NCBI GenBank assembly: GCA_963809695.1
Contig: CAWEKI010000001.1
Location: 21,018 to 85,017 of the forward strand
Direction of reading: 5' to 3'
Length of the DNA: 64,000 nucleotides
Origin: an uncultured Bacteroidota bacterium
GTDB taxonomy: Bacteria > Bacteroidota > Ignavibacteria > UBA10030 > UBA6906
The notes beneath the pieces are model-generated. The model was not told the DNA's origin, ran no database searches, and saw only the letters and a list, made by a program, of their open reading frames with translations. Below are positions 1 to 64,000 of this stretch, piece by piece; positions within the stretch are counted from its first letter, which is position 1; every line of letters starts with the position of its first letter. A program made the position numbers and the translations under genes.

Positions 1-1168
1 GGATACGGCGTATGCAAGAACGGAGTGGGCTGCAAACTCGTACTATCAGCTGGGGCTGCTGTACGAGACCCGCGTCGGACTCTACGATTCGGCCCGGGTT
101 GCTTACAACAAGGGGAGGATGGAAGCTGGCCCGGCTTTGACCGTGACGCCATTGCTTGCCAAGCGCGCAGACTACATGAACAGGTATGCGGGCTTCGCTC
201 TTGAAATCCGGAACATGGACAGCCTGCGCACCTTCTGGCTCACGCCGCGCGATACCGCCATGGTCTCCGCGGACACCGTTGCGCAGGACACGGCCCGGGG
301 GAAAAAGGTGGCTGCGGCAGACAGCGGAAAGGCCAAGCTTCCCCCGCGGCCTCCGTTGCCCCTGGACAGCGTTCTCGTTCGCATGGCATCCGCCAAGAGC
401 GAGCTTGCAACCCTGTTCTACACAACCATCGGCAGGACAGACTCGGCACTGTTCTGGTATCACAAACTCATCCAGGATCACCCGCTGAGCCCGCTTGTGC
501 CTCGGGCATTGTTCAGCATAGCTCAGATCTACAGCCAGGATACAACCGTGGCGAGGCAGGGGGTGGATTCACTCTACCGCCAGCTGGTGGAGCAGTACCC
601 TCAATCGCTGTATGCCGCAGAGGCGCGGCGGTTGCTCGGCTTGCCGGCCGTAACGGTGTCCCCGGATACGGCAGAGACCCTCTATCATCAGGCCGAACAG
701 GCAATCCTTGCCGGGCGGAACGAACATGCAATCGATACCTTGAGGCTGATCGTTGAAGCGTACCCATCTTCCGTCTTCGCTCCGCGCGCAGAGTATGCCG
801 CGGGCTGGTTGTACGAGCAGGTGCTCGACCAGCCGGACAGTGCGATCGCAAACTACCAGCGGCTGAGGGCCAAATACCCTTCTTCGTTGTATGCGGCCCG
901 GGTGCAGCCGAAGCTCATCGAAGTGGAGATGAGGAACAAGGCAGCCGCAGCGGCGGCCGACTCTGCGGCTCAGAAACAAAATCCTGTTCCGGAGGTGACC
1001 CAAAAGAAGGCAATCGCTGACACCGTATCGCCCGTCCGGCAACCGATGCAGGAAACAGGCGGCGGCCCTGACTCAACGGTCGTCCCGACGAACCGTCCCC
1101 CGGACACGACGGATGCTCGCCGGGAATTGCCCCCTATCTCAAATCAGGAAGAGCAGAAAAAAGAATGA
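1..1168 (+). CDS. TPR-repeat protein (5' end outside window; frame is open from position 2, first in-window Met at 119)
   Basis: The frame-2 ORF has no stop from the window start. Repeated TPR-like LYxxxxxYxxLG / YPxSxxAxxA motifs are present. Low-complexity Pro/Thr-rich C-terminus. Confidence 0.55.
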   Translation, partial: DTAYARTEWAANSYYQLGLLYETRVGLYDSARVAYNKGRMEAGPALTVTPLLAKRADYMNRYAGFALEIRNMDSLRTFWLTPRDTAMVSADTVAQDTARGKKVAAADSGKAKLPPRPPLPLDSVLVRMASAKSELATLFYTTIGRTDSALFWYHKLIQDHPLSPLVPRALFSIAQIYSQDTTVARQGVDSLYRQLVEQYPQSLYAAEARRLLGLPAVTVSPDTAETLYHQAEQAILAGRNEHAIDTLRLIVEAYPSSVFAPRAEYAAGWLYEQVLDQPDSAIANYQRLRAKYPSSLYAARVQPKLIEVEMRNKAAAAAADSAAQKQNPVPEVTQKKAIADTVSPVRQPMQETGGGPDSTVVPTNRPPDTTDARRELPPISNQEEQKKE

Positions 1169-1932
1169 TCCAGGAGTGCTGCCCCGTCAGGGGAGTGCGT
1201 GAGGTCGCAGAGAACGTGTATGTGCTTGCGTTCCAATCTCCCTTGATTAGCAACGAGGTGCGGCCTGGGCAATTTCTCAACATCAAGGTGGTGGAAGGAT
1301 CAGAACCGCTTCTGCGGCGCCCGTTCAGCGTGTACAACGTCGATGGCGAGAATCTCGAGATCGTGTTCAACGTGATCGGGCGCGGGACCGCGGTGCTCCG
1401 GACGAAGCAGCCTCATGAGTGCATTGATGTCATCGGGCCGTTGGGAAGGCCGTTCTCGTTTGCGGGGGAGGATTTCGATACGGGGATCATGCTGGCCGGG
1501 GGGCTCGGTGTTGCACCGATACCTATGCTGACGCGGGGGCTTCGGAGAGCGGGCAAGGAGGTGGTGACCTTCCTCGGGGCGCGCACGCGCAAGGCGGTGA
1601 CGCCGTTCTACCTTGAAAACCTGCACATTGCCACCGACGATGGGAGCGAAGGGCATCACGGCACGGTCGTTGACCTTGCCCGTCGCACGCTCGGGCACAT
1701 GGCGCTCCGTCGGCCAAAACTTTTCGCCTGCGGACCGACAGCGATGCTCCGTGCGGTCGCGGCACTCGCGGAAGAAACCGGATTTCCCTGTGAGGTCTCC
1801 CTCGAAGGTCCCATGGCATGTGGTTTCGGCATCTGCCAGGGGTGCCCCGTGGAGCTGAACGGCCAGGAGAAGAAATACGCCCTCATGTGCAAGGATGGAC
1901 CGGTGTTCGACGTGCGTACTATACGACTCTGA
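1165..1932 (+). CDS. pyrK: dihydroorotate dehydrogenase (class 1B) electron-transfer subunit PyrK
   Basis: FAD/NAD ferredoxin-reductase-like fold. C-terminal 2Fe-2S motif MACGFGICQGCPV. Start overlaps upstream stop (ATGA). Directly followed by pyrD. Confidence 0.8.
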   Translation: MIQECCPVRGVREVAENVYVLAFQSPLISNEVRPGQFLNIKVVEGSEPLLRRPFSVYNVDGENLEIVFNVIGRGTAVLRTKQPHECIDVIGPLGRPFSFAGEDFDTGIMLAGGLGVAPIPMLTRGLRRAGKEVVTFLGARTRKAVTPFYLENLHIATDDGSEGHHGTVVDLARRTLGHMALRRPKLFACGPTAMLRAVAALAEETGFPCEVSLEGPMACGFGICQGCPVELNGQEKKYALMCKDGPVFDVRTIRL

Positions 1933-1934
1933 CC

Positions 1935-2879
1935 ATGGCTCATACAGCGTTCACACTCGCCGGCGTCCACTTCAAGAACCGCGTCCTCGTAGCCTCCGGC
2001 ACCTACGGCTACGGCGATGATTGTCTCGAGCTTGCAGACGTCAACAAGCTCGGAGCGATCGTCACCAAATCGCTTTCTCTGAAACCGCGCGACGGGAACC
2101 CTCCCACGAGAATTGTCGGGACGCCGAGCGGAATGCTGAACTCGATCGGTCTCGCCAACATCGGGGTGTCGAGGTTCATCCAGGAGAAACTCCCGTTCCT
2201 GCGGACGGTCGACACGACCGTCATCGTGAACATCGCAGCCGGAACGGTGGAAGAGTACTGTGCGGTGCTCGAGCTTCTGGAACAACAGGAGGGGGTCGAC
2301 GGGTATGAGATCAATGTCTCTTGCCCGAATGTGAGGGAAGGGGGATTGAGTTTCGGCACAAGCTGTCCAATGACCGCAGACATTACCAGGAGGCTCCGGC
2401 GGCTGACCACGAAGCCCTTGATCATCAAACTGACACCCAATGTCACGCACATCTCCGAGTTTGCCAGGGCGGTGGAGGGGGAAGGGGCGGATGCGGTGTC
2501 AGTCATCAACACCCTCATCGGCATGGCAGTCGACGTGAGATCACGGAAGCCGGTCCTCTCGACGGTGACTGGCGGGCTCTCCGGACCGGCGATCAAGCCG
2601 GTCGCCCTGGCCAAGGTGTACGAGGTGGTGCGCTCGGTGAAAATACCCGTGATCGGCATTGGAGGGATTTGCAGCACCACCGATGCGCTCGAGTTCCTGA
2701 TCACCGGGGCGACGGCCGTCCAGGTGGGAACTGCCAACTTTGTCGATCCTGCCGCGGGCATCAAGATCGCTGCGGGGATCGAGCAGTATTGTGACGAACA
2801 GCATATCGAGGATACGGCCAAGCTCGTAGGTTCTCTCGACGCGAAGGAGGGTGTTTCCGTGGTGGAGAGCTGGCTGTAG
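1935..2879 (+). CDS. pyrD: dihydroorotate dehydrogenase catalytic subunit PyrD (class 1B)
   Basis: N-terminus MAHTAFTLAGVHFKNRVLVASGTYGYG; NSIGLAN and IGIGGI motifs typical of class 1 DHODH. The ORF track extends it artificially upstream to 1818; ATG at 1935 lies right after the pyrK stop. Confidence 0.85.
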   Translation: MAHTAFTLAGVHFKNRVLVASGTYGYGDDCLELADVNKLGAIVTKSLSLKPRDGNPPTRIVGTPSGMLNSIGLANIGVSRFIQEKLPFLRTVDTTVIVNIAAGTVEEYCAVLELLEQQEGVDGYEINVSCPNVREGGLSFGTSCPMTADITRRLRRLTTKPLIIKLTPNVTHISEFARAVEGEGADAVSVINTLIGMAVDVRSRKPVLSTVTGGLSGPAIKPVALAKVYEVVRSVKIPVIGIGGICSTTDALEFLITGATAVQVGTANFVDPAAGIKIAAGIEQYCDEQHIEDTAKLVGSLDAKEGVSVVESWL

Positions 2880-3024
2880 GCTGACCTCCGGTGTATTCCC
2901 AATTCATTGGTTCCCAAATCTTCATTGACCGGTTCCTCGTTCGCGATTTGCTGTTCGAACAGCTCATGATCAACGGGAACTGCTAATGAGGATTTGGGAA
3001 CCATTGAATTAAGAACTAACACCC

Positions 3025-4335
3025 GTGGCCCCACAAATCAGAAACTCAAGAACTCTCTCCTACCTCTACTCCCTGCAGTGGCGCGGGATGAAGTTCGGGC
3101 TCCGCAACATCCGGGTGCTCATGAAATACGCCGGACATCCGGAGCGTCGCTTTCCCTCTATCCACATTGCAGGAACCAATGGCAAGGGCTCCACGGCTTC
3201 CTTCGTGGCTTCGATCGCCATGGAAGGAGGATACAAGACAGGGCTCTATACATCGCCGCATCTGCTCCATTTCACGGAGCGAATAAAAATCGATGGGGTG
3301 GAACTTTCTGAGAAAAGACTGGTTTATTATGTCGAGGCCCTCCGCCCAGCCATAGAAGCCTCCCGCGCTACATTTTTCGAGGCTACTACCGCGGTCGCGT
3401 TCCTCTATTTTGCGGATGAGGATGTGGATTTGGCCGTCATTGAAACAGGCCTGGGCGGGCGGTTCGATGCTACCAATATTATTGTGCCGCTTGTCAGTGT
3501 CATCACGAACGTCGCACTCGACCACACAGAACACCTTGGCAACACAATCCCGAAGATCGCACGAGAAAAAGGGGGAATTATTAAGGCGGGCGTCCCTGTT
3601 ATCACTGGTACAGGGGACCGGCAGGTACTCGATGTGTTTCGCAGGATTGCACGGCGGAAGAAAACGCACGCGTTTCACATTGACCACATCGCCAGAACGG
3701 AGCATGTTCCCGAAGTTCATGGAGGGCGCGGTGTTCGTCTGACCACAGGCTTGATGCGAGGCGAAAAAATTTTCCCGGGGTTGCCCGGTGAGCATCAGGT
3801 GACGAACGCCCGGGTGGCGGTTGCGGCGTGCGATCTGCTGCTGCGGACAACGAAGAAGAAGTTTTCCGGGATAACCCCGGGAGCCATCAAGCGGGGGCTT
3901 GCGCGGGTGGTCCGCAACACCGGGCTGCGCGGGAGGCTGGAGAAGGTGAACTGGCAAGGAAGGTATCTCCTCGATGTTGCCCACAACCCGGCAGGAATCC
4001 AAACCTTGATGCGGTCTCTCCCCCCGTCTGCCGGCAGGCCGGAGGTCGCCGTTTTCGGTGTCATGAAGGATAAGGACTACGGCAGGATGTTGGAAGCGCT
4101 CTCGGAGACAGTTCCAGCGATTGTGGCTGTTGCGCCGAAGATCGGACGGGCTCTATCGGTTTCATTGTTGTTACGGGAGGCAAGAAAAACGGGCACGAAG
4201 GTGAGGCGTGGCGGAAGTGTCGATGCCGGCCTGAAAGCGGCCCGTCGCATCGCCGGCCGTACCGGGACGGTTCTGGTAACCGGATCGCATTATGTGGTCG
4301 CGGAAGCGCTGGAACTGATGCAAAAGAGAACTTGA
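3025..4335 (+). CDS. folC: bifunctional folylpolyglutamate synthase / dihydrofolate synthase FolC
   Basis: P-loop HIAGTNGKGST; Mur ligase family architecture. N-terminus LSYLYSL resembles the E. coli FolC N-terminus (WLSYLENL). Confidence 0.8.
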   Translation: MAPQIRNSRTLSYLYSLQWRGMKFGLRNIRVLMKYAGHPERRFPSIHIAGTNGKGSTASFVASIAMEGGYKTGLYTSPHLLHFTERIKIDGVELSEKRLVYYVEALRPAIEASRATFFEATTAVAFLYFADEDVDLAVIETGLGGRFDATNIIVPLVSVITNVALDHTEHLGNTIPKIAREKGGIIKAGVPVITGTGDRQVLDVFRRIARRKKTHAFHIDHIARTEHVPEVHGGRGVRLTTGLMRGEKIFPGLPGEHQVTNARVAVAACDLLLRTTKKKFSGITPGAIKRGLARVVRNTGLRGRLEKVNWQGRYLLDVAHNPAGIQTLMRSLPPSAGRPEVAVFGVMKDKDYGRMLEALSETVPAIVAVAPKIGRALSVSLLLREARKTGTKVRRGGSVDAGLKAARRIAGRTGTVLVTGSHYVVAEALELMQKRT

Positions 4336-4565
4336 CAATACTCAAGATTTGGAGTATATTGGGGAGGCTAATCCTGGCATATTTAGCCGGCAAATCTCTA
4401 CCGAAGTACCACCTGTTCGAGACTCATCGAAAAATCTCGGGTACCACCCAACCAACACTTCTTAGCTCGTCTCCATCGCCTTTGTCCGGCCTTTATCCTT
4501 AAGCCCCTGGCGATCAGGAGCCGTTTAAAGATGTCATTTTTCCCACGTTGAAAGGTTTTTCATCA

Positions 4566-5819
4566 ATGGCGATGGACATTGCAGAGCTCAAGTCCAAAAA
4601 GATTGCAGAGCTCAACCAAATAGCCAAGGATTTGAACATCTCCGGTTACAGCGACCTGCGAAAGCAGGAACTGATCTTCAAGATCCTTGAAGCTCAGACC
4701 GAGCAAGGAGGATTGACCTTCAGCCGCGGGGTGCTCGAAGTGCTTCCGGACGGCTATGGGTTCCTGCGCTCGGTAGATTACAATTATCTGCCCTCGCCCG
4801 ACGATATTTACGTTTCCCCGTCGCAGATCAAGAAATTCAATCTGCGGACAGGGGACACGGTGAGCGGACAGGTGCGACCCCCGAAGGAGGGGGAACGGTT
4901 CTTTGCGCTCCTGCGTGTGGAGGCGGTCAACGACGAGAACCCGGAAACCATCCGCGAGCGGGTGTTGTTCGACAACCTGACCCCGCTCTATCCGAACGTT
5001 CCGTTGAAGCTGGAGACGGCGCCGGGCGAATATGCGATGCGGATCATGGATCTGCTCGCCCCCATTGGCAAGGGGCAGCGCGGCATGATCGTGTCGCCGC
5101 CAAAGGCAGGAAAGACCATCCTCCTCCAGAAGATCGCGAACAGCATCACGCGGAACCACCCGGAGGTGAAGCTCATCGTGCTCCTGATCGATGAGCGCCC
5201 CGAGGAGGTGACCGACATGGAGCGCTCGGTGAATGCCGAGGTGGTCAGCTCCACGTTCGACGAGCCGCCGGAGCGCCACGTGCAGGTCTCCGACATGGTG
5301 CTGGAGAAGGCGAAACGTCTTATTGAAGCAAAGAAGGACGTTGTGATCCTGCTGGACAGCATCACGCGTCTGGCCCGTGCACATAATACAGTGGTCCCGC
5401 ACTCCGGCAAGATCCTCTCGGGAGGCGTGGACGCCAACGCGCTGCACAAGCCGAAGCGCTTCTTTGGCGCGGCCCGGAACATCGAAGAGGGAGGAAGCCT
5501 GACGATCGTGGCGACAGCCCTTGTGGAGACCGGCAGCCGTATGGACGAAGTGATCTTCGAGGAGTTCAAGGGAACGGGCAACATGGAAATCATCCTCGAC
5601 CGGAAGCTGAGCGACAAGCGCATTTTCCCGGCGATGGATATCAACCGGTCCGGGACCCGCAAGGAGGAGCTGCTGATCGATGCCGACGACCTGAACCGCA
5701 TCTGGATCCTGCGGAAGCTGCTGTCGGAGTTCAACACCGTGGACGCGATGGAGTTCATGCTGGAGAAGATGCGCGGCACAAAATCGAACAAGGAATTCCT
5801 CAAGTCGATGTCGAGCTGA
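4566..5819 (+). CDS. rho: transcription termination factor Rho
   Basis: Near-colinear similarity to E. coli Rho: N-terminal domain [22 protein letters not shown]-binding [15 protein letters not shown], Walker [29 protein letters not shown] track starts at TTG 4548; first ATG is 4566. A 210-bp structured leader lies upstream. Confidence 0.9.
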
Positions 5820-5838
5820 TGCACACAGAGACCCGCGC

Positions 5839-7020
5839 ATGAATGATGTTGTCATAGCCAGTGGCTGCAGGACGCCGATCGGCAGTTTCCGCGGGGCCCT
5901 GAGTTCCATCCCGGCACCGCGCCTTGGTGCCCTTGTCATACAAGAGGCGCTTCGTCGGGCAAACGTCCCGCCGGAGCAAGTCGATGAAGTGATCATGGGC
6001 AATGTGATCTCCGCGGGCCTCGGGCAGGCTCCTGCCAGGCAGGCGGCGATCTTCGCGGGACTCCCGACCTCCGTGGAGTGCATGACCGTGAACAAGGTCT
6101 GCGGTTCGGGGCTGAAGGCGGTGATGCTTGCGGCGCAGGCGGTGGCGCTGGGAGACGCGGAGGTGGTGGTAGCCGGCGGCATGGAAAGCATGTCGAACGC
6201 TCCCTACCTGCTGGACAAGGCGCGCGAGGGGTACCGGATGGGCAACGGCGAGCTCCTTGATGCCTTGATCAAGGACGGCCTGCTCGATGTGTACAACAAC
6301 TACCTGATGGGCAACGCGGCCGAAGTCTGTGCCCGGGAGTGCCAGGTGCCGCGCGAGGCGCAGGATGACTTTGCGATCATGAGTTACACGCGCGCGCAGG
6401 CTGCCCAGCGTGAAGGAAGATTTCGCAAAGAGATTGTCGGCGTCGAGGTGCGGGGGCCGAAGGGAGATCCCGTGAGCGTGCTCGACGACGAAGACGTTAC
6501 CAGGACGAATTTCGAGAAAATCCCCAAGCTCAAACCGGCGTTCATCAAGGATGGAACGGTGACCGCCGCCAACGCATCCAAGGTCAGCGATGGCGCCGCA
6601 GCCCTCGTCGTCACCTCCGCGCAAAAAGCGCGCGCGCTTGGCTTGACGCCTCTCGCCCGAATTATCGCCTACTGCTCCCACGCAAAGGACCCCGTGCACT
6701 TCACCACCGCCCCGGCCGATGCGATCACGAAAGTGCTATCCCGCGCAGGCCTGGACCGAAAAGACATTGACCTCTTTGAGGTCAACGAAGCGTTCGCCGT
6801 GGTCGCCCTGGCCGTGAACAAGCTGGTCGGGCTGGACCCTGCCAACGTGAACGTGAACGGGGGCGCGATTGCGCTGGGGCATCCCCTTGGCGCCAGCGGC
6901 GCGAGGATTCTCGTGACGCTTCTTCACGCACTGGAGCAGCGGAATGTGCGGCGCGGCCTGGCAACCCTCTGCATCGGCGGCGGGGAAGCGAGTGCCATCA
7001 TCGTGGAGCGTTTGCACTAG
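5839..7020 (+). CDS. acetyl-CoA C-acetyltransferase (thiolase II)
   Basis: Thiolase signature [11 protein letters not shown] (active-site Cys). C-terminal [11 protein letters not shown]-like motif. Length 393 aa. Confidence 0.85.
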
Positions 7021-7110
7021 ATGATGCAAGCTCTGTTCCCATGAATCGGGAGCCGGCGTGAATGTTCATTGAGGGATTTTCACCTTCATCCACAATGCGG
7101 GACTGCACCC

Positions 7111-7986
7111 GTGGAAATCAGGAACGTTACTGTCATTGGCGCAGGGACCATGGGGAACGGCATCGCCCACACCTTTGCGCAGAGCGGCTATGATGTGGTC
7201 CTGAACGATGTCTCGCATGAGGCCGCCGCAAAAGGGCTCGCAACGATCGGCGCAAACCTGGAGCGCCAGATCAAAAAGGGGGCGATCACCGGCGTTGAAA
7301 AGGATGCGGCGCTTGCCAGGATCAGCCTGAACCCCGACCTGGGGCGCGCCGCGGCTTCCGCCGATCTTGTTGTTGAGGCCGCGACGGAGAACCAGAAGAT
7401 CAAGAACGAGATCTTCCGGATCGTCGATGCCTCCTGCGCCGCACACACCATCATTGCCTCGAACACTTCCTCCATCTCCATCACTGAACTCGCTTCCACC
7501 ACCAGCCGCCCGGACAAGGTGATCGGCATGCACTTCATGAATCCGGTCCCGGTGATGAAGCTCGTGGAAATCGTCCGCGGACTCGCGACCTCGGATGAGA
7601 CCACTGCCGTTATCAGGGCGGTGTGCGAAAAGCTCGGGAAAGTCCCGGTCGAGGTCAACGATTATCCCGGATTCGTTTCCAACCGGATCCTGCTGCCCAT
7701 GCTGAACGAAGCGATGTACTGCGTCATGGAAGGCGTGGCCACGCCCGAGGCGATCGACCAGGTGATGAAACTCGGGATGAACCATCCCATGGGTCCGCTC
7801 ACCCTGGCGGATTTTATCGGGCTGGATGTCTGTCTCGCCATCATGGGCGTTCTCCATGATGGACTGGGCGATCCGAAGTATCGTCCCTGTCCGCTCCTGA
7901 AAAAGATGGTAGCCGCCGGATATCTTGGCCGGAAGTCTGGCAGAGGTTTCTACGATTACACTGACTCAAAAGCGGCACCACGATAG
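7111..7986 (+). CDS. hbd: 3-hydroxyacyl-CoA (3-hydroxybutyryl-CoA) dehydrogenase
   Basis: Rossmann [15 protein letters not shown]; 3HCDH N- and C-domains. ORF track starts at TTG 7069; GTG at 7111 gives the canonical (M)[12 protein letters not shown]-terminus. Confidence 0.8.
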
Positions 7987-8060
7987 CGGGTGCAACGCCC
8001 CCTGACACCGGCACTTACAGCCCAGATAGTTTTTCAGCACTTCCAGAGAAAGACCCGCGC

Positions 8061-9200
8061 ATGGAATTCAGCTTCTCGGAGACCCAACAGCTTATCCGCG
8101 ACACAGCGAGGAAATTTGCCGAAGAGCAGCTTGCTCCCGGGACCATTGAGCGGGACGAGAAAGAGGAATTCCCCTACGAGGCCGTCCAGGCAATGGGTGA
8201 ACTCGGCTTCATGGGCATGATGGTCCCCGAGCAATGGGGCGGTGCAGGCCTCGATACGACCAGCTACGTCCTGGCAATGGCGGAGATCTCCCGCGTCGAC
8301 GCGTCGTGCGGCGTCATCATGTCGGTGAACAACTCGCTCGTCTGCTACGGCATCAACCAGTATGGCACGGAAGATCAGAAGAAGCGCTACCTGTGGGACC
8401 TGGCATCCGGAAAAAAGCTCGGTGCGTTCGCGCTCTCCGAGCCGGAAGCCGGAAGCGATGCCTCCAACCAGAGGACGACCGCAGCTCGGGACGGCGATTT
8501 CTACGTGCTGAACGGGACCAAGAACTGGATCACGAACGGGTCGACGGCGGACCTGGTCCTCGTCATGGCCTCCACGGACCGCTCCAAAGAGGCAAAGGGG
8601 ATCAGCACGTTCATTGTGGAGAAAGGGACGCCCGGATTCAACGTTGCCAAGAAGGAGAGGAAGCTGGGTATCAGGAGCTCGGACACAGTGTCGCTCTCGT
8701 TCCAGGATTGCCGCGTTCCCGCGATCAACAGGATCGGGGCGGAAGGAGAGGGGTTCAGGTTTGCCATGAAGACCCTTGAAGGAGGGCGCATCGGGATTGC
8801 CGCGCAGGCATTGGGAATCGCGCAGGCATGCCTGGACGCATCCGTCCGTTATGCAAAAGAGCGAAAGGCGTTTGACCGGCCGATCGCCGAATTGCAGGCG
8901 ATCCAGTTCAAAATTGCTGACATGGCGACGAACGTCGACGCGGCACGGATGCTCACGCTGAAGGCGGCGACGTTGAAAGACGCCGGAAAACCGTTCGGGC
9001 GAGAGGCTGCCATGGCGAAATTGTTTGCCTCCAAGATTGCCGTGCAGGCGGCGCTCGAGGCGATCCAGATCCATGGTGGTTATGGCTATGTGCGCGAGTA
9101 CCTGGTCGAACGCTACCTGCGTGACGCGAAGATCACCGAGATCTACGAAGGGACGTCAGAGATTCAGAGGGTGGTGATCGCGCGATCCTTGCTTAAATGA
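8061..9200 (+). CDS. acyl-CoA dehydrogenase (short-chain / butyryl-CoA dehydrogenase-like)
   Basis: 379 aa. ACAD N/M/C domains and a YEGTSEIQR catalytic-Glu motif near the C-terminus. Confidence 0.85.
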   Translation: MEFSFSETQQLIRDTARKFAEEQLAPGTIERDEKEEFPYEAVQAMGELGFMGMMVPEQWGGAGLDTTSYVLAMAEISRVDASCGVIMSVNNSLVCYGINQYGTEDQKKRYLWDLASGKKLGAFALSEPEAGSDASNQRTTAARDGDFYVLNGTKNWITNGSTADLVLVMASTDRSKEAKGISTFIVEKGTPGFNVAKKERKLGIRSSDTVSLSFQDCRVPAINRIGAEGEGFRFAMKTLEGGRIGIAAQALGIAQACLDASVRYAKERKAFDRPIAELQAIQFKIADMATNVDAARMLTLKAATLKDAGKPFGREAAMAKLFASKIAVQAALEAIQIHGGYGYVREYLVERYLRDAKITEIYEGTSEIQRVVIARSLLK

Positions 9201-9265
9201 GTCCGCTTTCATAGATTGGCTACTGCCGTTTCAAAAAACCATATGATCATTAGGAGGAGGTCCTG

Positions 9266-9805
9266 ATGAAACAATTGCTGATTGCACTTGTCTTTCTGCT
9301 TCTCGCGTGCGGTATCCTGACCAACAGTGCCCAGTCCCAGACGCGCTGGATTGTTGGAGGAAGGCTTGGCATGTCACTCTATACCGTCAGCAGCTCGGCC
9401 CCGAACTATTATTATTACTATTATGGCACACCAACATCCACCTCGACGACTTCGGCGGGCCTTCAGATCGGACCGATGGGCGAAGTGATATTTGACAAGA
9501 AGTATGCGATCGGAACGGAATTCAACATCAACACGCAGGCAGGGACCCCGATCCAATGGGCGAGCTACTTCAAAATGTACTTCAACATTTCCGGATCGAC
9601 TATCAAGCCGTATGCGGATGCCGGGTTCTCCCTGTTTTTCGTTACCGGCGGGCCCTATTTCGGCATTCAAGCCGGCGGCGGCGCGATGTTTGAGATCACC
9701 AAGAACCTGTACATCCCGGCCGACATCGAGCTCGGCCCGGTGTTCCTGACAGGGACGACCGGATTCTATCTTGCGGTGACGAGCGGCATCCGCTACATAA
9801 TTTGA
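9266..9805 (+). CDS. small outer-membrane beta-barrel protein (paralog 1 of 4)
   Basis: Signal peptide MKQLLIALVFLLLACG; alternating hydrophobic beta-strand pattern; aromatic C-terminal residues. Poly-Tyr/Ser/Thr loop (YYYYYYGTPTSTSTTS). Confidence 0.5.
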   Translation: MKQLLIALVFLLLACGILTNSAQSQTRWIVGGRLGMSLYTVSSSAPNYYYYYYGTPTSTSTTSAGLQIGPMGEVIFDKKYAIGTEFNINTQAGTPIQWASYFKMYFNISGSTIKPYADAGFSLFFVTGGPYFGIQAGGGAMFEITKNLYIPADIELGPVFLTGTTGFYLAVTSGIRYII

Positions 9806-9854
9806 GCTGCAAATTAGTCCTCAGGGTAAAACGAATTCACATAAAGGAGTACGT

Positions 9855-10556
9855 ATGAAACGTGTTGCAACTGCATGTCTCGTCTCCCTCTTATTGCTAC
9901 TCGTTGCCAGCCAGGGAGCCGATTCGCAAATGCGGTTCGGCGTCGGACTCCGGACCGGAATGAACTTTGCCAGCATGTCCTTTGACCCCGAGTTGTTTGC
10001 GGGCAACACTCAGATCACACAGGGGGGGCGGACGTTGTTCATGGTAGGTGCAGCGGGAGAGATGTTCTTTACCAGTATGTTTGGGGCGGAGATAGACTTC
10101 CTGTACGTGGGAAAAGGAGCGGAGTTCACGCGAAGCACGGACCAGGCAAGCCAGACGATCAAACTGAGCGAGCTTGAGATCCCCATTCTCTTCAAAGCGA
10201 AATTCCTCACCGGGAAAATTCATCCCTACGGATTTGTCGGTCCAAGCATCGGAATCGTGACCAGCGCGAGTGCCGTGACCGAGATCCCGGGACAGCCTGT
10301 TCAAGATATCGACCTGAAGAGCAACCCGGGCGGAACTCAGGTCAGCGGCATGGACTTCTCGCTCCAATTCGGCGGCGGCGCTGAGTACCTTGTGACGCGC
10401 GAGATCGGTCTCTTCCTGGACCTCCGCTATGTCCTTGGCTTGAGCAACATCTATGACACCTCCCAGCAACAACAGATCCCCGGGCAGCAGACCGTTACGC
10501 AAACGTGGCACACGAGAGGGTTCATGATCCAGCTCGGGGGGATGTACCACATTTAG
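9855..10556 (+). CDS. small outer-membrane beta-barrel protein (paralog 2)
   Basis: Signal peptide; amphipathic beta strands; ends ...QLGGMYHI. Terminator hairpin follows. Confidence 0.5.
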   Translation: MKRVATACLVSLLLLLVASQGADSQMRFGVGLRTGMNFASMSFDPELFAGNTQITQGGRTLFMVGAAGEMFFTSMFGAEIDFLYVGKGAEFTRSTDQASQTIKLSELEIPILFKAKFLTGKIHPYGFVGPSIGIVTSASAVTEIPGQPVQDIDLKSNPGGTQVSGMDFSLQFGGGAEYLVTREIGLFLDLRYVLGLSNIYDTSQQQQIPGQQTVTQTWHTRGFMIQLGGMYHI

Positions 10557-10600
10557 TATCGCTTCAAGTATGCTGTCGCTAATGGGCAGCGAGATCTTCA

Positions 10601-10640
10601 AAGGGAACCCGTAGGTTCCCTTTGTTGTCATCGGGTTTTT
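10601..10640 (+). terminator. rho-independent terminator after OMP paralog 2
   Basis: aagggaacc-cgta-ggttccctt hairpin followed by a T-rich run. Confidence 0.55.
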
Positions 10641-10671
10641 GATTGTATAGGTGTGACTTCAATATCACAAG

Positions 10672-11259
10672 ATGGAGGAAACTATGAAGCAACTATTGCT
10701 TCTCCTATTCCTGCCGGCAGTCTGTATGGCTCAGTCAACGTACGGGACAGGCAAAAACACCGCTGGTCGGTTCTCTCTGGGCGCAGGCGTGGATTTTGTC
10801 CTGCCCGTCACTACAGGGTTCAAAGACGCGTATAGCATCGGGTTTGGCGGGACCGTGAGGGGCGAATACGCCTTCACCAATGATCTCTCGGGCATGCTGA
10901 CCGCAGGGTACATCACGTTCACCGGGAAGGACCTTGGGAACGGGATCACACTGGATAATGGCTCAATGATCCCTGTGGTCGCAGGCGTGAAGTATTACTT
11001 CGTGCCGGGTACTCTGCGGTTTTACGGAGCATTTGATCTGGGAATCACTTCCTTTACGACATCTACTGCACCTGTCAACATTCCTGGCGTGAGTACGGGA
11101 TCGGTGTCTGCAACGGCCTCGGAGTTCACCTGGGAGCCACAGCTGGGTGTCCTGGGCTACTTCTCCAACACTGCAGCATTCGACCTGAGTGTGCGTTGGA
11201 TCGGTATTTCGGATGCGAATTCCCTTGGAATTCGTTTTGGCGTCCTTTTTGATCTCTGA
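10672..11259 (+). CDS. small outer-membrane beta-barrel protein (paralog 3)
   Basis: Signal peptide MKQLLLLLFLPAVCMAQ; beta-strand periodicity; C-terminal FGVLFDL. Confidence 0.5.
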   Translation: MEETMKQLLLLLFLPAVCMAQSTYGTGKNTAGRFSLGAGVDFVLPVTTGFKDAYSIGFGGTVRGEYAFTNDLSGMLTAGYITFTGKDLGNGITLDNGSMIPVVAGVKYYFVPGTLRFYGAFDLGITSFTTSTAPVNIPGVSTGSVSATASEFTWEPQLGVLGYFSNTAAFDLSVRWIGISDANSLGIRFGVLFDL

Positions 11260-11492
11260 TGGGGGCCCTTTCTTCTATTTTTATGAGCCGAAGGGGTTGT
11301 CACCCATCCTGGCATCGCGTTCCCCCCGGACTGGTCGAAAAGGCATGTGTCGGCCGTCACAATTGTGCTCACGGATACTAATCCGAATGCCGTGCTATTG
11401 ACAAAGCGAATTGAATTTCGTAAAATTATGGATATTTGTGCTGGGGGGAGTGGGAACCAGATATCAACAACAACCTTTTATGGAGATGCTCA

Positions 11493-12056
11493 ATGAAGAA
11501 GGCCTTCTGCCTTGCCATGCTTCTTCTGCTGGCAGCCTCGATGGTTAGCACGTCGGCGGTTGCACAGACGACCATGTTTCACGAAAAAGATATGCTCATT
11601 TCCGCTGGTATAGGATTCGGCGGGTACGGCTACTACGGCGGGTCTCCGAGCCCCCCGATCTTTGGGATGTTTGAAATGGGTGTTGCACCGAAGATCAGCG
11701 TTGGCGCCATGGTCGGATATTCCGGATCCTCAGAAGACTTTGGATGGGGGAAGTACTCCTATTCGTATATTCCCTTCACCATCCGCGGCTCCTATCACTT
11801 CCTTGAGGGGCAGAAGAACATGGACGCATACGCCGGAGCCGGACTTGGCTTCAGCATTGTCTCAAGCTCGGCAGAGTACAAAGATCCGGCGCTCCAGCAG
11901 TTTGCATACGCCACGACGGCAAGCGGAAGCTACATGTACTTTGATCTGCATGTCGGCGGCCGGTACTTCTTTTCTCCCAAGTTCGCGGCATTGGCTGAGA
12001 TCGGTTACAGCGCCCTGGGCTTTGCCCGCATTGGCATCACCTATAAGCTCCAATAG
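11493..12056 (+). CDS. small outer-membrane beta-barrel protein (paralog 4)
   Basis: Internal ATG at 11493 gives signal peptide MKKAFCLAMLLLLAASMVSTSAVAQ; Gly/Tyr-rich strands; terminator downstream. Confidence 0.5.
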   Translation: MKKAFCLAMLLLLAASMVSTSAVAQTTMFHEKDMLISAGIGFGGYGYYGGSPSPPIFGMFEMGVAPKISVGAMVGYSGSSEDFGWGKYSYSYIPFTIRGSYHFLEGQKNMDAYAGAGLGFSIVSSSAEYKDPALQQFAYATTASGSYMYFDLHVGGRYFFSPKFAALAEIGYSALGFARIGITYKLQ

Positions 12057-12105
12057 TGACATCTACCGGGTTCCCCGTAGGGCTTGCCTGGAAAGTGTAC
12101 GATTC

Positions 12106-12137
12106 GAGGGGAGACGCAACACGTCTCCCCTTTTCTA
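12106..12137 (+). terminator. rho-independent terminator after the OMP array
   Basis: gaggggagacg-caaca-cgtctcccc hairpin followed by ttttct. Confidence 0.55.
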
Positions 12138-12193
12138 TATACCATCACCTTTCGCAAAAGGATGCTTCCATTCCTTAATGTGAACAGTAAACT

Positions 12194-13186
12194 ATGTTGA
12201 CGCTTTGCCTTAGTGCCAGCTTGCTTTTTGCGCAAGGTGTCGAGGGGGACAGCGCCGAGGGAGCCCCCTGTGTTTTGCGTTTTGGGGGGGATTGTCTCCT
12301 TGCCGGTCACTATGAGGAGGCAGTGGGCGAAAAGGGGGATTGGGCGTTCTCCGGTTTTGATCTCCTCAGCACGGCAGACCTCTCCGTGGTGAACCTTGAA
12401 TGTCCGGTCACTGCACGGGGAGAAAAGGTCAAGAAGCCGTTCAATTTCAGAATGAATCCCGCCTTCTTGAGCGCCCTTACCGGAGCCGGAATTGACGTTG
12501 CAAGCATTGCCAACAACCATATCTTCGACTACGGGAAGCAAGGACTTTTCGACACAATTTCGTATCTTGATTCTGTAGGGATCTGGCACGTCGGAGCAGG
12601 GCGGACTCAGGAGGAAGCGGCAACGCCCGTCATTGTGCAGGCCGGGCAACGGCGCATTGGCATCCAGGGCTACTATGGAGGGGGAGAGGCACCGGCGGCA
12701 GCCGGACAGAACCCCGGCGTTGTCGCAAGGAGCCTCCCCGTGATTCTTGCTGATATCGACAGGCTTCACAAGCGAGACTCCGTGGACTACGTCGTTGTGA
12801 TCCTCCACTGGGGGACAGAGAAAGCCACAATGCCTGATGACGGCCAGATACAATTCGCCCATGCGCTGATCGACGGAGGCGCTGACGCAGTGATTGGCCA
12901 CCATCCCCATGTGCTTCAGGGAATTGAGCTGTACAAATCAGGAGTCATCGTGTATTCGCTTGGGAATCTGGTTTTCGGGGGTAATTCAAGGGATACTTAC
13001 GACACAGGGCTGTTTGAGATTGCACTGGGGACGCGCTCTGTCAATTATCAGTTCATTCCCATCCGGCTGGAGGGGTGGAAGCTCACGACTCTTTCAGGTC
13101 GCGGAGCTGAGGAAGTGAGGAGCCGTATGGCCGAACGTTCTTCCATCTTTCCTCAAAGCATATTCACCACGAAGGAGACGCGATGA
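12194..13186 (+). CDS. CapA / PGA_cap family metallophosphatase-like protein
   Basis: Short signal peptide; NLECPVT...ANNH(I/V)FDYG...HWGTE..GHHPH metallophosphoesterase-like motifs characteristic of the CapA family. Confidence 0.65.
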   Translation: MLTLCLSASLLFAQGVEGDSAEGAPCVLRFGGDCLLAGHYEEAVGEKGDWAFSGFDLLSTADLSVVNLECPVTARGEKVKKPFNFRMNPAFLSALTGAGIDVASIANNHIFDYGKQGLFDTISYLDSVGIWHVGAGRTQEEAATPVIVQAGQRRIGIQGYYGGGEAPAAAGQNPGVVARSLPVILADIDRLHKRDSVDYVVVILHWGTEKATMPDDGQIQFAHALIDGGADAVIGHHPHVLQGIELYKSGVIVYSLGNLVFGGNSRDTYDTGLFEIALGTRSVNYQFIPIRLEGWKLTTLSGRGAEEVRSRMAERSSIFPQSIFTTKETR

Positions 13187-13782
13187 AATCACGCGGATGT
13201 CTGGTTGCACTGATTATCGTTGGAGTGATCGCCGTCGGTCTGGCCATGTGGGGCATGGGCGTGTATAATTCTTTGGTCGGCCTCGACGAGGGTGTCCGCT
13301 CCGCCTGGAGCCAGGTAGAAAGCCAATACCAGAGAAGGGCGGATCTTATACCCAACCTGGTGAACACCGTCAAAGGGTATGCCCAACAGGAAAAGGACGT
13401 GCTTCTGGGAGTGACAGAGGCGCGTGCACGGGTCGGTCAACTCACGGTGACCAAGGATGTGCTGGAAGACCCTGATGCCTTCTCCAAGTTCCAGGCGGCA
13501 CAGGATCAGCTTTCGGGAGCCCTCTCGCGATTGCTGGCTGTCGCTGAAAATTACCCCAACCTGAAATCGAACGAGAACTTCCTCGCATTGCAAACGCAGT
13601 TGGAAGGGACGGAGAACAGGATCACGGTGGAACGGCAGCGCTATAACCAGACTGTCCAGACATACAACACGACGATCCGGAGATTTCCGGGCTCCCTGAT
13701 CGCCAGCTTCACAGGCTTCCGGGACAAGCAGTATTTCAAAGCCAAGGAAGGTGCTGAGAACGTGCCGGAAGTGAAATTCTGA
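13183..13782 (+). CDS. LemA family protein
   Basis: N-terminal TM helix then YNSLV...W..VESQYQRRADLIPNLV...NYPNLK motifs typical of LemA. Overlaps the capA stop by 4 nt. Confidence 0.8.
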   Translation: MKSRGCLVALIIVGVIAVGLAMWGMGVYNSLVGLDEGVRSAWSQVESQYQRRADLIPNLVNTVKGYAQQEKDVLLGVTEARARVGQLTVTKDVLEDPDAFSKFQAAQDQLSGALSRLLAVAENYPNLKSNENFLALQTQLEGTENRITVERQRYNQTVQTYNTTIRRFPGSLIASFTGFRDKQYFKAKEGAENVPEVKF

Positions 13783-14528
13783 TGCATTCCAGCCGCCGAC
13801 TTCTTGCCGTCACACTGACGGTCCTCATTGTACACGCCCTCGTGCTTGCGCAGGAGCCGGCCGTTCCCACGCTGACGCGGCACGTGACGGATCTGAGCGG
13901 CACGCTGTCGCCACAGCAGGTGGAGTTGCTCGACGCCAAGCTGCGGTCCTTTGAAGACAGCACGTCCAACCAGATCGTGGTGCTCATGATCCCCACGATC
14001 GGTTCGGCATCCCTTGAGGATTTCTCACTGCGGGTGGCCGAGGCAAATCGCATCGGCGTGAAAGGACGGGACAATGGTGCGCTCCTGTTCATCGCCAAAG
14101 ACGACAGGCTGGCGAGGATCGAGGTTGGCTATGGATTGGAAGGCGCTCTTCCGGACATTCTCTCAGGACAGATCATCCGGAGAGAGCTGGGGCCTCATTT
14201 CAAGAACGGCGAATACTACGAGGGGATTGACGCCGCCGTCGATGCCATGATGGCTGCGACGAAGGGGGAGTACAAGGCGGAGAAAAAGGAGAGTTCGCCG
14301 GCCGGCCTGGTGCCATTGCTGATTGTTCTGTTCATCATATTTATGATCGTCCGCAATACATTCCAAGGTCCGCGGGGGCTCTTCGGCGGCAGGCGGTCTT
14401 ACTGGGGAGGCGGTCCTTTCATGGGAGGAGGATTTGGCGGGGGTGGTTTTGGTGGAGGCGGAGGTGGGGGCGGATTCTCAGGTGGCGGCGGGTCCTTTGG
14501 TGGCGGAGGGGCAAGCGGGAGTTGGTAG
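13782..14528 (+). CDS. TPM-domain (YgcG-like) protein with C-terminal TM segment and Gly-rich tail
   Basis: Signal peptide; TPM/phosphatase-like core (VTDLSGTLSPQQ...IVVLMIPT...EVGYGLEG); TM helix; GGGFGGGGFGGGGGGGGFSGGGG tail. A LemA-TPM pair is a conserved arrangement. Confidence 0.7.
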   Translation: MHSSRRLLAVTLTVLIVHALVLAQEPAVPTLTRHVTDLSGTLSPQQVELLDAKLRSFEDSTSNQIVVLMIPTIGSASLEDFSLRVAEANRIGVKGRDNGALLFIAKDDRLARIEVGYGLEGALPDILSGQIIRRELGPHFKNGEYYEGIDAAVDAMMAATKGEYKAEKKESSPAGLVPLLIVLFIIFMIVRNTFQGPRGLFGGRRSYWGGGPFMGGGFGGGGFGGGGGGGGFSGGGGSFGGGGASGSW

Positions 14529-14577
14529 GGAAAAGAATATCCGTCATCTGATATGGCATGGTTGATTTCCGTGTACT

Positions 14578-17500
14578 ATGAACAATCTGGTGAAATCAGC
14601 GGTACCAGTTTTGACATCCGCGGAAGATCTCCATGCTCTCCTGAAGGCTGGGGATCGTCTCGTGCTGGCGCTTCCGGCGGGGAGCAACCTTCTGCGTTCG
14701 CTCGGCGCGGCGCTCGCCCAGACCGTCCCGCACCCGCAGAAAAGCGCCTTAGTCACGGGAGAATCAGAACCACCAATCTCATCACTTCGCGTCATATCTC
14801 TTTCAGACACGAAGAGCCTGAATGAAGCTCTGACAAGGGTGCGTCGCCATGCCAAGGTACACACCCTTCTCGTGCAGGGGGGGTGCCACTTCGGTGCATG
14901 GGAGAAGAAGCCCGCACATCTGCGCGAGTTCTTCGAAAAGGTCTCCCGGGTGCTTTCACGGTCCCGCAACCGGGCCATCTGGCTGTTGGAGCGGGATCGG
15001 CTCCCTGAGGATGCATGGGCGTGGATAAAAGATGACGTGGAGTTCTTTGCCACTGCACACTCCGCCGGATCCGTGACGCTTCTTCAATTCCTTTCTGCAA
15101 AAGGGATTTTCTCTCCTGAGTTCTTCCTTCCGCGACGGGTCACTCCAGACGGGACTGACTTCAGATTCGAGGAGCCGTCGGTCCCGGCCACCGGGCCGGA
15201 GGGACAGCCGATTGACCTCCTTCAGGAACCATACCGCCGGGCATTTGGAGCAGCGGGAGACGGGATTATCCTGTTCGATCTGAAGGGGACGTACCGCGAG
15301 CCCAATGAACGCGCGTGCGAGATTCTGGGATACCCCGATGCCGACCTCCGGTCGGCGCCGATCCGCAGTCTCGTTGCACCGTCCTCCTACCGGGCCGTCT
15401 TGCGGGCAGTGCTCGTGCTCCGCAGGAAGGGAAGGACCGCATTGGACGTGCTCTGCAGGCGGAAGAGCGGGAGGGAAGTCACGATTGCGGTAAGCGCATC
15501 GAACGCCGGGTATGGGCAAATCATCCTGATACTCCGGGATGTCACTGCCGAAAGGCGGGCGCAGGATGATCTGCGCGAAGAGAGAGTGGCGCTCCGGGCA
15601 CGCCTCGATGCCGTGCCGTACCCGCAAGCGCTGTTTGCGGGGAAAAAACTCGTCTCTGCAAATCAGGCCCTTCGACGGAAGTTTCCCTGGGCGGCGCCGG
15701 ATGAGGCGGCGCCCACGCTGCTTCAATTCTTCGGCAAGCAAAACCAGGACGTTGCACGTGATCTTGCCCGTGTGCTTGATCAGACGGAACCTCCTTTCAC
15801 GGAAAAGCGGAGTATTCGACTGCGAGCCCCCGATGGCGCCAGGATGGATCTGGACCTTACAGTCGATGCGGTCAAGGCCGATGGGAGGACAGAAGCATGC
15901 CTGACGTTCGTGGAGACAACGGATTTCCTGAATGCGGTCAGGCGGCATGAAGACACCGCGCTGAACTTCAAGGGATTGATCGAGAGCAATGCCGTCGCTC
16001 TCGCGGTGATCCGTGACGGTCGCTGCCTCTTTGTCAACCGCGGGTTCCTGGCGGTCCTGGGGCGTTCGACGGCGGATGAACTGATCGGTCAGGAATTTTC
16101 CGCCTCTGTCGCATCGCGCGATCGGAAGAGCGTGTTGCACAAGCTGACTGCGGCAGCGCCCGCGCCGGGTGAGATCCATTCCTTCGAGTTTTCCGCGATG
16201 CGAAAGGATGGTTCGCAAACCAGGATCGATGCGACCTGCGCCTCTGTGGATTACGAGAGGCAGTCCGCGATACTGATGTCTTGCAGAGACGTGGGTGGAA
16301 CGCTCAAGTCCACCGAGGAAGTGCGGCGCCGGTTGGATGACGCGGAAGCCGTGGAGAGGATCGCGGACAGCGTCCGGTATCTCCTGGATCCCGCCGCGGT
16401 GGCAACCACGGCGCTCGACGCCGCCCTGAAGATGCTTGGCTTTGAAGCAGGAGGGATGTATCTTCCCGCCGCGGACAAGACCACTCTTGCCTTTGTGGAC
16501 CATCGGGCCCTGAGCGAGAACGCGCTCAAAGCGATAGGCATCCAGAGCACGCTGGAAGGGGTGACGGGCTTCATCGCGAAAACGCTCGAGCCGCAGGTCC
16601 TGAGCATCCAGAACTATCCTGCCCACCTGCCATACAAGTCGCTGTTTGAAGAGGAGCACTTTGCCACCGTCGTCTATCTGCCCCTGGTTGCCGGTGACGA
16701 GCTCGAGGGAATACTGCTGCTCTGTTCGGCGAAGCGGATTGATGCCGGGGACTTTGGGCGAACGCTCCTTCCGTCCGTGGGGAAAGTGCTCGGCAGCGCG
16801 CTGCGCAATGCGTCGGCCTACCACCTGACCGCCGAGTCCGAGCAGCGCTTCCGTTCAACGTTCGAGGGGATTCCTGACACGGTGTATGTCGCTTCTCCCA
16901 CCGGGGCGTTTCTATTCATTGCGCCTCAGGTGGAAGAGATGTCCGGCTTCAAGGCAAGGGACTTTGAGGGCAACCCGGAACTCTGGAGAAATTCGCTCCA
17001 CCCGGATGACCGGGTGAAATACTCCGAGCGCATCTCGAACCAGCATCTGGGCCTCGAGCGGCACGAGACGTTCTACCGCCTCCTTCCGAAAGGCAAGGCG
17101 GCGTACCGATGGATACGGGACGCGTACCGCTACCTCCGTGACGGAAACGGGACCATCGTTTCGATAGACGGGGTTCTTTCGGATGTGACCGAACGGATGG
17201 AAAAGGGAGCCGGGGTTTCCGGAGAAGCCGGCCTGCCGCAGGATGTTCTCGAGAGCGTACAGGAGGGAGTTCTTGTCCTGGACAAAGATCTCCAGTTCAT
17301 GGTCTGGAACAACGCGATGGTGGAGCTCACAGGCGTGCTGCGGGACGAGGTGATCGGCAGAAAAGCGTCAGAGCTTCCTCCCGGCCATCCCGTGGAAGTC
17401 CTGCGCAAGCTGCTTGACCGCGCGCTGGACGGAGACCAGGTGAGCCAGGACGATCTCTCCTTTGTGCGAGGCGACGAGACCCGGTACATCTGGGGCCGAT

Positions 17501-20500
17501 GTTCGCCGCTTCGGGACGGGAGCGGTGCCATCGTCGGAGTTGCGGGGACAGTCACCGATGTGACCGGAAGGAGAAACCTCGAGCACGAACTGCGCGAATC
17601 AGAAGAGACGTTACGCAACGTGATCGACGGGATGGGCGATGCCCTCATGATTTCGGATCTGCAGGGGAAGATCTGGGAAGTGAACCGGGAGTTTTCCCAC
17701 ATTACCGGCTATCCGCGCGGAGAAGTGTTGAGGATGGAGTTCCCGTATCCGTGGATCGTGGACGAGGAGATGGCAAATTTCGTGGCATGGATCGCCGCCT
17801 TGCGGGAAAAGAAATCGTTGCGCGATTTCGACATGATGTGGAAGCGGAAAGACGGGCATAAAGTCTCGATCAGCCTGAGCACCACGCTGCTGCGGACGGC
17901 AACCGGGGAGCCAATGGCGATGTTGAACCTGGCGCGGGACATCTCCGAGCGCAAGCAGCTTGCCAATGAGTTGTCGGCCAAGAACCGCCAGATCGAGATG
18001 TTGAACCGGATCATCAGCAAGGCGAACACGACGGTGGACTTCGGGACGATATTCGACATTATTGCCGTGGAAGTCCTGAACCTGCTCGCTTACGACCAGA
18101 TCGATGTTACGCTCCTTGCGGACGACGAGCAGAATGTCCGGTTGTTGGCCTGCATGAGTCCCGGGAGGCCTGATATGCCTGTTGGCCAGGTTATCCCGCT
18201 GAGCCGTTCGGTTTCGAAGGTGGCGATTGGCTCAAAAGGTCCTGCCGTCGTGGGGGACATCACTTCCGATCACCGGTTCGCAGCCGATTTGTTCACGCCG
18301 GTCGCGGGGTTGAAATCCCTGATCAGCATTCCAATCGTTCTGAACGATCGTATCCTGGGTGCCTTCAACGTGGCGACCGTTGTGGAGAACGCGTTCAGCG
18401 GGAGCGAGCTTGCCATTTTGCAGCCCATTGCCGACCAGATCGGGGCGTTGATCGACCGCACCCAGTTGTTCCAGCGGGTCAGCGATGACAGCAAGTATAT
18501 CCACACGCTCCTCAACTCCATTGACAGCGTGGTGTTGACGGTGGATCCCGGGCTTCACATACGGGAGGCCAACAAGGCCTGGCGCGAGTTTGCGGTGCTC
18601 CTCGGGCTGGACGAAATGGAGGAAGAATCGTCGATCATCGGGCGGGGGGCGGAGGAAATCCTTCTCGTCCCCGGCCTGTGGGAAGAGATGCACGGCGTCG
18701 TGCCCCGGCTCTTCGAACAGACCCTGGAAAACGTGACCCGGGAATTCAATCTGGAACGGGAAGGCGCCATGCGGACCTTCCAGCTCACCGTGACGCCGAT
18801 GTTGATCGGCGAGAAGGTGACCGGCCTGGTGTTCACGATCACCGATATCACCGAAAGCAAGAAGACCGAAGCGGAGATCAAGCAGCGGAACCGGGAGCTG
18901 CTCGCGCTGAATGCGGTAAACACGTCCATCACCAAATCGCTTAACATGGACGACGTCCTCAGCGTGGCGCTCGAGTCCATCAAGGACATTGCCGGTGCGG
19001 AATTGGTTCTCTGCTACCTGCGCGATGCGCAGCCGGGCAAGCTCCGCCTCGCCCGGTCGGTGGGCCTGCCGGACGACCTTGCGGCCGAAGTCCAGATCCT
19101 GGACGAATCCGCGAGCGCATTCGGGGGGGTCATTCGGCAGCGCCAGCCCCTCCTGATCAATGATCGTCCGTCGCTTGACCAGCGCCTGACCCAGGCCGGG
19201 CGGCGCGTCCTGGAGTCCCTGACAACGCAAAGCTTCATGGCGTTTCCGCTCCTCTCCAAAGAGCGTGTACTCGGAACGCTGGGCGTGGGATTTGGTCACG
19301 GACGTCCGTTCACCGATCAGGAGCAGTCGTTCCTGATGTTGATCGGGAGCCAGCTTGGCGCGGCGATCGAGAATGCACAGCTGTATGCGGAAATCCAGGC
19401 GCAGGTTCAGCGCATCACATCGCTCTACGAACTCGGCAAGGGACTCAGCGGAGCGATTGACACCCGCAGCGTGCTCGAAGTAGTCCATGGTGAGGCTGTA
19501 AAGGCTATTCCTTTTGATCTCTTCACGTATGATCTCTTCCATGAAGCTCCGGAGCGCTTCGAGCGGGTCTTCGCAGTGGGAGCGGACACAGGTGACGCGC
19601 ACAACCATGCGGATCCGGAACTACGCGCGTCCATCCAGAAGGTGGTGATGCAGAGGGCGTCATACATCGGTAACACGGAAGAGAGAGGGTCGATCATGGC
19701 CGTGCCGGTGCTCTCCAAGGAGAAGATCCTCGGAGTCCTCAGCGTCTGCAGGCGACCGGCGCACAGCTACAATGAGACTCACTTGCGTCTCTTGGAAAGT
19801 ATTGCTAATTTGACAGGAATCGCCGTTGATCGGGCTGTCCTCTATGAGGATACCGTGGCAAAGTCGATTGAGATCGAGAACCGCAATAAAGAGCTGGACG
19901 ACTTCACGTATGTAGTCTCGCACGATCTCAAGGAGCCGTTGATCACGATCGAGGGGTACAGCAAGATCGTCCTGAAGGAGTATCAGGAACGGATCGACCA
20001 GGAGGGAAAGGCATATCTCTCGGCGGTCGTTCAGTCCACGGCGAGGATGAAGAGCCTGATCGACGATTTGCTCACGCTCTCGCGTCTGGGACGGCTTGCG
20101 GAAGCCCCCCACGCCGTGTCGGTCAAGGCCATCCTGGCGGATGTTCTTCATGATTTCGAGTTCACGCTCCGCGAGAAGAATGCGGTGGTGGCCGTGCCGG
20201 AGATGCTTCCCGAAGTGATCTACGACGAAACGCAGCTGAGCATGGTCTTCCGGAATCTGATCTCGAATGCGATCAAGTTCAACGAGGGGCCGGAGCCGCG
20301 GGTCCAGATAGGAGTGAAGGACGAGGACAAGGAGTTTGTTTTCTCGGTGGCAGACAACGGCATCGGGATTGAGCCGCAGCATTTTGAGAAGATCTTCGTG
20401 ATCTTCCAGCGGCTGCATCGCAGCGAGGAATACCACGGCACCGGTGCAGGGCTGACGATCGTCAAGAAGATTATTGAACGCCATCACGGAAGAATCTGGG

Positions 20501-20553
20501 TGGAGTCGGCGGTAGGGAAGGGGACGACCTTCTTCTTCACTGTTCCCAAATAG
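14578..20553 (+). CDS. giant (1991 aa) multi-PAS/GAF sensor histidine kinase
   Basis: Several PAS-like segments and at least two GAF-like segments. HisKA H-box FTYVVSHDLKEPL. HATPase_c N/G boxes (NAIKFN..., DNGIGIEPQHFEKIF, GTGAGLTIVKKIIERHHGRIWVES). The N-terminal ~200 aa has no domain I can recognise. Confidence 0.85.
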   Translation: MNNLVKSAVPVLTSAEDLHALLKAGDRLVLALPAGSNLLRSLGAALAQTVPHPQKSALVTGESEPPISSLRVISLSDTKSLNEALTRVRRHAKVHTLLVQGGCHFGAWEKKPAHLREFFEKVSRVLSRSRNRAIWLLERDRLPEDAWAWIKDDVEFFATAHSAGSVTLLQFLSAKGIFSPEFFLPRRVTPDGTDFRFEEPSVPATGPEGQPIDLLQEPYRRAFGAAGDGIILFDLKGTYREPNERACEILGYPDADLRSAPIRSLVAPSSYRAVLRAVLVLRRKGRTALDVLCRRKSGREVTIAVSASNAGYGQIILILRDVTAERRAQDDLREERVALRARLDAVPYPQALFAGKKLVSANQALRRKFPWAAPDEAAPTLLQFFGKQNQDVARDLARVLDQTEPPFTEKRSIRLRAPDGARMDLDLTVDAVKADGRTEACLTFVETTDFLNAVRRHEDTALNFKGLIESNAVALAVIRDGRCLFVNRGFLAVLGRSTADELIGQEFSASVASRDRKSVLHKLTAAAPAPGEIHSFEFSAMRKDGSQTRIDATCASVDYERQSAILMSCRDVGGTLKSTEEVRRRLDDAEAVERIADSVRYLLDPAAVATTALDAALKMLGFEAGGMYLPAADKTTLAFVDHRALSENALKAIGIQSTLEGVTGFIAKTLEPQVLSIQNYPAHLPYKSLFEEEHFATVVYLPLVAGDELEGILLLCSAKRIDAGDFGRTLLPSVGKVLGSALRNASAYHLTAESEQRFRSTFEGIPDTVYVASPTGAFLFIAPQVEEMSGFKARDFEGNPELWRNSLHPDDRVKYSERISNQHLGLERHETFYRLLPKGKAAYRWIRDAYRYLRDGNGTIVSIDGVLSDVTERMEKGAGVSGEAGLPQDVLESVQEGVLVLDKDLQFMVWNNAMVELTGVLRDEVIGRKASELPPGHPVEVLRKLLDRALDGDQVSQDDLSFVRGDETRYIWGRCSPLRDGSGAIVGVAGTVTDVTGRRNLEHELRESEETLRNVIDGMGDALMISDLQGKIWEVNREFSHITGYPRGEVLRMEFPYPWIVDEEMANFVAWIAALREKKSLRDFDMMWKRKDGHKVSISLSTTLLRTATGEPMAMLNLARDISERKQLANELSAKNRQIEMLNRIISKANTTVDFGTIFDIIAVEVLNLLAYDQIDVTLLADDEQNVRLLACMSPGRPDMPVGQVIPLSRSVSKVAIGSKGPAVVGDITSDHRFAADLFTPVAGLKSLISIPIVLNDRILGAFNVATVVENAFSGSELAILQPIADQIGALIDRTQLFQRVSDDSKYIHTLLNSIDSVVLTVDPGLHIREANKAWREFAVLLGLDEMEEESSIIGRGAEEILLVPGLWEEMHGVVPRLFEQTLENVTREFNLEREGAMRTFQLTVTPMLIGEKVTGLVFTITDITESKKTEAEIKQRNRELLALNAVNTSITKSLNMDDVLSVALESIKDIAGAELVLCYLRDAQPGKLRLARSVGLPDDLAAEVQILDESASAFGGVIRQRQPLLINDRPSLDQRLTQAGRRVLESLTTQSFMAFPLLSKERVLGTLGVGFGHGRPFTDQEQSFLMLIGSQLGAAIENAQLYAEIQAQVQRITSLYELGKGLSGAIDTRSVLEVVHGEAVKAIPFDLFTYDLFHEAPERFERVFAVGADTGDAHNHADPELRASIQKVVMQRASYIGNTEERGSIMAVPVLSKEKILGVLSVCRRPAHSYNETHLRLLESIANLTGIAVDRAVLYEDTVAKSIEIENRNKELDDFTYVVSHDLKEPLITIEGYSKIVLKEYQERIDQEGKAYLSAVVQSTARMKSLIDDLLTLSRLGRLAEAPHAVSVKAILADVLHDFEFTLREKNAVVAVPEMLPEVIYDETQLSMVFRNLISNAIKFNEGPEPRVQIGVKDEDKEFVFSVADNGIGIEPQHFEKIFVIFQRLHRSEEYHGTGAGLTIVKKIIERHHGRIWVESAVGKGTTFFFTVPK

Positions 20554-20555
20554 AG

Positions 20556-21236
20556 ATGGATGACCACACTACCATAAAAGTCCTCCTCATCGAGGACAAC
20601 CGGGACTTCGCCAATCTGGTGGAGTTATTTCTCAGGAAGCACGAACCAGATCGGTTTCACGTCCTGTGGAAGGAGAACGGCCAGGAGGCGCTCGCGGAAC
20701 TCGCGACCAATAAGGCGTTCGACGTTATCCTGATGGACTATTTCCTTCCGGGGCAGAATGGCCTGGAAGTGACCCGCGCCATCCAGCAAATGGGAGTGTC
20801 GGTGCCGGTGATCTTCCTCACGGTGAACAAGGATTTCGACCTTGCCGTGGAGGTGATGAAATTGGGAGTGGAGGACTATCTGGTGAAGGAGGAAGTGTCG
20901 ACGCCCGTCCTTCCCAAGACGATCCTGAATGTCATCGAGCGCCGGCAATTGCGTGCGCAACTGACCGCCCTCGAGATCACGCAAAAGCGGCTCGAGGCCA
21001 TTCAGGAAATGGTCATGAAAATCACGCAGGAGATCAGGCTCCCGCTGGACGGCATGCGTTCGGGGGTGGACGCGCTGATCGGGGACCATGAGAACGACCA
21101 TCTCAAGACCTACCTGATCATCATCCGCGACAATTTGATCCGTATCGACAAGAAGATCTCGCAGTTGAAGGAGATGAAGACGGACAAGACGGTCCCGTAT
21201 ATCAGGGATATTCGGATGCTTGATCTCTCGGATTGA
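20556..21236 (+). CDS. response regulator: REC domain fused to a degenerate HisKA/DHp-like helix (His replaced by Gln), no ATPase domain
   Basis: REC motifs (LLIEDN..., DVILMDYFLPGQNGLEV, PVIFLTV). The C-terminus KRLEAIQEMVMKITQEIRLPLDGMRS aligns to the HisKA H-box (aHEiRnPLtaI) with Q in place of the phospho-accepting His. Starts 3 nt after the kinase stop. Confidence 0.7.
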   Translation: MDDHTTIKVLLIEDNRDFANLVELFLRKHEPDRFHVLWKENGQEALAELATNKAFDVILMDYFLPGQNGLEVTRAIQQMGVSVPVIFLTVNKDFDLAVEVMKLGVEDYLVKEEVSTPVLPKTILNVIERRQLRAQLTALEITQKRLEAIQEMVMKITQEIRLPLDGMRSGVDALIGDHENDHLKTYLIIIRDNLIRIDKKISQLKEMKTDKTVPYIRDIRMLDLSD

Positions 21237-21246
21237 TGCCACCGGC

Positions 21247-22107
21247 ATGAACTTCACCATCGCTCTTGCTCAGATCGATCCCGTGCTCGGGGATCTGGCG
21301 CGGAACATTGACAAGCACCTGGAATTTGTCGAGAAGGCGCGCGCGGCCGGTGCCGCACTCGTGCTCTTTCCAGAACTCAGTCTGTCGGGGTACTCGGTGC
21401 GAGACCTGCACTGGGACCTTGCCGTGAATGTCCGGAAGCTTCCGTCGGTGTTCGATCCGCTCCTGAAAGCAAGTCACGGCCTTTTGATCCTTGCCGGGGG
21501 AGTGGAGGAAGGCCCATCGTATGCCCTTCATAATGCCGCGTTTCTCTTTGAAGACGGGAACGTGCGCACCGTCCATCGCAAGGCGTATCCTCCTACCTAC
21601 GGGATGTTTGAGGAGCTCCGGTATTTCAGCCCCGGTTCTTCCGTACGGGCATTTGACACATCCCTGGGCCGGATCGGCGTTCTGATCTGTGAAGATCTCT
21701 GGCATCCGTCCTTGCCTTACATCCTTGCGCAGGACGGGGCGGAGTTGATCGCCACGCTTGTTGCAAGTCCCACGCGTGTCACCGGCGCGGAGGAGCGGCT
21801 CCAGATGGCCTCTTTGAACACCGAGAACCACAAGGCATACGCTCGGCTGCTGTCAACGTACATCGCCTTCTGCAACAGGGTGGGATACGAAGACGGGGTG
21901 AACTTCTGGGGAGGGTCGGAAGTGGTTGGCCCGGGGGGCAGTGTCATCGTGTCGGCACCTCTCTTTGACGAGAACCTGATCCTTGCACGCATTGAGGAGG
22001 AGGAGATCAGGCGTGCCCGGCGTCTGTCGAGGCATTTTCTGGACGAGAACCCGGATCTGGTTATGCGGGAGTTGGAAAGGATTAGGAAAAGGCGAGAGGA
22101 GCGCTAG
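21247..22107 (+). CDS. carbon-nitrogen hydrolase (nitrilase superfamily) protein
   Basis: E-K-C triad context: LVLFPELSLSGY, HRKAYPP, GVLICEDLWH. ATG at 21247 lies just after the response-regulator stop; the ORF-track start at 21220 overlaps. Confidence 0.75.
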   Translation: MNFTIALAQIDPVLGDLARNIDKHLEFVEKARAAGAALVLFPELSLSGYSVRDLHWDLAVNVRKLPSVFDPLLKASHGLLILAGGVEEGPSYALHNAAFLFEDGNVRTVHRKAYPPTYGMFEELRYFSPGSSVRAFDTSLGRIGVLICEDLWHPSLPYILAQDGAELIATLVASPTRVTGAEERLQMASLNTENHKAYARLLSTYIAFCNRVGYEDGVNFWGGSEVVGPGGSVIVSAPLFDENLILARIEEEEIRRARRLSRHFLDENPDLVMRELERIRKRREER

Positions 22108-22240
22108 GAAAAAGACGTACACAGCCCTTCGGCTCGCCTCAACACAGCACGATGGGGCTCGCTCAGGGTTACTTCGATTGATATTATCAAGGGTTGCAGG
22201 TACGTTCACATTTTCGTATTTTATACATCCAGATTTTCAC

Positions 22241-22313
22241 GGGCGCGTAGCTCAGGGGTAGAGCATCTGCCTTTTAAGCAGAGGGTCGTTGGTTCGAAGC
22301 CAACCGCGCTCAC
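22241..22313 (+). tRNA. tRNA-Lys (anticodon UUU)
   Basis: Cloverleaf folds by eye: acceptor GGGCGCG/CGCGCTC, D-arm GCTC..GAGC, anticodon stem TCTGC/GCAGA with loop CTTTTAA, T-arm GTTGG-TTCGAAG-CCAAC. Confidence 0.85.
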
Positions 22314-22328
22314 AATACCCCCCAGCAT

Positions 22329-22370
22329 TCAGACCGGGGTCTGACCCTGGTCTGACCCTGGTCTGTCCCT
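22329..22370 (+). repeat. REP-like palindromic repeat cluster (left), ggtctgaccc units
   Basis: tcagaccggggtctgaccctggtctgaccctggtctgtccct; contains a cagacc/ggtctg hairpin. A near-identical cluster lies at 23057-23116. Confidence 0.6.
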
Positions 22371-22598
22371 CAACCGCGGCGAGCTTTCCTGCGATTTTCC
22401 ATCTCTTCTAAAGCATTCCAGATTTTTCTCGCCTCTGGGGAAAGAAATGCCTGAGCTGACTCCGGGTCAGCGGTATTAAACTCCTGAAAGAAGTTGGCAT
22501 ATTTCGCAGGCCCTCCCACAAGAGACCATAGCAAGGAACGCTTGTCCGGGACTGTATCCGCTTTGTTGACGTACTCGCTGCAACTTGAGTACCGCCAT

Positions 22599-22961
22599 TT
22601 AATGCGAGAGGCGCAGAAGACTCTCTGGATCCGGCACAACTACTCCGCCATAGCGACCCTGGAAAACGTGCCCGCTTCTGTTCAGGCGTCTGTTGAGCCA
22701 CTGGGCATACGACTGGGTCACCTTCTTCATGAAACGTGAGATCGCATACGGCTCATGCTGCTGCACAATCAAATGAACATGATTGGGCATGAGCGAGTGG
22801 ACCAGCAGAGAGACAGCGATCGCCTTTTGTGCATCCAGCAGGAACTCCATGTACCGATCATACTCGCGACTGCAGTGAAAGAGTTGACCGCGGTTGACGC
22901 CCCGGTTGAAGGCGTGGACGATGATATTTGGAACGACAAGATAATCTCTGTTGCTTCGCAT
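22599..22961 (-). CDS. RAYT / IS200-like Y1 (HUH) transposase (REP-associated tyrosine transposase-like), 120 aa
   Basis: HUH motif PNHVHLIVQQ and catalytic-Tyr motif HVFQGRY (WQxR[Y/F] type, ~43 aa after HUH as in E. coli YafM-type RAYTs). N-terminal NIIVHAFNRGVNRGQLF. The ORF track runs the frame on to 23996 only because no stop occurs; ATG is at 22961. Confidence 0.65.
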   Translation of the reverse strand: MRSNRDYLVVPNIIVHAFNRGVNRGQLFHCSREYDRYMEFLLDAQKAIAVSLLVHSLMPNHVHLIVQQHEPYAISRFMKKVTQSYAQWLNRRLNRSGHVFQGRYGGVVVPDPESLLRLSH

Positions 22962-23056
22962 GGTGGCTATCTCCTTCTCGTTAGACTGCCCATATAGATA
23001 TACAACGGACGAGGCGTTTTTTCGAACAGGAATGAAGAAAAAGTCGTCGTCGTCTT

Positions 23057-23116
23057 TGGGGTCAGACCGGGGTCTGACCCTGGTCTGGCCCTGACCTGTC
23101 CCTGGTCTGACCCTCG
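23057..23116 (+). repeat. REP-like palindromic repeat cluster (right)
   Basis: ggggtcagaccggggtctgaccctggtctggccctgacctgtccctggtctgaccct; gggtcagacc/ggtctgaccc is a perfect hairpin; same family as 22329-22370. Confidence 0.6.
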
Positions 23117-23231
23117 TGGATGAAGGTAGAAAGTGCCATCCCTTGCGAAAAGCATTGGTTTTCGATATCTTGCTTCCTCCATCGCGTGATTTGCAGCAGC
23201 GGATCCCACTCCCAGCCGGAGGTACCCAACT

Positions 23232-25112
23232 GTGCATCTCGAGCTCATCGATTGGATCATTGTCGCGGTCTCTTTGATCGTTTGTTTCTTTCCAGCGCTT
23301 TTCTTTGGAAAGCGTGCGGGGAAGAACACCACCGAGTTCTTCGCTTCCGGTCGATCGGTCCCCTGGTGGCTCGCCGGCGTCTCCATGGTAGCCACGACGT
23401 TCAGCAGCGACACGCCAAACCTCGTGACGGATATCGTGAGACGCAACGGGGTAGCGGGCAACTGGGTCTGGTGGGCATTTGTGCTGACAGGTGTTGCGAC
23501 CGTCTTCTTCTATGCCCGCCTCTGGCGAAGGTCGGGCGTGATGACCGACCTTGAGTTCTATGAGATCCGCTATTCGGGCAAGGCCGCCAGCTTCGTCCGC
23601 GGCTTTCGCTCCGTCTATCTCGGACTCTTCTTTAACTGCATGATCATGGCCTCGGTGAACCTGGCCGCCTGCAAGATTGCGGGGGTGCTCTTTGGGCTGG
23701 ATCGATGGCAGACGCTTCTGTTTGTCGGAGTCCTGAACGTGGTCTTTGCCACCCACTCCGGCCTCTGGGGCGTGCTGGTGATCGACATGGTCCAGTTCGT
23801 TATCAAAATGACGGCGGTGATCGCGGCGGCCTATTTCGCGGTGAAACTTCCGCAGATCGGGGGGCTGACGGGCCTGGTGGACAAGCTCTCTGCACTTCCC
23901 GGACCGGGCGGATTGAATTACCTGAATATGCTCCCTGATTTTACCAACAATTGGGATCTTGCCGTCGCTGTATTCGTCATGCCAATCGCCGTGCAATGGT
24001 GGGCCGTCTGGTATCCCGGCGCGGAGCCGGGAGGAGGTAGTTACATCGCGCAGCGGATGCTGGCATCAAAGTCTGAAAAAGACTCGCTCGGTGCCGTCCT
24101 CTTCTTCAACATTGCTCATTACGTTCTGCGTCCCTGGCCCTGGATTCTTGTGGGGCTCTGCTCGCTGATCATTTACCCGCAACTCTCGGATATCCAGGCG
24201 GCATTTCCTCATCTCGACCCGACACTCATCGGCCATGATACCGCCTACCCGGCCATGCTCAAGTTTCTTCCGGTCGGGTTCATCGGCCTGATGGTCGGCG
24301 GCCTCATCGCTGCAAATTCTTCGACCATCCTGACTCATCTGAACTGGGGTGCGTCCTATCTGGTGCATGATTTTTACAGGCGATTCTGGAAGAAGAATGA
24401 AACGGAAAAACATTACGTCATGGCGGGCAGATTGGTGACCGTAGGGCTCTTCTTCTGCGCATCAGGGACGGTCTACCTGCTTGACACCGCGAAGGACACG
24501 TTCGATATCATTCTCCAGGTAGGCGCCGGGACCGGTCTGCTCTACCTCGTGCGATGGTTCTGGTGGCGCGTGAATGCCTGGGCAGAAGTGGTCGCAATGC
24601 TCTCTTCGTTTGCCGTCTCCGTGCTGATCCTCATCCTCAATAAGAATGGAGCCGGGATCAGCAGCCATAGCGCACTGCTCATCACGATTGCGTGCACGAC
24701 GATCTGCTGGGTAAGCGTGACGTTATGGGGCCCTCAGACCGACCGTCAGGTGTTGATCGACTTCTATAAGAAAGTGCGCCCCTTTGGCCCCGGTTGGACG
24801 CGCATCCGCAAAGAAGCCGGCATTTCCGTCAAAGATGCCGAGACGGGGGGACAGAATATCCCGCTCGCGCTTCTCGGTTGGTTTGCGGGGTGTGCGGTCA
24901 TTTGGTCAGCACTCTTCACTGTGGGGAACTTCCTGTACGGGCGCACGGGTATGGCCCTGCTGTTGCTCGGCGTTTTTATCGTAACCGGTCTGGTCCTTCT
25001 GTATGTGATCAACAGGGTCTGGGCGGACAGCACGATCTACGCCGCTGACCAGGCCAGACGCGAGAAACTCGAGTCTGGAGAAAAGGCCAACGGCAGCAGC
25101 GAGCCCGATTAG
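23232..25112 (+). CDS. sodium:solute symporter family (SSF) transporter
   Basis: 626 aa. Many TM helices; SSF signature region GRSVPWWLAGVSMVATTFSSDTPNLVTD. GTG start. Confidence 0.8.
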   Translation: MHLELIDWIIVAVSLIVCFFPALFFGKRAGKNTTEFFASGRSVPWWLAGVSMVATTFSSDTPNLVTDIVRRNGVAGNWVWWAFVLTGVATVFFYARLWRRSGVMTDLEFYEIRYSGKAASFVRGFRSVYLGLFFNCMIMASVNLAACKIAGVLFGLDRWQTLLFVGVLNVVFATHSGLWGVLVIDMVQFVIKMTAVIAAAYFAVKLPQIGGLTGLVDKLSALPGPGGLNYLNMLPDFTNNWDLAVAVFVMPIAVQWWAVWYPGAEPGGGSYIAQRMLASKSEKDSLGAVLFFNIAHYVLRPWPWILVGLCSLIIYPQLSDIQAAFPHLDPTLIGHDTAYPAMLKFLPVGFIGLMVGGLIAANSSTILTHLNWGASYLVHDFYRRFWKKNETEKHYVMAGRLVTVGLFFCASGTVYLLDTAKDTFDIILQVGAGTGLLYLVRWFWWRVNAWAEVVAMLSSFAVSVLILILNKNGAGISSHSALLITIACTTICWVSVTLWGPQTDRQVLIDFYKKVRPFGPGWTRIRKEAGISVKDAETGGQNIPLALLGWFAGCAVIWSALFTVGNFLYGRTGMALLLLGVFIVTGLVLLYVINRVWADSTIYAADQARREKLESGEKANGSSEPD

Positions 25113-25117
25113 CGACG

Positions 25118-26197
25118 ATGACGCCACGAACACTCCGTCTCTCGACTCCAGGCCGGGTATGCCTGTTCGGGGAGCATCAAGACTACCTCGCGCTGCCGGT
25201 CGTGCCCTGCGCGATCTCTTTGCGCGTCGGCATTGAAGGGAAAAAGCGCGGGGATCGATTGGCAGTCCTGGACCTGCCCGACATCGGCAGGCGCGAGACA
25301 TTTTCGCTGGAAACACCGCTTTCGTACGGAGCCGAACGGGATTACCTCCGTAGCTCCGTGAACGTCTTGCTCCGGCACGGGTTCACCTTCTCGCACGGCG
25401 TCGAGTGTACCGTGCATGGCAACATTCCGATCAACTCCGGAACTTCGAGCTCATCCGCCCTGATCATTACATGGGTCAATTTCTTGACGCGCATGAGCGA
25501 CCAGGAAGAGCAGGTGGGGGAAAAAAGACTGGCGGAGCTCGCGCACGAAGCCGAGGTGGTTGAGTTCGGGGAGCCGGGGGGGATGATGGACCACTACTCC
25601 ACCGCCTACGGCGGCGTGCTCGCCATAGATTTTTATCCGGCGATCACGGTGGAAAGGATCAATGTCACGACGGGGACGTTTGTCCTTGGTGATTCAGGGG
25701 AGCCGAAAGACACTACAACGATTCTCGGGAGAGTAAAAGGGGGGGTTCTCAACGCAGCCCGAAAGCTCGCCGAGTCCCGGCCGCAATTTACCCTCCAGAC
25801 GGCCACTGACGAGGAGATTGATGAGTTGAGCGGACATCTGTCGGCAACCGAGGTGGAATTGCTCCATGGCACCCTTCGCAATCGGAACTTCACCCGGGAA
25901 GCGCGGCTGATGTTGCAGCAATCCCCGTTGGATCACCGACGTTTGGGAAGGTTGCTCGGCGAACATCATGCCGTGCTCAGGGACGTTCAGGGTATTTCGA
26001 CGCGGAAGATCGAGCGCATGATGAATGCGGCTCTTGCCGCAGGAGCCTATGGTGGGAAGATCAACGGATCAGGGGGAGGAGGCTGCATGTTCGTTTACGC
26101 GCCGGAGAACCCGGAGGCGGTGGCCGCCGCGATTGAGCGAGAAGGAGGCAAAGCATATGTGGTGCATGCCGATGAAGGCACCCGGGTTGAGGAGTGA
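25118..26197 (+). CDS. GHMP kinase, galactokinase-like sugar 1-kinase
   Basis: Galactokinase signature PGRVCLFGEHQDYL (GRVNLIGEHTDY-like). GHMP ATP motif PINSGTSSSSAL. C-terminal GHMP domain with GSGGGG. Confidence 0.75.
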   Translation: MTPRTLRLSTPGRVCLFGEHQDYLALPVVPCAISLRVGIEGKKRGDRLAVLDLPDIGRRETFSLETPLSYGAERDYLRSSVNVLLRHGFTFSHGVECTVHGNIPINSGTSSSSALIITWVNFLTRMSDQEEQVGEKRLAELAHEAEVVEFGEPGGMMDHYSTAYGGVLAIDFYPAITVERINVTTGTFVLGDSGEPKDTTTILGRVKGGVLNAARKLAESRPQFTLQTATDEEIDELSGHLSATEVELLHGTLRNRNFTREARLMLQQSPLDHRRLGRLLGEHHAVLRDVQGISTRKIERMMNAALAAGAYGGKINGSGGGGCMFVYAPENPEAVAAAIEREGGKAYVVHADEGTRVEE

Positions 26198-26312
26198 ACC
26201 GGTCCAAGGATAGGTTTGGAACAAAACCCTCTCAGCACGATAAGCACACGTAGCTTGTCGTCCTTACATGCTCTTCGTCAGGACCCATCGGAGGTCTGAA
26301 GAAGAAAAGCCC

Positions 26313-27176
26313 ATGGAACCCAACCTCGTGATCCTCGCAGGCGGAATTTCCTCCCGGATGAGAAAAGCCGGTCCACCTGCGCTCGAACCGCGTCTTATGA
26401 AGGATGCCGATACCAAGTCGAAGTCGATGATCGGACTCGGGTCCGAAGGGCGTCCTTTTCTGGATTATCTTCTTTTCAGCGCATGGAAGGGAGGACACCG
26501 CGACGTGGTCATCGTGGTGTCGGAGAGCGATACATCCATTCGTTCTTACTACGCCGATCCGAAGCGAACGGCCAGCCTCACCGATGTCCGGATTACGTTT
26601 GCTGTCCAACTCATTCCATCCGGTCGCACAACACCGCTTGGAACGGCAGATGCGCTCCTGCAAGGGCTCCATGCTCGTCGTGATTGGCGGGGGCAGCATC
26701 TTACCGTCTGCAACAGTGATAACCTGTATTCCTCCCGCGCGTTCAAAATGATGTTGGAAGACCCATCGGGGTGTGCGATGGCGGATTATGATCGTGATGC
26801 GCTGGCGTTCGCTCGGTCGAGGGTTGAGCAGTTTGCAGTGGTTGTGAAGGATGAAAAGGGGGCAGTGCTGGGCATCATCGAGAAGCCGAGGGCCGAGGAA
26901 GTGCGGCGGGCGGCAGACAAGAATGGTCGGGTCGGGGTCAGCATGAATCTCTGGCGATTTCCGTATGACAGGATTTTACCGTGCCTGGAGGAGGTGCCGG
27001 CGCATCCCGTCCGCCGTGAGAAAGAGCTGCCCTCTGCGGTGCTCATGATGCTCCAACGATGGCCGGGGTCATTCGTCACGCTCCCAATATCGGAGCATGT
27101 GCCGGACCTGACGGACAGGGGAGACATTGAGATCGTCAGAGCGTACTTGGAAAGTGAATTCCCAGAAATGGGGTAA
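26313..27176 (+). CDS. sugar-phosphate nucleotidyltransferase (NTP_transferase family)
   Basis: N-terminal LVILAGGISSRM (GxGxR nucleotidyltransferase loop). Internal ATG 26313 preferred over ORF-track start 26268. Confidence 0.7.
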   Translation: MEPNLVILAGGISSRMRKAGPPALEPRLMKDADTKSKSMIGLGSEGRPFLDYLLFSAWKGGHRDVVIVVSESDTSIRSYYADPKRTASLTDVRITFAVQLIPSGRTTPLGTADALLQGLHARRDWRGQHLTVCNSDNLYSSRAFKMMLEDPSGCAMADYDRDALAFARSRVEQFAVVVKDEKGAVLGIIEKPRAEEVRRAADKNGRVGVSMNLWRFPYDRILPCLEEVPAHPVRREKELPSAVLMMLQRWPGSFVTLPISEHVPDLTDRGDIEIVRAYLESEFPEMG

Positions 27177-27420
27177 TGCCAGGTGCAAGACAAACACAAA
27201 GAACACGGAGGAAAGCGTATTAGTTTGGGAACAGCAAAAACAAAAGCAGAAACACGACATGTAGCTCCTGCGTCTGTTTATAAACTCTCTTTTCTAACTA
27301 CTCTTCCCCTCTGTGGCTCTTTGAGTCCTTTGGGTTCTCTCTGTTCGTCATGTACCAGAGAGTTCTCATTTTATCTTGCTTTTTTCTCCAAAATTTTCGA
27401 AATTCATACGCTCTTTCAAT

Positions 27421-27503
27421 GCGGAAGTGGCGAAATTGGCAGACGCACCATCTTGAGGGGGTGGCGCCCAAAAGGCATGCGGGTTCAAGTCCCGCCTTCC
27501 GCA
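27421..27503 (+). tRNA. tRNA-Leu (anticodon GAG), type II with long variable arm
   Basis: Acceptor GCGGAAG/CTTCCGC, anticodon stem CCATC/GGTGG with loop TTGAGGG, long variable arm, T-arm GCGGG-TTCAAGT-CCCGC. Confidence 0.85.
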
Positions 27504-27850
27504 CGAAAACGACCTCTCTAACCCCTTGTCAATCAAGGGGTTATTTGTTTTTCTCCCAGAAGGCGGGACTCTCTATGCGCCCCTGGTCCTGCCTCCGCAC
27601 GTGTCGGATCATCCAATCATTTCTCCGTCTAGGTCCTTTTCGTTCCCGCCATTCCTTCGTTGGGTCTTTGCTCCATGGGTGAGGGAAGGGAGACATCCGG
27701 TACGGCTCAACCAGTATGCTCGAGTGATTGCAGTAACGCCGGATCCCTGTCCACCTGTTACATGGCAGCCTCGGGCGACATGTTCATCGGCAGCGGGAGG
27801 TGATCGCTCGTAGGGCATCCTTGGAAAAGGTTCTGCACCGATACGAGCGA
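27481..27850 (+). repeat. tRNA-Leu 3'-end + terminator + ~350-bp flank module (copy A1)
   Basis: Diverged copies at 61684-62060 (A2), 46310-46410 (partial A3) and 62232-62300 (tRNA-3'/terminator-like). Shared motifs: ttcaagtcccgccttccgca, aaccccttgtcaatcaaggggttatttgttt, ctgtccacctgttacatgg, gctcgtagggcatcc. Confidence 0.6.
27520..27552 (+). terminator. rho-independent terminator after tRNA-Leu
   Basis: aacccctt-gtcaatc-aaggggtt hairpin followed by atttgttttt. Confidence 0.6.
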
Positions 27851-28514
27851 CGGCCGGGGATGATTGGGAACACGGGGTTGCTTCTATATCCCTAAGCGCT
27901 GGTCCTTATGTGGATAATGCCGACGTAGGGCCTCATCCTTGGTGCCTAAAGGCCAACGCAGCGTGGGTTGGCGGTCCATATCTCACATTTGCGGGTCCTA
28001 TTCCTGAAGAAGCTTGAACACCCCGCGTGCAAAGGCGCATCGCGTCGTTCCCTGGAGTATCTCCGCTTCTGCCCGGTAGGCATTACCATGCTTGTCTACG
28101 AACCAAGCGTTGACCGTGAGCGGTGTGAGTAGGGGTGTCGTGACGAAATAGCGAACATCCAACCTGCCCGTCAAAGGGTTGCCGCCGTACAGATCATGCA
28201 ACAGTCACACCATGGCGCTATCCAGGATTGTTGCCACGATCCCTCCCAGAGCGATGCCTTCATATCCTTTGAAGCGTTTGTCAATCGTAACCATGGTGGG
28301 CGCGGGTCTACGTGTGTTCGGGGTCTTTCTTGACCCCCGATTCTGCCGATTCATTCTCCAATTCCGCACCTGCACGACGTTTGCCTCTTTTCTCCCATTC
28401 CATTACCTTGGTGTACTTGCCTCGCCAAATGGCCCTATACATGATGGCCGCGCTGATCAACGGTCCAGCCGGTTCGTTGTAGCTGTTGCAGGCGAGAATA
28501 TAAGGAAAATCAGG

Positions 28515-30575
28515 ATGGACGTGACTCAACCAGGCGAATCAAAAGGCTCTCTCCCAGTCGTAAGTGATGACTTGTCGGCACGCAAGAAGGATCTGACCGG
28601 AGAAGACGAAAGGTCGACTGGATTGGAGGGGAGCCTGGAGGCGCGGCTGGAGTTTGAGATGTTGCTCACCGATCTTTCTGCCCGCTTTGTGAATATCCCC
28701 TCTGAGCGTATCGACAGTGAGATTGAGGATGCCGAGCGTCGCATTTGCGAATTCCTTGCCATTGATGTTGCGACGCTTTGGCAGTGGGAGGAAGTTGCGT
28801 CGGGTGCCTTCGCGTTGACCCACCTCTTCAACGCCAATGGAGATCAGGCCCCGCCAGAACGCAGGATTGATGCGATATATCCCTGGGCCCGGCAACAAAT
28901 GCTGCTCGGCCGCGTGGTTGCTTTTTCGTCTCCAAACGATCTGCCGCCCGAGGCAGCCCGCGACCGCGAATCCCTCCAACGTTTCGGCATCAAGTCAGGT
29001 TTGATACTTCCTCTCTCGGTAGGGGGTGGAGCGACCATCGGGATCTTCGGTCTTGAAACAGTGCGAGCGGAGCGTGACTGGCCGGACGATTTGAAAAAGC
29101 GGTTGCAGTTAGTTGCACAGGTCTTTGCTAATGCCCTGGCGCGAAAGCGCGCAGATCAGGCGTTGATTGACAGTGGCGAGCAATTGGCTCTGGCTGCCGA
29201 GGCAGGGGAAGTCGGCATCTGGGTGCGAGATTATACTCACAACCGAATCTTGGGATCGGAAAAATGGCATCGACTGTTCGGGTTTCCCCCTGGTTCCGAG
29301 GTGAGTCTCGACGATTTTATGCAGCGGATTCACGCAGATGACCATGAACAGGTGGAGCGGGCGATTCTACGCACTATGAAGGAGCGCGTTGATTATGCAG
29401 CAGAATTCCGCCTGGTTCTACCCGATGGAAGGATGCGTTGGATCATGTCCCGTGGGCGGATTCAGGAGGCCGCAAATGGGAAACCGCCCCGTATGTTGGG
29501 AGCAGCAATTGACATCACCGAACGCAAACTGTTGGAGGGACAGCTCATTGATCACCTCCAAGAGATCGAGGAGCTCAAGCAGCGCGTCGAACAAGAGAAC
29601 ACCTATCTGCAGGAAGAGATCGGGCTTCTGGTTGAACACGCGGATATTGTGGGGAAGAGTGCAGCTATCAAGCAGGTTCTCGTTCGGGCAAGCCAGGTGG
29701 CCGGGACAGATGCGACGGTCCTCCTGATGGGCGAGACCGGTACGGGAAAAGAACTACTCGCGAGGGCGATCCACAAGATGAGCCGCCGGAAAGAACGCAC
29801 CCTGGTGACAGTTAACTGCGCCTCGCTACCAGCCACACTGATCGAAAGCGAACTCTTTGGCCGTGAAAAGGGAGCCTACACGGATGCACTGACGAAAATG
29901 GTTGGGAGGTTCGAGCTTGCAGACGGGTCAACGCTTTTTCTCGATGAGATTGGCGAAGTTCCTCTTGAGGTACAGTCCAAGCTCCTGCGCGTCCTCGAGG
30001 AAGGACAGTTTGAACGATTGGGCTCCACAAAGACACTGCATGCGAACGTCCGCATCATTGCTGCCACAAACCGGGATCTCGGGCGGTTTGTGCAGGAAGG
30101 CAAATTTCGGCAAGACCTTTACTACAGGTTGAATGTTTTCCCCCTTGTCGTCCCACCGCTCCGCGAACGGCCGGAGGATATCCCGCTTCTGGTCTGGACC
30201 TTTGTCAGAGAGTTTGAGATGAAGATTGGCAAGCGGATCGATCGCATTTCCAGCAAGTCCATGGATTCCATGCAACGTTACCCCTGGCCGGGCAATGTCA
30301 GGGAATTGAGGAATATGATCGAACACGGGATGATTGTGAGCACCGGTAACACCCTCACGGTGAACTTGCCTCAAGATGACCTTTCAGGAAAAAACAAAGC
30401 TTCAGACCTTGACAGTATTGAACGAAGTCATATACTCAAGGTTCTGACAGGGTCCGGCTGGCGTATCGGCGGCAAAAGCGGGGCGGCAGAGGTCTTGGGA
30501 CTGCAAAGAACTACACTTCAGTCGCTGATGAAAAGACTCGGAATCAAACGTCCCCTCCCCGGGGGACGGCAATAA
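28515..30575 (+). CDS. sigma54-dependent transcriptional activator (enhancer-binding protein) with N-terminal GAF/PAS sensory domains
   Basis: AAA+ sigma54-interaction domain (GETGTGKE, ESELFGREKGAYT, GAFT-equivalent region). C-terminal Fis-type HTH. ATG 28515 chosen by colinearity with the paralog at 46943. Confidence 0.85.
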   Translation: MDVTQPGESKGSLPVVSDDLSARKKDLTGEDERSTGLEGSLEARLEFEMLLTDLSARFVNIPSERIDSEIEDAERRICEFLAIDVATLWQWEEVASGAFALTHLFNANGDQAPPERRIDAIYPWARQQMLLGRVVAFSSPNDLPPEAARDRESLQRFGIKSGLILPLSVGGGATIGIFGLETVRAERDWPDDLKKRLQLVAQVFANALARKRADQALIDSGEQLALAAEAGEVGIWVRDYTHNRILGSEKWHRLFGFPPGSEVSLDDFMQRIHADDHEQVERAILRTMKERVDYAAEFRLVLPDGRMRWIMSRGRIQEAANGKPPRMLGAAIDITERKLLEGQLIDHLQEIEELKQRVEQENTYLQEEIGLLVEHADIVGKSAAIKQVLVRASQVAGTDATVLLMGETGTGKELLARAIHKMSRRKERTLVTVNCASLPATLIESELFGREKGAYTDALTKMVGRFELADGSTLFLDEIGEVPLEVQSKLLRVLEEGQFERLGSTKTLHANVRIIAATNRDLGRFVQEGKFRQDLYYRLNVFPLVVPPLRERPEDIPLLVWTFVREFEMKIGKRIDRISSKSMDSMQRYPWPGNVRELRNMIEHGMIVSTGNTLTVNLPQDDLSGKNKASDLDSIERSHILKVLTGSGWRIGGKSGAAEVLGLQRTTLQSLMKRLGIKRPLPGGRQ

Positions 30576-30690
30576 GACCACGCTGCCGAAATGTCGGCAC
30601 GAGTCTGAAGTTATTCTCACTCTCCACGTTGCTCCCGCCATAAACACCCCCAAAGAGTGCGTTTTTCGTGCAGATCTCTCAGACCTTCTC

Positions 30691-30705
30691 TGGCATGATT
30701 CTCGC
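30691..30705 (+). promoter_or_regulatory. candidate sigma54 (-24/-12) promoter upstream of ABM gene 1
   Basis: TGGCAT-N5-TCGC with the GG-to-GC spacing of 12 expected for RpoN promoters; 75 bp upstream of the ABM start and downstream of the EBP gene. Confidence 0.4.
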
Positions 30706-30780
30706 CGCTTGGTCTCTAGTGTCGAGAGATAAGAGAAGGCTCTCCTTGGGGGAATTCTTCCTTCCCTTCCAGCAAACGAA

Positions 30781-31170
30781 ATGGTTCAATTGCGGTCAAC
30801 ATACCAGTTGGAAGCCAATCAAATGGTTCACACTACGATCAGGATGGAAATGTCTCCGGGAAAAGCAAGGGATGCATTGGAGGTCCTTCGCCCCCTGGCT
30901 GAACGAACCAGAGTCGAGCCCGGATGCATAAGTTGTAGGGTCTATCAAGACGTCCAGCAAGAACATACGATCATGATGGAGGAACTGTGGAGCACCCAGC
31001 AAGAGCTTCGCCGGCATCTCTGCTCTTCGGATTACCAGAGGATCCTCCTGGTGATCGAGATGGCAAAAGGGCAACCTGAGATTAGGTTCAATACGATTTC
31101 ACACTCAAGCGGTTTTGAAACCATAGCTGAGGCAAGAAATCACGATGTGATCGTGGCACACGGCCACTGA
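30781..31170 (+). CDS. ABM (antibiotic biosynthesis monooxygenase)-domain protein
   Basis: Pattern ...VEPGCISCRVYQDVQQEHTIMMEELWSTQQELRRHL... matches the ABM-domain consensus (EPGCL.Y........F...E.W.S.EA...H). Paralog at 49063. Confidence 0.65.
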   Translation: MVQLRSTYQLEANQMVHTTIRMEMSPGKARDALEVLRPLAERTRVEPGCISCRVYQDVQQEHTIMMEELWSTQQELRRHLCSSDYQRILLVIEMAKGQPEIRFNTISHSSGFETIAEARNHDVIVAHGH

Positions 31171-31222
31171 ATGAGAAACCGAATTCAACACACCGGAATA
31201 TAGATAAAGAGGAGAACACACA

Positions 31223-33643
31223 ATGGCACAAGCAAAGGCTGCAGAGAAGAGCTCCACAGGGCGCGTCAAGGCAGATAAAGCACGGATCGACCGGCTGAAA
31301 GAACAGCTCAGGAGCACGCCTGCCGAGGTCGATTTTGAACGCGTCAGGATTATGGCGGAGGTGTACGATGATGCTGCCGGCTATCAGACGATCATCTGTA
31401 GGGCCAAATTCATGGCAACCCTGCTTGAGAGGAAAAAGTTGTACATCGACGAAAATCTCTTTGTGGGCAGCATGGCAAGCACCGTCAATGGCATCTACAC
31501 CTATCCGGAATGGCAAGTGGATTGGATGATAGAGGAGAATACGATTGATGAGAAGTGTAAAACCCCGGAAGACAAGAAGGCCAACAAATGGGCGCTCGAA
31601 TACTGGGAAAAGCGTGCACTGAAGCCCCGCACGCTCGATATATTCGAAAGAAAATATGGTTTTGATCCGCGCCCTTCCTATGCTTCCGGCAATGTCGTTA
31701 GTTTCTTTGACTGGCCCGGTGGCGGAGGCAACCTGAACTATCCCCGGGTTTACAGGGAAGGGCTTGCCAGCATGATCAAAGAGGTAGAGGAGCGCGAGGC
31801 AGCCCTCGAAATGAGACTGCCGAATGCGGACAAGTTCGCCTTCTATGAAGCCAGTCTAATTGTCATGAGAGCCTTTATTCGCCTGGCTCACCGTTATGCT
31901 GAACTGGCAAGGGAGATGGCGGCTAAGGAAAAGGATGCAACCCGTAAGGCGGAGCTGATAGCAATTGCCGAAACCTGCGAATGGGTTCCTGAGCATCCGG
32001 CCCGCAATCTGCGGGAGGCTATGCAGTGCCATTTCTTCTGTCATATCGTTGCAGAAATAGAGCAGGTCGGTTGCGGCTATTCTGAGGCTTATCTGGGCCA
32101 GAATTTAGAGCCGTTCTATCAGGCTGACAAGGCTGCCGGTCTAATTGGATATGACGAGGCAGTCTATATGTTCGAGAACCTCGTCATCAAGCTGAACGAG
32201 ATCGGCTATTACTATGGCGAGAAGGTCGCCTTGCAGAACTCTGCCGACCTGGGTCAGAGCATCACGCTCGGTGGCTATACCGAAGATGGAGATGATGCCA
32301 CCGCTGAAATGGATTATGTGGTCCTGGATGCATGTAACTACCTTCACTTGCCACAGCCTCCACTGAGTTGCTGCTACACGGAGAGAATGAGCGGTAAATT
32401 CCTGGAGAAGGTCCTCGATGTAATAGGCACGGGTATCGGTATGCCTCAGTTCGTCAATGGCGAAGTGATGGTGAAGCGCGCCTTGAATCTCTTTGCAGAC
32501 TCCAAGAAGGGCCTCACACTCGAAAAAGCCAGACGCACCTGCATTGGCGCCTGCGTAGGTTCATACATTCCCTATGAGACAGGACACCCTGTTGAAGGGC
32601 AGCCCAACCTGGGGAAGGTCATCGAGTTGTTGATGAACAATGGCTTCGATCCCCGCACCAAGCAGCAGATCGGACCCAAGACCGGAGATCCCGAGACCTT
32701 CAAGACTTTCGAAGAACTATACGCTGCATTCCAAAAGCAGATCGATTTCAACGAGGAGGTTCTCCGCCGGGGTGCATGGATCGCCAGCATGTTGTGCGCG
32801 GACTTCCTGCCGACAACCTGGCGCTCGCTTCTTACCGGGGGCTGCATTGAAACCGGCACCGAGGTATGGAATGGCGGAGCCAATTACTACACAACTGCGC
32901 AAATCGTTGTCGGTGGTGTTGACGCCGCCAACTCGCTGATGGCGGTGAAAAAGTTGGTCTATGATGACAAAAAGATCACCATGGCCGAGCTGAAAAAGGC
33001 GCTGACTGCCAATTGGGTAGGATACGAGCATGTACGCAAGATGTGCTATGAAGCTCCCAAACATGGCAACGACATTCCTGAAATGAACAAGCTGACTCGT
33101 AAGGTGTTCAATAGTATCTATGAGGCTTTCCAAAAGGTAGATGGTGGTGGAAACTACATCAGCCAGGACATTAAATCAGCGCCTGATGCCTATACCAAGA
33201 GCATCCACAACCTGATGGGACTGGTGACGGGCGCGCTGCCGAACGGTAAATATGCCGGGGTTGCACTCACCGATGGAAGTCTGTCGGCCATGCCGGGAAC
33301 CGATGTCAATGGGCCTACCGCGTTGATTATGTCTGCAGCGAAGAGTCAGGATGCCATTAAGTATACAGCAACACACATGAACATGAAATTCCCGCCCGAT
33401 CAGCTGAAAACACGCAAGGGCCGGGATAACGTGCTGAATCTTATCAAGACCTATTTTGACAATGATGGCTATCACATTCAGTTTAATGTGCTCGATACCA
33501 ACATCCTGAGAGATGCACAGAAGCACCCTGAAAACTACCGTGACCTTGTGGTTCGGGTAGCTGGTTTCAGCGCTTTCTTCACCAAACTGGCCCCGGGTGT
33601 GCAGGAAGAGGTCATTGCCCGTACCTTGCAGAGTTTCAAATAA
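31223..33643 (+). CDS. glycyl radical enzyme (pyruvate formate-lyase fold), 806 aa, with non-canonical active-site loop
   Basis: C-terminal glycyl-radical motif VRVAGFSAFF. The C-terminal ~350 aa are colinear with E. coli PflB. The catalytic loop aligns as IGACVGSY against PflB IACCVSPM: a single Cys, neither the CC of PFL nor the CxE of the eliminases. Confidence 0.85.
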   Translation: MAQAKAAEKSSTGRVKADKARIDRLKEQLRSTPAEVDFERVRIMAEVYDDAAGYQTIICRAKFMATLLERKKLYIDENLFVGSMASTVNGIYTYPEWQVDWMIEENTIDEKCKTPEDKKANKWALEYWEKRALKPRTLDIFERKYGFDPRPSYASGNVVSFFDWPGGGGNLNYPRVYREGLASMIKEVEEREAALEMRLPNADKFAFYEASLIVMRAFIRLAHRYAELAREMAAKEKDATRKAELIAIAETCEWVPEHPARNLREAMQCHFFCHIVAEIEQVGCGYSEAYLGQNLEPFYQADKAAGLIGYDEAVYMFENLVIKLNEIGYYYGEKVALQNSADLGQSITLGGYTEDGDDATAEMDYVVLDACNYLHLPQPPLSCCYTERMSGKFLEKVLDVIGTGIGMPQFVNGEVMVKRALNLFADSKKGLTLEKARRTCIGACVGSYIPYETGHPVEGQPNLGKVIELLMNNGFDPRTKQQIGPKTGDPETFKTFEELYAAFQKQIDFNEEVLRRGAWIASMLCADFLPTTWRSLLTGGCIETGTEVWNGGANYYTTAQIVVGGVDAANSLMAVKKLVYDDKKITMAELKKALTANWVGYEHVRKMCYEAPKHGNDIPEMNKLTRKVFNSIYEAFQKVDGGGNYISQDIKSAPDAYTKSIHNLMGLVTGALPNGKYAGVALTDGSLSAMPGTDVNGPTALIMSAAKSQDAIKYTATHMNMKFPPDQLKTRKGRDNVLNLIKTYFDNDGYHIQFNVLDTNILRDAQKHPENYRDLVVRVAGFSAFFTKLAPGVQEEVIARTLQSFK

Positions 33644-33663
33644 TCTGAAGATCAAGGAAGCTC

Positions 33664-33702
33664 ATGTAAGGCATGGCACTTGGTCATGCCTTACATTTTG
33701 TT
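33664..33702 (+). terminator. rho-independent terminator after the GRE gene
   Basis: Perfect 12-bp inverted repeat atgtaaggcatg ... catgccttacat followed by tttgtt. Confidence 0.6.
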
Positions 33703-33704
33703 CC

Positions 33705-34045
33705 GTCAACACCCTTTCCTGTCCCGCCCAAGCGGGAGCCTTAGTTTCGGGGTTGACTAAGAAGCAGCAGTAGTCATTTCGGGAGAGCGAAGCGACGAAG
33801 CAGTCTCTTATCGGCTCTGGGGTTGCTTCGCCCCGCCAAGGCGGGGCTCGCAGTGACAGGAAAGCAGTCAGATTGTGCGCCAGAGGTTCATCCCTTGGGG
33901 GCTTCGGGCCCACAGGTCCGGTCCTTCGGACCGAGACTCTCGGTCTGAAAGGCCGGAGCAGGCTCGCAATGACAGTTGGAGGACTTTTGGGTCACTCCCG
34001 AAGAGTGTGATTTGAGCGCAACCGAACAGAAGTTAATCAAGGAGG
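33705..34045 (+). promoter_or_regulatory. repeat- and hairpin-rich structured leader upstream of the PFK-like gene (possible cis-regulatory RNA or clustered palindromic elements)
   Basis: Multiple GC-rich hairpins (tcccgc-ccaa-gcggga; ccccgcc-aa-ggcgggg; ggtcc-ttc-ggacc; ccgaga-c-tctcgg) and a twice-repeated ggctcgcaRtgacag motif (33845, 33961). Confidence 0.35.
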
Positions 34046-34051
34046 CACATT

Positions 34052-35224
34052 ATGAGTACGGAAATTGGTCATGGTAGTTTTCTCAGGCGCATTGCTATCA
34101 ATGTTGGCGCCGGCTACGTTCCTGGCATAAATGCCGTTATTACGGGTGCTGCGATGGCGGCCGGTAAAATGGGATGGGAGATGGTCGGTGTTTGCGATGG
34201 GTTTGAAGGTTTACTTCACCCCGAAAAATATCCTGAGGGTGGACTGGTTACACTCAGCCCTCGGCTGATAGAAAATCTTGATCCTTCTGCAGGGGGTATA
34301 CTTGGCCAATCGGTCCGGGTCGATCCGTTTCATGTCCGCACGGTAAACAAAGACGACATGGTGGAAGAAGTGGACATGTCCGATGATCTCTTGAAAAGGC
34401 TGAAGGAAGAAAAGATTGACGGATTGATTTCAGTGGTTGGCGGACTTGGGCTGAGTATTCTCTACAAGCTCCACCGCAAAGGGCTCAATGCGGTGTGCAT
34501 CCCAAGGTCGATCGATAATGATATCGCCTGTACTTCGGTGTCATTCGGATTCAACAGCGCCCTCACCTTCACCATCGAAATGCTGGACCGTGCCCGTCAG
34601 GCGGCCCAGTCTGCACGCAAAATTGCAGTAGTCGAGGTACAGGGAGAGCAGGCTGGATGGATTGCACTCCAGGCAGGTATAGCAGCTTGTGCTGATGTCA
34701 TCATGATCCCCGAGATCCCTGTTGATCTCAAGAATGTGGCACGGAGATTAAAAGATAAGATGTCACCCAGAAGGCCGTACGGGCTTGTTGTGGTGGCCCA
34801 GGGAGCGAAACTTATCAGTCAAACTAAGAAGGAAGGGGCCACATCCTCCCTAAAAGCTACTCTGTCGCCACTGGCTACCGGTGATTCCAGCAGTGAGCAC
34901 GTCATTCAGAGTTCTGGCCAGGCAGCAGAGACTGTGGCAAGAGAACTTCAGCTGCTGATAGCCGAGGAAACCTATCCGCTCGTCATCGGTCCCTGGGTCA
35001 GGGGTGGTACCCCAACTGCTGTCGACCGCCAACTGGGGATGGCGTACGGAGCCGGGGCATTGCAGGCGCTGAAAGCGGGGAAGAATGGAGTAATGGTTGC
35101 TTTTGTTCCTCCTGAAATCAGGTTCGTGCCGCTGGCAGAAGCAATCAACAAAGTCAGAACGGTGTCTGCGGACAGCGAATTCCTGAAGATTGCTCATTCA
35201 CTTGGCATTTATTGTGGAAAATAA
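34052..35224 (+). CDS. phosphofructokinase-fold protein with degenerate catalytic motifs (PFK-like)
   Basis: Colinear with ATP-PFK (PGINAVITGAAMAA ~ PGMNAAIRGVVRAA; IPRSIDNDI ~ LPGTIDNDI; KIAVVEVQG ~ RISVVEVMG). GGDGS is replaced by GGLGL. The MGR fructose-6-P arginine is replaced by QGE. The N-terminal SGGD is replaced by VGAG. Confidence 0.7.
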   Translation: MSTEIGHGSFLRRIAINVGAGYVPGINAVITGAAMAAGKMGWEMVGVCDGFEGLLHPEKYPEGGLVTLSPRLIENLDPSAGGILGQSVRVDPFHVRTVNKDDMVEEVDMSDDLLKRLKEEKIDGLISVVGGLGLSILYKLHRKGLNAVCIPRSIDNDIACTSVSFGFNSALTFTIEMLDRARQAAQSARKIAVVEVQGEQAGWIALQAGIAACADVIMIPEIPVDLKNVARRLKDKMSPRRPYGLVVVAQGAKLISQTKKEGATSSLKATLSPLATGDSSSEHVIQSSGQAAETVARELQLLIAEETYPLVIGPWVRGGTPTAVDRQLGMAYGAGALQALKAGKNGVMVAFVPPEIRFVPLAEAINKVRTVSADSEFLKIAHSLGIYCGK

Positions 35225-35236
35225 GGAGGAAGAATT

Positions 35237-36211
35237 GTGAACAATCAAACAATAAACCCAAGCGATATGACAGGGACGGTGCTGAATATCCAACGATACT
35301 GCAGCCACGACGGTCCGGGCATCCGCACTACCGTCTTCCTGAAGGGTTGCTCGCTGCGCTGCAAATGGTGCGGCAATCCTGAAAGCATCCGGATAAAACC
35401 GGAAATGTCCTACGATTCCAGGAAATGTACGGGCAAGAAGGCATGTGGAGTTTGCCTGAAGTCGCCCTTCCCGGAAGGCGCCTTCTATGTTGTGGAGGGC
35501 GACGATGACAAAGTAAAAGTCAACTGGCATCTGGCCATGGATTGCGACGAGACATTGACATCGCTCTGCCCGACAGGAGCGCTCGAAATGTTTGGCAAAA
35601 AGATGACAGTAAAAGAGGTGTTGGACGAGGTGGAGAAGGATGCTTCCTTTTACCGAAATACAGGGGGTGGAATGACATTGAGTGGCGGTGAGATCATGCT
35701 GCAGCCTGATTTCAGCGCAGGTTTGCTGAAGGAAGCGCACGATCGTGGCTTCAATACGGCCATAGAAACAGCGTGCAACGCTCCATGGCCTTTCCTGGAG
35801 AAGGTGCTGCCCCACGTTGATACGATGCTGCATGACCACAAGCTGACCATCCCGGAGAGGCACAAGAAATGGACCGGCGTGGACAACAAGCGTATACTCG
35901 AGAACTTCAAGAAAGCTTACGAGACGTTTCCCAACATTGACTTCATCGCCCGCACGCCGCTGATTCCCGGCATCAATGCCGATGAGGAACATATACGAGC
36001 AGTGCTGGCGTTCATTCGCCCTCACAAGAACGTGATTGACTATGAGCTGTTGCCGTATCACCGCTTCGGCCTGGGCAAGTACGAATACCTGGGCAAGGTG
36101 TATGAACTGGATGATTACAAAACGCCGTCTGATGAATTGGTTAAACATTTACAGGCCATCATCGACGAGGCCTTCGGCCGAAGTGCCCAGACAGCCGCGG
36201 TCGTGAAATAG
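35237..36211 (+). CDS. glycyl-radical enzyme activating enzyme (radical SAM, PflA family with extra ferredoxin-like Cys clusters)
   Basis: CSHDGPGIRTTVFLKGCSLRCKWCGNPES (PFL-AE signature with CxxxCxxC). Additional CxxCxxC clusters. GTG start preceded by an aaggagga SD-like sequence. Confidence 0.85.
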   Translation: MNNQTINPSDMTGTVLNIQRYCSHDGPGIRTTVFLKGCSLRCKWCGNPESIRIKPEMSYDSRKCTGKKACGVCLKSPFPEGAFYVVEGDDDKVKVNWHLAMDCDETLTSLCPTGALEMFGKKMTVKEVLDEVEKDASFYRNTGGGMTLSGGEIMLQPDFSAGLLKEAHDRGFNTAIETACNAPWPFLEKVLPHVDTMLHDHKLTIPERHKKWTGVDNKRILENFKKAYETFPNIDFIARTPLIPGINADEEHIRAVLAFIRPHKNVIDYELLPYHRFGLGKYEYLGKVYELDDYKTPSDELVKHLQAIIDEAFGRSAQTAAVVK

Positions 36212-36250
36212 GTTCGTGTTCGAGGTCGCAATCTAAGAACCGGGGTATTT

Positions 36251-37390
36251 ATGAGCAATGAGGACAAATCGTTAGATATATACGAACGACTGGCGGCGGC
36301 GCAGGAGGCGCTTCCGCATGGCTTCCCCAGGACGAAATCTGGGGTGGAAATACAGCTGATAAAGATGGCGTTCACACCCGAGGAAGTTTCGCTTGCGGGC
36401 CAGCTGACCCGCTTCCCGGAGACCGCAGCCGATATCGCGAAACGGGTTGGTATGGAGGAAGCCGATGTAACAGCCCTACTCGAGAGTCTGATACCACGAC
36501 GGCTGGTACGTCTCGACTCAAAGGGGATGGCAGCTCCCGGTATGGTGCCTACAGCCGAAGGCGAGAAAAAGTACCGGCTGGGTCCTTTTCTGGTTGGCTG
36601 GTACGAAGCCAATATGCGGCTGCTGGATAAGGAATTTGCGGAGCTCTTCGAGCAATTCGTGATCGAGGGCGGCGGGGAGAAGATCCTTGCGCCCCGGCCC
36701 GGCGTGCTGGGCGTTGTACCTGTGCGCGGCTCTCTGAAACCTGAGCTGATGGCGGCTATGGAGCCCCACCTGGATATCGATGCCCATTTCAAACGCCACG
36801 AGCGTTTTCTCGTGATCCCCTGTGTGTGCAAAAAGGAGCGGGAGGATCTGGGGCACTTCGACTGCAAGTTCCCCATGAAACGATGTGGGTTTGTAGGATT
36901 GCCACCTCACACCCCGCTCTCAGAAACCGTGCTTGACAGGGAGGAGGCGAACAAGCTCCTTTATGAACTTGAGGAGATGGGACACGTTCACCTTGCGTTT
37001 TACGGATACACAATGGGAGCGGATATACCTCAGTTTGTAGGCACCTGTAACTGCGATGGCTGTTGCTGTGGGGTATTGCACGGACAGAAACTCTCCGGCA
37101 TATCGGAAGGGGCGCAACGGTCGAACTACCGCGCTGTCATCGATCCAGAGAAGTGCATTTCCTGCGGCGTGTGCCAGGGGCGTTGCCCGGTGGACGCCAT
37201 CGCTGATGATGAGAATGGCAAGTCGAATGTGGAACGGGCAAAGTGCATCGGTTGTGGTGTGTGCGTGATCGGATGTGTAAGCGTTGCGATCGAGATGCTG
37301 CCGGTATCAAAGGAGGAGTGGTTCCATGTGCCTTCCAGCATGGCGGAATGGGAGGAGAGGCGCCTGGAGTATTTGGCAGCGCAGAAGTAG
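36251..37390 (+). CDS. Cys-rich iron-sulfur protein with two C-terminal 4Fe-4S ferredoxin motifs (possible GRE-associated electron-transfer / accessory protein)
   Basis: CISCGVCQGRCP and CIGCGVCVIGC ferredoxin motifs. Additional Cys clusters CVCKK...C..C and CNCDGCCCG. N-terminal helical, HTH-like region. Confidence 0.55.
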   Translation: MSNEDKSLDIYERLAAAQEALPHGFPRTKSGVEIQLIKMAFTPEEVSLAGQLTRFPETAADIAKRVGMEEADVTALLESLIPRRLVRLDSKGMAAPGMVPTAEGEKKYRLGPFLVGWYEANMRLLDKEFAELFEQFVIEGGGEKILAPRPGVLGVVPVRGSLKPELMAAMEPHLDIDAHFKRHERFLVIPCVCKKEREDLGHFDCKFPMKRCGFVGLPPHTPLSETVLDREEANKLLYELEEMGHVHLAFYGYTMGADIPQFVGTCNCDGCCCGVLHGQKLSGISEGAQRSNYRAVIDPEKCISCGVCQGRCPVDAIADDENGKSNVERAKCIGCGVCVIGCVSVAIEMLPVSKEEWFHVPSSMAEWEERRLEYLAAQK

Positions 37391-37449
37391 CGTGCGGGCC
37401 GGACCGGGAGAGCTCGATATCTCCCGAATCCTAAATTGATTTTCGATAA

Positions 37450-38202
37450 ATGAACGCCAGGTATAACTTTCATTTTATATGGTTAGTACTCTGTGTTCTA
37501 GTGAGTTCTGCAAGCAACAGCTATGCCCAAGATTCATCATTCGAATTATGGCCCGAAACGGATATTTGGTACAGGATAAACCCGTCCTGGCGGCTGTCAG
37601 CTTTTATTCCTATCACAAAATACCACGAAAGCCAAAACCGGGACTTGAATATATATCTGCAGGCCGATTATGCATGGGGCCGGACAACATTCTCCCTGTA
37701 CAGGAGGTTACGAGATGAAGAGAGAGCGGCGCAGATGAGATCTTGGTTACTGCGCTGGGGTTTCATGGAAGGATGGAGCCTGGGTGATAACCCAAGCAAC
37801 TATACGGAAGATATGCTCTTCGCCGAAATCCACAAAAGAGATCCTCTCATAGGAGGCATATTACTCTCGCATCGTATTCGTGTCGACCTCCGGTGGGTTG
37901 GCGAAGATCCGGACCTTTCTTATCGGTTCCGTTACCGTGTCATGCTTGAAAAGGAATATACCTCCGGCAATAGTTCGATTGTTCCTTATGTGAACATAGA
38001 ACCTTTCTGGGACTCGCGCTATGCAACTTTCAGTCGTGTGCGCATTATCGGAGGCGCTACCTTTTCCTGGGGACCACGCTGGGCGTTTGAAGGCAACCTG
38101 ACATATCAGTACGATTCACATTATGATACAAGCAATCTCTATGCGCTCAACCTGATCGTGCACTTGTTTTTTGAAGCAGAGAATGACGATGATACAAATT
38201 AA
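37450..38202 (+). CDS. hypothetical secreted protein (signal peptide; Trp/Tyr-rich)
   Basis: N-terminal signal peptide MNARYNFHFIWLVLCVLVSSASNSYAQ; no catalytic motif recognised. Confidence 0.4.
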   Translation: MNARYNFHFIWLVLCVLVSSASNSYAQDSSFELWPETDIWYRINPSWRLSAFIPITKYHESQNRDLNIYLQADYAWGRTTFSLYRRLRDEERAAQMRSWLLRWGFMEGWSLGDNPSNYTEDMLFAEIHKRDPLIGGILLSHRIRVDLRWVGEDPDLSYRFRYRVMLEKEYTSGNSSIVPYVNIEPFWDSRYATFSRVRIIGGATFSWGPRWAFEGNLTYQYDSHYDTSNLYALNLIVHLFFEAENDDDTN

Positions 38203-38249
38203 CCGGCTGCAGTAAGTCAACAGGGAACGCGAAATTCAGGAGGATATTC

Positions 38250-41030
38250 ATGGGCAAAAACGCTGAAGTAACACGACTTGACGAGGCCCGAACAAAGCGG
38301 GCTCTCTGGAAGAAATGGGGCCCCTACCTGAGCGAACGGCAGTGGGGGACTGTTCGGGAAGACTACAGCCACAGTGGCGACGCCTGGTCGTACTTCACAC
38401 ATGATCAGGCACGGTCGCGCGCATACCGCTGGGGTGAGGACGGACTTGCAGGGATCTCCGACGATCACCAGGTGCTCTGCTTCGCGCTTGCACTCTGGAA
38501 TGGAAAGGACCCGATCCTGAAGGAGCGAGCTTTCGGGTTGAGCAACGGAGAAGGAAATCATGGCGAAGACGTCAAGGAGTATTACTTCTACCTTGACAGT
38601 ACCCCCACGCATTCCTACATGAAATACCTCTACAAGTATCCGCAGGCAGCGTTCCCCTATGCCGATCTTGTTGAGACAAACCGCAGGCGCTCCAAGCAGG
38701 AACTTGAGTACGAGTTGCTGGACACCGGTATCTTTGATGGCGATCGGTACTTCGATGTGCTCGTTGAATATGCCAAGGGCGGCCCCGAAGACGTTCTCGT
38801 CAAGATCAGCGTGTCCAATCGCGGTCCGGAACCGGCCGAGCTCCATGTGCTCCCGACACTATGGTTTCGCAATACCTGGTCCTGGCAGGGCGGTGGTACC
38901 AAGCCCATGCTTGCACAAACTGATCATGCGGGTGGGAGCGTTATGTCAGCCCGTCATACTGACCCACTCTTTCAGCAGTTCATGTCAGACTACAAGCTCT
39001 TCTGCGAGGGGACGCCAGCTCTACTGTTCACTGAGAATGAGACCAACAACGAGAGGTTATTTGGCGGCACAAACGCTTCACCTTATGTCAAGGACGGCAT
39101 CAACAACTATGTGGTGCGCGGAGAGAAAGATGCGGTGAATCCCGCCAACAACGGAACAAAAGCCGCCGCACACTACCCGTTGACCATCAATGCTGGCGAG
39201 ACCAGGATTGTCCGATTGCGCCTTGCGAGGGCAGTGCCGGATGCGGAAGGCACCCCCTTCCGGGAATATGACGATATCTTCGACAAGCGGATTCGCGAAG
39301 CCGATGAGTTCTATGACGGCATTACTCCGCCTGCGGTCAAAGCCGCTCCTGATCGGGCCCGTGTGTTGCGTCAGGCGCTTGCCGGCATGCTGTGGAGCAA
39401 GCAGTACTATTACTATGATCTCCATACGTGGCTGAAAGAACACAATACCGGACCGGGGTCGACACCTGCTACGCGCGGCGACCAGCGCAACGGCGCGTGG
39501 TTCCATATGCTGAACGACGATATTTTCTCGATGCCAGATAAGTGGGAATACCCCTGGTATGCGGCGTGGGACCTCGCGTTCCACACGCTTCCTCTGGCGT
39601 CGGTGGACCCGGATTTTGCGAAGTCACAGCTGGGCCTTCTGCTGCGCAATGAGTATCTGCATCCGAACGGTCAGATACCAGCCTACGAGTGGAACTTCGG
39701 AGATGTCAATCCGCCTGTTCATGCCTATGCCACCATCCAGATCTATTTACAGGATAAGGCCAGGAACAACGGAAAAGGCGATATCGCATTCCTGAAGGCT
39801 GCATTCGAAAAACTCCTGCTGAACCACACCTGGTGGGTGAATCGGAAGGATCGTTACGGGAGTAACGTTTTCGAAGGAGGCTTTCTAGGTCTGGACAATA
39901 TCGGGGTCTTCGACCGGAGCGCTCCGCTACCGACAGGCGGGTATCTTGAGCAGGCAGACGGAACGGCCTGGATGGTCTTCTTCAGCCAGCAGATGGTTCG
40001 CATTGCCACGGAACTCGCGCTGCATGAGCCCCACTATGAGCAATTCGTCTCGAAGTTCGCCGAGAACACGATGTGGATCGCAGGGTCGATGGACCGGATC
40101 GGTGGGGGGAGTGAAGGGATGTGGGACGACGAGGATGGATTCTTCTATGACGTGCTGCGCCTTCCTGACGGTAACTCAATGCGGCTCAAAGTCCGGTCGA
40201 TGGTTGGTCTCCTGCCGCTTGCGGCGGTGGCCATATTCGAAGAGGACATCTTGAAACAGCTCCCGACATTCAGAAAATATGCTGCAAGGTTCATGGCCCG
40301 TCATCCGGAGCTTGCTGCGAATGTGCATATTCCTACAGAGCCGGGCATGGGTGGCAGGCGCATGCTTTCCATCCTCAATGAAGACAAACTGCGTCGCATC
40401 CTGGCGCGTATGTTGGATGAGAACGAGTTCCTCGGTCCCCATGGCATTCGCGCCCTTTCGCGTTATCACCTGGATCACCCGTTCATTTTCAGGCAGGGCG
40501 ACCAGGAGTTCAGTGTTTCGTATCTCCCGGCTGATTCCGACAGCGGTATGTTCGGCGGGAACTCCAACTGGAGAGGTCCTGTCTGGATGCCGGTGAACCT
40601 CATGTTGTACAACGCGCTTCTCCGGCTGGGTGCATACTATGGTGATTCATTCATGGTAGAGTGCCCGACCGGTTCCGGACGGCAGATGAACCTGATCGAG
40701 GTGGCGCACGAGCTTGCCGAGCGGCTGATCTCGACGTTCGAGCTGGATGGCGAGGGGCACCGGCCAGTCTTCGGCGGCATGGAGAAGTTCCGGAACGACC
40801 CGCTCTGGCGAGATTGCATACTGTTCAACGAGTATTTTCACGGCGACAACGGCGCTGGCATTGGCGCCAGCCATCAGACCGGCTGGACCGGCTGCATCGC
40901 CCGGATCATCCAGAGCAATGGGCTCATCACAAAAGAGATGGTGCAGGATAGTGATTTCGAGCGCAGGGTGTTGAAGGCCTCAGTGTCTGTTGAGTCTGAT
41001 TCGCACAAAGTGAAGGAAACGCGCATATGA
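38250..41030 (+). CDS. large (alpha/alpha)6-barrel glycoside hydrolase, GH63-like (mannosyl-/glucosyl-glycerate hydrolase or processing alpha-glucosidase-like)
   Basis: 926 aa. N-terminal [18 protein letters not shown]-type motif and a long Trp-rich C-terminal catalytic-domain pattern that I associate with GH63 / MGH-family enzymes. Assignment is from memory, not a search. Confidence 0.45.
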
Positions 41031-42076
41031 AGGCTATTACCGTAGAGCCCTTGAAACCGGGGACTGCTCAACTGGAGGAGATCCCGGAACCCGATGTTCA
41101 CCAGGGATCGGTTCTGGTCGAAGCAGTGGCGGTGGGCGTTTGTGGCACTGATGTCGAGATTGTGGAAGGAAAGTATGGCTGGGCTCCTCCAGGTAGGACC
41201 CGCCTCGTTCTCGGCCACGAATCTCTCGGCCGCGTGCTCGACCCGGGTCTGTCCGGCGGGCTGAAGAAGGGTGATCTCGTCGTGGGCATTGTCCGGCGTC
41301 CTGACCCCGTTCCGTGTCCCAATTGCGGAGTGGGGGAGTGGGACATGTGTCGCAATGGCCAGTACACCGAGAGGGGGATCAAACAGATTGACGGTTACAT
41401 GTCGGAGCGCTGGAGGATCGAACCCGAGTACGCGATGAAAGTAGATCCTACTCTGGGAATTCTCGGCGTGCTACTTGAACCGACAACAGTTGTGGCCAAG
41501 GCGTGGGAGATGGTCAAGGCGATAGGCCAGCGCTCTTTCTGGGAGCCGCAAAATGTGCTTGTAACAGGTGCTGGGCCTATTGGCCTGCTGGCGGCTCTCA
41601 TCGGGGTGCAAAAGGGGCTGGATGTCCATGTCCTGGATCGCGTCACATCGGGTCCCAAGGTGGAACTGGTGAAGGCTCTTGGTGCAACCTACCATTCGGG
41701 CTCTGTTAAGGACGTCGGCTTCGAGCCGGATATTATTGTCGAGTGTACCGGTGTGGGGCAAGTCGTCGCCGAATCCATACTTAAGGTGGGGGCCGGTGGA
41801 ATCGTATGTCTCACGGGTGTCGGAAGCGGTGGTGCGGCAGCGGGATCGGCCATTGCAGATGTTGCAGCGGGAGCTGTGCTGAGGAATAACGTAATCGTTG
41901 GAAGTGTGAATGCCAACAAGAGGCACTGGTACAAGGCCGGTCAAGCGTTGGCCCAGGCTGATCGGGCATGGCTGGCACGGCTCCTCACGAGACGCGAAAG
42001 ACCGGAGAATTTCAGCAAGGCTTTAAATCGACAACCCGATGACATCAAGGTTATCATTCAGTTCTCAGATCTGTAG
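41027..42076 (+). CDS. zinc-dependent medium-chain dehydrogenase, glucose (aldose) 1-dehydrogenase-like
   Basis: CGTD..I..G (catalytic Zn), GHE, second Zn site CPNCGVGEWDMC. Overall colinearity with archaeal glucose 1-dehydrogenases (MKAI.V.P...). Overlaps the upstream stop (ATGA). Confidence 0.7.
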   Translation: MKAITVEPLKPGTAQLEEIPEPDVHQGSVLVEAVAVGVCGTDVEIVEGKYGWAPPGRTRLVLGHESLGRVLDPGLSGGLKKGDLVVGIVRRPDPVPCPNCGVGEWDMCRNGQYTERGIKQIDGYMSERWRIEPEYAMKVDPTLGILGVLLEPTTVVAKAWEMVKAIGQRSFWEPQNVLVTGAGPIGLLAALIGVQKGLDVHVLDRVTSGPKVELVKALGATYHSGSVKDVGFEPDIIVECTGVGQVVAESILKVGAGGIVCLTGVGSGGAAAGSAIADVAAGAVLRNNVIVGSVNANKRHWYKAGQALAQADRAWLARLLTRRERPENFSKALNRQPDDIKVIIQFSDL

Positions 42077-42089
42077 TCGGCAACCGTGA

Positions 42090-42869
42090 ATGACAATGGA
42101 TAGCAGCACGCACAGGGCATTCCCGTGGCAGGTATACCTCTCAGAACTCATTGGTACAGCAGCCCTCCTTCTGGTGGGGCTGTCGCTGGTGATTGCCATG
42201 TTTGGAAGTGGCAGCCCGATCCCCGGGCTCATGCCGAACGATGCTCTGCGCCGGGCAATCACGGGATTTCTGTTCGGCACAACAGGGGCACTCATCGCGC
42301 TCTCTCCGGTCGGCAAGAGAAGCGGCGCACACATCAACCCGGTGGTCACCCTCGGATTCCGGCTCGCAGGAAAACTCGAATTGAATGTGGCGCTGGGGTA
42401 CATCGCTGCACAGCTTCTCGGCGGGATACTGGGCTGTATCCCACTTCTCCTCTGGGGAACGACCGGCCTCAGTGTTGCCTACGGAGCTACGTTACCCGGA
42501 GTGGGGTACAGTACATTGACCGTTGTGATGGGTGAAGTGGCGACGACCTTTGCGATGGTCTCCCTCCTGGTGCTGTTCCTGGCATTCCGGAAGATCCGCC
42601 GATTCACACCGGCCCTTTTTCCGCCCCTCTATTCGATCATGGTCTGGGCCGAGTCGCCGATATCGGGTACGAGTACCAATCCGGCCAGGAGCCTCGGTCC
42701 TGCTGTGGTCTCAGGACAGTGGGAGGGGTGGTGGATCTACTGGGTAGGACCGGTGCTCGGGGCACTTCTGGCGATGCTTGCGTGCAGTTTTCTTGTCAAG
42801 AAGATTGAGGTGGCAAAGCTTTATCATTTCGACAGTGATCGTGACAGACTATTTCGAAAATCTCAATAA
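42090..42869 (+). CDS. MIP-family channel (aquaporin / aquaglyceroporin)
   Basis: Two half-helix motifs: HINPVVT (NPV variant of the first NPA) and TNPARSLGPA (second NPA). Six TM segments. Confidence 0.8.
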   Translation: MTMDSSTHRAFPWQVYLSELIGTAALLLVGLSLVIAMFGSGSPIPGLMPNDALRRAITGFLFGTTGALIALSPVGKRSGAHINPVVTLGFRLAGKLELNVALGYIAAQLLGGILGCIPLLLWGTTGLSVAYGATLPGVGYSTLTVVMGEVATTFAMVSLLVLFLAFRKIRRFTPALFPPLYSIMVWAESPISGTSTNPARSLGPAVVSGQWEGWWIYWVGPVLGALLAMLACSFLVKKIEVAKLYHFDSDRDRLFRKSQ

Positions 42870-42881
42870 GGAGAATGTCCC

Positions 42882-44567
42882 ATGAAAGTCATCATCGTTG
42901 GTGGAGTAGCCGGGGGTGCGTCGTGTGCGGCGCGTCTGCGCAGACTGGAGGAGAAGGCTGAAATCGTCCTCGTGGAACGCGGACCGTATGTCTCATACGC
43001 GAACTGCGGCCTTCCGTACCATGTCGGGGGTTCGATCGAGCAAGAGGGGAGCCTCCTGGTGGCGACGGAGGAGATGTTCCGGGCAGTGTTCGCGGTTGAT
43101 TGCCGAACGAACTGCGAGGTGGTCGGGATCTCGGCAAAGGCGAAAACAGTGGACCTGAAGAACACCCAAACGGGTACAGTCACGACAGAGAAATATGACA
43201 AGCTTGTGCTTTCCCCCGGTGCGGCGCCGATCCGCCCGCCGCTTCCCGGTATCGACCTTCCGGGCGTGTTCTCTGTGAGAACCGTGCCTGACGCACGTGA
43301 GATCCGCCAGTGGCTTGACCGGGACTCGGACCGTTCCGTAGGGAATCCCTTCACAGGCGTCGACACGGTGTCGAAGCCAAAACATGCGGTAGTGGTCGGA
43401 GGAGGGTTCATTGGTCTGGAGATGGTCGAAAACTTCGTGGACCGCGGGCTTGGTGTCACGCTCTTGGAGAAGCTCGATCAGGTCATGCCGCCGCTCGATC
43501 CCGAAATGGCGCGCCTGGTGGAGCGCTACCTGGTCAGGCACGGCGTTCAGCTTGTGCTCAATGATGGTGTTGCCGGATTCCGTAAGCCGGCTGCCGGGGG
43601 GCTGGAAGTCATGACGGAATCAGGCAAGGCCTTCCCGGCGGACATCGTGATCCTGGCCATCGGTGTGCGTCCGGAAACCGCGCTGGCGAAGATGGCTGGC
43701 ATCGAGATCGGGAAGCGGGGCGGGATTCGGGTCGATGAGCAAATGCGTACGTCCGATCCGGATATCTTTGCCGTCGGCGATGCGGTGGAAGTCAAGGACT
43801 TTGTGACAGGACAGTGGACGCTCATCCCGCTCGCCGGGCCGGCAAATCGCCAAGGGCGGATTGTCGCTGACGTGATCGCCGGCCGCACATCCCGATTCCG
43901 GGGGACGCAGGGAACCTCGATCTGCAAGCTCTTCGATGCGGCGATCGCTCAGACCGGCGTCAGCGAGAAAATGCTGAAGCAGCTGGGTGACGCCGATTAC
44001 GAGAAGATCTATCTCTACCCGAACTCGCACGCGGGGTACTACCCGGGTGCCAAGCTGCTCCCCATGAAGGTCATATTCCGGAAGTCGAACGGTCGGCTCC
44101 TCGGGGCGCAAGTGCTTGGCGAGGATGGGGTCGCCAAACGGATCGATTCCTTTGCCATGGCGATCCAGATGGGGTGCACGATCTACGACCTGGAGGAATC
44201 GGAGTTGAGTTACGCGCCGCCGTTCGGCAGTGCCAAGGACCCGGTGAACTTCGCGGGCATGGTCGCGGCCGATATTCTCCGGGGCGACATGCCGATCACC
44301 CACTGGGAGTCGTTGAATGGCGCTTTCCTGCTTGATGTACGGAATCCGCAGGAAGTGGACGCTGAGGCGGTTCCTGGCGCGGTCAACATCCCGCTGCCTC
44401 AACTCCGCGCCCGCTTGGGTGACCTTCCCCGCGATCGGGAAATCAACATTATTTGTCGATCGGCGGTGCGAGCCTATTTTGCGACGCGGATTCTCCTGCA
44501 AAGTGGGTTCAAGGCAAAGAATATTTCCGGCGGCATGCTGGCACGGTCGCATTGTACCGGGGATTGA
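42882..44567 (+). CDS. CoA-disulfide reductase family flavoprotein with C-terminal rhodanese domain (CoADR-RHD / NADH-dependent persulfide reductase-like), copy 1
   Basis: FAD motif VIIVGGVAGGAS; redox Cys in SYANCGLPYHVGG; NAD(P) motif VVVGGGFIGLE; C-terminal rhodanese with active Cys (ICRSAVRAY). Confidence 0.8.
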   Translation: MKVIIVGGVAGGASCAARLRRLEEKAEIVLVERGPYVSYANCGLPYHVGGSIEQEGSLLVATEEMFRAVFAVDCRTNCEVVGISAKAKTVDLKNTQTGTVTTEKYDKLVLSPGAAPIRPPLPGIDLPGVFSVRTVPDAREIRQWLDRDSDRSVGNPFTGVDTVSKPKHAVVVGGGFIGLEMVENFVDRGLGVTLLEKLDQVMPPLDPEMARLVERYLVRHGVQLVLNDGVAGFRKPAAGGLEVMTESGKAFPADIVILAIGVRPETALAKMAGIEIGKRGGIRVDEQMRTSDPDIFAVGDAVEVKDFVTGQWTLIPLAGPANRQGRIVADVIAGRTSRFRGTQGTSICKLFDAAIAQTGVSEKMLKQLGDADYEKIYLYPNSHAGYYPGAKLLPMKVIFRKSNGRLLGAQVLGEDGVAKRIDSFAMAIQMGCTIYDLEESELSYAPPFGSAKDPVNFAGMVAADILRGDMPITHWESLNGAFLLDVRNPQEVDAEAVPGAVNIPLPQLRARLGDLPRDREINIICRSAVRAYFATRILLQSGFKAKNISGGMLARSHCTGD

Positions 44568-44630
44568 GTTCGCCCTGTACATGTCAGGGGCAGTTCTTCG
44601 CGTGATGGACTAAGCATACATTCAGGAGGA

Positions 44631-45569
44631 GTGATGCCCGAACCCGAGGTCCCGCAGGAAACACCCGACTTCTCACTGGTCCTGGGTGGTCCACTGTTTC
44701 AGCTGTTCCGACGGACACATCTGTCCGGAGCTGGATTGGAGCTGATGAAGCGGCGGATCGTGTTCATCGCTCTTTTCGCGTGGCTGCCGTTGCTGGTGTT
44801 GGCCTTACTGAGTGGGCGCGCTTTGGGTGGCGGAGTCAAAATCCCGTTCTTGTTCGACATCGAGACACATGCTCGATTCCTGATCGCACTGCCGGTATTA
44901 ATTGCAGCGGAAGTGATCGTCCACCGTCATATCCGACCGGTGGTTCAACAGTTCATGGCGCGGCGCATGATCGTCGCGGAGCAAGTTCCGAAATTTCATG
45001 CGGACATCAAGTCGGCAATGCGAGTGCGCAACTCGCCTGTGGTGGAATTGGCATTGCTTGTTTTCGTTTACACGCTAGGACATTGGACTTGGCGGGACGG
45101 GGTTGCAATGGAACAGGCAAGTTGGTATGCAATGCCGGACGGGAAGAGCCTCAATCTCACCTATGCCGGTTACTGGTTGGCCTTCGTCAGCGTACCGCTG
45201 TTTCAGTTTATCCTGTTGCGCTGGTATTTGCGGCTTTTGACCTGGTCCTGGCTCTTGTGGCGTATCTCGAAATTGAGCCTGCGGCTCACCCCTACTCACC
45301 CGGATCGGGCCGGCGGGCTGGGCTTTCTGGGTGATAGTGCCCACGCCTTCGCGCCGATCCTCTTTGCCCAGGGCGCACTTCTTGCAGGGTTGATCGCCAG
45401 CCGGATCTGCTACGACGGTCAGGCCTTGATGACATTCAAGGGAGAGGCCTTAGGGTTCGTGATCGTTTTTGTTCTCTTCATCCTGGGCCCACTCACGGTC
45501 TTTTCCGGCCATCTCGCACGAGCAAAGCGAAAGGGCTTGCGCGAGTACGGAATGCTCGCCAGCCGCTAG
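44631..45569 (+). CDS. hypothetical polytopic membrane protein, apparently frameshifted near 45560 (continues as the 45569-45823 frame)
   Basis: Several hydrophobic helices. The reading frame ends ...EYGMLASR* while the adjacent frame continues ...VQEFDDKWVQGG... with more TM-like sequence. This suggests a frameshift (pseudogene or sequencing error). Confidence 0.4.
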   Translation: MMPEPEVPQETPDFSLVLGGPLFQLFRRTHLSGAGLELMKRRIVFIALFAWLPLLVLALLSGRALGGGVKIPFLFDIETHARFLIALPVLIAAEVIVHRHIRPVVQQFMARRMIVAEQVPKFHADIKSAMRVRNSPVVELALLVFVYTLGHWTWRDGVAMEQASWYAMPDGKSLNLTYAGYWLAFVSVPLFQFILLRWYLRLLTWSWLLWRISKLSLRLTPTHPDRAGGLGFLGDSAHAFAPILFAQGALLAGLIASRICYDGQALMTFKGEALGFVIVFVLFILGPLTVFSGHLARAKRKGLREYGMLASR

Positions 45570-46133
45570 TGCAGGAATTTGATGATAAGTGGGTCCAGGG
45601 GGGTGCATCCGGTACTGAGGAACTCCTGGGGAGCGGCGATATTCAATCACTGGCCGATCTGGGAAACAGTATTGCGACCGTGCGTGGGATGCGCCTCGTG
45701 CCTTTCGGACCAAATGCCGTGATAACGCTGGCAGTAGTGACCGTGGCGCCTCTGCTCCCCCTGACGCTGACAATCTTCTCAGCTGAGGAGTTGCTGCTCA
45801 AGGTGATCCAGATACTATTGTGATCCAGCAAGTAGGGGGAAATATACACCGCCATCAAAGAAGCGGGAGATTTCGTTCAGACGCCCAAATTCTGCCTTAT
45901 CCGGTAGGGGAGGGTGATCGTCCGGACGCATCGTGGACACCTATTACAAATGCTCCAAGCTGAGCCGGAATCTTGTCCACCTGTTATCTGCAGCGATCGG
46001 CAATCTTCTGCCTCGGCAAAAGAAGACAATCATTTGTAGGGCGTCCTCGGAATAAATTCGGGCACTCAGAAAATTCAGACCGCGCATCTCTCACAGCGCG
46101 AGATTTGAACCACTTCATCACACGTCGGTGGAT

Positions 46134-46162
46134 AAAATCATGCGCCCTTATTGCGCCCTTGG
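46134..46162 (+). repeat. 29-bp exact repeat aaaatcatgcgcccttattgcgcccttgg (second copy at 61476-61504)
   Basis: Exact match between two noncoding regions; the motif itself contains a direct repeat gcgccctt x2. Confidence 0.7.
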
Positions 46163-46477
46163 TGCCGCCTTCTTCAGTGTTGATCATCTGCAATCACTTC
46201 AACGTCAAGACTTTTTTTGTTTCCTGCCGTTCCTTGACTGGACCGCGCTGCATGTTGGTGGTGGATGACGATCAGTTCGGTCGTGGATCCATGATGCATT
46301 CCTCTCATTGCGCCGGAACCTTGTCCACCTGTTATATGGCCTCCTCGGCTGACACATGGGGGGTCGGCTCCGGGAGATCACGGCTCGTGGTGCATCCTAG
46401 AAAGGGCCCCGAGCGAGCGAATTCTAGTGAGCGAGCCGAGGGACCTCGGAACCATGAATTTCACATGAGAACGAGTA

Positions 46478-46512
46478 GACTCGCCCCACCAAAACACAAG
46501 GTGGGGCGAGTC
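46478..46512 (+). repeat. hairpin repeat gactcgccccacc-loop-ggtggggcgagtc (homologous copy at 62535-62572, where it is followed by a T-run, terminator-like)
   Basis: Same 10-12 bp stem sequence in both copies, followed in both by ttggtgggg. Confidence 0.6.
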
Positions 46513-46670
46513 TATTTCCTTGGTGGGGAAGATGCGACTCGCTCAGGGCATTGCCCCGACCTTTGCCTCCGGGGAACTGGGCGAGCGGGAGGAGGGGTTG
46601 CGGCCTAAGCCCCTTTCGTTCTTCCGCGGGCCCGCCAAGCATTTGTAGCTACAGGAGCTCCCCGCAACTT

Positions 46671-46811
46671 ATAGACATTCCCCATTTTCCAGGAAAACTC
46701 TGTGGGTTTTCCTGAACACCTGGTGGAAGCAGGTTCCTGGAACCATCCTGGAACCTTCCTGGAACGTTCCTGGAACGATCTTGGAGCCACGTGCAAATGG
46801 GGAATGTCCAT
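46671..46811. mobile_element. MITE-like 141-bp element with ~15-bp terminal inverted repeats and 8-bp target-site duplication
   Basis: TIRs atagacattccccattt / aaatggggaatgtccat. Flanked by the direct repeat cgcaactt (46663-46670 and 46812-46819). Interior carries tandem tcctggaac repeats (46728-46780). Confidence 0.45.
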
Positions 46812-46942
46812 CGCAACTTCTTTTGCATCTCAAATGGATTTTGGATAATTTCCTGTTGACGCAATTTCTCGGGCGCCGAATCAGTCCCGGCAGCACCTCG
46901 GTAGCCCTTGCGATACCGACAACCCCATCATCTGAAGCAAGT

Positions 46943-48922
46943 ATGACAACATTCGCTCGGAGCGAGCCAGAGGAACTTACTTCAAGCCAGCTGAAGTTCG
47001 AGATGGTTCTGGCCGACATCGCTGCCCGATTCCTGAGAATGATCCCGCAGGATGTAAACGAAGAGATCGACCGCGCACTCGGGCAGATTCGCGAGTTTTT
47101 TGAATCCAACATGTGTGGCTTGTTCCGCGTCAACCCTCAGGCCGACGAGCTCATGCTGTCACACGTGGCTGTCACTGAAGCCATACGCATGATTCCGGAT
47201 AAAACGAACTATGCTCCTCGGTCTCCGTGGAGATTTCCCAAGGTGGTCCGGGGAGAAGTCGTTCTGGTGAACAACCTCGATGAGCTTCCGAAGGAAGCAG
47301 ATGTGGACCGGCGCTCAAGTGAGTCGCTGGGGATTCAAGCCTACTTGAGCATACCTGTACCAGTTGGAGGCGTCACGGCCTATCTTCTCCATCTGGCATT
47401 TACGCGGCCGGGACCAGCGTGGCTCGCTACGTATATTCCCAGATTACGCGTGCTTGCGGAAGTTCTGGTCACCGCACTGGAACGTAACAGGGAAATCGCA
47501 GCCCGGGAGGAGACGGAGGCCCGTCTCGAACTCGCGACGGGAATGGCCGGCGCCGGGATGTGGGATCTCGACCTGAGGACCAACGCCTTTTGGGGGACGG
47601 CCCGGGCGAGGGAACTCTACGGGATTGTCGAGGGCGAGAAGGTGAGCCTTGAGACGTTGTACAGCAAGATTCACGCTGATGACATCGAACGACTGAAGCG
47701 GGACCTGGAAGAATCCATGCAGACGGGGGCTTCCCTGGTAACCGAGTACCGAGTTGTACTGCCAGATGGAGGAATTCGATGGGTTGCGGTGCGGGGGGCC
47801 CGTTCTCCAAAACCCGTCCATGGCGGCGAGCACATCCTCGGCGTGTCCGTGGACGTCACGGAGCGGAAGAGCGCGGAAGAAAATACCAGACGTTCGCTTG
47901 AAGAGATCAAACGGCTGAAGGAGATGCTCGAAGTCGAGGCTCGCTTTCTTCGCAAGGAGATAGGCCTTTCGCACTCCCACCTTGACATCGTCGGCAAGAG
48001 CGAAGCAATCAGGATTGTGTTGCACCAGATCGAACAGGTGGCGCCGACTGACTCCACGGTCTTGATCGGGGGGGAGACCGGGACAGGGAAAGAGTTGGTG
48101 GCACGTGCGATTCATTCGCTGGGCAAGAGGAAAGACCGATTAATGGTCAAGGTCGATTGTGCATCCCTTCCGACCACGCTTATCGAAAGCGAGCTCTTTG
48201 GCCGGGAGCGCGGTGCCTACACCGGGGCGATTACCAAACAAGTTGGCCGTTTCCAGATTGCCGATAAGGGGACTGTCTTCCTGGATGAGATCGCTGAGCT
48301 GCCGAGAGAGACGCAGTCCAAGCTCCTCCGGGTCCTGCAGGACGGTTGTTTTGAAATTCTCGGCAGTCCCAAAACGGTGCTTGTGGATGTGCGCGTCATT
48401 GCGGCGACAAACCGTGATCTAGCCAAAGAAGTCAAGGAAGGTCGCTTTCGGGAGGATCTCTACTACCGGCTCAACGTTTTTCCCATCCAGGTTCCTCCGC
48501 TCAGGGAGCGAAAAGAGGACATTCCGATGCTGGTATGGCATTTTGTAGAATTCTTTGCAAAGGAAATGCGCAAGGACATCCGGCGCATCCCCAGGGAGAC
48601 TATGGATGCCCTGGTGAACTACCCCTGGCCGGGGAACGTCCGGGAGATGAAAAACCTCATCGAACAAGGATTCATTATCAGTTCGGATGATCGGTTAACC
48701 GTTCGATTGCCCCAATCCCCAATTGCCGCCTCACGTTCTCCTCAGACGCTCGAGGCGATCGAACGACAGCACATTCTGGATATCCTGAATCAGCAACAGT
48801 GGCGCATCAAGGGGGCAGGAGGGGCCGCCGCGCTACTCGGCATGAATCCTTCCAGCCTCTACTCGAAGATGAAACGCCTCGGTATTCCCACCAAACACAA
48901 AAAAGACGATAGTACAACCTAG
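46943..48922 (+). CDS. sigma54-dependent transcriptional activator with GAF/PAS domains (paralog of 28515-30575)
   Basis: GETGTGKE, ESELFGRERGAYT, C-terminal HTH. Colinear with the first EBP. ATG 46943 preferred over ORF-track start 46781. Confidence 0.85.
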   Translation: MTTFARSEPEELTSSQLKFEMVLADIAARFLRMIPQDVNEEIDRALGQIREFFESNMCGLFRVNPQADELMLSHVAVTEAIRMIPDKTNYAPRSPWRFPKVVRGEVVLVNNLDELPKEADVDRRSSESLGIQAYLSIPVPVGGVTAYLLHLAFTRPGPAWLATYIPRLRVLAEVLVTALERNREIAAREETEARLELATGMAGAGMWDLDLRTNAFWGTARARELYGIVEGEKVSLETLYSKIHADDIERLKRDLEESMQTGASLVTEYRVVLPDGGIRWVAVRGARSPKPVHGGEHILGVSVDVTERKSAEENTRRSLEEIKRLKEMLEVEARFLRKEIGLSHSHLDIVGKSEAIRIVLHQIEQVAPTDSTVLIGGETGTGKELVARAIHSLGKRKDRLMVKVDCASLPTTLIESELFGRERGAYTGAITKQVGRFQIADKGTVFLDEIAELPRETQSKLLRVLQDGCFEILGSPKTVLVDVRVIAATNRDLAKEVKEGRFREDLYYRLNVFPIQVPPLRERKEDIPMLVWHFVEFFAKEMRKDIRRIPRETMDALVNYPWPGNVREMKNLIEQGFIISSDDRLTVRLPQSPIAASRSPQTLEAIERQHILDILNQQQWRIKGAGGAAALLGMNPSSLYSKMKRLGIPTKHKKDDSTT

Positions 48923-49034
48923 GGACGGTATTAAACCCTTTCCCGGGCACGATCCAATTCTCAATTGTTCCAGCAATCGCCCCAACCTGTTGCTCCGCTG
49001 CAGATTCTCGATAACTCCTCCCATATCTGCAATG

Positions 49035-49049
49035 TGGCACGCGCAATGC
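49035..49049 (+). promoter_or_regulatory. candidate sigma54 promoter upstream of ABM gene 2
   Basis: TGGCAC-gcgca-aTGCg; GG/GC spacing 12; ~14 nt upstream of the ABM start codon (nearly leaderless). Confidence 0.45.
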
Positions 49050-49062
49050 GTACTTCTCAGGC

Positions 49063-49410
49063 ATGTTCCTCACCATCGTACGCATTTTTCCTCCTACTGC
49101 TGAACTAGAGGCGATCCGGGCTTACCTGTCGGGTTTCCTGGGACCAACCGGCGTTCAACCAGGTTGCCTGGGTTGCACGTTGGCTGAGGAGTCTGACCCG
49201 GAGGCGCTCGTCTATACGGAAACGTGGCAGACGGAGGAAGAATTCTTGTGTCGACTGCAATCAGGGAAATTCGCGAAGATACTTGAGATTTCCGAGATGT
49301 CCGTTGGGAGACCCGATGTCTGGATTTGCGAAGTCATCAATCAACAAGGGTTGGAGTTTGTCGATAAACTCAGAAAGGATCGCCCGGAGGAGACGCAATC
49401 AACGACATGA
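49063..49410 (+). CDS. ABM-domain protein (paralog of 30781-31170)
   Basis: ...VQPGCLGCTLAEESDPEALVYTETWQTEEEFLCRLQSGKF... matches the ABM consensus. Confidence 0.6.
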   Translation: MFLTIVRIFPPTAELEAIRAYLSGFLGPTGVQPGCLGCTLAEESDPEALVYTETWQTEEEFLCRLQSGKFAKILEISEMSVGRPDVWICEVINQQGLEFVDKLRKDRPEETQSTT

Positions 49411-50141
49411 GAGAGAAGACAATATTGACGATGTCACTGGCGGCGGGAATGTTGCTGCATGCCATGCCGGTGATTGCTCAGGAACAATCAAACGCTTGGA
49501 GGTTCCGGGTGACCCCTTACTTTGTGGGTGCGGCCATGAACGGCGACCTCACCATCCATGGCCGTACTGCGACGGTGGATGTCGGCTTTGACAAGATCCT
49601 GGAGAACCTCAAGTTTGCGGCTATGCTGCAACTTCAGGCACAGAAAGGCCGATGGAGCATCGGGTTGGATGGGATTTATATGGGGCTTGGTGCCACGGCA
49701 AGTAAGCCAGAGGCAGATGTCACCATGGATCAGTGGATGGTAGAGCTTTCGGGAGCCTATCAACTTGCACCCGGGATCGAGATGCTGGCTGGGGTGCGCT
49801 ACAATGCCTTGTCCAGCTCGATCACGTTTGAAAATCCCCGCCTCGCTGAGAAAAGTGGGAATGTGGATTGGTTCGATCCGGTAGTGGGCACGCGCCTGAC
49901 GGCTCGCCTGAGCACTCAGTGGACGCTGCGTGGCCGGGCAGATATCGGCGGATTTAATGTCGGGTCGTACATGACGTGGCAGGCTGCGGCCTATGTCGAT
50001 TTTCGGGCCAGTGATCTCATTGCTATCGTCGGGGGCTATCGTGCGTTGAGCAATAACTTTGAGACCGGCAGTGGAGACGAACTGTTTCGATATGACGTGA
50101 CCGTGTCCGGTCCAACGCTGGGAGTGTCGTTTGCCTTTTAA
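49407..50141 (+). CDS. outer-membrane beta-barrel protein
   Basis: Signal peptide; amphipathic strands; C-terminal ...LGVSFAF (terminal Phe). Confidence 0.5.
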   Translation: MREKTILTMSLAAGMLLHAMPVIAQEQSNAWRFRVTPYFVGAAMNGDLTIHGRTATVDVGFDKILENLKFAAMLQLQAQKGRWSIGLDGIYMGLGATASKPEADVTMDQWMVELSGAYQLAPGIEMLAGVRYNALSSSITFENPRLAEKSGNVDWFDPVVGTRLTARLSTQWTLRGRADIGGFNVGSYMTWQAAAYVDFRASDLIAIVGGYRALSNNFETGSGDELFRYDVTVSGPTLGVSFAF

Positions 50142-50186
50142 TAATCGAATTCAGCAATCGTGATCATCATACCAAAGGAGGCCCAC

Positions 50187-50717
50187 ATGATACGTAATCT
50201 CACCGCAATTCTTGCAGCTCTTGCTATCTGTCCGCTTCTGGCCTTCGCTCAGGGAGAACCAGGGTTCAGCAAGATGTCTCTCGGCGCAAACTTTGAGGTC
50301 TCTCTTCCCATGGGGGATTTCTCCGACTGGGCTGGCACCGGCTATGGCGGCAATGTCCGGTATCAGTATGGAACCGACTCGCGCACCGTCTTTACCGCCA
50401 CGGCGGGCTACCTTGCCTGGACGACAAAGGAGATGGCCGCCAATACCTCCTCCCAGCCCAAGGCCTTCAACATTTTTCTCGGGGGCAAATACTACCTGGC
50501 GCCGGGTTTCTACGGCAGCCTGGAAGGGGGACTGTATTTCATGACGTTCACCTACACCGGCAATGTGATCGGTGCAAAGGGGAATCAGACCTATTTCATG
50601 TTGCCCATCGGCCTGGGATTCCAGAAATCCGGTTTCGAGCTCGGCGTCCGCTATATGCTGTACTACCATGGCTTCAACTCATTCTCGTTCACTGCGGGGT
50701 ACAACTTCGCCCTGTAA
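50187..50717 (+). CDS. small outer-membrane beta-barrel protein (parent copy of the pseudogene at 57832-58160)
   Basis: SD aaggagg then ATG 50187; signal peptide MIRNLTAILAALAICPLLAFAQ; KAFNIFLGGKYY motif shared with the fragment at 58060. Confidence 0.5.
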   Translation: MIRNLTAILAALAICPLLAFAQGEPGFSKMSLGANFEVSLPMGDFSDWAGTGYGGNVRYQYGTDSRTVFTATAGYLAWTTKEMAANTSSQPKAFNIFLGGKYYLAPGFYGSLEGGLYFMTFTYTGNVIGAKGNQTYFMLPIGLGFQKSGFELGVRYMLYYHGFNSFSFTAGYNFAL

Positions 50718-50792
50718 GACGGCCGCTGCACTGCTCATGCTTCCTGTGGCTTTGCTGTTGAAATGCATCGATCGTTTTGAGGAGACAATACC

Positions 50793-52478
50793 ATGAAAGT
50801 CATTATAGTTGGTGGAGTGGCAGGCGGAGCCTCCTGTGCGGCGCGTCTGCGCAGATTGGATGAGAAGGCTGAAATCGTGCTCGTGGAACGCGGACCGTAT
50901 GTCTCATACGCGAATTGCGGCCTTCCGTACCATGTCGGGGGTTCGATAGAACAGGAATCCAGCCTCCTGGTGGCGACGGAACAGATGTTCCGTGCAGTAT
51001 TCGCGATCGATTGCAGGACAAGCTGCGAAGTAATCGGCATTTCAGCCAAAGAGAAAACAGTCAAGCTCAAGAATCACGCAAATGGTGAAGTGACCACTGA
51101 GAAATATGACAAACTGGTGCTTTCCCCCGGGGCGGCGCCGATCCGTCCGCCGCTTCCGGGGATTGATCTCCCGGGAATATTTTCTGTAAGAACAGTACCT
51201 GATGCGAGACATATGCGCGAATGGTTAGACCGTGATATATTAAATACCGGAATGAATGAATACAGCGGCGTTAACACAATTGCAAAACCCCTCAATGCAG
51301 TTGTCGTTGGAGGTGGATTCATAGGTCTGGAGATGGTTGAAAACTTAGTGCATCGCGGACTTAATGTAATATTGGTTGAAAAGTTAGATCAGGTTATGCC
51401 GCCGCTCGATCCTGAAATGGCTCTTGTAGTAAAACGTTATATGGAAAGACACGGCGTTAAAGTTGAACTTAATGATGGCGTTGCAGGATTTCGTAAATCT
51501 GATGATGGAATGATTGAAGTACGTACGGAATCAGGAAAAGTTTACCCTGCAGAAATTGTTATCCTTGCAATCGGTGTTAAGCCCGAAACAGAATTAGCGA
51601 AGATGGCAGGAATCGAACTCGGTAAAAGAGGAGGATTTAAAGTTGATGATCAGATGCGGACTTCAAACGCAGATATCTTTGCTGTTGGTGATGCAGTTGA
51701 AGTAAAAGATTTCGTTACCGGAGAAATGACTCTTATTCCCCTTGCAGGACCGGCAAACCGGCAAGGAAGAATTGTCGCTGATGTTCTTTGCGGTCGTAAT
51801 TCGCGCTATCGTGGTACACAGGGGACCTCAATCTGCAAAATATTTGATGCGGCAATTTCACAAACAGGTGTGAGTGAAAAAACACTTACAAGACTTGGTG
51901 TGACCGACTATGAAAAGATTTACACATATCCGAACTCGCACGCGGGATATTATCCCGGCGCAAAAATACTTGTTATAAAAACTCTGTTCCGCAAATCCGA
52001 CGGGAAAGTGCTTGGTGCCCAGGTGCTTGGTGAAGAGGGTGTTCCCAAAAGAATTGACTCTTTTGCAATGGCCATTCAGATGGGCTGCACTATTTACGAT
52101 CTGGAAGAATCAGAACTCTGTTACGCCCCGCCATTTGGTAGTGCCAAAGACCCGGTTAACTTTGCAGGCATGGTTGCAGGAGATATTCTGCGGGACGATA
52201 TGCCGATCATCCACTGGGATACGCTTGGTAACGGGTTCATTTTAGATGTGCGTAATCCGCAAGAACTTGAAGTAGAGTCTGTTCCCGGCGCTGTGAATAT
52301 CCCTTTGCCGCAACTTCGGTCCCGTCTGGGAGAACTTCCTCGTGATCGAGAAATCCATGTCCTTTGCCGTTCAGCTCAGCGAGCCTATTATGCCACTCGC
52401 ATACTTCTGCAAAATGGATTCACAGCAAAGAATATTTCCGGCGGAATGCTTGCGCGTTCACATCGTGCGGTGAGTTAG
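50793..52478 (+). CDS. CoADR-RHD flavoprotein, copy 2 (mosaic: high-GC 5' ~390 bp nearly identical to copy 1, remainder low-GC)
   Basis: Same motifs as copy 1. First ~390 nt are near-identical to 42882-43270 at nucleotide level. From ~51180 codon usage shifts to A/T-rich (tta, aaa, gat). Confidence 0.8.
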   Translation: MKVIIVGGVAGGASCAARLRRLDEKAEIVLVERGPYVSYANCGLPYHVGGSIEQESSLLVATEQMFRAVFAIDCRTSCEVIGISAKEKTVKLKNHANGEVTTEKYDKLVLSPGAAPIRPPLPGIDLPGIFSVRTVPDARHMREWLDRDILNTGMNEYSGVNTIAKPLNAVVVGGGFIGLEMVENLVHRGLNVILVEKLDQVMPPLDPEMALVVKRYMERHGVKVELNDGVAGFRKSDDGMIEVRTESGKVYPAEIVILAIGVKPETELAKMAGIELGKRGGFKVDDQMRTSNADIFAVGDAVEVKDFVTGEMTLIPLAGPANRQGRIVADVLCGRNSRYRGTQGTSICKIFDAAISQTGVSEKTLTRLGVTDYEKIYTYPNSHAGYYPGAKILVIKTLFRKSDGKVLGAQVLGEEGVPKRIDSFAMAIQMGCTIYDLEESELCYAPPFGSAKDPVNFAGMVAGDILRDDMPIIHWDTLGNGFILDVRNPQELEVESVPGAVNIPLPQLRSRLGELPRDREIHVLCRSAQRAYYATRILLQNGFTAKNISGGMLARSHRAVS

Positions 52479-52492
52479 AAAGGAGATCTTTC

Positions 52493-53371
52493 ATGAACGA
52501 AATCTTGGAGTTTTGTCAGTCTATATTTAATCCACTGGTAATTGTATTTACTGTTTCAAACCTCTTAAGCATGGGCCTTCAGGTTAACCTGGGCAAGATG
52601 TTCAAAAAAATTGGAGATCTGAAGTTCCTGGGACTTACGTTCGGATACGGCTGGGTGGTAGGCCCCGCTGTCGCTTATCTGATCACCTTGTTAATTCCAC
52701 TGGATTCAACATATGTAATCGTGTTGTTCATCGGTAGTCTGGCCCCGTGTGCACCATTTCTCCCACCGCTTCTCCCCAAAGCGCATGGAGACGTTGTCTT
52801 CGCAGGAGCCTTCATACCGGTTGCGGCGATCGGCACATCCGTGCTAATGCCACTATTTGCACCGTTCCTGGCAAAGGGCATAGAATTGAGCGTAATGTCG
52901 CTCCTGAAACCGCTCTTTATGACGGTGCTCGTACCTTTGCTGATTGGCGCTTTAATCAAGACTTATGCTAGTAAAGTGGTCGACAAAATCTTCCAGCCTG
53001 TAAAGAAACTGGCGGGCTTGGCTACGTTGTTGACAATTGTTTTCTGTCTTTTGCTCTATTACAAACAGATGTGGGCTACTGCCGGCAGCTTTGCAATGCT
53101 TTCGCTGACCATTTTTATGGTTGTGATGGCACTGCTCTCCTTTTATTTCGGATTCGGCCTTAAGCGGGGTGAGAGAATAGTCCTGTCACTGGGAATGGGC
53201 ACACGGAACATAGCCGCTGTCTTGATAGGAGTTCTTGCTATTCCGGATGTAAAACCAAATATGGTGGCGATGGTTATCATTTGGACGTTGTGGTCTTTCA
53301 TCCTCAGCGTAGTTGTTGCCCCGCTTATGGGTAAAAAGGATGGCAAGGCAGGCGAGGAAGTTAAAGCATGA
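52493..53371 (+). CDS. bile acid:sodium symporter (BASS/SBF)-like transporter
   Basis: ~290 aa polytopic membrane protein with BASS-like helix pattern. ATG 52493 sits after the upstream stop; the ORF-track start 52364 overlaps the CoADR gene. Low-GC. Confidence 0.5.
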   Translation: MNEILEFCQSIFNPLVIVFTVSNLLSMGLQVNLGKMFKKIGDLKFLGLTFGYGWVVGPAVAYLITLLIPLDSTYVIVLFIGSLAPCAPFLPPLLPKAHGDVVFAGAFIPVAAIGTSVLMPLFAPFLAKGIELSVMSLLKPLFMTVLVPLLIGALIKTYASKVVDKIFQPVKKLAGLATLLTIVFCLLLYYKQMWATAGSFAMLSLTIFMVVMALLSFYFGFGLKRGERIVLSLGMGTRNIAAVLIGVLAIPDVKPNMVAMVIIWTLWSFILSVVVAPLMGKKDGKAGEEVKA

Positions 53372-53456
53372 GCTCACCCGGTAAACAATGAAGACCATGA
53401 AAAGCTTATTAATGATTCGCCACGAAGGTAGAAGCGTATGAGGGCACAGGATATTT

Positions 53457-53770
53457 TTGGCATTGCTGCAATCCTCTACTGCGCCTATGTTACCCATTTT
53501 GATCAGGAAAGCCATGGCAGATATGGACGTCTCCGCCGCTATGATGCCCTTAGCGGTGGTAGGGACGGTGGTGTTGATGCCACTGATCGCACCCATGCTG
53601 ATTTCCAGGGTATCGGTCAGCAGTTTCGCGCTCGCCAAACAACTTGTTCTCACGGTGCTGCTGCCGCTTGTAGTCGGCGTTGTTATTAAGGTATATGCGA
53701 TCAAATTGGCAGATAAAATTTTGCCCTATTTCAAAAGACTCGCAGGCCTTACTTGTATTCAGGTGCAACT
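53457..53770 (+). pseudogene. duplicated fragment of the BASS-like gene (C-terminal half), fused in frame to the next gene
   Basis: ...AMMPLAVVGTVVLMPLIAPML...LLPLVVGVVIKVYAIKLADKILPYFKRLAGL parallels residues ~150-230 of the 52493 protein (...FIPVAAIGTSVLMPLFAPFLA...LVPLLIGALIKTYASKVVDKIFQPVKKLAGL). Confidence 0.45.
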
Positions 53771-53774
53771 AACA

Positions 53775-54581
53775 ATGAAACTAATCATCCTGTTGATCAG
53801 TATTTTCATTACCGTTTCTGCATTAGCACAGGAGGAACAAAAACCGGCATCAAATGATCCAGCAGAAATTGCCAAAGCACTGGCAAATCCTATTGGAGCA
53901 CTAATTAGTGTGCCCTTTCAGAATAATATGGACATAGGAATCGGAGAAACCAATGGTTCGCGAAACACACTTAACTTTCAACCAATCATTCCGTTTAGCC
54001 TAAGTGAAAAATTCAGTCTGATTACAAGATATATTCTACCTGTAATAGCACAATATGACATTACAGGCGAAGGCACTCAGCAAACTGGACTGGCTGATGC
54101 ACTGGTGAGTGGATGGATTTCTAATGCTGTAGTAAAAGATGGATTTGTATGGGGATTGGGCTCTGCATTTCTAATTCCCACTGCAACCAATGATATGTTA
54201 GGCACAACAAAGTTTGGTATTGGCCCAACTGCGATAGCTCTAAAACAAGCGAATGGCTGGACATATGGCGCGTTGATAAATCAAGTCTGGTCAGTTGCCG
54301 GCGATGAAAACAGAGCGGATGTTAACCAGATGTATTTGCAGCCTTTTGTAACTTATAACTGGAAAAGTGGAACGGGATTAACCGTGAACGCGGAATTAAC
54401 TCAAAACTGGCAGGCTAGTAGTACAACAGCTTTTATCAATATAGTGGCAGGGGGATTATTAAAGTTCGGTGAACAATTAATTCAATTCCAAGTTGGTCCA
54501 CGGCTACAGGTAGCCGCCCCTGAAGGAGGCAGATCTGATTTTGGTGTTAGGACTGCAGTGATATTTGTTTTTCCGAAGTAA
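53775..54581 (+). CDS. secreted / outer-membrane protein of unknown function
   Basis: Signal peptide MKLIILLISIFITVSALAQE; beta-rich; ends ...VIFVFPK. Lowest-GC gene in the window. Confidence 0.4.
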   Translation: MKLIILLISIFITVSALAQEEQKPASNDPAEIAKALANPIGALISVPFQNNMDIGIGETNGSRNTLNFQPIIPFSLSEKFSLITRYILPVIAQYDITGEGTQQTGLADALVSGWISNAVVKDGFVWGLGSAFLIPTATNDMLGTTKFGIGPTAIALKQANGWTYGALINQVWSVAGDENRADVNQMYLQPFVTYNWKSGTGLTVNAELTQNWQASSTTAFINIVAGGLLKFGEQLIQFQVGPRLQVAAPEGGRSDFGVRTAVIFVFPK

Positions 54582-54603
54582 TGAATATATATCTTAAACA
54601 CCT

Positions 54604-56406
54604 ATGAAAATGAATTCAATAGATGAAGCAGAAGGCAAAACGGGAAAGGCATCCCTGATGGGAGTGCTTAGGGGTTATTTGCCCATCCTTGATTGGGGAG
54701 CAAAATACACCAGCAAGACATTTACAAACGACATGATCGTTGCGCTGATTGTAACGATGATGTTGATCCCGCAGTCGCTGGCCTATGCGTTGCTTGCGGG
54801 GCTGCCGGCAGAGGTCGGACTGTATGCCTCGATGGCGCCGCTCGTGCTCTATGCGATCTTCGGCACATCCCGCACGCTCGCGGTCGGTCCCGTGGCGGTG
54901 GCCAGCCTCATGACCGCGGCAGCAGCCGGACAGCTCGCCTCCCAGGGAACACCGGAATATCTGGGGGCTGCCATCGCGCTCGCTATGGTCTCAGGTTTGT
55001 TGCTGCTCGCAATGGGGTTTCTGAAGCTTGGGTTTCTTGCAAATTTCCTCAGCCACCCCGTCATCTCGGGATTCATTACAGCTTCCGGTATTCAGATCGC
55101 TGCAGGTCAGCTCGGACCCGTTCTCGGGATACATGTTGAAGGAGAAAGTTTTCTGGATATTGTTATTTCGTTATGGCACACTATTACTCACATCCATCTC
55201 GCAACCGCAGCCATCGGTATCGGCTCTCTCATCTTTCTCTTCTGGGTTCGCAGCGGACTGAAGCCGCTTCTGGTCCACTTCGGACTGGGTGCGCGTGTCT
55301 CCGACATACTGGTTAAAGTTGGTCCTGTTGTGGCCATCATTGCAGCTATTCTCATAGTGTGGACCTTTGGTCTGTCTGATAAAGGGGTAAAAATTGTCGG
55401 AACGGTGCCCGGTGGTTTACCAAAACTTGCCATGCCGCCGATGGATATGGCACTCTGGATGAAGATCCTCGTGCCGGCGCTTCTGATCTCCATAATAGGC
55501 TATGTTGAGTCAATCTCGGTTGCTCTTACTCTTGCTGCCAAACGTCGTCATCGCGTCGACCCCGACCAGGAGTTGATCGCGCTTGGCATGTCCAACGTCG
55601 GTGCGGCCCTGTCGGGCGGATTTCCGGTGACGGGCGGCTTCGCTCGCTCGGTGGTAAACTTTGAAGCTGGCGCTGAGACGCCCGCTGCCGGGGCATTCAC
55701 GGCGGTCGGCATCGCTCTCACCACGATGTTTCTTACTCCGCTTCTGTTCTTTCTGCCGAACGCAACGCTCGCCGCCACCATTATCGTTGCGGTCCTGTCG
55801 CTGGTGAATCTCAGCGCGCTCAAGCTCACGTGGCACTATTCGTGGACCGATGGCGCGGCGATGGCCGCCACTATCCTCCTCACCTTGGTCGAGGGCGTGG
55901 AAGCGGGGCTGTTGGCGGGCGTGGGTCTCGCCATCTTCCTCCATCTTTACCAAACGTCGAAGCCGCATGTGGCGGTCGTGGGCCAGATCCCGGGCACCAT
56001 GAATTTCCGCAACGTGGCCCGGCATACGGTGGTGACTGATCCCGAGTTTCTATCGCTCCGGGTGGACGCCAGTCTCTATTTCCCGAACGCACGCTTCATC
56101 GAGGACTACATCAACGGGGCGGTTGCGGCCAACCCGACTGTCCGCCACGTCATCCTTGAATGCGCGGCGGTGAATGCGATTGACGCCTCGGCGCTGGAAA
56201 GCCTCGAGGCGATTAACCACCGGCTCAAGGATGGCGGAATTACCCTCCACCTCTCCGAGGTAAAGGGCCCAATCATGGACCGCCTGAAGCGGTCGCATTT
56301 CCTGGAAGAGCTGACCGGCAAAGTCCACCTTACCCAATATGATGCCGTTTCCAGTATCAAACCAGATTTGGCGTCGCATACGTTGGAAGCAAAGAGACCT
56401 TCATGA
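54604..56406 (+). CDS. SulP-family anion transporter with C-terminal STAS domain
   Basis: 600 aa; SulP TM core; C-terminal STAS region (...VILECAAVNAIDASALESLEAINHRLKDGGITLHLSEVKGP...). Confidence 0.85.
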   Translation: MKMNSIDEAEGKTGKASLMGVLRGYLPILDWGAKYTSKTFTNDMIVALIVTMMLIPQSLAYALLAGLPAEVGLYASMAPLVLYAIFGTSRTLAVGPVAVASLMTAAAAGQLASQGTPEYLGAAIALAMVSGLLLLAMGFLKLGFLANFLSHPVISGFITASGIQIAAGQLGPVLGIHVEGESFLDIVISLWHTITHIHLATAAIGIGSLIFLFWVRSGLKPLLVHFGLGARVSDILVKVGPVVAIIAAILIVWTFGLSDKGVKIVGTVPGGLPKLAMPPMDMALWMKILVPALLISIIGYVESISVALTLAAKRRHRVDPDQELIALGMSNVGAALSGGFPVTGGFARSVVNFEAGAETPAAGAFTAVGIALTTMFLTPLLFFLPNATLAATIIVAVLSLVNLSALKLTWHYSWTDGAAMAATILLTLVEGVEAGLLAGVGLAIFLHLYQTSKPHVAVVGQIPGTMNFRNVARHTVVTDPEFLSLRVDASLYFPNARFIEDYINGAVAANPTVRHVILECAAVNAIDASALESLEAINHRLKDGGITLHLSEVKGPIMDRLKRSHFLEELTGKVHLTQYDAVSSIKPDLASHTLEAKRPS

Positions 56407-56586
56407 AAGGAGACAAGAGACATTCAAGAGGATAGGGCAGTCCCTGTAACTTGACTTCCAAGTCGTCACACCATAGAACAGTTTTATCCACGCGATCGGT
56501 CACGGTTGAAGAGAAACCACCATCACTTCCGGTCCGGTGAGCGTCAACACAACATATCGCCACACATGTGAAAAGGAGACATTATC

Positions 56587-57774
56587 ATGACAGACGCAAA
56601 AGTGAAAGCGACGACGTTCGAAAATACGAAAATGAGCGTTGTCCCATTGAAATGGAACGAGGTGTATTACACCAACTGTCCGCTCGTGTCCGCCAGCAAT
56701 GTGGACCAGGAACTCGGCTGGACCAGAGAGGAGTTCAAGAAGATCGGCGTGAAGTACGCCTTTATGCGCTCCGCCCGCGAGAACGACTGGTACCCGCACT
56801 ACATCCATAACCTCGACAACCTCATTCGTTTCGGCGGTTTATTCCCGCCCATCCATGTTCACGCCGACATCCGCCGGACCAGGCTCCTGGGGGTGACGCA
56901 TGTATACGAAGGCGGCGTAATGCTGGTGCGCTCCAGGGACAAGATCTACCGGATGACCGATCTGAAAGGAAAGAAGATCGGCCTCTCGAAGAGCATGAAC
57001 ACCATCAAGACCGACTGGTGGCGCATCCAGGAGGAACAAGGCATCGAGCTTATGCTCATGATGAACGGCATGACCCGCAAGGACGTCGAGATCGTTGAGT
57101 TCCCCTACCCGGATGACTGGTACAACGATGCCAGGATGCTGGATCCTATGGAAAACCCATCTGAACTCTGGCTTAAGCGTGATCACAAGCGCGACCTGGC
57201 CTTCCGTCCATTGGAGACGGCCCTGGAAAAGGGCGTGGTCGATGCCGTCTATAGCCAAAGCAAAGTCTTGAGTGTTCTCTCAGAGGCAACAGGCAAGTTC
57301 AAGGCGATCGAGGACCTGTCCCGGTATCCGGACTGGACCCTGCAGGTGGCCAATGTCCCCGCCGTCATCACCTGTACGGACGTCATGGCCGAGAAACATC
57401 CCGAGCTGGTCGTCGCGTTCATGAAGGGCATGATTAAGGTGGGGCGCTGGGCCAACGAGAACAAGCACGCTGCGGCCGCGATCCTCGACAAGCAAACGTT
57501 CTATTTAGACGTCGAAGATACGTACAGAGGCATCAAAAACATCGACATGGTGCCCAACCTGTCGCCCCAGAACCTGGTCTCCGTTGAGATCGGGAAAGAC
57601 TTTATGCTGAGTCACGGATATATCAAGCACGACTTCGAAGTACAGAAGTGGGCCGCGCCGGAGTTCCTCGAACGGGCAGCCAGAGAATTGTTGGAAGAAC
57701 AATGGAAAAAGGTGACCACGTCAAAGCTTCCCGAGACGGCTTCGCCTCTGGCATCTGGAGATCGGCTCGGGTAG
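56587..57774 (+). CDS. SBP-fold protein (SsuA/NMT1/THI5-like), candidate DszB-type sulfinate desulfinase homolog
   Basis: No signal peptide. YTNCPLVSA (cf. DszB YSNCPVP with catalytic Cys), RFGGLFPPI (cf. RFGGEIPPL), RRTRLLGVT, C-terminal QKWAAPEFL (cf. DszB QWAAPEFL). Comparison is to DszB recalled from memory. Confidence 0.4.
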   Translation: MTDAKVKATTFENTKMSVVPLKWNEVYYTNCPLVSASNVDQELGWTREEFKKIGVKYAFMRSARENDWYPHYIHNLDNLIRFGGLFPPIHVHADIRRTRLLGVTHVYEGGVMLVRSRDKIYRMTDLKGKKIGLSKSMNTIKTDWWRIQEEQGIELMLMMNGMTRKDVEIVEFPYPDDWYNDARMLDPMENPSELWLKRDHKRDLAFRPLETALEKGVVDAVYSQSKVLSVLSEATGKFKAIEDLSRYPDWTLQVANVPAVITCTDVMAEKHPELVVAFMKGMIKVGRWANENKHAAAAILDKQTFYLDVEDTYRGIKNIDMVPNLSPQNLVSVEIGKDFMLSHGYIKHDFEVQKWAAPEFLERAARELLEEQWKKVTTSKLPETASPLASGDRLG

Positions 57775-57831
57775 TCAGGAGGAGACATGATGAGGAGGAA
57801 AACGATGAGACGGTCATGATGTGTTCTTGAG

Positions 57832-58160
57832 TTGTGTCTGTTGTTCATTCCCGTGATTACACTGACCCAGGGGGAGCCTGGGTGGGGCAAGATGTCCCTC
57901 GGCACGAGCGTCGAGCTGAATCTTCCTGTCGGAGATTTCAGCCCTATCGCAGGTACCGGGTACGGTGGCGACGTTCGATGCCGTATGGAAGCGATTCACG
58001 CACGGCCTTTGCGGCCACGGCAGAGTACCTTGTCTGGGGGAAGAAGGATTGGACGACCAATCCGTTGGTTCAGCCAAAGGCTTTCAACATTTTCCTCGGA
58101 GGGAAGTACTATTCAGATCGAGTGAATCCAAAGTCCAGGGAAATATCGTACAACCGGAGG
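57832..58160 (+). pseudogene. frameshifted, truncated copy of the OMP gene at 50187-50717
   Basis: Two overlapping frames each carry part of the OMP sequence (GEPGWGKMSLGTSVELNLPVGDFSPIAGTGYGGDVR / SRTAFAATAEYLVWGKKDWTTNPLVQPKAFNIFLGGKYY), then it terminates early. Confidence 0.55.
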
Positions 58161-58164
58161 ACGT

Positions 58165-58947
58165 ATGATGTACACGACCATGCTTGTGGGCGTGATTACA
58201 CTCGTCGGGCTCTTCCTGGGAATGATCATCTTCCTGGAGATCGGCCGCCGTCTCAGACAACGGTTATTGTCCCAGGATATCGAGAAGGTCAGCGGCGCTT
58301 TGAGCGTGGTGGAAGGGGCACTCTTCGGCTTGATGGGCCTGGTCATTGCGTTCACATTCTCGGGGGCGGCCTCTCGATTCGATGAGAGGCGGCATCTGAT
58401 AGTGGAGGAGGCCAATGACATCGGTACTGCGTACCTGCGTCTCGACGTACTTGCGAAAGAATCTCAGCCGCAGATTCGGGAGATGATGCGCCGGTACGTC
58501 GACGCCCGGATTCAAACCTACAGGGTATTGCCCGATTATGATGCGGCGCTCGTTCAGATCGCGAAGGCCAATGAAATCCAGCGGGAGATCTGGAATCACG
58601 CCGTCGGCGCTACGAGTGAAGCAACGAACCCGCAAGCGGCGATGATCCTCCTCCCTGCACTGAACGAAATGTTCGATATCGCGAACACACGTTTCTGGGC
58701 TGGCCAGATCCACCCCCCGCCGTTGATCTTTGGGCTCCTCGGCGTTCTCGCACTTGTCTGCGCACTCCTAGCCGGGTATGGCATGGCGGGAAGGACAACG
58801 CGGAGCTGGATCCATATCGTGGCCTTCGCCATCATCCTTACCCTCACTGTCTACGTCATCGTCGACATGGAGTACCCGCGTATGGGATTCATCCGAGTCG
58901 ACTCGTTTGACCAGGCCCTGGTGGACGTACGGGCAGCCATGCAGTGA
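58165..58947 (+). CDS. hypothetical membrane protein (TM segments at both termini)
   Basis: N- and C-terminal hydrophobic helices around a charged helical core; no motif recognised. Confidence 0.4.
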   Translation: MMYTTMLVGVITLVGLFLGMIIFLEIGRRLRQRLLSQDIEKVSGALSVVEGALFGLMGLVIAFTFSGAASRFDERRHLIVEEANDIGTAYLRLDVLAKESQPQIREMMRRYVDARIQTYRVLPDYDAALVQIAKANEIQREIWNHAVGATSEATNPQAAMILLPALNEMFDIANTRFWAGQIHPPPLIFGLLGVLALVCALLAGYGMAGRTTRSWIHIVAFAIILTLTVYVIVDMEYPRMGFIRVDSFDQALVDVRAAMQ

Positions 58948-59263
58948 GTCGCCGCCCCGGGGGTCCGGATGGCCTAGCTTGGACTGGAAATCCATTGAAC
59001 CTTGGAAACACAAAGAGAACAGGGGAGCAGCTGGAGAAAAGGATTCCTGCGTGGCTTTCTCCGCCGCTATTTCCCCATCCCGACATGGGGCGCTGAAAAC
59101 TAAGGCAGGACGTTCACGGTGCCCTATCGTTTACAGGAAATGATAGTTGATGGGGCATTAGATTCTCGAACACTCCACGATGCGCGAGGTCGGGGATTGT
59201 GGGCTCCGGATTCGCACACAACAACTCACAGACCAATTCCTGATCGGGAAGCTCGGAACGTTT

Positions 59264-60217
59264 ATGACCAGACTCTTCGAAGTGACCCGGACCGGTCTTG
59301 TTGAGCAGCGCCCGACCGGCCGCACGGGCTTCCATTTGCCCCGCAAGTCAGTCTCCTGGTTCCTCATTCGTCGCGCCGGCCCATCATGGGACATCATGCA
59401 GGAGGGGCTGCCGTTCGACGACGCCACGCTTGCATGGATCGCGGCCCCCGACCAGCGGCCGACATTTCGCGTAAAGGGGAATCTCGCGCTCGTGGATTTC
59501 GCACTATACAATGGAGCCAACGATGAGCACCCGGATTACGTGAGAATAGCAATCGGAAGGAACCTCCTCATCACTATCGGCTCAGCCGAGTCAAACATGC
59601 TCGATTCGATGGCCGAGGCGCTCGGGCAGATCACATCCCCCGTCCAGCCAGTCGTTGAGGACATCCTCTACAACCTTATCAATGCTATGATCGCCGCTCA
59701 TGCGGAGGCTGCAGCGAACGTGAGGCGGCTCGTGAATGACATTGCCCTGAAGGTGGACAGCGACATTTCCTCCGTGGAAGTCAGAGAAATCCTGAAGGCC
59801 AAGACGCGGCTCGACCGTCTCTCGTATGTTCTGGAGGAACAGTCCATCAGCATCGGATTCTCGCCCCACATACGGTGGCGAGGAAGATCGGACCGAGTAC
59901 GCATCGAGTTTGCGAACCTCCGGACCTCATTGCGATCGTTAGAGACCTCCATGGACAACACCAGGAGCCGCCTGGATACTATCCATCACCAGTACGAACT
60001 CGTACTCCAGGAAGCGTCCAATAAGCGGCTGAACGTGCTGACGATCGTGCAAACGATTTTCGTGCCGCTGACGTTCCTCGCCGGGATCTATGGGATGAAC
60101 TTCAGCTACATGCCCGGGCTGGAATGGCGGTACGGATACTTTGCCGCGCTGGGCGTCATGTTGTTGATCACAGCCTTCTCCCTCCGTTACTTCGCCCGCC
60201 GTGGGTGGTTCAAGTAG
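59264..60217 (+). CDS. corA: CorA-family divalent cation (Mg2+/Co2+) transporter
   Basis: C-terminal two-TM region with the signature LAGIYGMNF (GMN motif). ATG 59264 preferred over ORF-track start 59180. Confidence 0.8.
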   Translation: MTRLFEVTRTGLVEQRPTGRTGFHLPRKSVSWFLIRRAGPSWDIMQEGLPFDDATLAWIAAPDQRPTFRVKGNLALVDFALYNGANDEHPDYVRIAIGRNLLITIGSAESNMLDSMAEALGQITSPVQPVVEDILYNLINAMIAAHAEAAANVRRLVNDIALKVDSDISSVEVREILKAKTRLDRLSYVLEEQSISIGFSPHIRWRGRSDRVRIEFANLRTSLRSLETSMDNTRSRLDTIHHQYELVLQEASNKRLNVLTIVQTIFVPLTFLAGIYGMNFSYMPGLEWRYGYFAALGVMLLITAFSLRYFARRGWFK

Positions 60218-60226
60218 GCGCCATGC

Positions 60227-60712
60227 TCACCCGGACCCTGCTGACACCCAGGTGACGGGCCAGGACCGCCTGGCTATCTTGGCAAACCAGCCAAGGCGGT
60301 CAGGATTGTAGCGATCAAAGATGGGAACGTATGGTTTGATATCCAGCAGTGGCGTTCCGTCCAGGATATCCACGTCTTCGATCCAAAGCACCCGGCCTTT
60401 GACGCCTGTTAGTCTCACGACGGATATCCCAATGGGGTTGGGTCGTTCAGGCGCTCGTGTGGCAAAGATGCCGTGCGGGCGTTTGTCCAGGAAGGGCGTG
60501 ACCTCCAGAGAACACCTCGTGGTGCGATGGAAATGGTAAAGGAGGATGACATGTGACAGTCCCCGAATACCTTTCAGGCCTTTGGCATACTTTGCCTTCA
60601 GTTCTATTGTTCCTTTGACACCTTTTGCGCCCCGAGGTTGAATTGGCATCCCCTTGGGATCAGTAAAGGGTGAGCGGATAGTGCCGATTGGAGTGTACCG
60701 TATCTGTTTCAT
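60227..60712 (-). CDS. tsaA: tRNA (adenine37-N6)-methyltransferase TrmO/TsaA (YaeB family)
   Basis: MKQIRYTPIGTIRSPFTDPKGMPIQP...GLSHVILLYHFH...RPNPIGISVVRL...LDGTPLLDIKPY: TsaA-like fold motifs. ATG 60712 preferred over the longer ORF to 60820. Confidence 0.8.
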   Translation of the reverse strand: MKQIRYTPIGTIRSPFTDPKGMPIQPRGAKGVKGTIELKAKYAKGLKGIRGLSHVILLYHFHRTTRCSLEVTPFLDKRPHGIFATRAPERPNPIGISVVRLTGVKGRVLWIEDVDILDGTPLLDIKPYVPIFDRYNPDRLGWFAKIARRSWPVTWVSAGSG

Positions 60713-61067
60713 AGGGTTTCGGCGTATGATACGGGCCACATTTCTCACCACGAAGCATCTGGGACGAGCGGTCCGTGTTTCCTTGCCGGACAACATAGTA
60801 ATGGGAACCTGCACAGTCAAGCCATGGCGTGCCTGTCGCTACGACATCCGCGAAGTGTATAAGAGATTTCACGTGATTTGAAAGCGAAGAAATGTAGGAC
60901 GCCTGCATCCTGACGAATGGGTTCCAGATCCGCCGTCCTCAGTAAGCAAAAGGTGACGCATTACTGGGCCACCGTTTTCTTTTGCTCCGGAGCTCCGTGT
61001 CGCAGGGGGTAAGAGGTGAGTTGCCTGTCAACGACTAAACTTCCTATGGAGGTCCTGTAGTGATGGC

Positions 61068-61469
61068 ATGAGTGACCGCACGGGCACATGTCTTGCCATT
61101 GATGCATCAGGAACAGTCTACATGGGAAATTACAATGGCCTTTTTAGAACGCTCGAAACGACCTTCACTGAAATCCCCGTTTCTTCTACTGAGGTGCGGG
61201 CCGCCTCGTTCCAGCATTGCCCCAACTACTCCAATTATCCTTTCAACCTTACGACAATTATTCACTACGACCTGACGTATAGGTCATACGTGACCCTTGC
61301 GGGCTTCAATACGGTCGGGCAGCAGATGGTCACACTGGTCAACGGCGAGGGCGAGGAGGAGTACCATGAGGTCACATTCATTGCAGAAGGCCTAGCATCA
61401 GGGGTCTACTTCTACCGGATTCAGGCCAGTGGCTATACCCAGACGCGTAGGCTCTGCCCAATTCGGTAG
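61068..61469 (+). pseudogene. orphan 3' fragment encoding a T9SS C-terminal sorting domain (CTD)
   Basis: C-terminal ~80 aa match the T9SS CTD pattern (NYPNPFN.TT.I.Y.L......V.L..YN..G..V.TLVN......G.H.V.F.A..LASGVYFYR.QA..F..T.K). Only ~50 aa of cargo precede it, and the upstream frame is open but has no start. Confidence 0.55.
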
Positions 61470-61683
61470 GTTGAAAAAATCATGCGCCCTTATTGCGCCC
61501 TTGGCTGTGCAATACATGTAAGAGATGGAAGAGATGAACGTGGCGATCTGGCGAATACGGCCTAGATTTCGCTGATCGCCACATCCGTCTTTGGTCCCGG
61601 TCTCCGCCCGAGGGCGTAGACCGAGGATCCTCGTCCCGACATCGAAGTTAGCATCGGCCTCAGCCTCGCTAACTTCGGTCGGG

Positions 61684-61709
61684 ACGGGATTCAAGTCCCG
61701 CCTTCCGCA
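61684..61709 (+). other. fossil tRNA-Leu 3' fragment (T-arm + acceptor 3' strand), part of module copy A2
   Basis: cgggattcaagtcccgccttccgca matches the last ~23 nt of tRNA-Leu(27421-27503). Followed at 61734-61764 by a copy of the same terminator hairpin (aacccctt-gtcaatc-aaggggtt-atttgttt). Preceded by an 18-bp bulged hairpin (61635-61683). Confidence 0.55.
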
Positions 61710-62807
61710 CAAAACCTCTTCTCTAACCCCTTGTCAATCAAGGGGTTATTTGTTTGGCCCCCAGAAGTCCGGACTCTCTGTGCGCCCTTGATCCCGCCCT
61801 CCAAATCGTTACATCACGCAACCGCTTCTCCCTCGAGGTGATATTCCTATTGGCTGATCCTTCGTTCGGAATTTGCTGCATGGGCTATAGAAGGGAGACT
61901 CCTGAAGACTGAATCATCATCTGCAAGTGATTCCCATTGTTCCTGAACCATGTCCATCTGATAAACGGAATCCTTCGATGACATCCTCATCTGCCCGTGG
62001 AATCGGTCGCTTGTAGGGCATCGTCGGAAGAAATTCCGACTCCACGTGGCGACAGAAGAGCCGCCCGGCTCACGATGAACTGAGAGCACGAGCGGTCTTT
62101 GTGTTTCGACATCAATCGCTGCGTCCGTATCGGTACCTTGACGTGGGAAAGAGATGCATCAGATACAAGAGATGGAAGCTGCCATTTGGCGAAAGCCGGG
62201 AAATTCCGCTCCATGCGCAAATGATCTTTGGTTCGAGTCCTGCTCGCGGAGCGAGAATCCCCTTGGTAACACAAGGGGATTTTCATTTCTATTTCGGGGT
62301 GTACCCTTATCTGTACCCCTGACGTATCGACCTGTACCCTTCATTCGATTGATACAAACTGAAACGTACCAAATCCATTTAAAAAAGGCCAGATAAGGGT
62401 TCACCGACCGTTTCGCCGTCCCGATCCGAAGGATCGGGACGAGCCTCGTCCCTCCACCGAAGGTGGAGGGACGGGAGTCCGGCCTGCCCGCCGAAACTGA
62501 TTCACAAGTGCAGGCGGGCTCGCGGACCTGCTCGACTCGCCCCACCAAAGCCAATGGTGGGGCGATTTTTTTGGTGGGGCTCACTCGCGGCTCCTTCGGA
62601 ACCCCGCCACAATCCGATGTTGAGTACATCCTTCGCTATCATGTCATTATTACACTGATGGGTAAAAATGCCACCAGGGTATTGTTCACGGGGCATATTT
62701 CAGCCCTGTTGGTCCAAATCCGCATCTGGCATGAATCATGCGCTGTTCACAATGCCGAATAGGACAATAGTGCGGAAGGACATCTGAGAACAAAAGGACT
62801 CCGGGCA

Positions 62808-64000
62808 ATGAACCCCAAGAACTTGAGACACCTTGTCGCGCTATCGTTCCTCTCGCTGGCATTCATGCTGACCTCATATTCATTGTCCCCCGCACAGGCT
62901 CGGTTCCACAGTCAGGCCAGCGGTTCATGGAACACAGCAAGTACCTGGGTGATCGTGACGGGCTCTGATGCCGATGGCATACCGGACGCAGATGATACCG
63001 TTGAAGTCGGTGGAGGAACAACGGTCACTGTCGGATCGTCAGCTGTCGACTGTGCGATTCTCATCGTCTCACCAGCTGCGCAGTTGGACGTAAACGGTGC
63101 GGGCGATATAAGGGTCAACGGGAATCCCGGGTCGGCTTCGATCTCGGGGACGGTTACGCTGAGTGCAGGCGGTACGTTGAAGAAGCAGGGCGCCGGGACA
63201 AAATCAATCTCGGTCAGCAGTACCGGCAAGGTCACTATAAGCGCCGGTGCGGCTGGCCCCTCTTTCGACAACTACAGTCTTGATCCAAGTAGCACATTCG
63301 AGTATACCGCTTCAGCGAACCAAAACGTTCTCTCCGGTTTTCAATATGGAAATCTCACACTTGGAGGAAGCGGCACGAAGACCGTGTCACCTCTGCCCCC
63401 GGATACCGCATTCAGGTGCGCGGGTAAACTCTCCGTTGGCAGCGGAGCGATTTTCGATGTTTCGACAAATGTCCTTTGCATCTATTTCGGAGGAGATGTG
63501 GAGAACAGCGGAACAATTGACGCCTCCGTTGGGATCACGGTGGTTCGGATGAGCGGCGCGCACTGGATCAACAACGGCACATACCTCCCAAGCTCCACGC
63601 CGGGCTTTGGCTATCAACCAAAAACTACCTTCTCCAATTCCGAAATCAGCGGGACCCCCGTCTCCCAGTCATTCTACGACCTTGACTTTGAAGGAACAAC
63701 TACGGCGATGTGCAATCTTGTCGCCGGCCGCCACATCACGATTGCGCCAGGCGCGACGTTCAATGGCGGGACTGGACTCGTTCATCAGTTGGCCGGGAAT
63801 TGGACCAACTCGGGGACATTCAACTGCGGAACCTGCACCATCAGTCTCAAGGGCAGTGCGGCCGAAAGTACCAACGCATCGACATTCTACAATCTCGCCT
63901 TGGACAACCCGGGATCCATTAGCCTCGCCGGGAACATTGCGATTGCGCCTGGTGGAATCCTTACGATCAATAATGGAGCCCTTTCGACCGGTGCTTATTC
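62808..64000 (+). CDS. large secreted repeat protein, beta-helix / adhesin-like (3' end beyond window)
   Basis: Signal peptide MNPKNLRHLVALSFLSLAFMLTSYSLSPAQA. Gly/Thr/Ser/Asn-rich repetitive sequence (SGSWNTASTW...TVGS..V...I.V...A.L) with no stop to the window end. Absent from the ORF track because it has no in-window stop. Confidence 0.55.
   Translation, partial: MNPKNLRHLVALSFLSLAFMLTSYSLSPAQARFHSQASGSWNTASTWVIVTGSDADGIPDADDTVEVGGGTTVTVGSSAVDCAILIVSPAAQLDVNGAGDIRVNGNPGSASISGTVTLSAGGTLKKQGAGTKSISVSSTGKVTISAGAAGPSFDNYSLDPSSTFEYTASANQNVLSGFQYGNLTLGGSGTKTVSPLPPDTAFRCAGKLSVGSGAIFDVSTNVLCIYFGGDVENSGTIDASVGITVVRMSGAHWINNGTYLPSSTPGFGYQPKTTFSNSEISGTPVSQSFYDLDFEGTTTAMCNLVAGRHITIAPGATFNGGTGLVHQLAGNWTNSGTFNCGTCTISLKGSAAESTNASTFYNLALDNPGSISLAGNIAIAPGGILTINNGALSTGAY

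Follow-up and report, generated by a model that had tools for sequence, protein, structure and literature searches.

A probable 141-bp MITE-like element with terminal inverted repeats and an 8-bp flanking duplication upstream of a sigma-54 activator gene

A 141-bp intergenic segment (positions 46671-46811) of the window, which is the whole stretch of 64,000 nucleotides that was analyzed, is probably a MITE-like element, i.e., a non-autonomous element derived from an insertion sequence (IS) of the cut-and-paste (DDE) type. The segment is bounded by two terminal inverted repeats (TIRs) of 17 nt each, complementary at 16 of 17 positions and separated by 107 nt, and these are abutted on both sides by identical copies of CGCAACTT. 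This direct repeat is exactly 8 bp long; the bases just outside it differ and give no ninth match. The initial annotation had placed TIRs, a flanking 8-bp direct repeat, internal tandem repeats, and an internal palindrome in a segment of this length, and each was recovered here, the repeat units as a five-unit array of period 11 detected by Tandem Repeats Finder and the palindrome as a subterminal hairpin (Table 1).

The array (5.0 copies, 86% matches, score 68) is built from the unit TCCTGGAACNN, with four of five units containing an exact TCCTGGAAC and the fifth a degenerate TCTTGGAGC. Each 11-bp unit is near-palindromic (GTTCC-T-GGAAC), and six CCWGG sites are present in the element as compared to 0.5 expected. 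The GC content of the element is 50.4%, versus 55.8% for the window. Folded as single-stranded DNA, the element reaches -40.2 kcal/mol, as compared to -18.3 +/- 3 kcal/mol for shuffled sequences (z = -7.3).

Table 1 Coordinates of the MITE-like element, its neighbors, and the soil-metagenome loci compared with it. Positions are those of the window unless a metagenome locus is named. TIR, terminal inverted repeat; TSD, target-site duplication.
Feature	Coordinates	Strand	Description
TSD, left copy	46663-46670		CGCAACTT; exact match to 46812-46819; abuts left TIR
Left TIR	46671-46687	+	ATAGACATTCCCCATTT; 17 nt; pairs with right TIR in predicted fold
Inverse of tandem unit	46687-46695		TTCCAGGAA; at inner edge of left TIR; overlaps subterminal hairpin
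Subterminal hairpin	46690-46714	+	CAGGAAAACT-CTGTG-GGTTTTCCTG; 10-bp stem in minimum-free-energy structure
Tandem array, five 11-bp units	46733-46789	+	GTTCCTGGAAC-like; 46735-46789 by Tandem Repeats Finder
Right TIR	46795-46811	-	AAATGGGGAATGTCCAT; reverse complement ATGGACATTCCCCATTT
TSD, right copy	46812-46819		CGCAACTT; abuts right TIR
Predicted sigma-70-type promoter	46822-46849	+	TTTGCA, 16 nt, GATAAT; consensus scan, 9/12 matches
Sigma-54 enhancer-binding protein gene	46943-48922	+	659 aa; PAS_3, Sigma54_activat, AAA_lid_14, HTH_8 (Pfam)
Soil-metagenome palindromic family	L137 1461-1568; L138 6593-6699; L139 910-1015		~150-180 bp

Bacterial MITEs are recognized by TIRs, a flanking duplication, small size, lack of coding capacity, and a stem-loop (PMC3184786), and typically span ~50-400 bp without a transposase gene (PMC3184786, PMC4596501); further hallmarks are multiple copies at different sites of a genome, an autonomous IS with matching TIRs that supplies the transposase in trans, and empty sites in related genomes. 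The segment falls within this size range, Pfam has no match for any ORF that crosses it, and the TIRs, the abutting duplication, and a stable fold are present as described above. The proposal in the initial annotation that the segment arose by transposition is thereby borne out in part, namely in its structure: TIRs, an exact abutting target-site duplication (TSD), a non-coding size, a location between genes, and a stable stem-loop. At only 141 bp, the element is too short to encode a transposase, and it would be mobilized in trans by a transposase encoded elsewhere that recognizes both 17-bp TIRs. Cuts staggered by 8 bp at the target CGCAACTT would allow the element ends to be joined to the cut target, and gap repair on both sides would then produce the flanking 8-bp direct repeat. 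The pre-insertion (empty) site would read GAGCTCCCCGCAACTTCTTTTGC, with a single CGCAACTT. With an unaltered duplication and TIRs that match at 16 of 17 positions, the insertion appears evolutionarily recent; we infer both this age and the DDE type of the transposase. Duplications of 8 bp are made by several IS families, including IS256, ISL3, IS66, and IS1595, and the termini of the element (5'-AT(A/G)GAC) do not discriminate among them, so that the parent is assigned to none. The 11-bp array would most simply be a minisatellite trapped or expanded inside the element; alternatively, it may consist of subterminal transposase-binding repeats. Subterminal ends with multiple sites bind transposase in Tn7, Mu, and plant hAT/CACTA elements.

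Among described systems, the closest analog in form is MITEAba12 of Acinetobacter, which is 113 bp long, has 16-bp TIRs with one mismatch and a duplication of 9 bp, and occurs once in the parental genome (PMC6382973). With MITEAba12 and the reviewed MITEs (Correia/NEMIS, RUP, Nezha; PMC3184786), the present element shares its small size, short imperfect TIRs, duplication, non-coding and intergenic character, and stem-loop. However, ISAba12 has been proposed as the parent of MITEAba12, whereas no parent IS with matching ends and no second copy were found here, and at 50% GC the element is not AT-rich, in contrast to MITEs in general. Since MITEAba12 is itself single-copy in its parental genome, low copy number does not disqualify the MITE reading. 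BrickBuilt, a MITE of Porphyromonas gingivalis, carries 1 to ~23 copies of a 23-nt unit per element, is present as 19 elements in one genome, and in some copies contains promoters firing in both directions (PMC4596501). It resembles the present element as a small intergenic element with inverted-repeat ends and an interior head-to-tail array without spacers, but here the unit is 11 nt long and repeated five times, one element is known, and no internal promoter-like site is predicted. The feature type is an ordinary one: elements of this class, including some that combine TIRs and target duplications with an internal minisatellite, have been amply described (PMC3184786, PMC4596501, PMC6382973), and the present one opens no new question. 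If confirmed as a family, it would add one more MITE for a poorly sampled lineage, for which named homologs of a neighboring gene tentatively point to Acidobacteriota, and would record a recent transposition next to the 5' side of a sigma-54 activator gene, a possible strain marker or candidate cause of altered regulation.

The 64-kb window contains one copy of the element, and a second occurrence of the TIR was not found in it with up to three mismatches allowed. Scanning species-representative genomes with the 17-mer gave at least 120 matches, all of them single and judged to be due to chance among the matches listed, and BLAST of the whole element against the matched genome loci gave, among those listed, TIR-only matches of 17-23 nt. 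Neither an inverted partner within 8 kb nor an IS-like partner was present beside any of the 134 chance TIR matches listed. Viral contigs, scanned separately for the TIR alone, for paired TIRs, and for the tandem array, yielded chance matches only, and blastn against plasmids and phages returned no match. Likewise, the full element was not found in JGI metagenomes when paired 13-mer cores 77-137 bp apart were sought; the four loci detected (L136-L139) have interiors unrelated to the element and lack duplications. The right TIR begins with ATG, and a reading frame is open across the element, with a 47-aa translation; a word-indexed protein search with this read-through returned no candidates, and an exhaustive protein search returned repeat-protein noise only. 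Longer homologs of the downstream activator (e.g., P0009, 716 aa) have N-terminal extensions that do not resemble this read-through. In the literature, the TIR and array sequences match unrelated PCR primers only, and no sequence similarity of the element to any described element was detected. Rfam yielded no credible family for the element or its surroundings, and none of the ~45 window ORFs scanned with Pfam encodes a DDE transposase or site-specific recombinase.

Three of the four metagenome loci form a palindromic family from soil (Table 1), to which L136 is unrelated. They resemble the element in a 13-14-nt core, GACATTCCCCATTT, that occurs in inverted pairs 106-108 bp apart, and in L137 the contiguous match to the right end of the element extends to 17 nt (GACATTCCCCATTTGCA). 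However, the inverted repeats of these loci are 29-40 nt long and reach 10-25 nt further outward, which places the shared core away from the termini; the ends of the loci are self-palindromic (AAATGGGGACATTCCCCATTT); and the interior forms a hairpin, GCAAAAGGGGACG...CGTCCCCTTTTGC, with no TCCTGGAAC repeats and no visible target duplication. The scan itself demanded the shared core, and by our rough estimate a 13-mer is expected ~10,000 times by chance in the collection. Coincidental sharing of the core is plausible because 13-mers are this frequent and inverted-repeat arms are common. All four loci were rejected as relatives of the element on account of their different interiors and lack of duplications.

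The element ends 131 bp before the ATG (46943) of the sigma-54 activator gene, a start codon backed by an identical 659-aa protein (P0001) and by homologs of the same length. The window contains a first sigma-54 activator gene at 28179-30575, and the neighbor of the element is the second, as the initial annotation had it; the expected activator domains were found in its product (Table 1). The predicted sigma-70-type promoter between element and gene consists of host DNA outside the element, with its -35 box beginning 2 bp past the right TSD, and TTTGCA-16-GATAAT is the sole sigma-70-like match in 46000-47200 in a consensus scan. The same kind of scan detected no sigma-70-like site inside 46671-46811 on either strand. 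No match to a sigma-54 promoter was found inside or beside the element, the window-wide scan being near chance level, and by eye the GG-N10-GC spacing is unsatisfied both before and after insertion. The insertion may have shifted older upstream sequence 149 bp further from the predicted promoter.

That an inverted repeat and a direct repeat coincide here by chance is next to impossible. A single 17-mer TIR is admittedly not rare, with 14 single matches in viral contigs and at least 120 in genomes. The combination was assessed by scanning for exact 12-mer-seeded inverted repeats 30-600 bp apart and then for outer direct repeats, with 2 bp slack, in the window and in 200 second-order Markov shuffles of it. 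The real window holds six such inverted repeats, and only that of the 141-bp element has a flanking direct repeat of at least 4 bp (it is 8 bp), whereas an inverted repeat flanked by direct repeats of at least 8 bp occurred in 0/200 shuffles, and one flanked by at least 6 bp in 1/200. A joint probability calculated by hand, allowing 2 bp slack per boundary, is at most ~5e-4 per window. The structure is genuine and not random. It is unlikely, though a more serious prospect than chance, that the segment is a one-off, internally deleted IS remnant, which transposed, was never amplified as a family, and has been immobile since its parent IS was lost from the genome. Such a remnant is consistent with the single copy in 64 kb, with the lack of any related copy in the metagenome, viral, plasmid, phage, and protein collections searched, and with a window devoid of transposase. 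However, the interior, with its hairpin and 11-bp array, is unlike a transposase gene fragment, in line with the Pfam result for the crossing ORFs, and the intact duplication and little-diverged TIRs point to a recent event and hence to a transposase that was active not long ago. Moreover, of the source genome the searches covered only the window, so that the lack of further copies weighs little.

Three further readings give the inverted repeats, the mobility, or the array a different meaning. An inverton, in which a site-specific recombinase acting on the 17-bp inverted repeats would turn the intervening 107 bp around and so change activator expression, has in its favor that these repeats bracket a short intergenic segment just upstream of a regulatory gene. 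Known invertible promoters have a similar layout; in fimS and Bacteroides-type switches, inverted repeats bracket 100-300 bp upstream of a gene. Inversion, however, would leave the exact 8-bp direct repeat next to the inverted repeats unaccounted for, no promoter-like site was detected within the segment on either strand by consensus scan, and no tyrosine or serine recombinase is encoded among the ~45 window ORFs scanned, which together render this switch very improbable. Even less credence is due to a REP/REPIN-type palindrome moved by a Y1 (RAYT) transposase, the candidate source of which is a degenerate RAYT-like gene 24 kb upstream. Like REPs and REPINs, the element is short, strongly folding, and intergenic; a Y1_Tnp-domain ORF is present in the window (22599-22963, minus strand, E = 5.8e-12), it is flanked by GGTCTGACCCT arrays with the same 11-bp period as the array of the element, and CCTGG is common to both repeat units. 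Yet the units agree at only ~6/11 positions, GGTCTGACC of the RAYT flank is absent from the element, and the RAYT-like ORF stops early (~120 aa) and seems to continue in another frame. Moreover, mobilization of the IS200/IS605 type and of REPs leaves no TSD and does not need TIRs (PMC3184786), whereas the element has both. A regulatory region that evolved in place, with a phased TTCCWGGAA array for a transcription factor or the activator and with coincidental flanking repeats, likewise carries a very low probability. It could account for five near-palindromic units at 11-bp spacing, or about one helical turn, for a sixth, inverted motif at 46687, and for the position upstream of a regulator gene. 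It is opposed by the absence from 200 shuffles of an inverted repeat with an abutting 8-bp direct repeat, by the lack of the motif upstream of the orthologs in L001, L140, and L141 and of the paralogous activator, by the location of the other window TTCCWGGAA sites (35416 and 56299) inside coding ORFs, and by the chance occurrence of an 11-bp tandem of the same unit in a giant-virus contig.

That contig, from a giant-virus metagenome (L142, 5226-5285), carries five tandem copies of AACTTTCCTGG in AT-rich intergenic DNA, with the same 9-nt core as the unit of the element, a resemblance judged coincidental. An integron attC site, with RYYYAAC ... GTTRRRY core sites at the ends of an imperfect palindrome beside a gene cassette, was also considered and rejected: the ends of the element read ATAGAC.../...GTCCAT, no 3' GTTRRRY was seen by eye, and no integrase is encoded in the window.

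The MITE-like reading leaves room for a role of the array in regulation. As a mobile regulatory cassette, the element would be a MITE with helically phased TTCCWGGAA sites, five plus one inverted, that bind a host transcription factor or the transposase, and its insertion beside the -35 box would rewire control of the sigma-54 activator; we consider this version doubtful. The suggestion in the initial annotation that the internal repeats are binding sites acting on the activator gene gained no support: TTCCWGGAA outside the element occurs only twice in the window, both times within genes, and no promoter-like site lies inside the element. In a looser version, 11-bp-period arrays containing CCTGG may be a recurrent repeat class of the lineage that also flanks the RAYT-like gene.

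The arrays beside that gene show the following arrangement. A tRNA-Lys gene (22241-22313) is directly followed by an 11-bp tandem array of GGTCTGACCCT at 22318-22381, and a second GGTCTGACCCT array, oriented likewise, occupies 23051-23125. The shortened RAYT-like ORF is situated between the two and is the only mobile-element protein among the ORFs scanned. Each array opens with an inverted unit able to form a GGTCAGACC/GGTCTGACC hairpin.

The element lies within a ~1.1-kb non-coding, rearranged region, with the non-coding DNA upstream of it at 45830-46660. This upstream region is a mosaic of pieces repeated beside tRNA-Leu (27.5-27.8 kb) and at 61.5-62.6 kb; a terminator-like hairpin at 46478-46516 is part of it. 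In relatives, a CorA gene is the immediate upstream neighbor of the activator, with spacers of 95 bp (L001) and 179 bp (P0002 contig) that lack the element, and the downstream order is as in the window: activator, ABM-domain gene, and a 253-aa gene. In the window, CorA lies at 59180-60217 and not beside the activator, and because it is displaced as compared to relatives, the region upstream of the activator is rearranged in this lineage. The position of CorA and the repeated modules suggest a segmental rearrangement with breakpoints near the element. Among these modules, 46124-46162 and 61466-61504 share 39 nt at 92% identity, and 46478-46528 and 62534-62579 share a GC-rich terminator-like hairpin.

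An empty site was sought in relatives. The element is absent from L001, L140, and L141, whose activators have 69-74% protein identity and whose upstream DNA gives no alignment with the window; similarity begins only inside the activator coding region, and neither the TIR nor the repeat unit was found upstream of these orthologs. With L143, which is the closest by its glycyl-radical enzyme (90% aa identity), the window has nothing but the operon of that enzyme in common. A paralogous empty site was not found within the window either: pieces of the upstream mosaic recur at 27.7 kb and 61.5-62.6 kb, none of them extending past 46528.

Several further observations concern the mosaic and its repeated parts. 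A non-coding motif of ~90-100 nt occurs in four copies (27737-27821, 45961-46059, 46309-46398, and 61940-62036), with the core GCCGGAACCTTGTCCACCTGTTATATGGC...CCTCGGC.GACA...TCGGC...GCTCGTAGGGCATCCTCGGAA and a mean column identity of 70%. Upstream of the second activator gene it occurs twice in tandem; of the other two copies, one precedes the first activator gene by ~440 bp and one comes after a tRNA-Leu fragment. The motif has no Rfam match, and its consensus structure is weak (-7.3 kcal/mol predicted). A second copy of the 3'-terminal 28 nt of tRNA-Leu (27421-27504) lies at 61687-61714 (93% identity), and the ~190 nt following the gene are 75% similar to the DNA after this 3' fragment (27481-27694 versus 61687-61899). 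The arrangement looks like the att duplication of a ~34-kb integrated element that would hold both activator genes; an integrase was not found between tRNA-Leu and its fragment copy. At the edge of the non-coding mosaic (44631-45823), a 312-aa ORF without a Pfam match ends at a TAG (45567-45569) and is followed in another frame by an 84-aa ORF (45569-45823), a pair that may represent a frameshifted pseudogene or an assembly error.

Two other inverted repeats in the window lack flanking direct repeats. One, at 2896-3015, has 31-nt arms that are 87% complementary and 58 nt apart, and nearly fills the 145-bp spacer between the genes for dihydroorotate dehydrogenase and a Mur-ligase-family protein; the other is a similar 108-bp inverted repeat at 62298-62405, again without duplication. 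Finally, the gene neighborhood of the activator is itself duplicated (42869-43635 versus 50780-51546; 28179-33643 versus 46943-50141). It comprises two pyridine-nucleotide-disulfide oxidoreductase/rhodanese genes, 70-83% identical at the nucleotide level in the two stretches of 300 nt that were compared, and two modules of an activator plus an ABM monooxygenase, the first followed by a glycyl-radical-enzyme operon; sulfur-related genes are also present. The second ABM gene has, 12 bp ahead of its annotated start, a near-consensus sigma-54 -24 box (TGGCACG; 49035-49050).

Follow-up and report, generated by a model that had tools for sequence, protein, structure and literature searches.

Gene content and base composition of the locus

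The window, that is, the whole 64,000-nt stretch analysed, contains two CoADR-RHD genes. The second belongs to a cluster that continues through an SBF/BASS-family transporter gene to a SulP gene, and a low-GC patch lies in the middle of this cluster. Parts of the cluster were classed as native or as one of three donor types (A, B, C) of low-GC relatives. All features are on the forward strand:

42882-44567, +, CoADR-RHD copy 1, native comparator (GC 0.61, GC3 0.73)
49407-50717, +, native left flank, genes for a 244-aa secreted protein and a 185-aa OMP beta-barrel protein (GC3 0.64 and 0.71)
50793-51145, +, 5' part of CoADR-RHD copy 2, native type
51141-51157, +, left crossover zone inside copy 2, codons about 117-122 (...PIRPPLPG...)
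51158-52478, +, 3' part of CoADR-RHD copy 2, donor type A
52493-53371, +, SBF/BASS-family transporter gene, 292 aa, donor type B
53438-53769, +, pseudogene remnant of a second SBF gene (SBF2), placed by alignment to the SBF2 of locus L163
53775-54581, +, unk268, gene for a secreted protein of unknown family, donor type A
54604-54760, +, 5' end of SulP, codons 1-52, donor type C, like low-GC Bacteroidales
54760-54790, +, right crossover zone inside SulP, TM1 motif VTMMLIPQSLAYALLAGLP
54791-56406, +, rest of the SulP-STAS gene, native type
56587-57774, +, native right flank, gene for an NMT1/SsuA-like substrate-binding protein (GC3 0.76; weak family matches)

The computed GC content was 55.8% for the window, 45.0% for the patch (51180-54760) and 56.4% for the remainder, and the lowest-GC 3581-nt stretch anywhere in the window begins at 51151. 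Inside the patch, the GC of 300-nt windows ranged from 0.38 to 0.51. Measured against a reference of 34 ORFs (GC3 0.675 +/- 0.066), the patch genes had foreign codon usage, with CAI-like z values of -3.1 to -5.4: GC3 and z were 0.35 and -3.5 for codons 124-561 of copy 2, 0.54 and -3.1 for the SBF gene, and 0.33 and -5.4 for unk268 (GC 0.42). The corresponding values were 0.59 and -0.6 for codons 1-123 of copy 2 and 0.67 and -0.3 for SulP from codon 53 on. Codons 1-52 of SulP had a GC of 0.44, and GC climbed from 0.45 to 0.60 across 54500-54950. Thus the sharp drop in GC and codon usage described in an earlier sequence-only reading is real, and no gene of the window has a lower GC than unk268, again in line with that reading, but its background of roughly 60-65% GC was set too high, the computed value being about 56%. 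Milder GC dips occur elsewhere in the window, at 37450-38202 and 55084-55563. A search at the patch for a tRNA, an integrase, flanking repeats or other hallmarks of mobile elements found none.

The left edge lies inside CoADR-RHD copy 2

Copy 1 has the Pfam domains Pyr_redox_2, Pyr_redox_dim and Rhodanese, and is 86-88% identical in amino acids to the CoADR of the closest relatives (P0125-P0130). Both copies matched solved structures (3ICR, 3NTA, 8A56) with E-values of 1e-138 to 1e-162. In copy 2, the 5' part encodes the redox-active Cys42 motif SYANCGLPY and the 3' part the rhodanese domain, which contains Cys525. The gene 3' of copy 1 (44631-45569) was checked for BASS homology and is not a BASS homolog.

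The two copies align without gaps over 561 codons, with 73.5% nucleotide and 80% amino acid identity, but this identity is not uniform along their length: it was 88% over codons 1-75, 83% over codons 1-125 and 70% beyond. At conserved amino acids, codon identity was 0.62-0.70 in the 5' part and 0.38 in the rest. The 5' end of about 390 nt, previously called nearly identical to copy 1, is indeed closer to it than the remainder of the gene, but at 83-88% it is not nearly identical; only 50853-50942 (90 nt) attains about 96%. Codons 1-125 of copy 2 had nucleotide and third-position identities of 0.83 and 0.64 to copy 1 and of 0.75 and 0.41 to the low-GC locus L001, and from codon 126 to the end the relationship was reversed (0.70 and 0.39 to copy 1; 0.84 and 0.63 to L001).

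Up to 51152, there were 38 native-specific and 20 donor-specific sites; beyond it, the counts were 37 and 250 (Fisher p = 8e-16). The final native-specific site is 51140, and an unbroken donor-specific run begins at 51146-51158. In a dot alignment read by eye, the contig L162 equals the window exactly over about 20 nt, roughly 51143-51162. The GC3 breakpoint was placed at 51174, and in a maximum chi-square breakpoint test the observed value was reached in 0 of 5000 permutations. The 3' part of copy 2 shared 84% of its nucleotides with L001, L162 and L163, 82% with the Ignavibacteriaceae MAG L038 and 70% with copy 1; downstream of the left switch, low-GC genomes were 84-91% identical. Composition and the switch of nearest relative at about 51141-51157 therefore both place the left boundary within the open reading frame of copy 2, as had been suggested.

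The 5' 123 codons were 90% identical in amino acids to copy 1 and 88-90% to native-lineage orthologs in other genomes. In the favoured reading, the likeness of the 5' end of copy 2 to copy 1 reflects the native lineage of both and not a recent copying from copy 1, which need not be assumed, as orthologs of other genomes are equally close. The first 360 nt are patchy, with one stretch 96% copy-1-like and another, 50943-51092, like neither copy 1 nor the donors.

The patch interior follows the low-GC loci

The SBF gene scored 51.4 bits against PF01758 (cut-off 24.3), which bears out the BASS-like gene previously noted in the patch. In 150-nt windows, it was 78-89% identical to L164 and L165 and only 53-63% to the type A loci L001 and L163. 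Its best protein matches were 85-86% identical, the named ones being Bacteroidia and Lentimicrobium.

The SBF2 remnant scored 25.9 bits against the Pfam SBF family. It had been read as a duplicated BASS fragment; it is instead what is left of a separate, second SBF gene that came with the donor DNA, with just 49% amino acid identity to the SBF gene of the window. Compared with the intact 284-aa SBF2 of L163, to which it is 77% identical over 87 residues, it retains the start codon, some 13-16 further codons and a segment corresponding to residues 81-167, and has lost about 202 nt and 340 nt in two internal deletions (gaps relative to L163 after 53475 and after 53752). Its nucleotide identity to L001 and L162 was 83-85%. 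The supposed in-frame fusion of this fragment to the secreted-protein gene is merely an open frame without a stop, since unk268 has its own ATG (53775) and an N-terminal signal peptide.

Unk268 reached 92% nucleotide identity with L162 over 558 nt, against 87% with L038 and 85% with L001 and L163, and its homologs in L001, L163 and L038 lie between SBF2 and SulP. Neither Pfam nor PDB gave a match, and the AlphaFold2 model was unusable (pLDDT 37). The product may possibly be an outer-membrane beta-barrel.

L001, L163 and L038 (39-41% GC) have the gene order CoADR-SBF-SBF2-unknown-SulP, as in the patch. In the closest relatives, three contigs of one JGI metagenome (JGI 3300075153) that were compared as proteins only, CoADR, SBF and SulP are directly adjacent, without the two extra genes. 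The SBF of these relatives was not among the 120 listed matches to that of the window, the weakest of which was 73% identical. Nucleotide identity to the low-GC loci was 81-93% for the patch and 66-75% for the flanking genes. On the left, homologs of the 244-aa gene lie immediately upstream of CoADR in many loci (the neighbouring 185-aa protein matched OMP_b-brl at E = 1.5e-4, below the Pfam cut-off). On the right, the NMT1 gene follows SulP in the closest relative and has the same neighbourhood in many other loci. The wider synteny that the window shares with the low-GC loci comprises a sigma-54 activator, GH63, ADH, GRE-PFK-activase and CorA, which makes extended pairing plausible.

The right edge lies inside SulP

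The SulP-STAS gene scored 424 bits against TIGR00815 (cut-off 380). Compared with the closest relative P0123, its product was 69% identical over residues 21-52 and 94% over residues 53-598 (Fisher p = 2.8e-5), whereas residues 21-52 were 94% and 91% identical to the low-GC Bacteroidales MAGs L002 and L034. At 54694-54753, nucleotide identity was 0.84-0.85 to low-GC loci and 0.70-0.73 to high-GC loci. The best match changes from low-GC to high-GC loci across 54760-54790, a stretch that is nearly invariant in all lineages. Composition and this switch agree with the earlier placement of the boundary in the first 150 nt or so of SulP. A second SulP gene was sought in the window and none was found. 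Both hybrid genes retain frame, length and catalytic residues.

Probable homologous replacement and its alternatives

The best explanation, to which we give a probability of roughly 70%, is that the core of about 3.6 kb of a conserved sulfur-redox/transport cluster was swapped for the homologous stretch of lower-GC bacteria. The sequence-only reading had proposed such a replacement, and it is well supported: each edge of the low-GC stretch coincides with a switch of relative inside a collinear, in-frame gene, the interior is 81-93% identical to low-GC genomes with the same gene order, the closest relatives lack the two extra genes, and no mobile-element hallmark was found. The resident cluster would have had the order (sigma-54 activator)-ABM-244 aa-OMP-CoADR-RHD-SBF-SulP-NMT1, and the donors were probably FCB-group lineages such as those of the best-matching Ignavibacteriaceae and Bacteroidales MAGs. 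After pairing with the incoming DNA, crossovers would have been resolved in two short near-identical islands, CoADR-RHD codons about 117-122 (~51141-51157) and SulP TM1 (~54760-54790), both embedded in genes that otherwise diverge by 25-30%. Since both joins lie inside genes, two hybrid proteins result. The predicted products are a full-length hybrid CoADR-RHD that joins a native Cys42 to the Cys525 of a donor rhodanese domain, an SBF allele of foreign origin, two genes new relative to the closest relatives (a second SBF, later decayed by two deletions, and the secreted protein), and a full-length SulP hybrid whose first 52 or so residues come from the donor.

We infer that RecA-type recombination made the exchange, in the direction from low GC to high GC. 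As to the number of events, the patch mixes three donor types, and either the donor was already mosaic or several replacements took place. Some observations count against replacement, namely that the best donor proxies are only 84-92% identical, that copy 2 is patchy over its first 360 nt, and that the metagenome-assembled contig was seen once. In Bacillus subtilis, RecA-mediated exchange falls log-linearly up to 15% divergence (PMC6382021). A divergence of 25-30% exceeds this efficient range, so the event would rest on the 20-30-nt islands or on homology-facilitated illegitimate recombination.

A donor block reaching from upstream of CoADR into SulP might instead have been gained first, with the 5' third of CoADR then overwritten from copy 1. 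No known sequence is closer to the first 375 nt of copy 2 than copy 1 (83%, against 80% for the next locus), the 90-nt core fits conversion, and copy-1-like sites alternate with donor-like ones in a pattern reminiscent of short conversion tracts occurring in clusters (compare PMC13344027). However, the 5' part has only 83-88% nucleotide identity to copy 1 and in amino acids is just as close to orthologs elsewhere, so any conversion would be old, and at 11% of the sites in 50943-51092 copy 2 agrees with no donor proxy and not with copy 1 either. Upstream of copy 2, the genes have native composition and are syntenic. With no second SulP in the window, the right edge is not a conversion and needs a homologous crossover with the resident gene, and one double crossover accounts for both edges. 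We consider this sequence of events unlikely; paralog conversion, also proposed earlier as an alternative or addition, finds little support in the identity to copy 1 and is not needed, although the 90-nt core by itself could be a short conversion tract.

It is also quite improbable that the patch is an assembly artefact, in which the contig path jumps to a co-occurring low-GC organism in CoADR and back in SulP TM1. The contig is metagenomic, the proteins of the window are singletons on one contig only, and both joins fall where conservation is highest and graph or overlap errors are therefore likeliest; moreover, GC jumps abruptly from 0.40 to 0.65 within the unk268 homolog of the related ENA contig L162, which could reflect a chimeric join in a similar data set. 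But an artefact would need two in-register switches merely 3.6 kb apart, leaving both hybrid genes intact, and exact native/donor identity at the joins extends over only about 20-35 nt. As a general matter rather than for this assembly specifically, such lengths are below the final k-mers expected of short-read assemblers and far below long-read overlaps. The patch also copies no sampled organism, given its three donor types and its own two SBF2 deletions. That a native region simply drifted to low GC, whether by a local bias in mutation, by relaxed selection or by selection on expression, is scarcely credible. Membrane and secreted proteins can be compositionally unusual, and the window has the other mild dips mentioned above, but the low-GC stretch is 81-93% identical to low-GC genomes and only 70% to the native paralog, the two extra genes are present only in those genomes, and ancestry changes within about 20 nt, inside genes. 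In our view, drift is already refuted, since the nearest relative changes at each edge.

Comparison with known systems

Like the mosaic pbp genes of pneumococci (PMC8321556) and mosaic aph(3')-IIa (PMC4437187), the patch shows intragenic, in-frame ancestry switches at homologous positions, with crossovers in conserved stretches, full-length hybrids and no mobile-element machinery. Unlike in those cases, the parents are 25-30% and about 15 GC points apart rather than the usual 5-20%, whole extra genes were brought in, the parents are uncultured and represented by assemblies only, and no selective agent is known. In the sequential displacement of Vibrio cholerae T6SS effector/immunity genes (PMC5361080) and in capsule serotype switching (PMC8321556), conserved end genes likewise serve as homology arms, a variable interior is exchanged, and remnants of displaced or incoming genes stay behind, as the SBF2 pseudogene does here. 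However, the arms here are parts of the functional CoADR-RHD and SulP genes, so the swap yields chimeric enzymes, and the locus is a sulfur-redox and anion-transport cluster rather than one for antagonism or a surface antigen. Mosaics from homology-facilitated illegitimate recombination or natural transformation (PMC6382021, PMC13344027), in which DNA that is too divergent for RecA to exchange efficiently enters via short perfect-match anchors, can have tracts that are patchy and discontinuous near their ends, as are the first 360 nt of copy 2; in contrast to illegitimate recombination, both ends here are homologous and in register, and nothing illegitimate is visible.

Both copies share with CoADR-RHD, CoA-persulfide reductase and Npsr enzymes (PDB 3ICR, 3NTA, 8A56; PMC9405070, PMC7969121) the order of FAD/NAD disulfide reductase, dimerisation domain and C-terminal rhodanese, as well as the two cysteines (Cys42 and Cys525 here). 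Unlike the known enzymes, copy 2 appears from its sequence to be a natural chimera, with one cysteine native and the other from donor DNA. To our knowledge, the partners in CstR-regulated operons of Firmicutes differ from the SBF, SulP and SsuA-like protein found here. The case belongs to a known kind of event, a clean but ordinary recombination between distant relatives.

Base composition and codon usage of the low-GC patch

Between about 51180 and 54760, the window contains a low-GC patch. The genes concerned, together with the CoADR-RHD paralog used as the native (recipient-type) comparator, are as follows:

42882-44567, CoADR-RHD copy 1, native comparator
50793-52478, CoADR-RHD copy 2
52493-53371, SBF/BASS transporter
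53457-53774, SBF2 remnant, from a second SBF gene
53775-54581, unk268, secreted protein
54604-56406, SulP-STAS transporter

The GC content of 51180-54760 was 45.0%, whereas that of the remainder was 56.4% and that of the entire window 55.8%, and the lowest-GC 3581-nt stretch anywhere in the window began at 51151. In 300-nt windows, GC fell from 0.53-0.55 to 0.41-0.45 between 51050 and 51350 on the left side and rose from 0.45 to 0.60 between 54500 and 54950 on the right side. To follow codon usage, a CAI-like index was derived with 34 further ORFs of the window as reference (mean 0.758, SD 0.046; GC3 0.675 ± 0.066).

Table. Codon usage along the patch (z relative to the 34 other ORFs)
CoADR-RHD copy 2, codons 1-123: GC3 0.59, z -0.6
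CoADR-RHD copy 2, codons 124-561: GC3 0.35, z -3.5
SBF: GC3 0.54, z -3.1
SBF2 remnant: GC3 0.58, z -3.8
unk268: GC3 0.33, z -5.4
SulP, codons 1-52: GC3 0.50, z -1.9
SulP, from codon 53: GC3 0.67, z -0.3

These values therefore indicate a strong shift that starts and ends inside two genes. The sequence-only reading had described such a patch with both boundaries inside ORFs, and this held for composition, for codon usage (z down to -5.4) and for both boundaries, GC3 and z changing within copy 2 and within SulP. Its background estimate of 60-65% GC was too high.

Low-GC stretches were also observed elsewhere in the window. The DUF2490 gene at 37450-38202, just upstream of the GH63 gene, has the lowest composition on the native side (GC 0.47, GC3 0.50, CAI-like index 0.652) and is 74% identical at the nucleotide level to a gene of the same family in L162, a low-GC locus; this could be a further small insert of foreign origin. 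A 112-codon low-GC ORF at 27183-27521, which shares sequence with tRNA-Leu (27421-27504), is unlikely to be a gene.

CoADR-RHD copy 2 and the left edge

Both CoADR-RHD copies have 561 codons and carry Pyr_redox_2, Pyr_redox_dim and a C-terminal Rhodanese domain (Pfam). They match the solved CoADR-RHD, Npsr and CoA-persulfide reductase structures 3ICR, 3NTA and 8A56 with E values of 1e-138 to 1e-162 (3ICR, E = 3e-162), and Cys42, the redox cysteine in the SYANCG motif, and Cys525, the rhodanese active site, are present in both. Judged by these domains and the two cysteines, both copies can be assigned to the predicted CoADR-RHD enzymes of the CoA-persulfide reductase/Npsr type. Their TIGR03385 scores were 451-464 bits, under the equivalog cut-off of 579, which might be expected if this 439-position model describes CoADR enzymes without the rhodanese domain.

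The two copies align without gaps at 73.5% nucleotide and 80% amino acid identity overall. Nucleotide identity was not uniform along the pair, being 88% over codons 1-75, 83% over codons 1-125 and 70% over later codons. The 5' end of copy 2, which had been called nearly identical to copy 1, is thus closer than the rest, at 83-88%; near identity applies only to 50853-50942 (~96%). Where the amino acids of the two copies agree, the same codon was used in 62-70% of cases in the 5' part and in 38% in the rest. In the maximum chi-square breakpoint test, the observed value was matched in none of 5000 permutations, either for this same-codon measure or for the GC3 of copy 2, and the latter placed the breakpoint at 51174.

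The low-GC locus L001 was then used as the third sequence in a three-way comparison. For codons 1-125 of copy 2, nucleotide and third-position identities were 0.83 and 0.64 to copy 1 vs 0.75 and 0.41 to L001; from codon 126 to the end, they were 0.70 and 0.39 to copy 1 vs 0.84 and 0.63 to L001. We also counted the sites at which copy 2 agrees only with copy 1 or only with four low-GC donor proxies (L001, L162, L163 and L038, hereafter type A); copy 1 was the sole native proxy in the synonymous-site test of native versus donor. The ratio of native-specific to donor-specific sites was 38:20 up to 51152 and 37:250 beyond (Fisher p = 8e-16). The final native-specific site lies at 51140, and an uninterrupted donor run starts from 51146-51158. 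The left join falls within …CCGATCCGTCCGCCGCTTCC…, where, judged by eye in the dot alignment, the window equals L162 over ~20 nt. Along a collinear gene, this abrupt switch of nearest relative, beyond chance, marks copy 2 as an apparent mosaic.

A Campbell-type single crossover was considered as the source of the two CoADR copies and rejected, as the first copy should then be chimeric and donor genes should separate the two, neither of which was seen. Two CoADR-RHD paralogs a few kb apart also occur in the low-GC locus L164 (3493-5208 and 8300-9982; 571 and 560 aa), and the presence of two copies is thus not confined to the window. In L162, a 45-codon CoADR 5' remnant (2583-2716) stops just past the SYANCGLP active-site motif, 7 kb ahead of the full-length gene, to which it is 85% identical in nucleotides; it is another rearrangement endpoint in the conserved CoADR 5' end.

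SulP and the right edge

The gene at 54604-56406 encodes a SulP-STAS transporter with Sulfate_transp and STAS domains (PF00916, 327 bits; PF01740, 54.9 bits), and scores 424 bits against TIGR00815, above its cut-off of 380. The protein is of full length (600 aa) and aligns without gaps. Its closest relative, P0123 from the JGI metagenome 3300075153, is 93% identical in amino acids overall, with 69% identity over residues 21-52 vs 94% over residues 53-598 (Fisher p = 2.8e-5). Residues 21-52 are instead 94% and 91% identical to L002 and L034, two low-GC Bacteroidales MAGs. At the nucleotide level, 54694-54753 showed identities of 0.84-0.85 to seven low-GC loci vs 0.70-0.73 to eight high-GC loci, and the ranking was reversed at 54814-54903, where the high-GC loci were nearer. 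The switch lies in the TM1 motif VTMMLIPQSLAYALLAGLP, whose DNA is nearly invariant across all lineages. SulP, collinear throughout, therefore shows an abrupt change of nearest relative beyond chance, and by alignment it appears to be a mosaic as well.

The comparison of low-GC and high-GC locus groups at informative nucleotide sites was not significant at the right edge (p = 0.31). It was replaced by the comparison with P0123 because SulP residues 53-330 have a deeper, older affinity to low-GC Bacteroidales: they are 85-87% identical to low-GC Bacteroidales MAGs vs 77-80% to high-GC Acidobacteriota MAGs, and this is reversed in residues 331-598. Codons 161-320 (55084-55563), within the native part, show a second, weaker GC3 dip (0.38-0.62 vs 0.72-0.88 further downstream), where the protein is still 92-98% identical to P0123. 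This dip may be an older recombination layer common to the window and P0123.

Genes inside the patch and their donor types

The sequence-only reading placed in the patch a BASS-like gene and a duplicated BASS fragment fused in frame to a secreted protein gene. The former was confirmed: the gene at 52493-53371 matches PF01758 at 51.4 bits over 52493-53368, above the gathering cut-off of 24.3. The latter was not. The fragment at 53457-53774 also matches PF01758 (25.9 bits, same cut-off), and it is only 49% identical to the adjoining SBF gene. Alignment with L163 showed that it is what is left of a distinct, second SBF gene, which has 284 aa in that locus. The remnant keeps the start codon (ATG, 53438) with ~13-16 codons and the part corresponding to residues 81-167, and has lost ~202 nt after 53475 and ~340 nt after 53752. 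Thus, the ORF at 53457-54581 is not a fusion; it is a pseudogene remnant whose frame happens to run on into the following gene. For the gene that follows copy 1 (44631-45569), a BASS homolog was also considered and rejected, as Pfam gave no match and BLASTP detected no similarity with the SBF gene; duplicated operons at the two CoADR loci were rejected along with it.

The next gene, unk268, encodes 268 aa with a signal peptide. No match was found in Pfam even at E < 10, in NCBIfam or among PDB sequences, and a single-sequence AlphaFold2 model (pLDDT 37) was unusable. Our guess, from the signal peptide and a strand-rich prediction, is that it may be an outer-membrane beta-barrel.

Homologs of copy 2 reach 87-91% amino acid identity, and the named ones belong to Bacteroidota (Draconibacterium, Lentimicrobium and Bacteroidales). 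L001, L163 and L038 (an Ignavibacteriaceae MAG), with 39-41% GC, have the patch's own gene order, CoADR-SBF-SBF2-unknown-SulP, and L162 has its gene set up to the unknown gene, where the sequence changes abruptly. Identities to these type A loci were 82-84% overall for the CoADR 3' part (at most 91% in 150-nt windows), 72-85% for the SBF2 remnant and 85-92% for unk268, and only 53-63% for the SBF gene. The SBF gene matches L164 and L165 (type B) at 78-89%; those loci, at 42-45% GC, have just CoADR-SBF-SulP. A third type, L002/L034 (type C), is nearest to the 5' end of SulP. Three donor types are thus combined in the interior, which is mosaic in its own right, with switches at gene borders (~52480, ~53370 and ~54590), and either the donor was already mosaic or several exchanges took place.

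In L162, an ENA contig in which many genes are split by frameshifts, GC jumps at ~15001 from ~0.40 to 0.60-0.72 partway through the unk268 homolog, where the match to the window (at 54340) also ends. This jump represents either an assembly chimera or a further boundary left by recombination or insertion.

The locus in close relatives and shared synteny

The closest relatives are three contigs of JGI 3300075153, whose CoADR is 86-88% identical to copy 1 and one of which carries the SulP at 93%, all at the protein level. Two of them read sigma-54 activator-ABM-GH63-ADH-CoADR-SBF-SulP, one followed by NMT1, and the third reads ABM-CoADR-SBF-SulP. SBF2 and unk268 were absent from all three, and CoADR, SBF and SulP were directly adjacent. 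At the protein level, close relatives would thus retain a recipient-type locus without the replacement. The SBF of these relatives was not among the 120 matches listed for the window SBF, the weakest of which was 73% identical; a metagenome scan did not recover the three contigs, its best match being 83% identical.

The flanks of the patch are native in composition; they comprise, to the left, the 244-aa gene, the OMP gene and the 5' end of CoADR and, to the right, the remainder of SulP and the NMT1-like gene. Many other genomes have the flanking genes in this order. A paralog of the 185-aa OMP beta-barrel gene that precedes copy 2 lies beyond the NMT1-like gene on the downstream side (50250-50494 vs 57868-58111; 71% nucleotide identity over 245 nt). 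Synteny between the window and the low-GC loci extends further, to the sigma-54 activator, GH63, ADH, glycyl-radical enzyme-PFK-activase, NMT1 and CorA; therefore, donor and recipient probably belong to one broad clade with very different GC.

The glycyl-radical enzyme/PFK-like/activase block (31223-36211) is 72-80% identical in nucleotides to its counterparts in low-GC loci (L001 4464-9119; L162 5276-9933; L038 523-5113). The enzyme gene is GC-rich in L001 and L162 (0.50-0.58 vs a background of 0.40) and the window block is slightly GC-poor (0.52-0.53), which suggests that DNA moved the other way or that both sides drew on one third source. No characterised subfamily was matched above cut-off by the enzyme (31223-33643), its best NCBIfam matches being hydroxyproline dehydratase and sulfopropanediol dehydratase; the activase (35237-36211) has as its top match the sulfopropanediol dehydratase activase HpsH (360 bits, cut-off 430). 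As a lead, these gene families suggest that the neighbourhood, comprising the glycyl-radical enzyme, an SsuA-like gene, CoADR-RHD, SBF and SulP, may deal with organosulfonates.

Homologous replacement and its alternatives

No integrase, transposase, tRNA, Rfam element or significant flanking repeat was found at the patch; the only tRNAs of the window lie at 22241 and 27421, and every ORF of the patch is a gene of the cluster. The patch is thus not a classical island, and a genomic island or integrative mobile element was rejected as its source. Both joins lie at homologous positions, in frame, in stretches of ~20-35 nt that are near-identical across lineages. Homologous replacement from a lower-GC donor, as the sequence-only reading had suggested, is the simplest account, and it agrees with the switches of nearest relative at both edges, the donor-like gene order and the extra genes absent from the relatives. 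Recombination would have involved two crossovers, in CoADR and in SulP, both placed within 20-35-nt islands of near identity between native and donor genes that are otherwise 25-30% divergent. In the transformation of Bacillus subtilis, efficiency drops log-linearly with divergence up to 15%, and beyond this it depends on homology-facilitated illegitimate recombination (PMC6382021). The donor tracts that result from transformation are often clustered and discontinuous (PMC13344027), and the patchy first 360 nt of copy 2 would fit such tracts.

The sequence-only reading had also raised gene conversion between the paralogs. If the whole gene had been acquired and the 5' part of copy 2 then converted from copy 1, that part should stand closest to copy 1. 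Its 375 nt are 83% identical to copy 1, and its 123 residues are no nearer to copy 1 (90%) than to P0125-P0130, the CoADR orthologs of other genomes (88-90%); copy 1 and these orthologs are 86-89% identical to each other. The 5' part thus resembles a third native-lineage allele, not a recent duplicate of copy 1. Only the ~96% stretch at 50853-50942 could be a short conversion tract, although it also codes for the conserved active-site motif, and the right edge cannot be conversion because the window holds no second SulP. Sites unique to copy 2 made up 6.4% of its 5' part and 5.4% of its 3' part (p = 0.52), so a resident remnant and a conversion tract are not separable by this measure. Taken as the origin of the left edge, conversion is rather unlikely. 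An assembly chimera has to be weighed too, considering that the source is a metagenome assembly in which the contig and its proteins are singletons, that both joins lie in conserved sequence, and that the related contig L162 has its own suspicious GC jump within the unk268 homolog. However, a chimera needs two in-register switches 3.6 kb apart with exact identity of only 20-35 nt at the joins, and the interior fits no single sampled organism and has its own deletions; we consider this origin quite improbable.

A possible recombination hot spot

Homologous replacement at this locus might not be an isolated event. Tentatively, the cluster from CoADR-RHD to SulP could be a standing recombination hot spot, in which conserved gene ends serve as homology arms and lineages at least 15 GC points and 25-30% in sequence apart repeatedly swap gene-sized cassettes (SBF alleles, the second SBF and the outer-membrane protein), each time yielding chimeric enzymes. 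Hints of this are the three donor types with internal switches at gene borders, the low-GC3 segment of SulP codons 161-320 common to the closest relative at the protein level, the 45-codon CoADR remnant of L162, and the two CoADR copies each in L164 and the window. CoADR and SulP are 77-91% identical in amino acids across MAGs labelled Acidobacteriota, Bacteroidota, Ignavibacteriota, Nitrospirota and Methylococcales.

Among loci L002-L045, from MAGs labelled Acidobacteriota, Bacteroidales, Flavobacteriaceae and Ignavibacteriaceae, the NMT1-244 aa-CoADR-SBF-SulP neighbourhood was observed in variable order. Across these and a Methylococcus MAG, the amino acid identity of SulP is 71-82%, and CoADR is 80-91% identical across phyla. 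Such identities point to a wide spread of the cluster by horizontal transfer.

Relation to known systems and implications

The event is a mosaic-gene or cassette replacement of an already known kind, examples of which are mosaic pbp genes and capsule switching (PMC8321556), mosaic aph genes (PMC4437187) and the displacement of T6SS effectors with remnants left behind (PMC5361080). It differs from these cases in that the partners are unusually far apart in composition and sequence, that functional genes are themselves the homology arms, and that the two catalytic cysteines of the apparently chimeric CoADR-RHD are of different origin.

Beyond the following points, the event leaves the picture of bacterial genome evolution unchanged. 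It is a well-delimited natural homologous exchange across very different base compositions, with each crossover zone mapped to a few tens of nucleotides, and it would have produced two full-length chimeric proteins, a predicted flavoprotein persulfide/disulfide reductase and a predicted anion transporter. Composition-based island finders and whole-gene phylogenies would both misinterpret the locus. The chimeric CoADR-RHD would offer a ready-made domain-swap experiment, and conserved coding sequence can itself be a landing pad for foreign cassettes, at divergences usually deemed negligible for recombination.

Follow-up and report, generated by a model that had tools for sequence, protein, structure and literature searches.

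A predicted DszB-type enzyme of a highly conserved clade and its sigma-54-headed gene neighbourhood

The closest solved relative of the protein discussed here is DszB/TdsB, the 2'-hydroxybiphenyl-2-sulfinate desulfinase (EC 3.13.1.3; PDB 2DE2, 2DE3), with an active site of Cys27, His60, Arg70 and Gly73 (PMC12168087). For the CoADR-RHD flavoproteins encoded nearby, the closest solved proteins are the B. anthracis CoADR-RHD (3ICR), the Shewanella loihica Npsr (3NTA) and the Enterococcus faecalis CoA-persulfide reductase (8A56). Sulfurtransferases interconvert sulfinates and thiosulfonates, and also sulfite and thiosulfate (PMC7545470).

We analysed a stretch of DNA of 64,000 nucleotides (the window), which contains two paralogous sigma-54-headed units, 28179-44567 and 46781-57774 (Table 1). 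A preliminary description had listed two CoADR-RHD genes, one of them next to an aquaporin, a BASS-like transporter, a SulP permease and an ORF for a 395-residue protein. All five genes exist as described, and the CoADR-RHD gene in question directly follows the MIP gene. The extent given to the locus was, however, too small: it is a sigma-54-headed unit, with the paralogous unit and its glycyl-radical enzyme located upstream. Newly seen are the activator, ABM and outer-membrane genes at the head of the unit, the upstream glycyl-radical module, and an outer-membrane gene and a BASS remnant between the BASS and SulP genes.

Table 1. Coordinates of the features, counted from the first nucleotide of the window
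Feature	Position	Strand	Remarks
Sigma-54 enhancer-binding activator 1	28179-30575	+	GAF, PAS, AAA+
Sigma-54-type -24/-12 element	30691-30705	+	TGGCATGATTCTCGC
ABM-domain protein	30781-31170	+	paralog of 49063-49410
Glycyl-radical enzyme	31223-33643	+	uncharacterized subfamily; RVAGFSAFF glycine motif
PFK-family kinase	34052-35224	+	
Glycyl-radical-enzyme activase	35237-36211	+	radical SAM
4Fe-4S dicluster protein	36251-37390	+	recurrent, 7 loci
GH63/MGH1-like glycoside hydrolase	38250-41030	+	recurrent, 9 loci
Zn-dependent dehydrogenase	41027-42076	+	glucose-dehydrogenase type; recurrent, 14 loci
MIP-family channel	42090-42869	+	aquaporin or glyceroporin
CoADR-rhodanese flavoprotein 1	42882-44567	+	81% identity to number 2
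Sigma-54 enhancer-binding activator 2	46781-48922	+	PAS, AAA+, HTH_8
Sigma-54-type -24/-12 element	49035-49049	+	TGGCACGCGCAATGC
ABM-domain protein	49063-49410	+	first gene behind sigma-54-type promoter
Outer-membrane protein	49407-50141	+	recurrent, 17 related loci
Small outer-membrane beta-barrel-like protein	50160-50717	+	weak Pfam match, below cut-off
CoADR-rhodanese flavoprotein 2	50793-52478	+	561 aa; Pyr_redox_2, Pyr_redox_dim, Rhodanese domains
BASS/SBF-like membrane carrier	52493-53371	+	292 aa; PF01758 51 bits; distant member
Remnant of second BASS-like gene	~53517-53759	+	46% identity to residues 99-179 of intact carrier
Outer-membrane protein	53775-54581	+	268 aa; signal-like N-terminus MKLIILLISIFITVSALA; recurrent, 10 related loci
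SulP-family anion permease	54604-56406	+	C-terminal STAS domain; TIGR00815 424 bits (cut-off 380)
DszB-like protein	56587-57774	+	395 aa; no signal peptide; predicted catalytic Cys31, His71, Arg81, Gly84
Bestrophin-like membrane protein	58165-58947	+	former DUF4239

In the second flavoprotein, the redox Cys lies within SYANCGLPY and the rhodanese Cys within CRSAQR, and the match to 3icr reaches 544 bits. This gene is compositionally foreign, given its GC3 of 0.41; the GC3 of the outer-membrane gene before SulP is 0.33. The ORF of the BASS-like carrier was listed from 52364, its actual start being the ATG at 52493 after a GGAG site; the carrier scores far under the cut-off of TIGR00841, and the remnant behind it has no start codon of its own. 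The SulP permease is 78% identical to that of a Rhizobium leguminosarum island, where a distant homolog (27% identity) of the bestrophin-like protein comes after SulP, so that membership of the latter in the unit is possible, if weakly indicated. A stand-alone (single-domain) rhodanese is absent from the window, though it is the most constant partner elsewhere.

The DszB-like ORF has a good ribosome-binding site (AGGAG, 8 nt upstream), and the N-terminus of its product is free of hydrophobic stretches, in agreement with the earlier claim that it lacks a signal peptide. When the PDB was searched with phmmer, the only real match was DszB (E = 1.2e-10). A profile of 72 sequences aligned with DszB from end to end (E = 1.9e-25), with SsuA in second place (3e-6), although the identity to DszB is 21-24%. 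The motifs that the preliminary description had named are all found in the HMMER alignment to DszB 2de2, namely YTNCPLV/YSNCPVP, RFGGLFPP/RFGGEIPP, RTRLLGVT/RTRLLGIT and WAAPEFL/WAAPEFL (this protein/DszB), and the same alignment pairs C31, H71, R81 and G84 with DszB Cys27, His60, Arg70 and Gly73. All four residues are invariant in 24 sequences (identity down to 26%) and in 206 clade members. Homology, fold and these invariant residues place the protein in the DszB desulfinase superfamily, as a predicted enzyme of the cytoplasm that works without a cofactor. A cytoplasmic location is not universal among homologs, since 2 of 120 close ones carry Tat-type signals. As for composition, 17 Met and 2 Cys per 395 residues are not sulfur-poor and do not fit the pattern of some classical sulfur-starvation proteins.

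Automatic naming in JGI/RefSeq offers two other identities, 'ABC-type nitrate/sulfonate/bicarbonate transport system substrate-binding protein' and '2'-hydroxybiphenyl-2-sulfinate desulfinase', and NMT1 and SsuA_fam do match weakly. It is highly improbable that we are dealing with a common ABC binding protein of the periplasm (SsuA/TauA type) or with a genuine DszB of the 4S pathway that uses hydroxybiphenyl-sulfinate. The former is contradicted by the missing signal peptide, by an SsuA_fam score of 59 bits (cut-off 163.5) and by the lack of an Ssu-type permease; the latter by the low identity and by the absence of DszA/DszC-type genes from 84 loci. Within 10 kb of the gene in the related loci there is no Ssu-type permease, no LLM monooxygenase (DszA-like) and no acyl-CoA-dehydrogenase-fold protein (DszC-like), and the hosts are largely anaerobes of peat, soil and lake sediment. 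Hydroxybiphenyl-sulfinate is not the substrate.

The protein is a member of a discrete, uncharacterized clade in bacteria and archaea. A desulfinase-type enzyme had been expected to be unusual in this lineage, but the clade has members in 398 or more species-level genomes from many phyla, among them archaeal ones, and over a span of more than 15 phyla of bacteria and archaea the median identity is 81%. As synonymous sites appear to be saturated, we attribute this extreme conservation to purifying selection rather than to a recent sweep. Cultured carriers of the locus include Novipirellula, with the protein WP_146531195.1, and Rhizobium, with WP_112908153.1.

Two clade features, a second invariant Cys (Cys263, in 206 members; absent from DszB and from a sister family) and a conserved C-terminal tail of 30 residues ending in R-L-G, go beyond a simple DszB mechanism and could mean thiol-disulfide or persulfide chemistry. 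Taken further, Cys31 and Cys263 would be a nucleophile or redox pair, and not a proton donor, in a sulfane or S-oxyanion transferase or reductase; for example, thiosulfate or a thiosulfonate would yield sulfite and an enzyme persulfide or disulfide, recycled by rhodanese, CoA and CoADR-RHD. The obligate partners do handle persulfides, and the tail suggests partner docking. Nevertheless, the Cys/His/Arg/Gly set matches the sulfinate-binding site of DszB exactly, and the sister family keeps all the other residues without Cys263, so that we find this reading unlikely.

The link with CoADR-RHD, SulP and BASS-like genes, proposed from this one locus, recurs in dozens of unrelated genomes, with the order of the partners shuffled between loci. 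Of the 58 loci with at least 5 kb of flank on both sides, 52 encode a rhodanese-domain protein no more than 10 kb from the gene. Over all related loci, we count a stand-alone rhodanese in 47/83, CoADR-RHD in 41/83 and SulP or SBF in 40/83, and cultured Novipirellula and Rhizobium show the same pattern. BASS-like carriers, outer-membrane barrels and a sigma-54 activator with ABM protein (in this order in 12 loci) are further recurrent partners; an arylsulfatase occurs in a subset.

A SulP with STAS adjoins the gene here and in about one third of the loci, which, together with the substrate-binding-protein fold, would also suit a non-catalytic cytoplasmic ligand-binding or regulatory protein, such as an anion sensor gating SulP/STAS or BASS-like carriers after the model of the NrtA-like regulatory domain of CmpC/NrtC. 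We hold this to be very unlikely: the catalytic Cys/His/Arg are invariant superfamily-wide, the closest relative by far is DszB, rhodanese is associated more strongly than any carrier, and SulP and SBF vary widely among the loci (with median identities of 31% and 41%).

Other partners are found in fewer loci. A glycyl-radical enzyme, a PFK-family kinase and an activase, with the kinase gene always in the middle, stand beside the gene in 13/83 loci, and nitroreductase-ferredoxin and/or crotonase in 17/83; the glycyl-radical enzyme (80%) and activase (82%) are conserved like the DszB-like protein itself. Two HGD-D genes on one side and two BcrAD-type ATPase genes on the other flank the gene in R. 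leguminosarum ATCC 14479. Such neighbours would fit an oxygen-independent desulfonation, in which a low-potential or radical enzyme (a BCR/HAD-like system, nitroreductase-ferredoxin or the glycyl-radical enzyme) makes a sulfinate from a sulfonate or other oxidized organosulfur, the DszB-like enzyme releases sulfite from it as the terminal step, and rhodanese and CoADR-RHD clear sulfite and sulfane by-products. In favour of this, Denger et al. reportedly described in 1996 a Clostridium that makes toluene from toluenesulfonate anaerobically, the enzyme of which, to our knowledge, was never identified. But radical enzymes are missing within 10 kb in most loci, the benzoyl-CoA-reductase-like arrangement was seen in the Rhizobium genome only, and we know of no precedent for biological reduction of a sulfonate to a sulfinate. 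Moreover, the glycyl-radical enzyme is redox-neutral, and its Cys loop, GACVGS, is without the Glu of the CxE motif of known C-S-cleaving eliminases. We rate this scheme as rather unlikely.

We think it probable, with some reserve, that the protein is a catalytic DszB-type enzyme inside a sulfane/sulfite-handling module. Its most likely role is that of a Cys-dependent desulfinase that needs no cofactor and releases sulfite; as for the substrate class, we infer a sulfinate, sulfonate, thiosulfonate or polysulfide. By analogy with DszB, an -SO2(-) group would be held beside Cys31 by His71, Arg81 and the Gly84 backbone, and the C-S bond would be cleaved hydrolytically (R-SO2- + H2O -> R-H + HSO3-). 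The enzyme would anchor a sulfur island of modular build under sigma-54 control. Transport of the anionic substrate or products would fall to SulP, the BASS-like carriers and the outer-membrane barrels; sulfane sulfur would be handled by a rhodanese (in the window, only by the domain within CoADR-RHD) and reduced to H2S by CoADR-RHD at the expense of NAD(P)H. That the protein hardly varies speaks for a single sulfinate or thiosulfonate that is small, polar and universal. Of the possible couplings we favour one relay, which we put forward tentatively: rhodanese would remove sulfane sulfur from a thiosulfonate to give a sulfinate (or load sulfite to give thiosulfate), the DszB-like enzyme would desulfinate this sulfinate, and CoADR-RHD would discharge the persulfide. 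If so, the organism would gain sulfite and sulfide without oxygen. The relay leaves the variable partners (glycyl-radical enzyme, BCR-like system, nitroreductase-ferredoxin and crotonase) unexplained.

With DszB/TdsB, the protein shares a type-II binding-protein fold put to use in a cytoplasmic enzyme, the full-length alignment, the four active-site residues and the motifs YxNCP, RFGGxxPP, RTRLLGxT and WAAPEFL. In contrast to DszB, the clade has Cys263, an insert at about residues 173-210, the tail of 30 residues and His74 in place of Tyr63; it is accompanied by rhodanese, CoADR-RHD and anion carriers instead of dszA, dszC and dszD, occurs mostly in anaerobes and archaea, and is extremely conserved. 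The uncharacterized sister family (for example in Rhodovastum atsumiense, Mesorhizobium and Opitutaceae) shows 38-49% identity, with the same invariant residues, His74 included, and no signal peptide. Its members, however, are shorter (355-365 aa, without insert, Cys263 and tail), diverge ordinarily and occur in 1-6 copies, with up to six tandem paralogs; they are encoded within Ssu/Tau-type ABC importer operons, flanked by the permease and ATPase genes, not beside rhodanese or CoADR-RHD, which suggests action on imported organosulfur anions.

Like the glycyl-radical sulfonate lyases (IslA/IseG, HpsG, HpfG), the neighbouring module pairs a glycyl-radical enzyme with an activase; among NCBIfam models, the latter matches the HpsH type best (360 bits, below the cut-off of 430). 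Unlike them, the enzyme of the window falls under every equivalog cut-off, lacks the CxE-loop Glu and invariably has a PFK-family kinase as its partner; it comes nearest to hydroxyproline dehydratase. The flavoprotein, with its C-terminal rhodanese domain, is a clear member of the CoADR-RHD/Npsr/CoAPR group (464-544 bits), and, as in the cst-type reactive-sulfur operons (cst/CstR regulons), it is found together with rhodaneses and an anion exporter. Whereas persulfide dioxygenase, SQR and CstR are missing from the DszB-like island, the latter appears to be anchored by the DszB-like protein, with sigma-54 control and, in a subset, a glycyl-radical module.

We compared the 395-aa window protein with all PDB chains by phmmer and found DszB as its sole meaningful match (E=1.2e-10). 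The alignment bears out the motif comparison made in the preliminary description: YTNCPLV of the window protein aligns with YSNCPVP of DszB, RFGGLFPP with RFGGEIPP and RTRLLGVT with RTRLLGIT, and WAAPEFL is the same in both. When DszB and SsuA were compared as possible relatives, a profile of 72 homologs matched DszB with E=1.9e-25, covering DszB residues 20-362, and SsuA came next at 3e-6. The active site of DszB consists of Cys27, His60, Arg70 and Gly73, and the last three of these anchor the sulfinate (PMC12168087). In the alignment they correspond to Cys31, His71, Arg81 and Gly84 of the window protein. The catalytic Cys, His and Arg, which the preliminary description had singled out, are invariant in all 206 members of the tight group around the window protein (in the following, the clade) and likewise in 24 more distant sequences, the lowest of them at 26% identity. 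Judged by its sequence, the window protein belongs to the DszB superfamily, with the predicted sulfinate-binding and catalytic residues intact.

The protein has a Type-II periplasmic-binding-protein fold, as members of the DszB superfamily do, and no export signal was found in its sequence; it is cytoplasmic in this genome. An AF2 model built from 27 close homologs was unusable (pLDDT 38, shallow alignment), and a diverse alignment that included the more distant sister family gave a pLDDT of 89.6 and a pTM of 0.88. An ordinary periplasmic binding protein of the SsuA/TauA type is contradicted by the missing signal, by a score of 59.2 bits against the NCBIfam SsuA model TIGR01728 (cut-off 163.5), and by the neighbourhoods, as there are no homologs of an Ssu-type permease within 10 kb in the related loci. 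An unlikely rival explanation is that such a cytoplasmic binding-protein fold serves as a non-catalytic sensor; the invariance of the catalytic residues speaks against it. An exact look-up of the window protein sequence returned no database record. Databases label the clade proteins as ABC substrate-binding proteins or, by automatic transfer, as HBPS desulfinase. A signature of sulfur starvation (low Met and Cys) is absent from the window protein, which has 17 Met in 395 residues.

Next, we asked how the clade is delimited. A sequence search gave 990 matches among 1.84 billion representatives (clustered at 50% identity). The close relatives form essentially one full-length cluster, and the full-length sequences that come next have 26-48% identity and a length of 355-370 aa. 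When 24 of these were aligned, C31, H71, R81, G83 and G84 were among the invariant positions. Within the clade (206 sequences), C31, H71, H74, R81, G83, G84, D143 and a second cysteine, C263, are invariant without exception, and 228 of the 395 positions are conserved to at least 95%. The clade C-terminus reads R-[LIV]-G, and all but one of the 206 sequences (205) keep the final Gly; no E1-like adenylating enzyme was found near the DszB-like gene. The conserved C-terminal tail (residues 366-395) is modelled at low confidence. In contrast, the sister family lacks both C263 and the tail. Its genes, single or in tandem arrays of up to six, are part of Ssu/Tau-type ABC importer operons, in which the permease and ATPase genes flank them (as in the sister-family loci L091 and L093); this arrangement of cytoplasmic DszB-like genes in importer operons is uncharacterized in its own right. 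The invariant second cysteine fits a rival explanation, a two-Cys transferase or reductase mechanism with Cys263; on the other side stand the DszB residues, which the clade and the sister family have in common.

We also looked at the N-termini. Fusion of clade members to other domains was rejected, as database entries of greater length have either a wrongly called start or a Tat signal. Since Tat-type signals (TRRDFLK, SKRDFIK) occur in two of the 120 close homologs (P0002 and P0094, 85-91% identical), some clade members are probably exported in folded form. Another 25 of the 120 begin at the same longer N-terminal offset, and the extended homologs that we inspected have a Cys-containing motif such as TACSPGDLSK.

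We scanned the GTDB species, each represented by a single genome, and found a relative encoded in 398 of these genomes; the best 80 are 79-88% identical to the window protein. The bacterial hosts among the best 80 are Spirochaetota, Bacteroidota, Acidobacteriota, Nitrospiraceae, Desulfobacterota, Planctomycetota, Verrucomicrobiota, Chlamydiota, Chloroflexota, Ignavibacteriota, Gemmatimonadota, NC10, Actinomycetota and Alpha- and Gammaproteobacteria; the archaeal ones are Methanomassiliicoccaceae, Methanosarcinales, Methanomicrobiales and Methanobacteriaceae. Nearly all of these genomes are MAGs, recovered from peat, soil, groundwater and lakes, and in many of them the gene lies on a contig above 1 Mb. 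Note that the scan picks up close relatives only, which skews the sample toward similarity; despite this, the gap between the clade and the sister family (49% or less) is, by sequence identity, real. A recent horizontal sweep could potentially account for the identity of about 80%. We rejected it on the identity at four-fold degenerate sites (median 0.49) and on GC3, which ranges from 0.43 to 0.94 across the hosts. We read the synonymous sites as saturated and ameliorated, and the DszB-like genes appear to be old residents under strong purifying selection.

In the window itself, the finding covers five genes, all in the same direction on the + strand, and the genes for the CoADR-RHD, the BASS-like carrier, the SulP permease and the 395-aa protein are present as the preliminary description listed them. 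The list had missed an outer-membrane protein gene and the remnant of a second BASS gene, and it rightly placed a second CoADR-RHD next to an aquaporin; this copy comes after a MIP channel gene and is 81% identical to the one at 50793. All features are collected below.

Positions of features in the window
Feature	Position	Strand	Remarks
Sensor histidine kinase, 1991 aa	14578-20553		multiple PAS and GAF domains
ORF	22599-23996	-	IS200-like (Y1 transposase) domain in C-terminal part; upstream of the next group
SSF transporter, galactokinase, nucleotidyl-transferase group	23232-27176		
Unit 1	28179-44567		sigma-54 activator, -24/-12 element, ABM, glycyl-radical enzyme, PFK, activase, 4Fe-4S protein, DUF2490, GH63-like hydrolase, Zn-dehydrogenase, MIP channel, CoADR-RHD number 1
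-24/-12 element, Unit 1	30691		
Glycyl-radical enzyme module	31223-36211		enzyme of uncharacterized subfamily
CoADR-RHD number 1	42882-44567		
ORF, 312 aa	44631-45569		between units; no Pfam/NCBIfam match
ORF, 211 aa	45973-46608		between units; no Pfam/NCBIfam match
Unit 2	46781-57774		sigma-54 activator, -24/-12 element, ABM, two outer-membrane proteins, CoADR-RHD number 2, BASS carrier, BASS remnant, third outer-membrane protein, SulP, DszB-like gene
-24/-12 element, Unit 2	49035		
CoADR-RHD number 2, 561 aa	50793-52478	+	Pyr_redox_2, Pyr_redox_dim, C-terminal rhodanese
BASS-like carrier	true start 52493	+	GGAG site 5'
Remnant of second BASS gene	~53517-53759		
Outer-membrane protein gene	53775-54581		
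SulP/STAS permease	54604-56406	+	TIGR00815 424 bits (cut-off 380); STAS 55 bits
DszB-like gene, 395 aa	56587-57774	+	AGGAG 8 nt 5' of start
Conserved C-terminal tail	57682-57774	+	
Downstream region	57775-58164		no homolog of any recurrent neighbour family

CoADR-RHD number 2 has the fold of its family, with Pyr_redox_2 at 207 bits, the dimerisation domain, a single redox Cys in VSYANCGLPY (SxxxCGLPY motif), and a PF00581 rhodanese at residues 480-552 with the active-site Cys loop CRSAQR. Its best solved relatives, all matched over the full length, are the B. anthracis CoADR-RHD 3icr (544 bits), Shewanella Npsr 3nta and the Enterococcus CoA-persulfide reductase 8a56. The exact function is not automatically transferable, because the score against TIGR03385 (451 bits) lies below the equivalog cut-off of 579. 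By its scores, the BASS-like carrier is a distant member of its superfamily (PF01758 at 51 bits, above the cut-off; TIGR00841 at 30 bits, cut-off 326). The SulP has both Sulfate_transp and STAS domains and counts as a SulP anion permease. GC3 is 0.41 in CoADR-RHD number 2, 0.54 in the BASS carrier and 0.33 in the outer-membrane gene, and 0.6-0.76 in the flanking island genes; because of this low GC3 and the BASS remnant inside it, the segment 50793-54581 appears to have been exchanged recently, as a module, for DNA of a donor with lower GC. Of 13 ABM genes, 6 have a -24/-12 motif on their 5' side, where 0.023 would be expected.

To quantify the neighbourhood, all ORFs within 10 kb were clustered in 84 loci, including the window. 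The rhodanese, CoADR-RHD, SulP and BASS-like carriers recur across related loci, and the conservation of the neighbourhood that had been left to check is thus seen. The genomic link of the DszB-like gene to rhodanese, CoADR-RHD and anion carriers is statistically robust.

Families recurring in the same direction as the DszB-like gene, and median pairwise identity between loci (denominator 84 for families derived from the clustering, and 83 non-window loci for rhodanese, CoADR-RHD and glycyl-radical enzyme)
Family	Loci	Median identity
DszB-like protein		81%
Single-domain rhodanese	47/83	60%
CoADR-RHD	41/83	74%
SulP	30/84	31%
BASS-like carrier	25/84	41%
DUF202	17/84	
Sigma-54 activator	17/84	
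Outer-membrane protein, first family	17/84	
PFK	14/84	74%
Zn-dehydrogenase	14/84	
Nitroreductase-ferredoxin	14/84	
Glycyl-radical enzyme	13/83	80%
Activase	13/84	82%
ABM	12/84	
Crotonase	12/84	
Outer-membrane protein, second family	10/84	
MarC	10/84	
GH63-like hydrolase	9/84	
Arylsulfatase	9/84	

A rhodanese-domain protein is present in 52 of the 58 loci whose flanks reach 5 kb or more on each side; in the window, a stand-alone rhodanese 3' of the DszB-like gene is absent. The gene order of the island is shuffled between lineages, and archaeal loci consist of the DszB-like gene and a rhodanese, to which a BASS carrier or CoADR-RHD is sometimes added. A true DszB of the 4S pathway is contradicted, as neither DszA-like (LLM monooxygenase) nor DszC-like (acyl-CoA-dehydrogenase fold) homologs occur within 10 kb in any related locus, and the clustering of neighbours showed no cluster of this kind.

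The glycyl-radical enzyme has hydroxyproline dehydratase as its closest solved relative (422 bits), scores far under the cut-off of every NCBIfam equivalog and carries the glycine motif RVAGFSAFF (RVxG). The 1,2-eliminases (IslA, HpsG, HypD, CutC and GDH) have a Cys-x-Glu loop, whereas the window enzyme reads GAC444VGS, without the Glu. Its gene is always followed by the PFK-family kinase and then the activase, and the enzyme is 75-98% identical between phyla. Such partners bear on a rival explanation, a route from sulfonate through sulfinate to sulfite that is fed by radical or low-potential partners; as counted above, the glycyl-radical enzyme accompanies a minority of the loci.

Some carriers of the clade are cultured. 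Novipirellula artificiosorum possesses the complete island, in which two DszB-like paralogs stand in tandem, and Rhizobium leguminosarum and R. johnstonii have clade members with 69-76% identity on plasmids. In R. leguminosarum ATCC 14479 (plasmid NZ_CP030763.1, locus L095, 7475-12903) the DszB-like gene lies between two HGD-D (BcrBC-like) and two BcrAD-type ATPase genes, which make up a set of four genes like those of benzoyl-CoA reductase; after it come a BASS carrier, two rhodaneses, a SulP (with 78% identity to that of the window) and DUF4239. We saw such an ATP-driven radical system of the benzoyl-CoA-reductase-like kind, here in an aerobic rhizobium, in no other genome. In strain 22B, the DszB-like gene adjoins a CoADR-RHD 67% identical to that of the window. 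Since ATCC 14479 and N. artificiosorum are cultured, the question is directly testable.

We propose that the DszB-like enzyme would hydrolytically free sulfite from a sulfinate, and that this step would couple to sulfane-sulfur transfer. Sulfurtransferases convert sulfinate into thiosulfonate and back, and likewise sulfite and thiosulfate into each other (PMC7545470). The CoADR-RHD would reduce the persulfide, and overall sulfur for assimilation or respiration would be gained without the need for oxygen. A wider reading, which we consider rather doubtful, is that the clade is the sulfite-releasing end of a new oxygen-independent mineralization of organosulfur, common to bacteria and archaea that live in anoxic soil, peat and sediment. 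Here the partners (the new glycyl-radical enzyme with the PFK-type kinase, the benzoyl-CoA-reductase-like ATP-driven reductase or the nitroreductase-ferredoxin) and the rhodanese would make the sulfinate, the DszB-like enzyme would cleave it, and the CoADR-RHD would reduce the sulfane sulfur. If true, this would fill a gap in the enzymology of anaerobic desulfonation and of part of the cryptic sulfur cycle in wetlands.

If the proposed desulfinase function holds, desulfinase chemistry would be mainstream, and probably oxygen-independent, in the microbial sulfur metabolism of low-sulfate anoxic settings. It would also give a function to the whole island (glycyl-radical enzyme with PFK-type kinase, CoADR-RHD, rhodanese, SulP and BASS carriers), and thousands of 'ABC transporter substrate-binding protein' entries would need re-annotation.

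In the library of papers that we searched, we found nothing on DszB-like proteins in such a context, on DszB with glycyl radicals or on DszB with peatland, nor anything relevant on a glycyl radical with phosphofructokinase and rhodanese. A paper on the benzene 'Magic cluster' was a false lead as a match for the island, and a 2026 review of sulfoquinovose catabolism describes no similar cluster. To our knowledge, DszB has so far been described only from a few actinobacteria, where it is the last and slow step when fuel is desulfurized aerobically. The clade described here carries the DszB catalytic residues in hundreds of species of more than 15 phyla, including methanogens. Purifying selection apparently keeps it about 80% identical, and its genes are linked to those of enzymes that handle persulfides. 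Its interest lies in this extreme conservation, in the spread across domains, in the new partnership and in the existence of tractable hosts.
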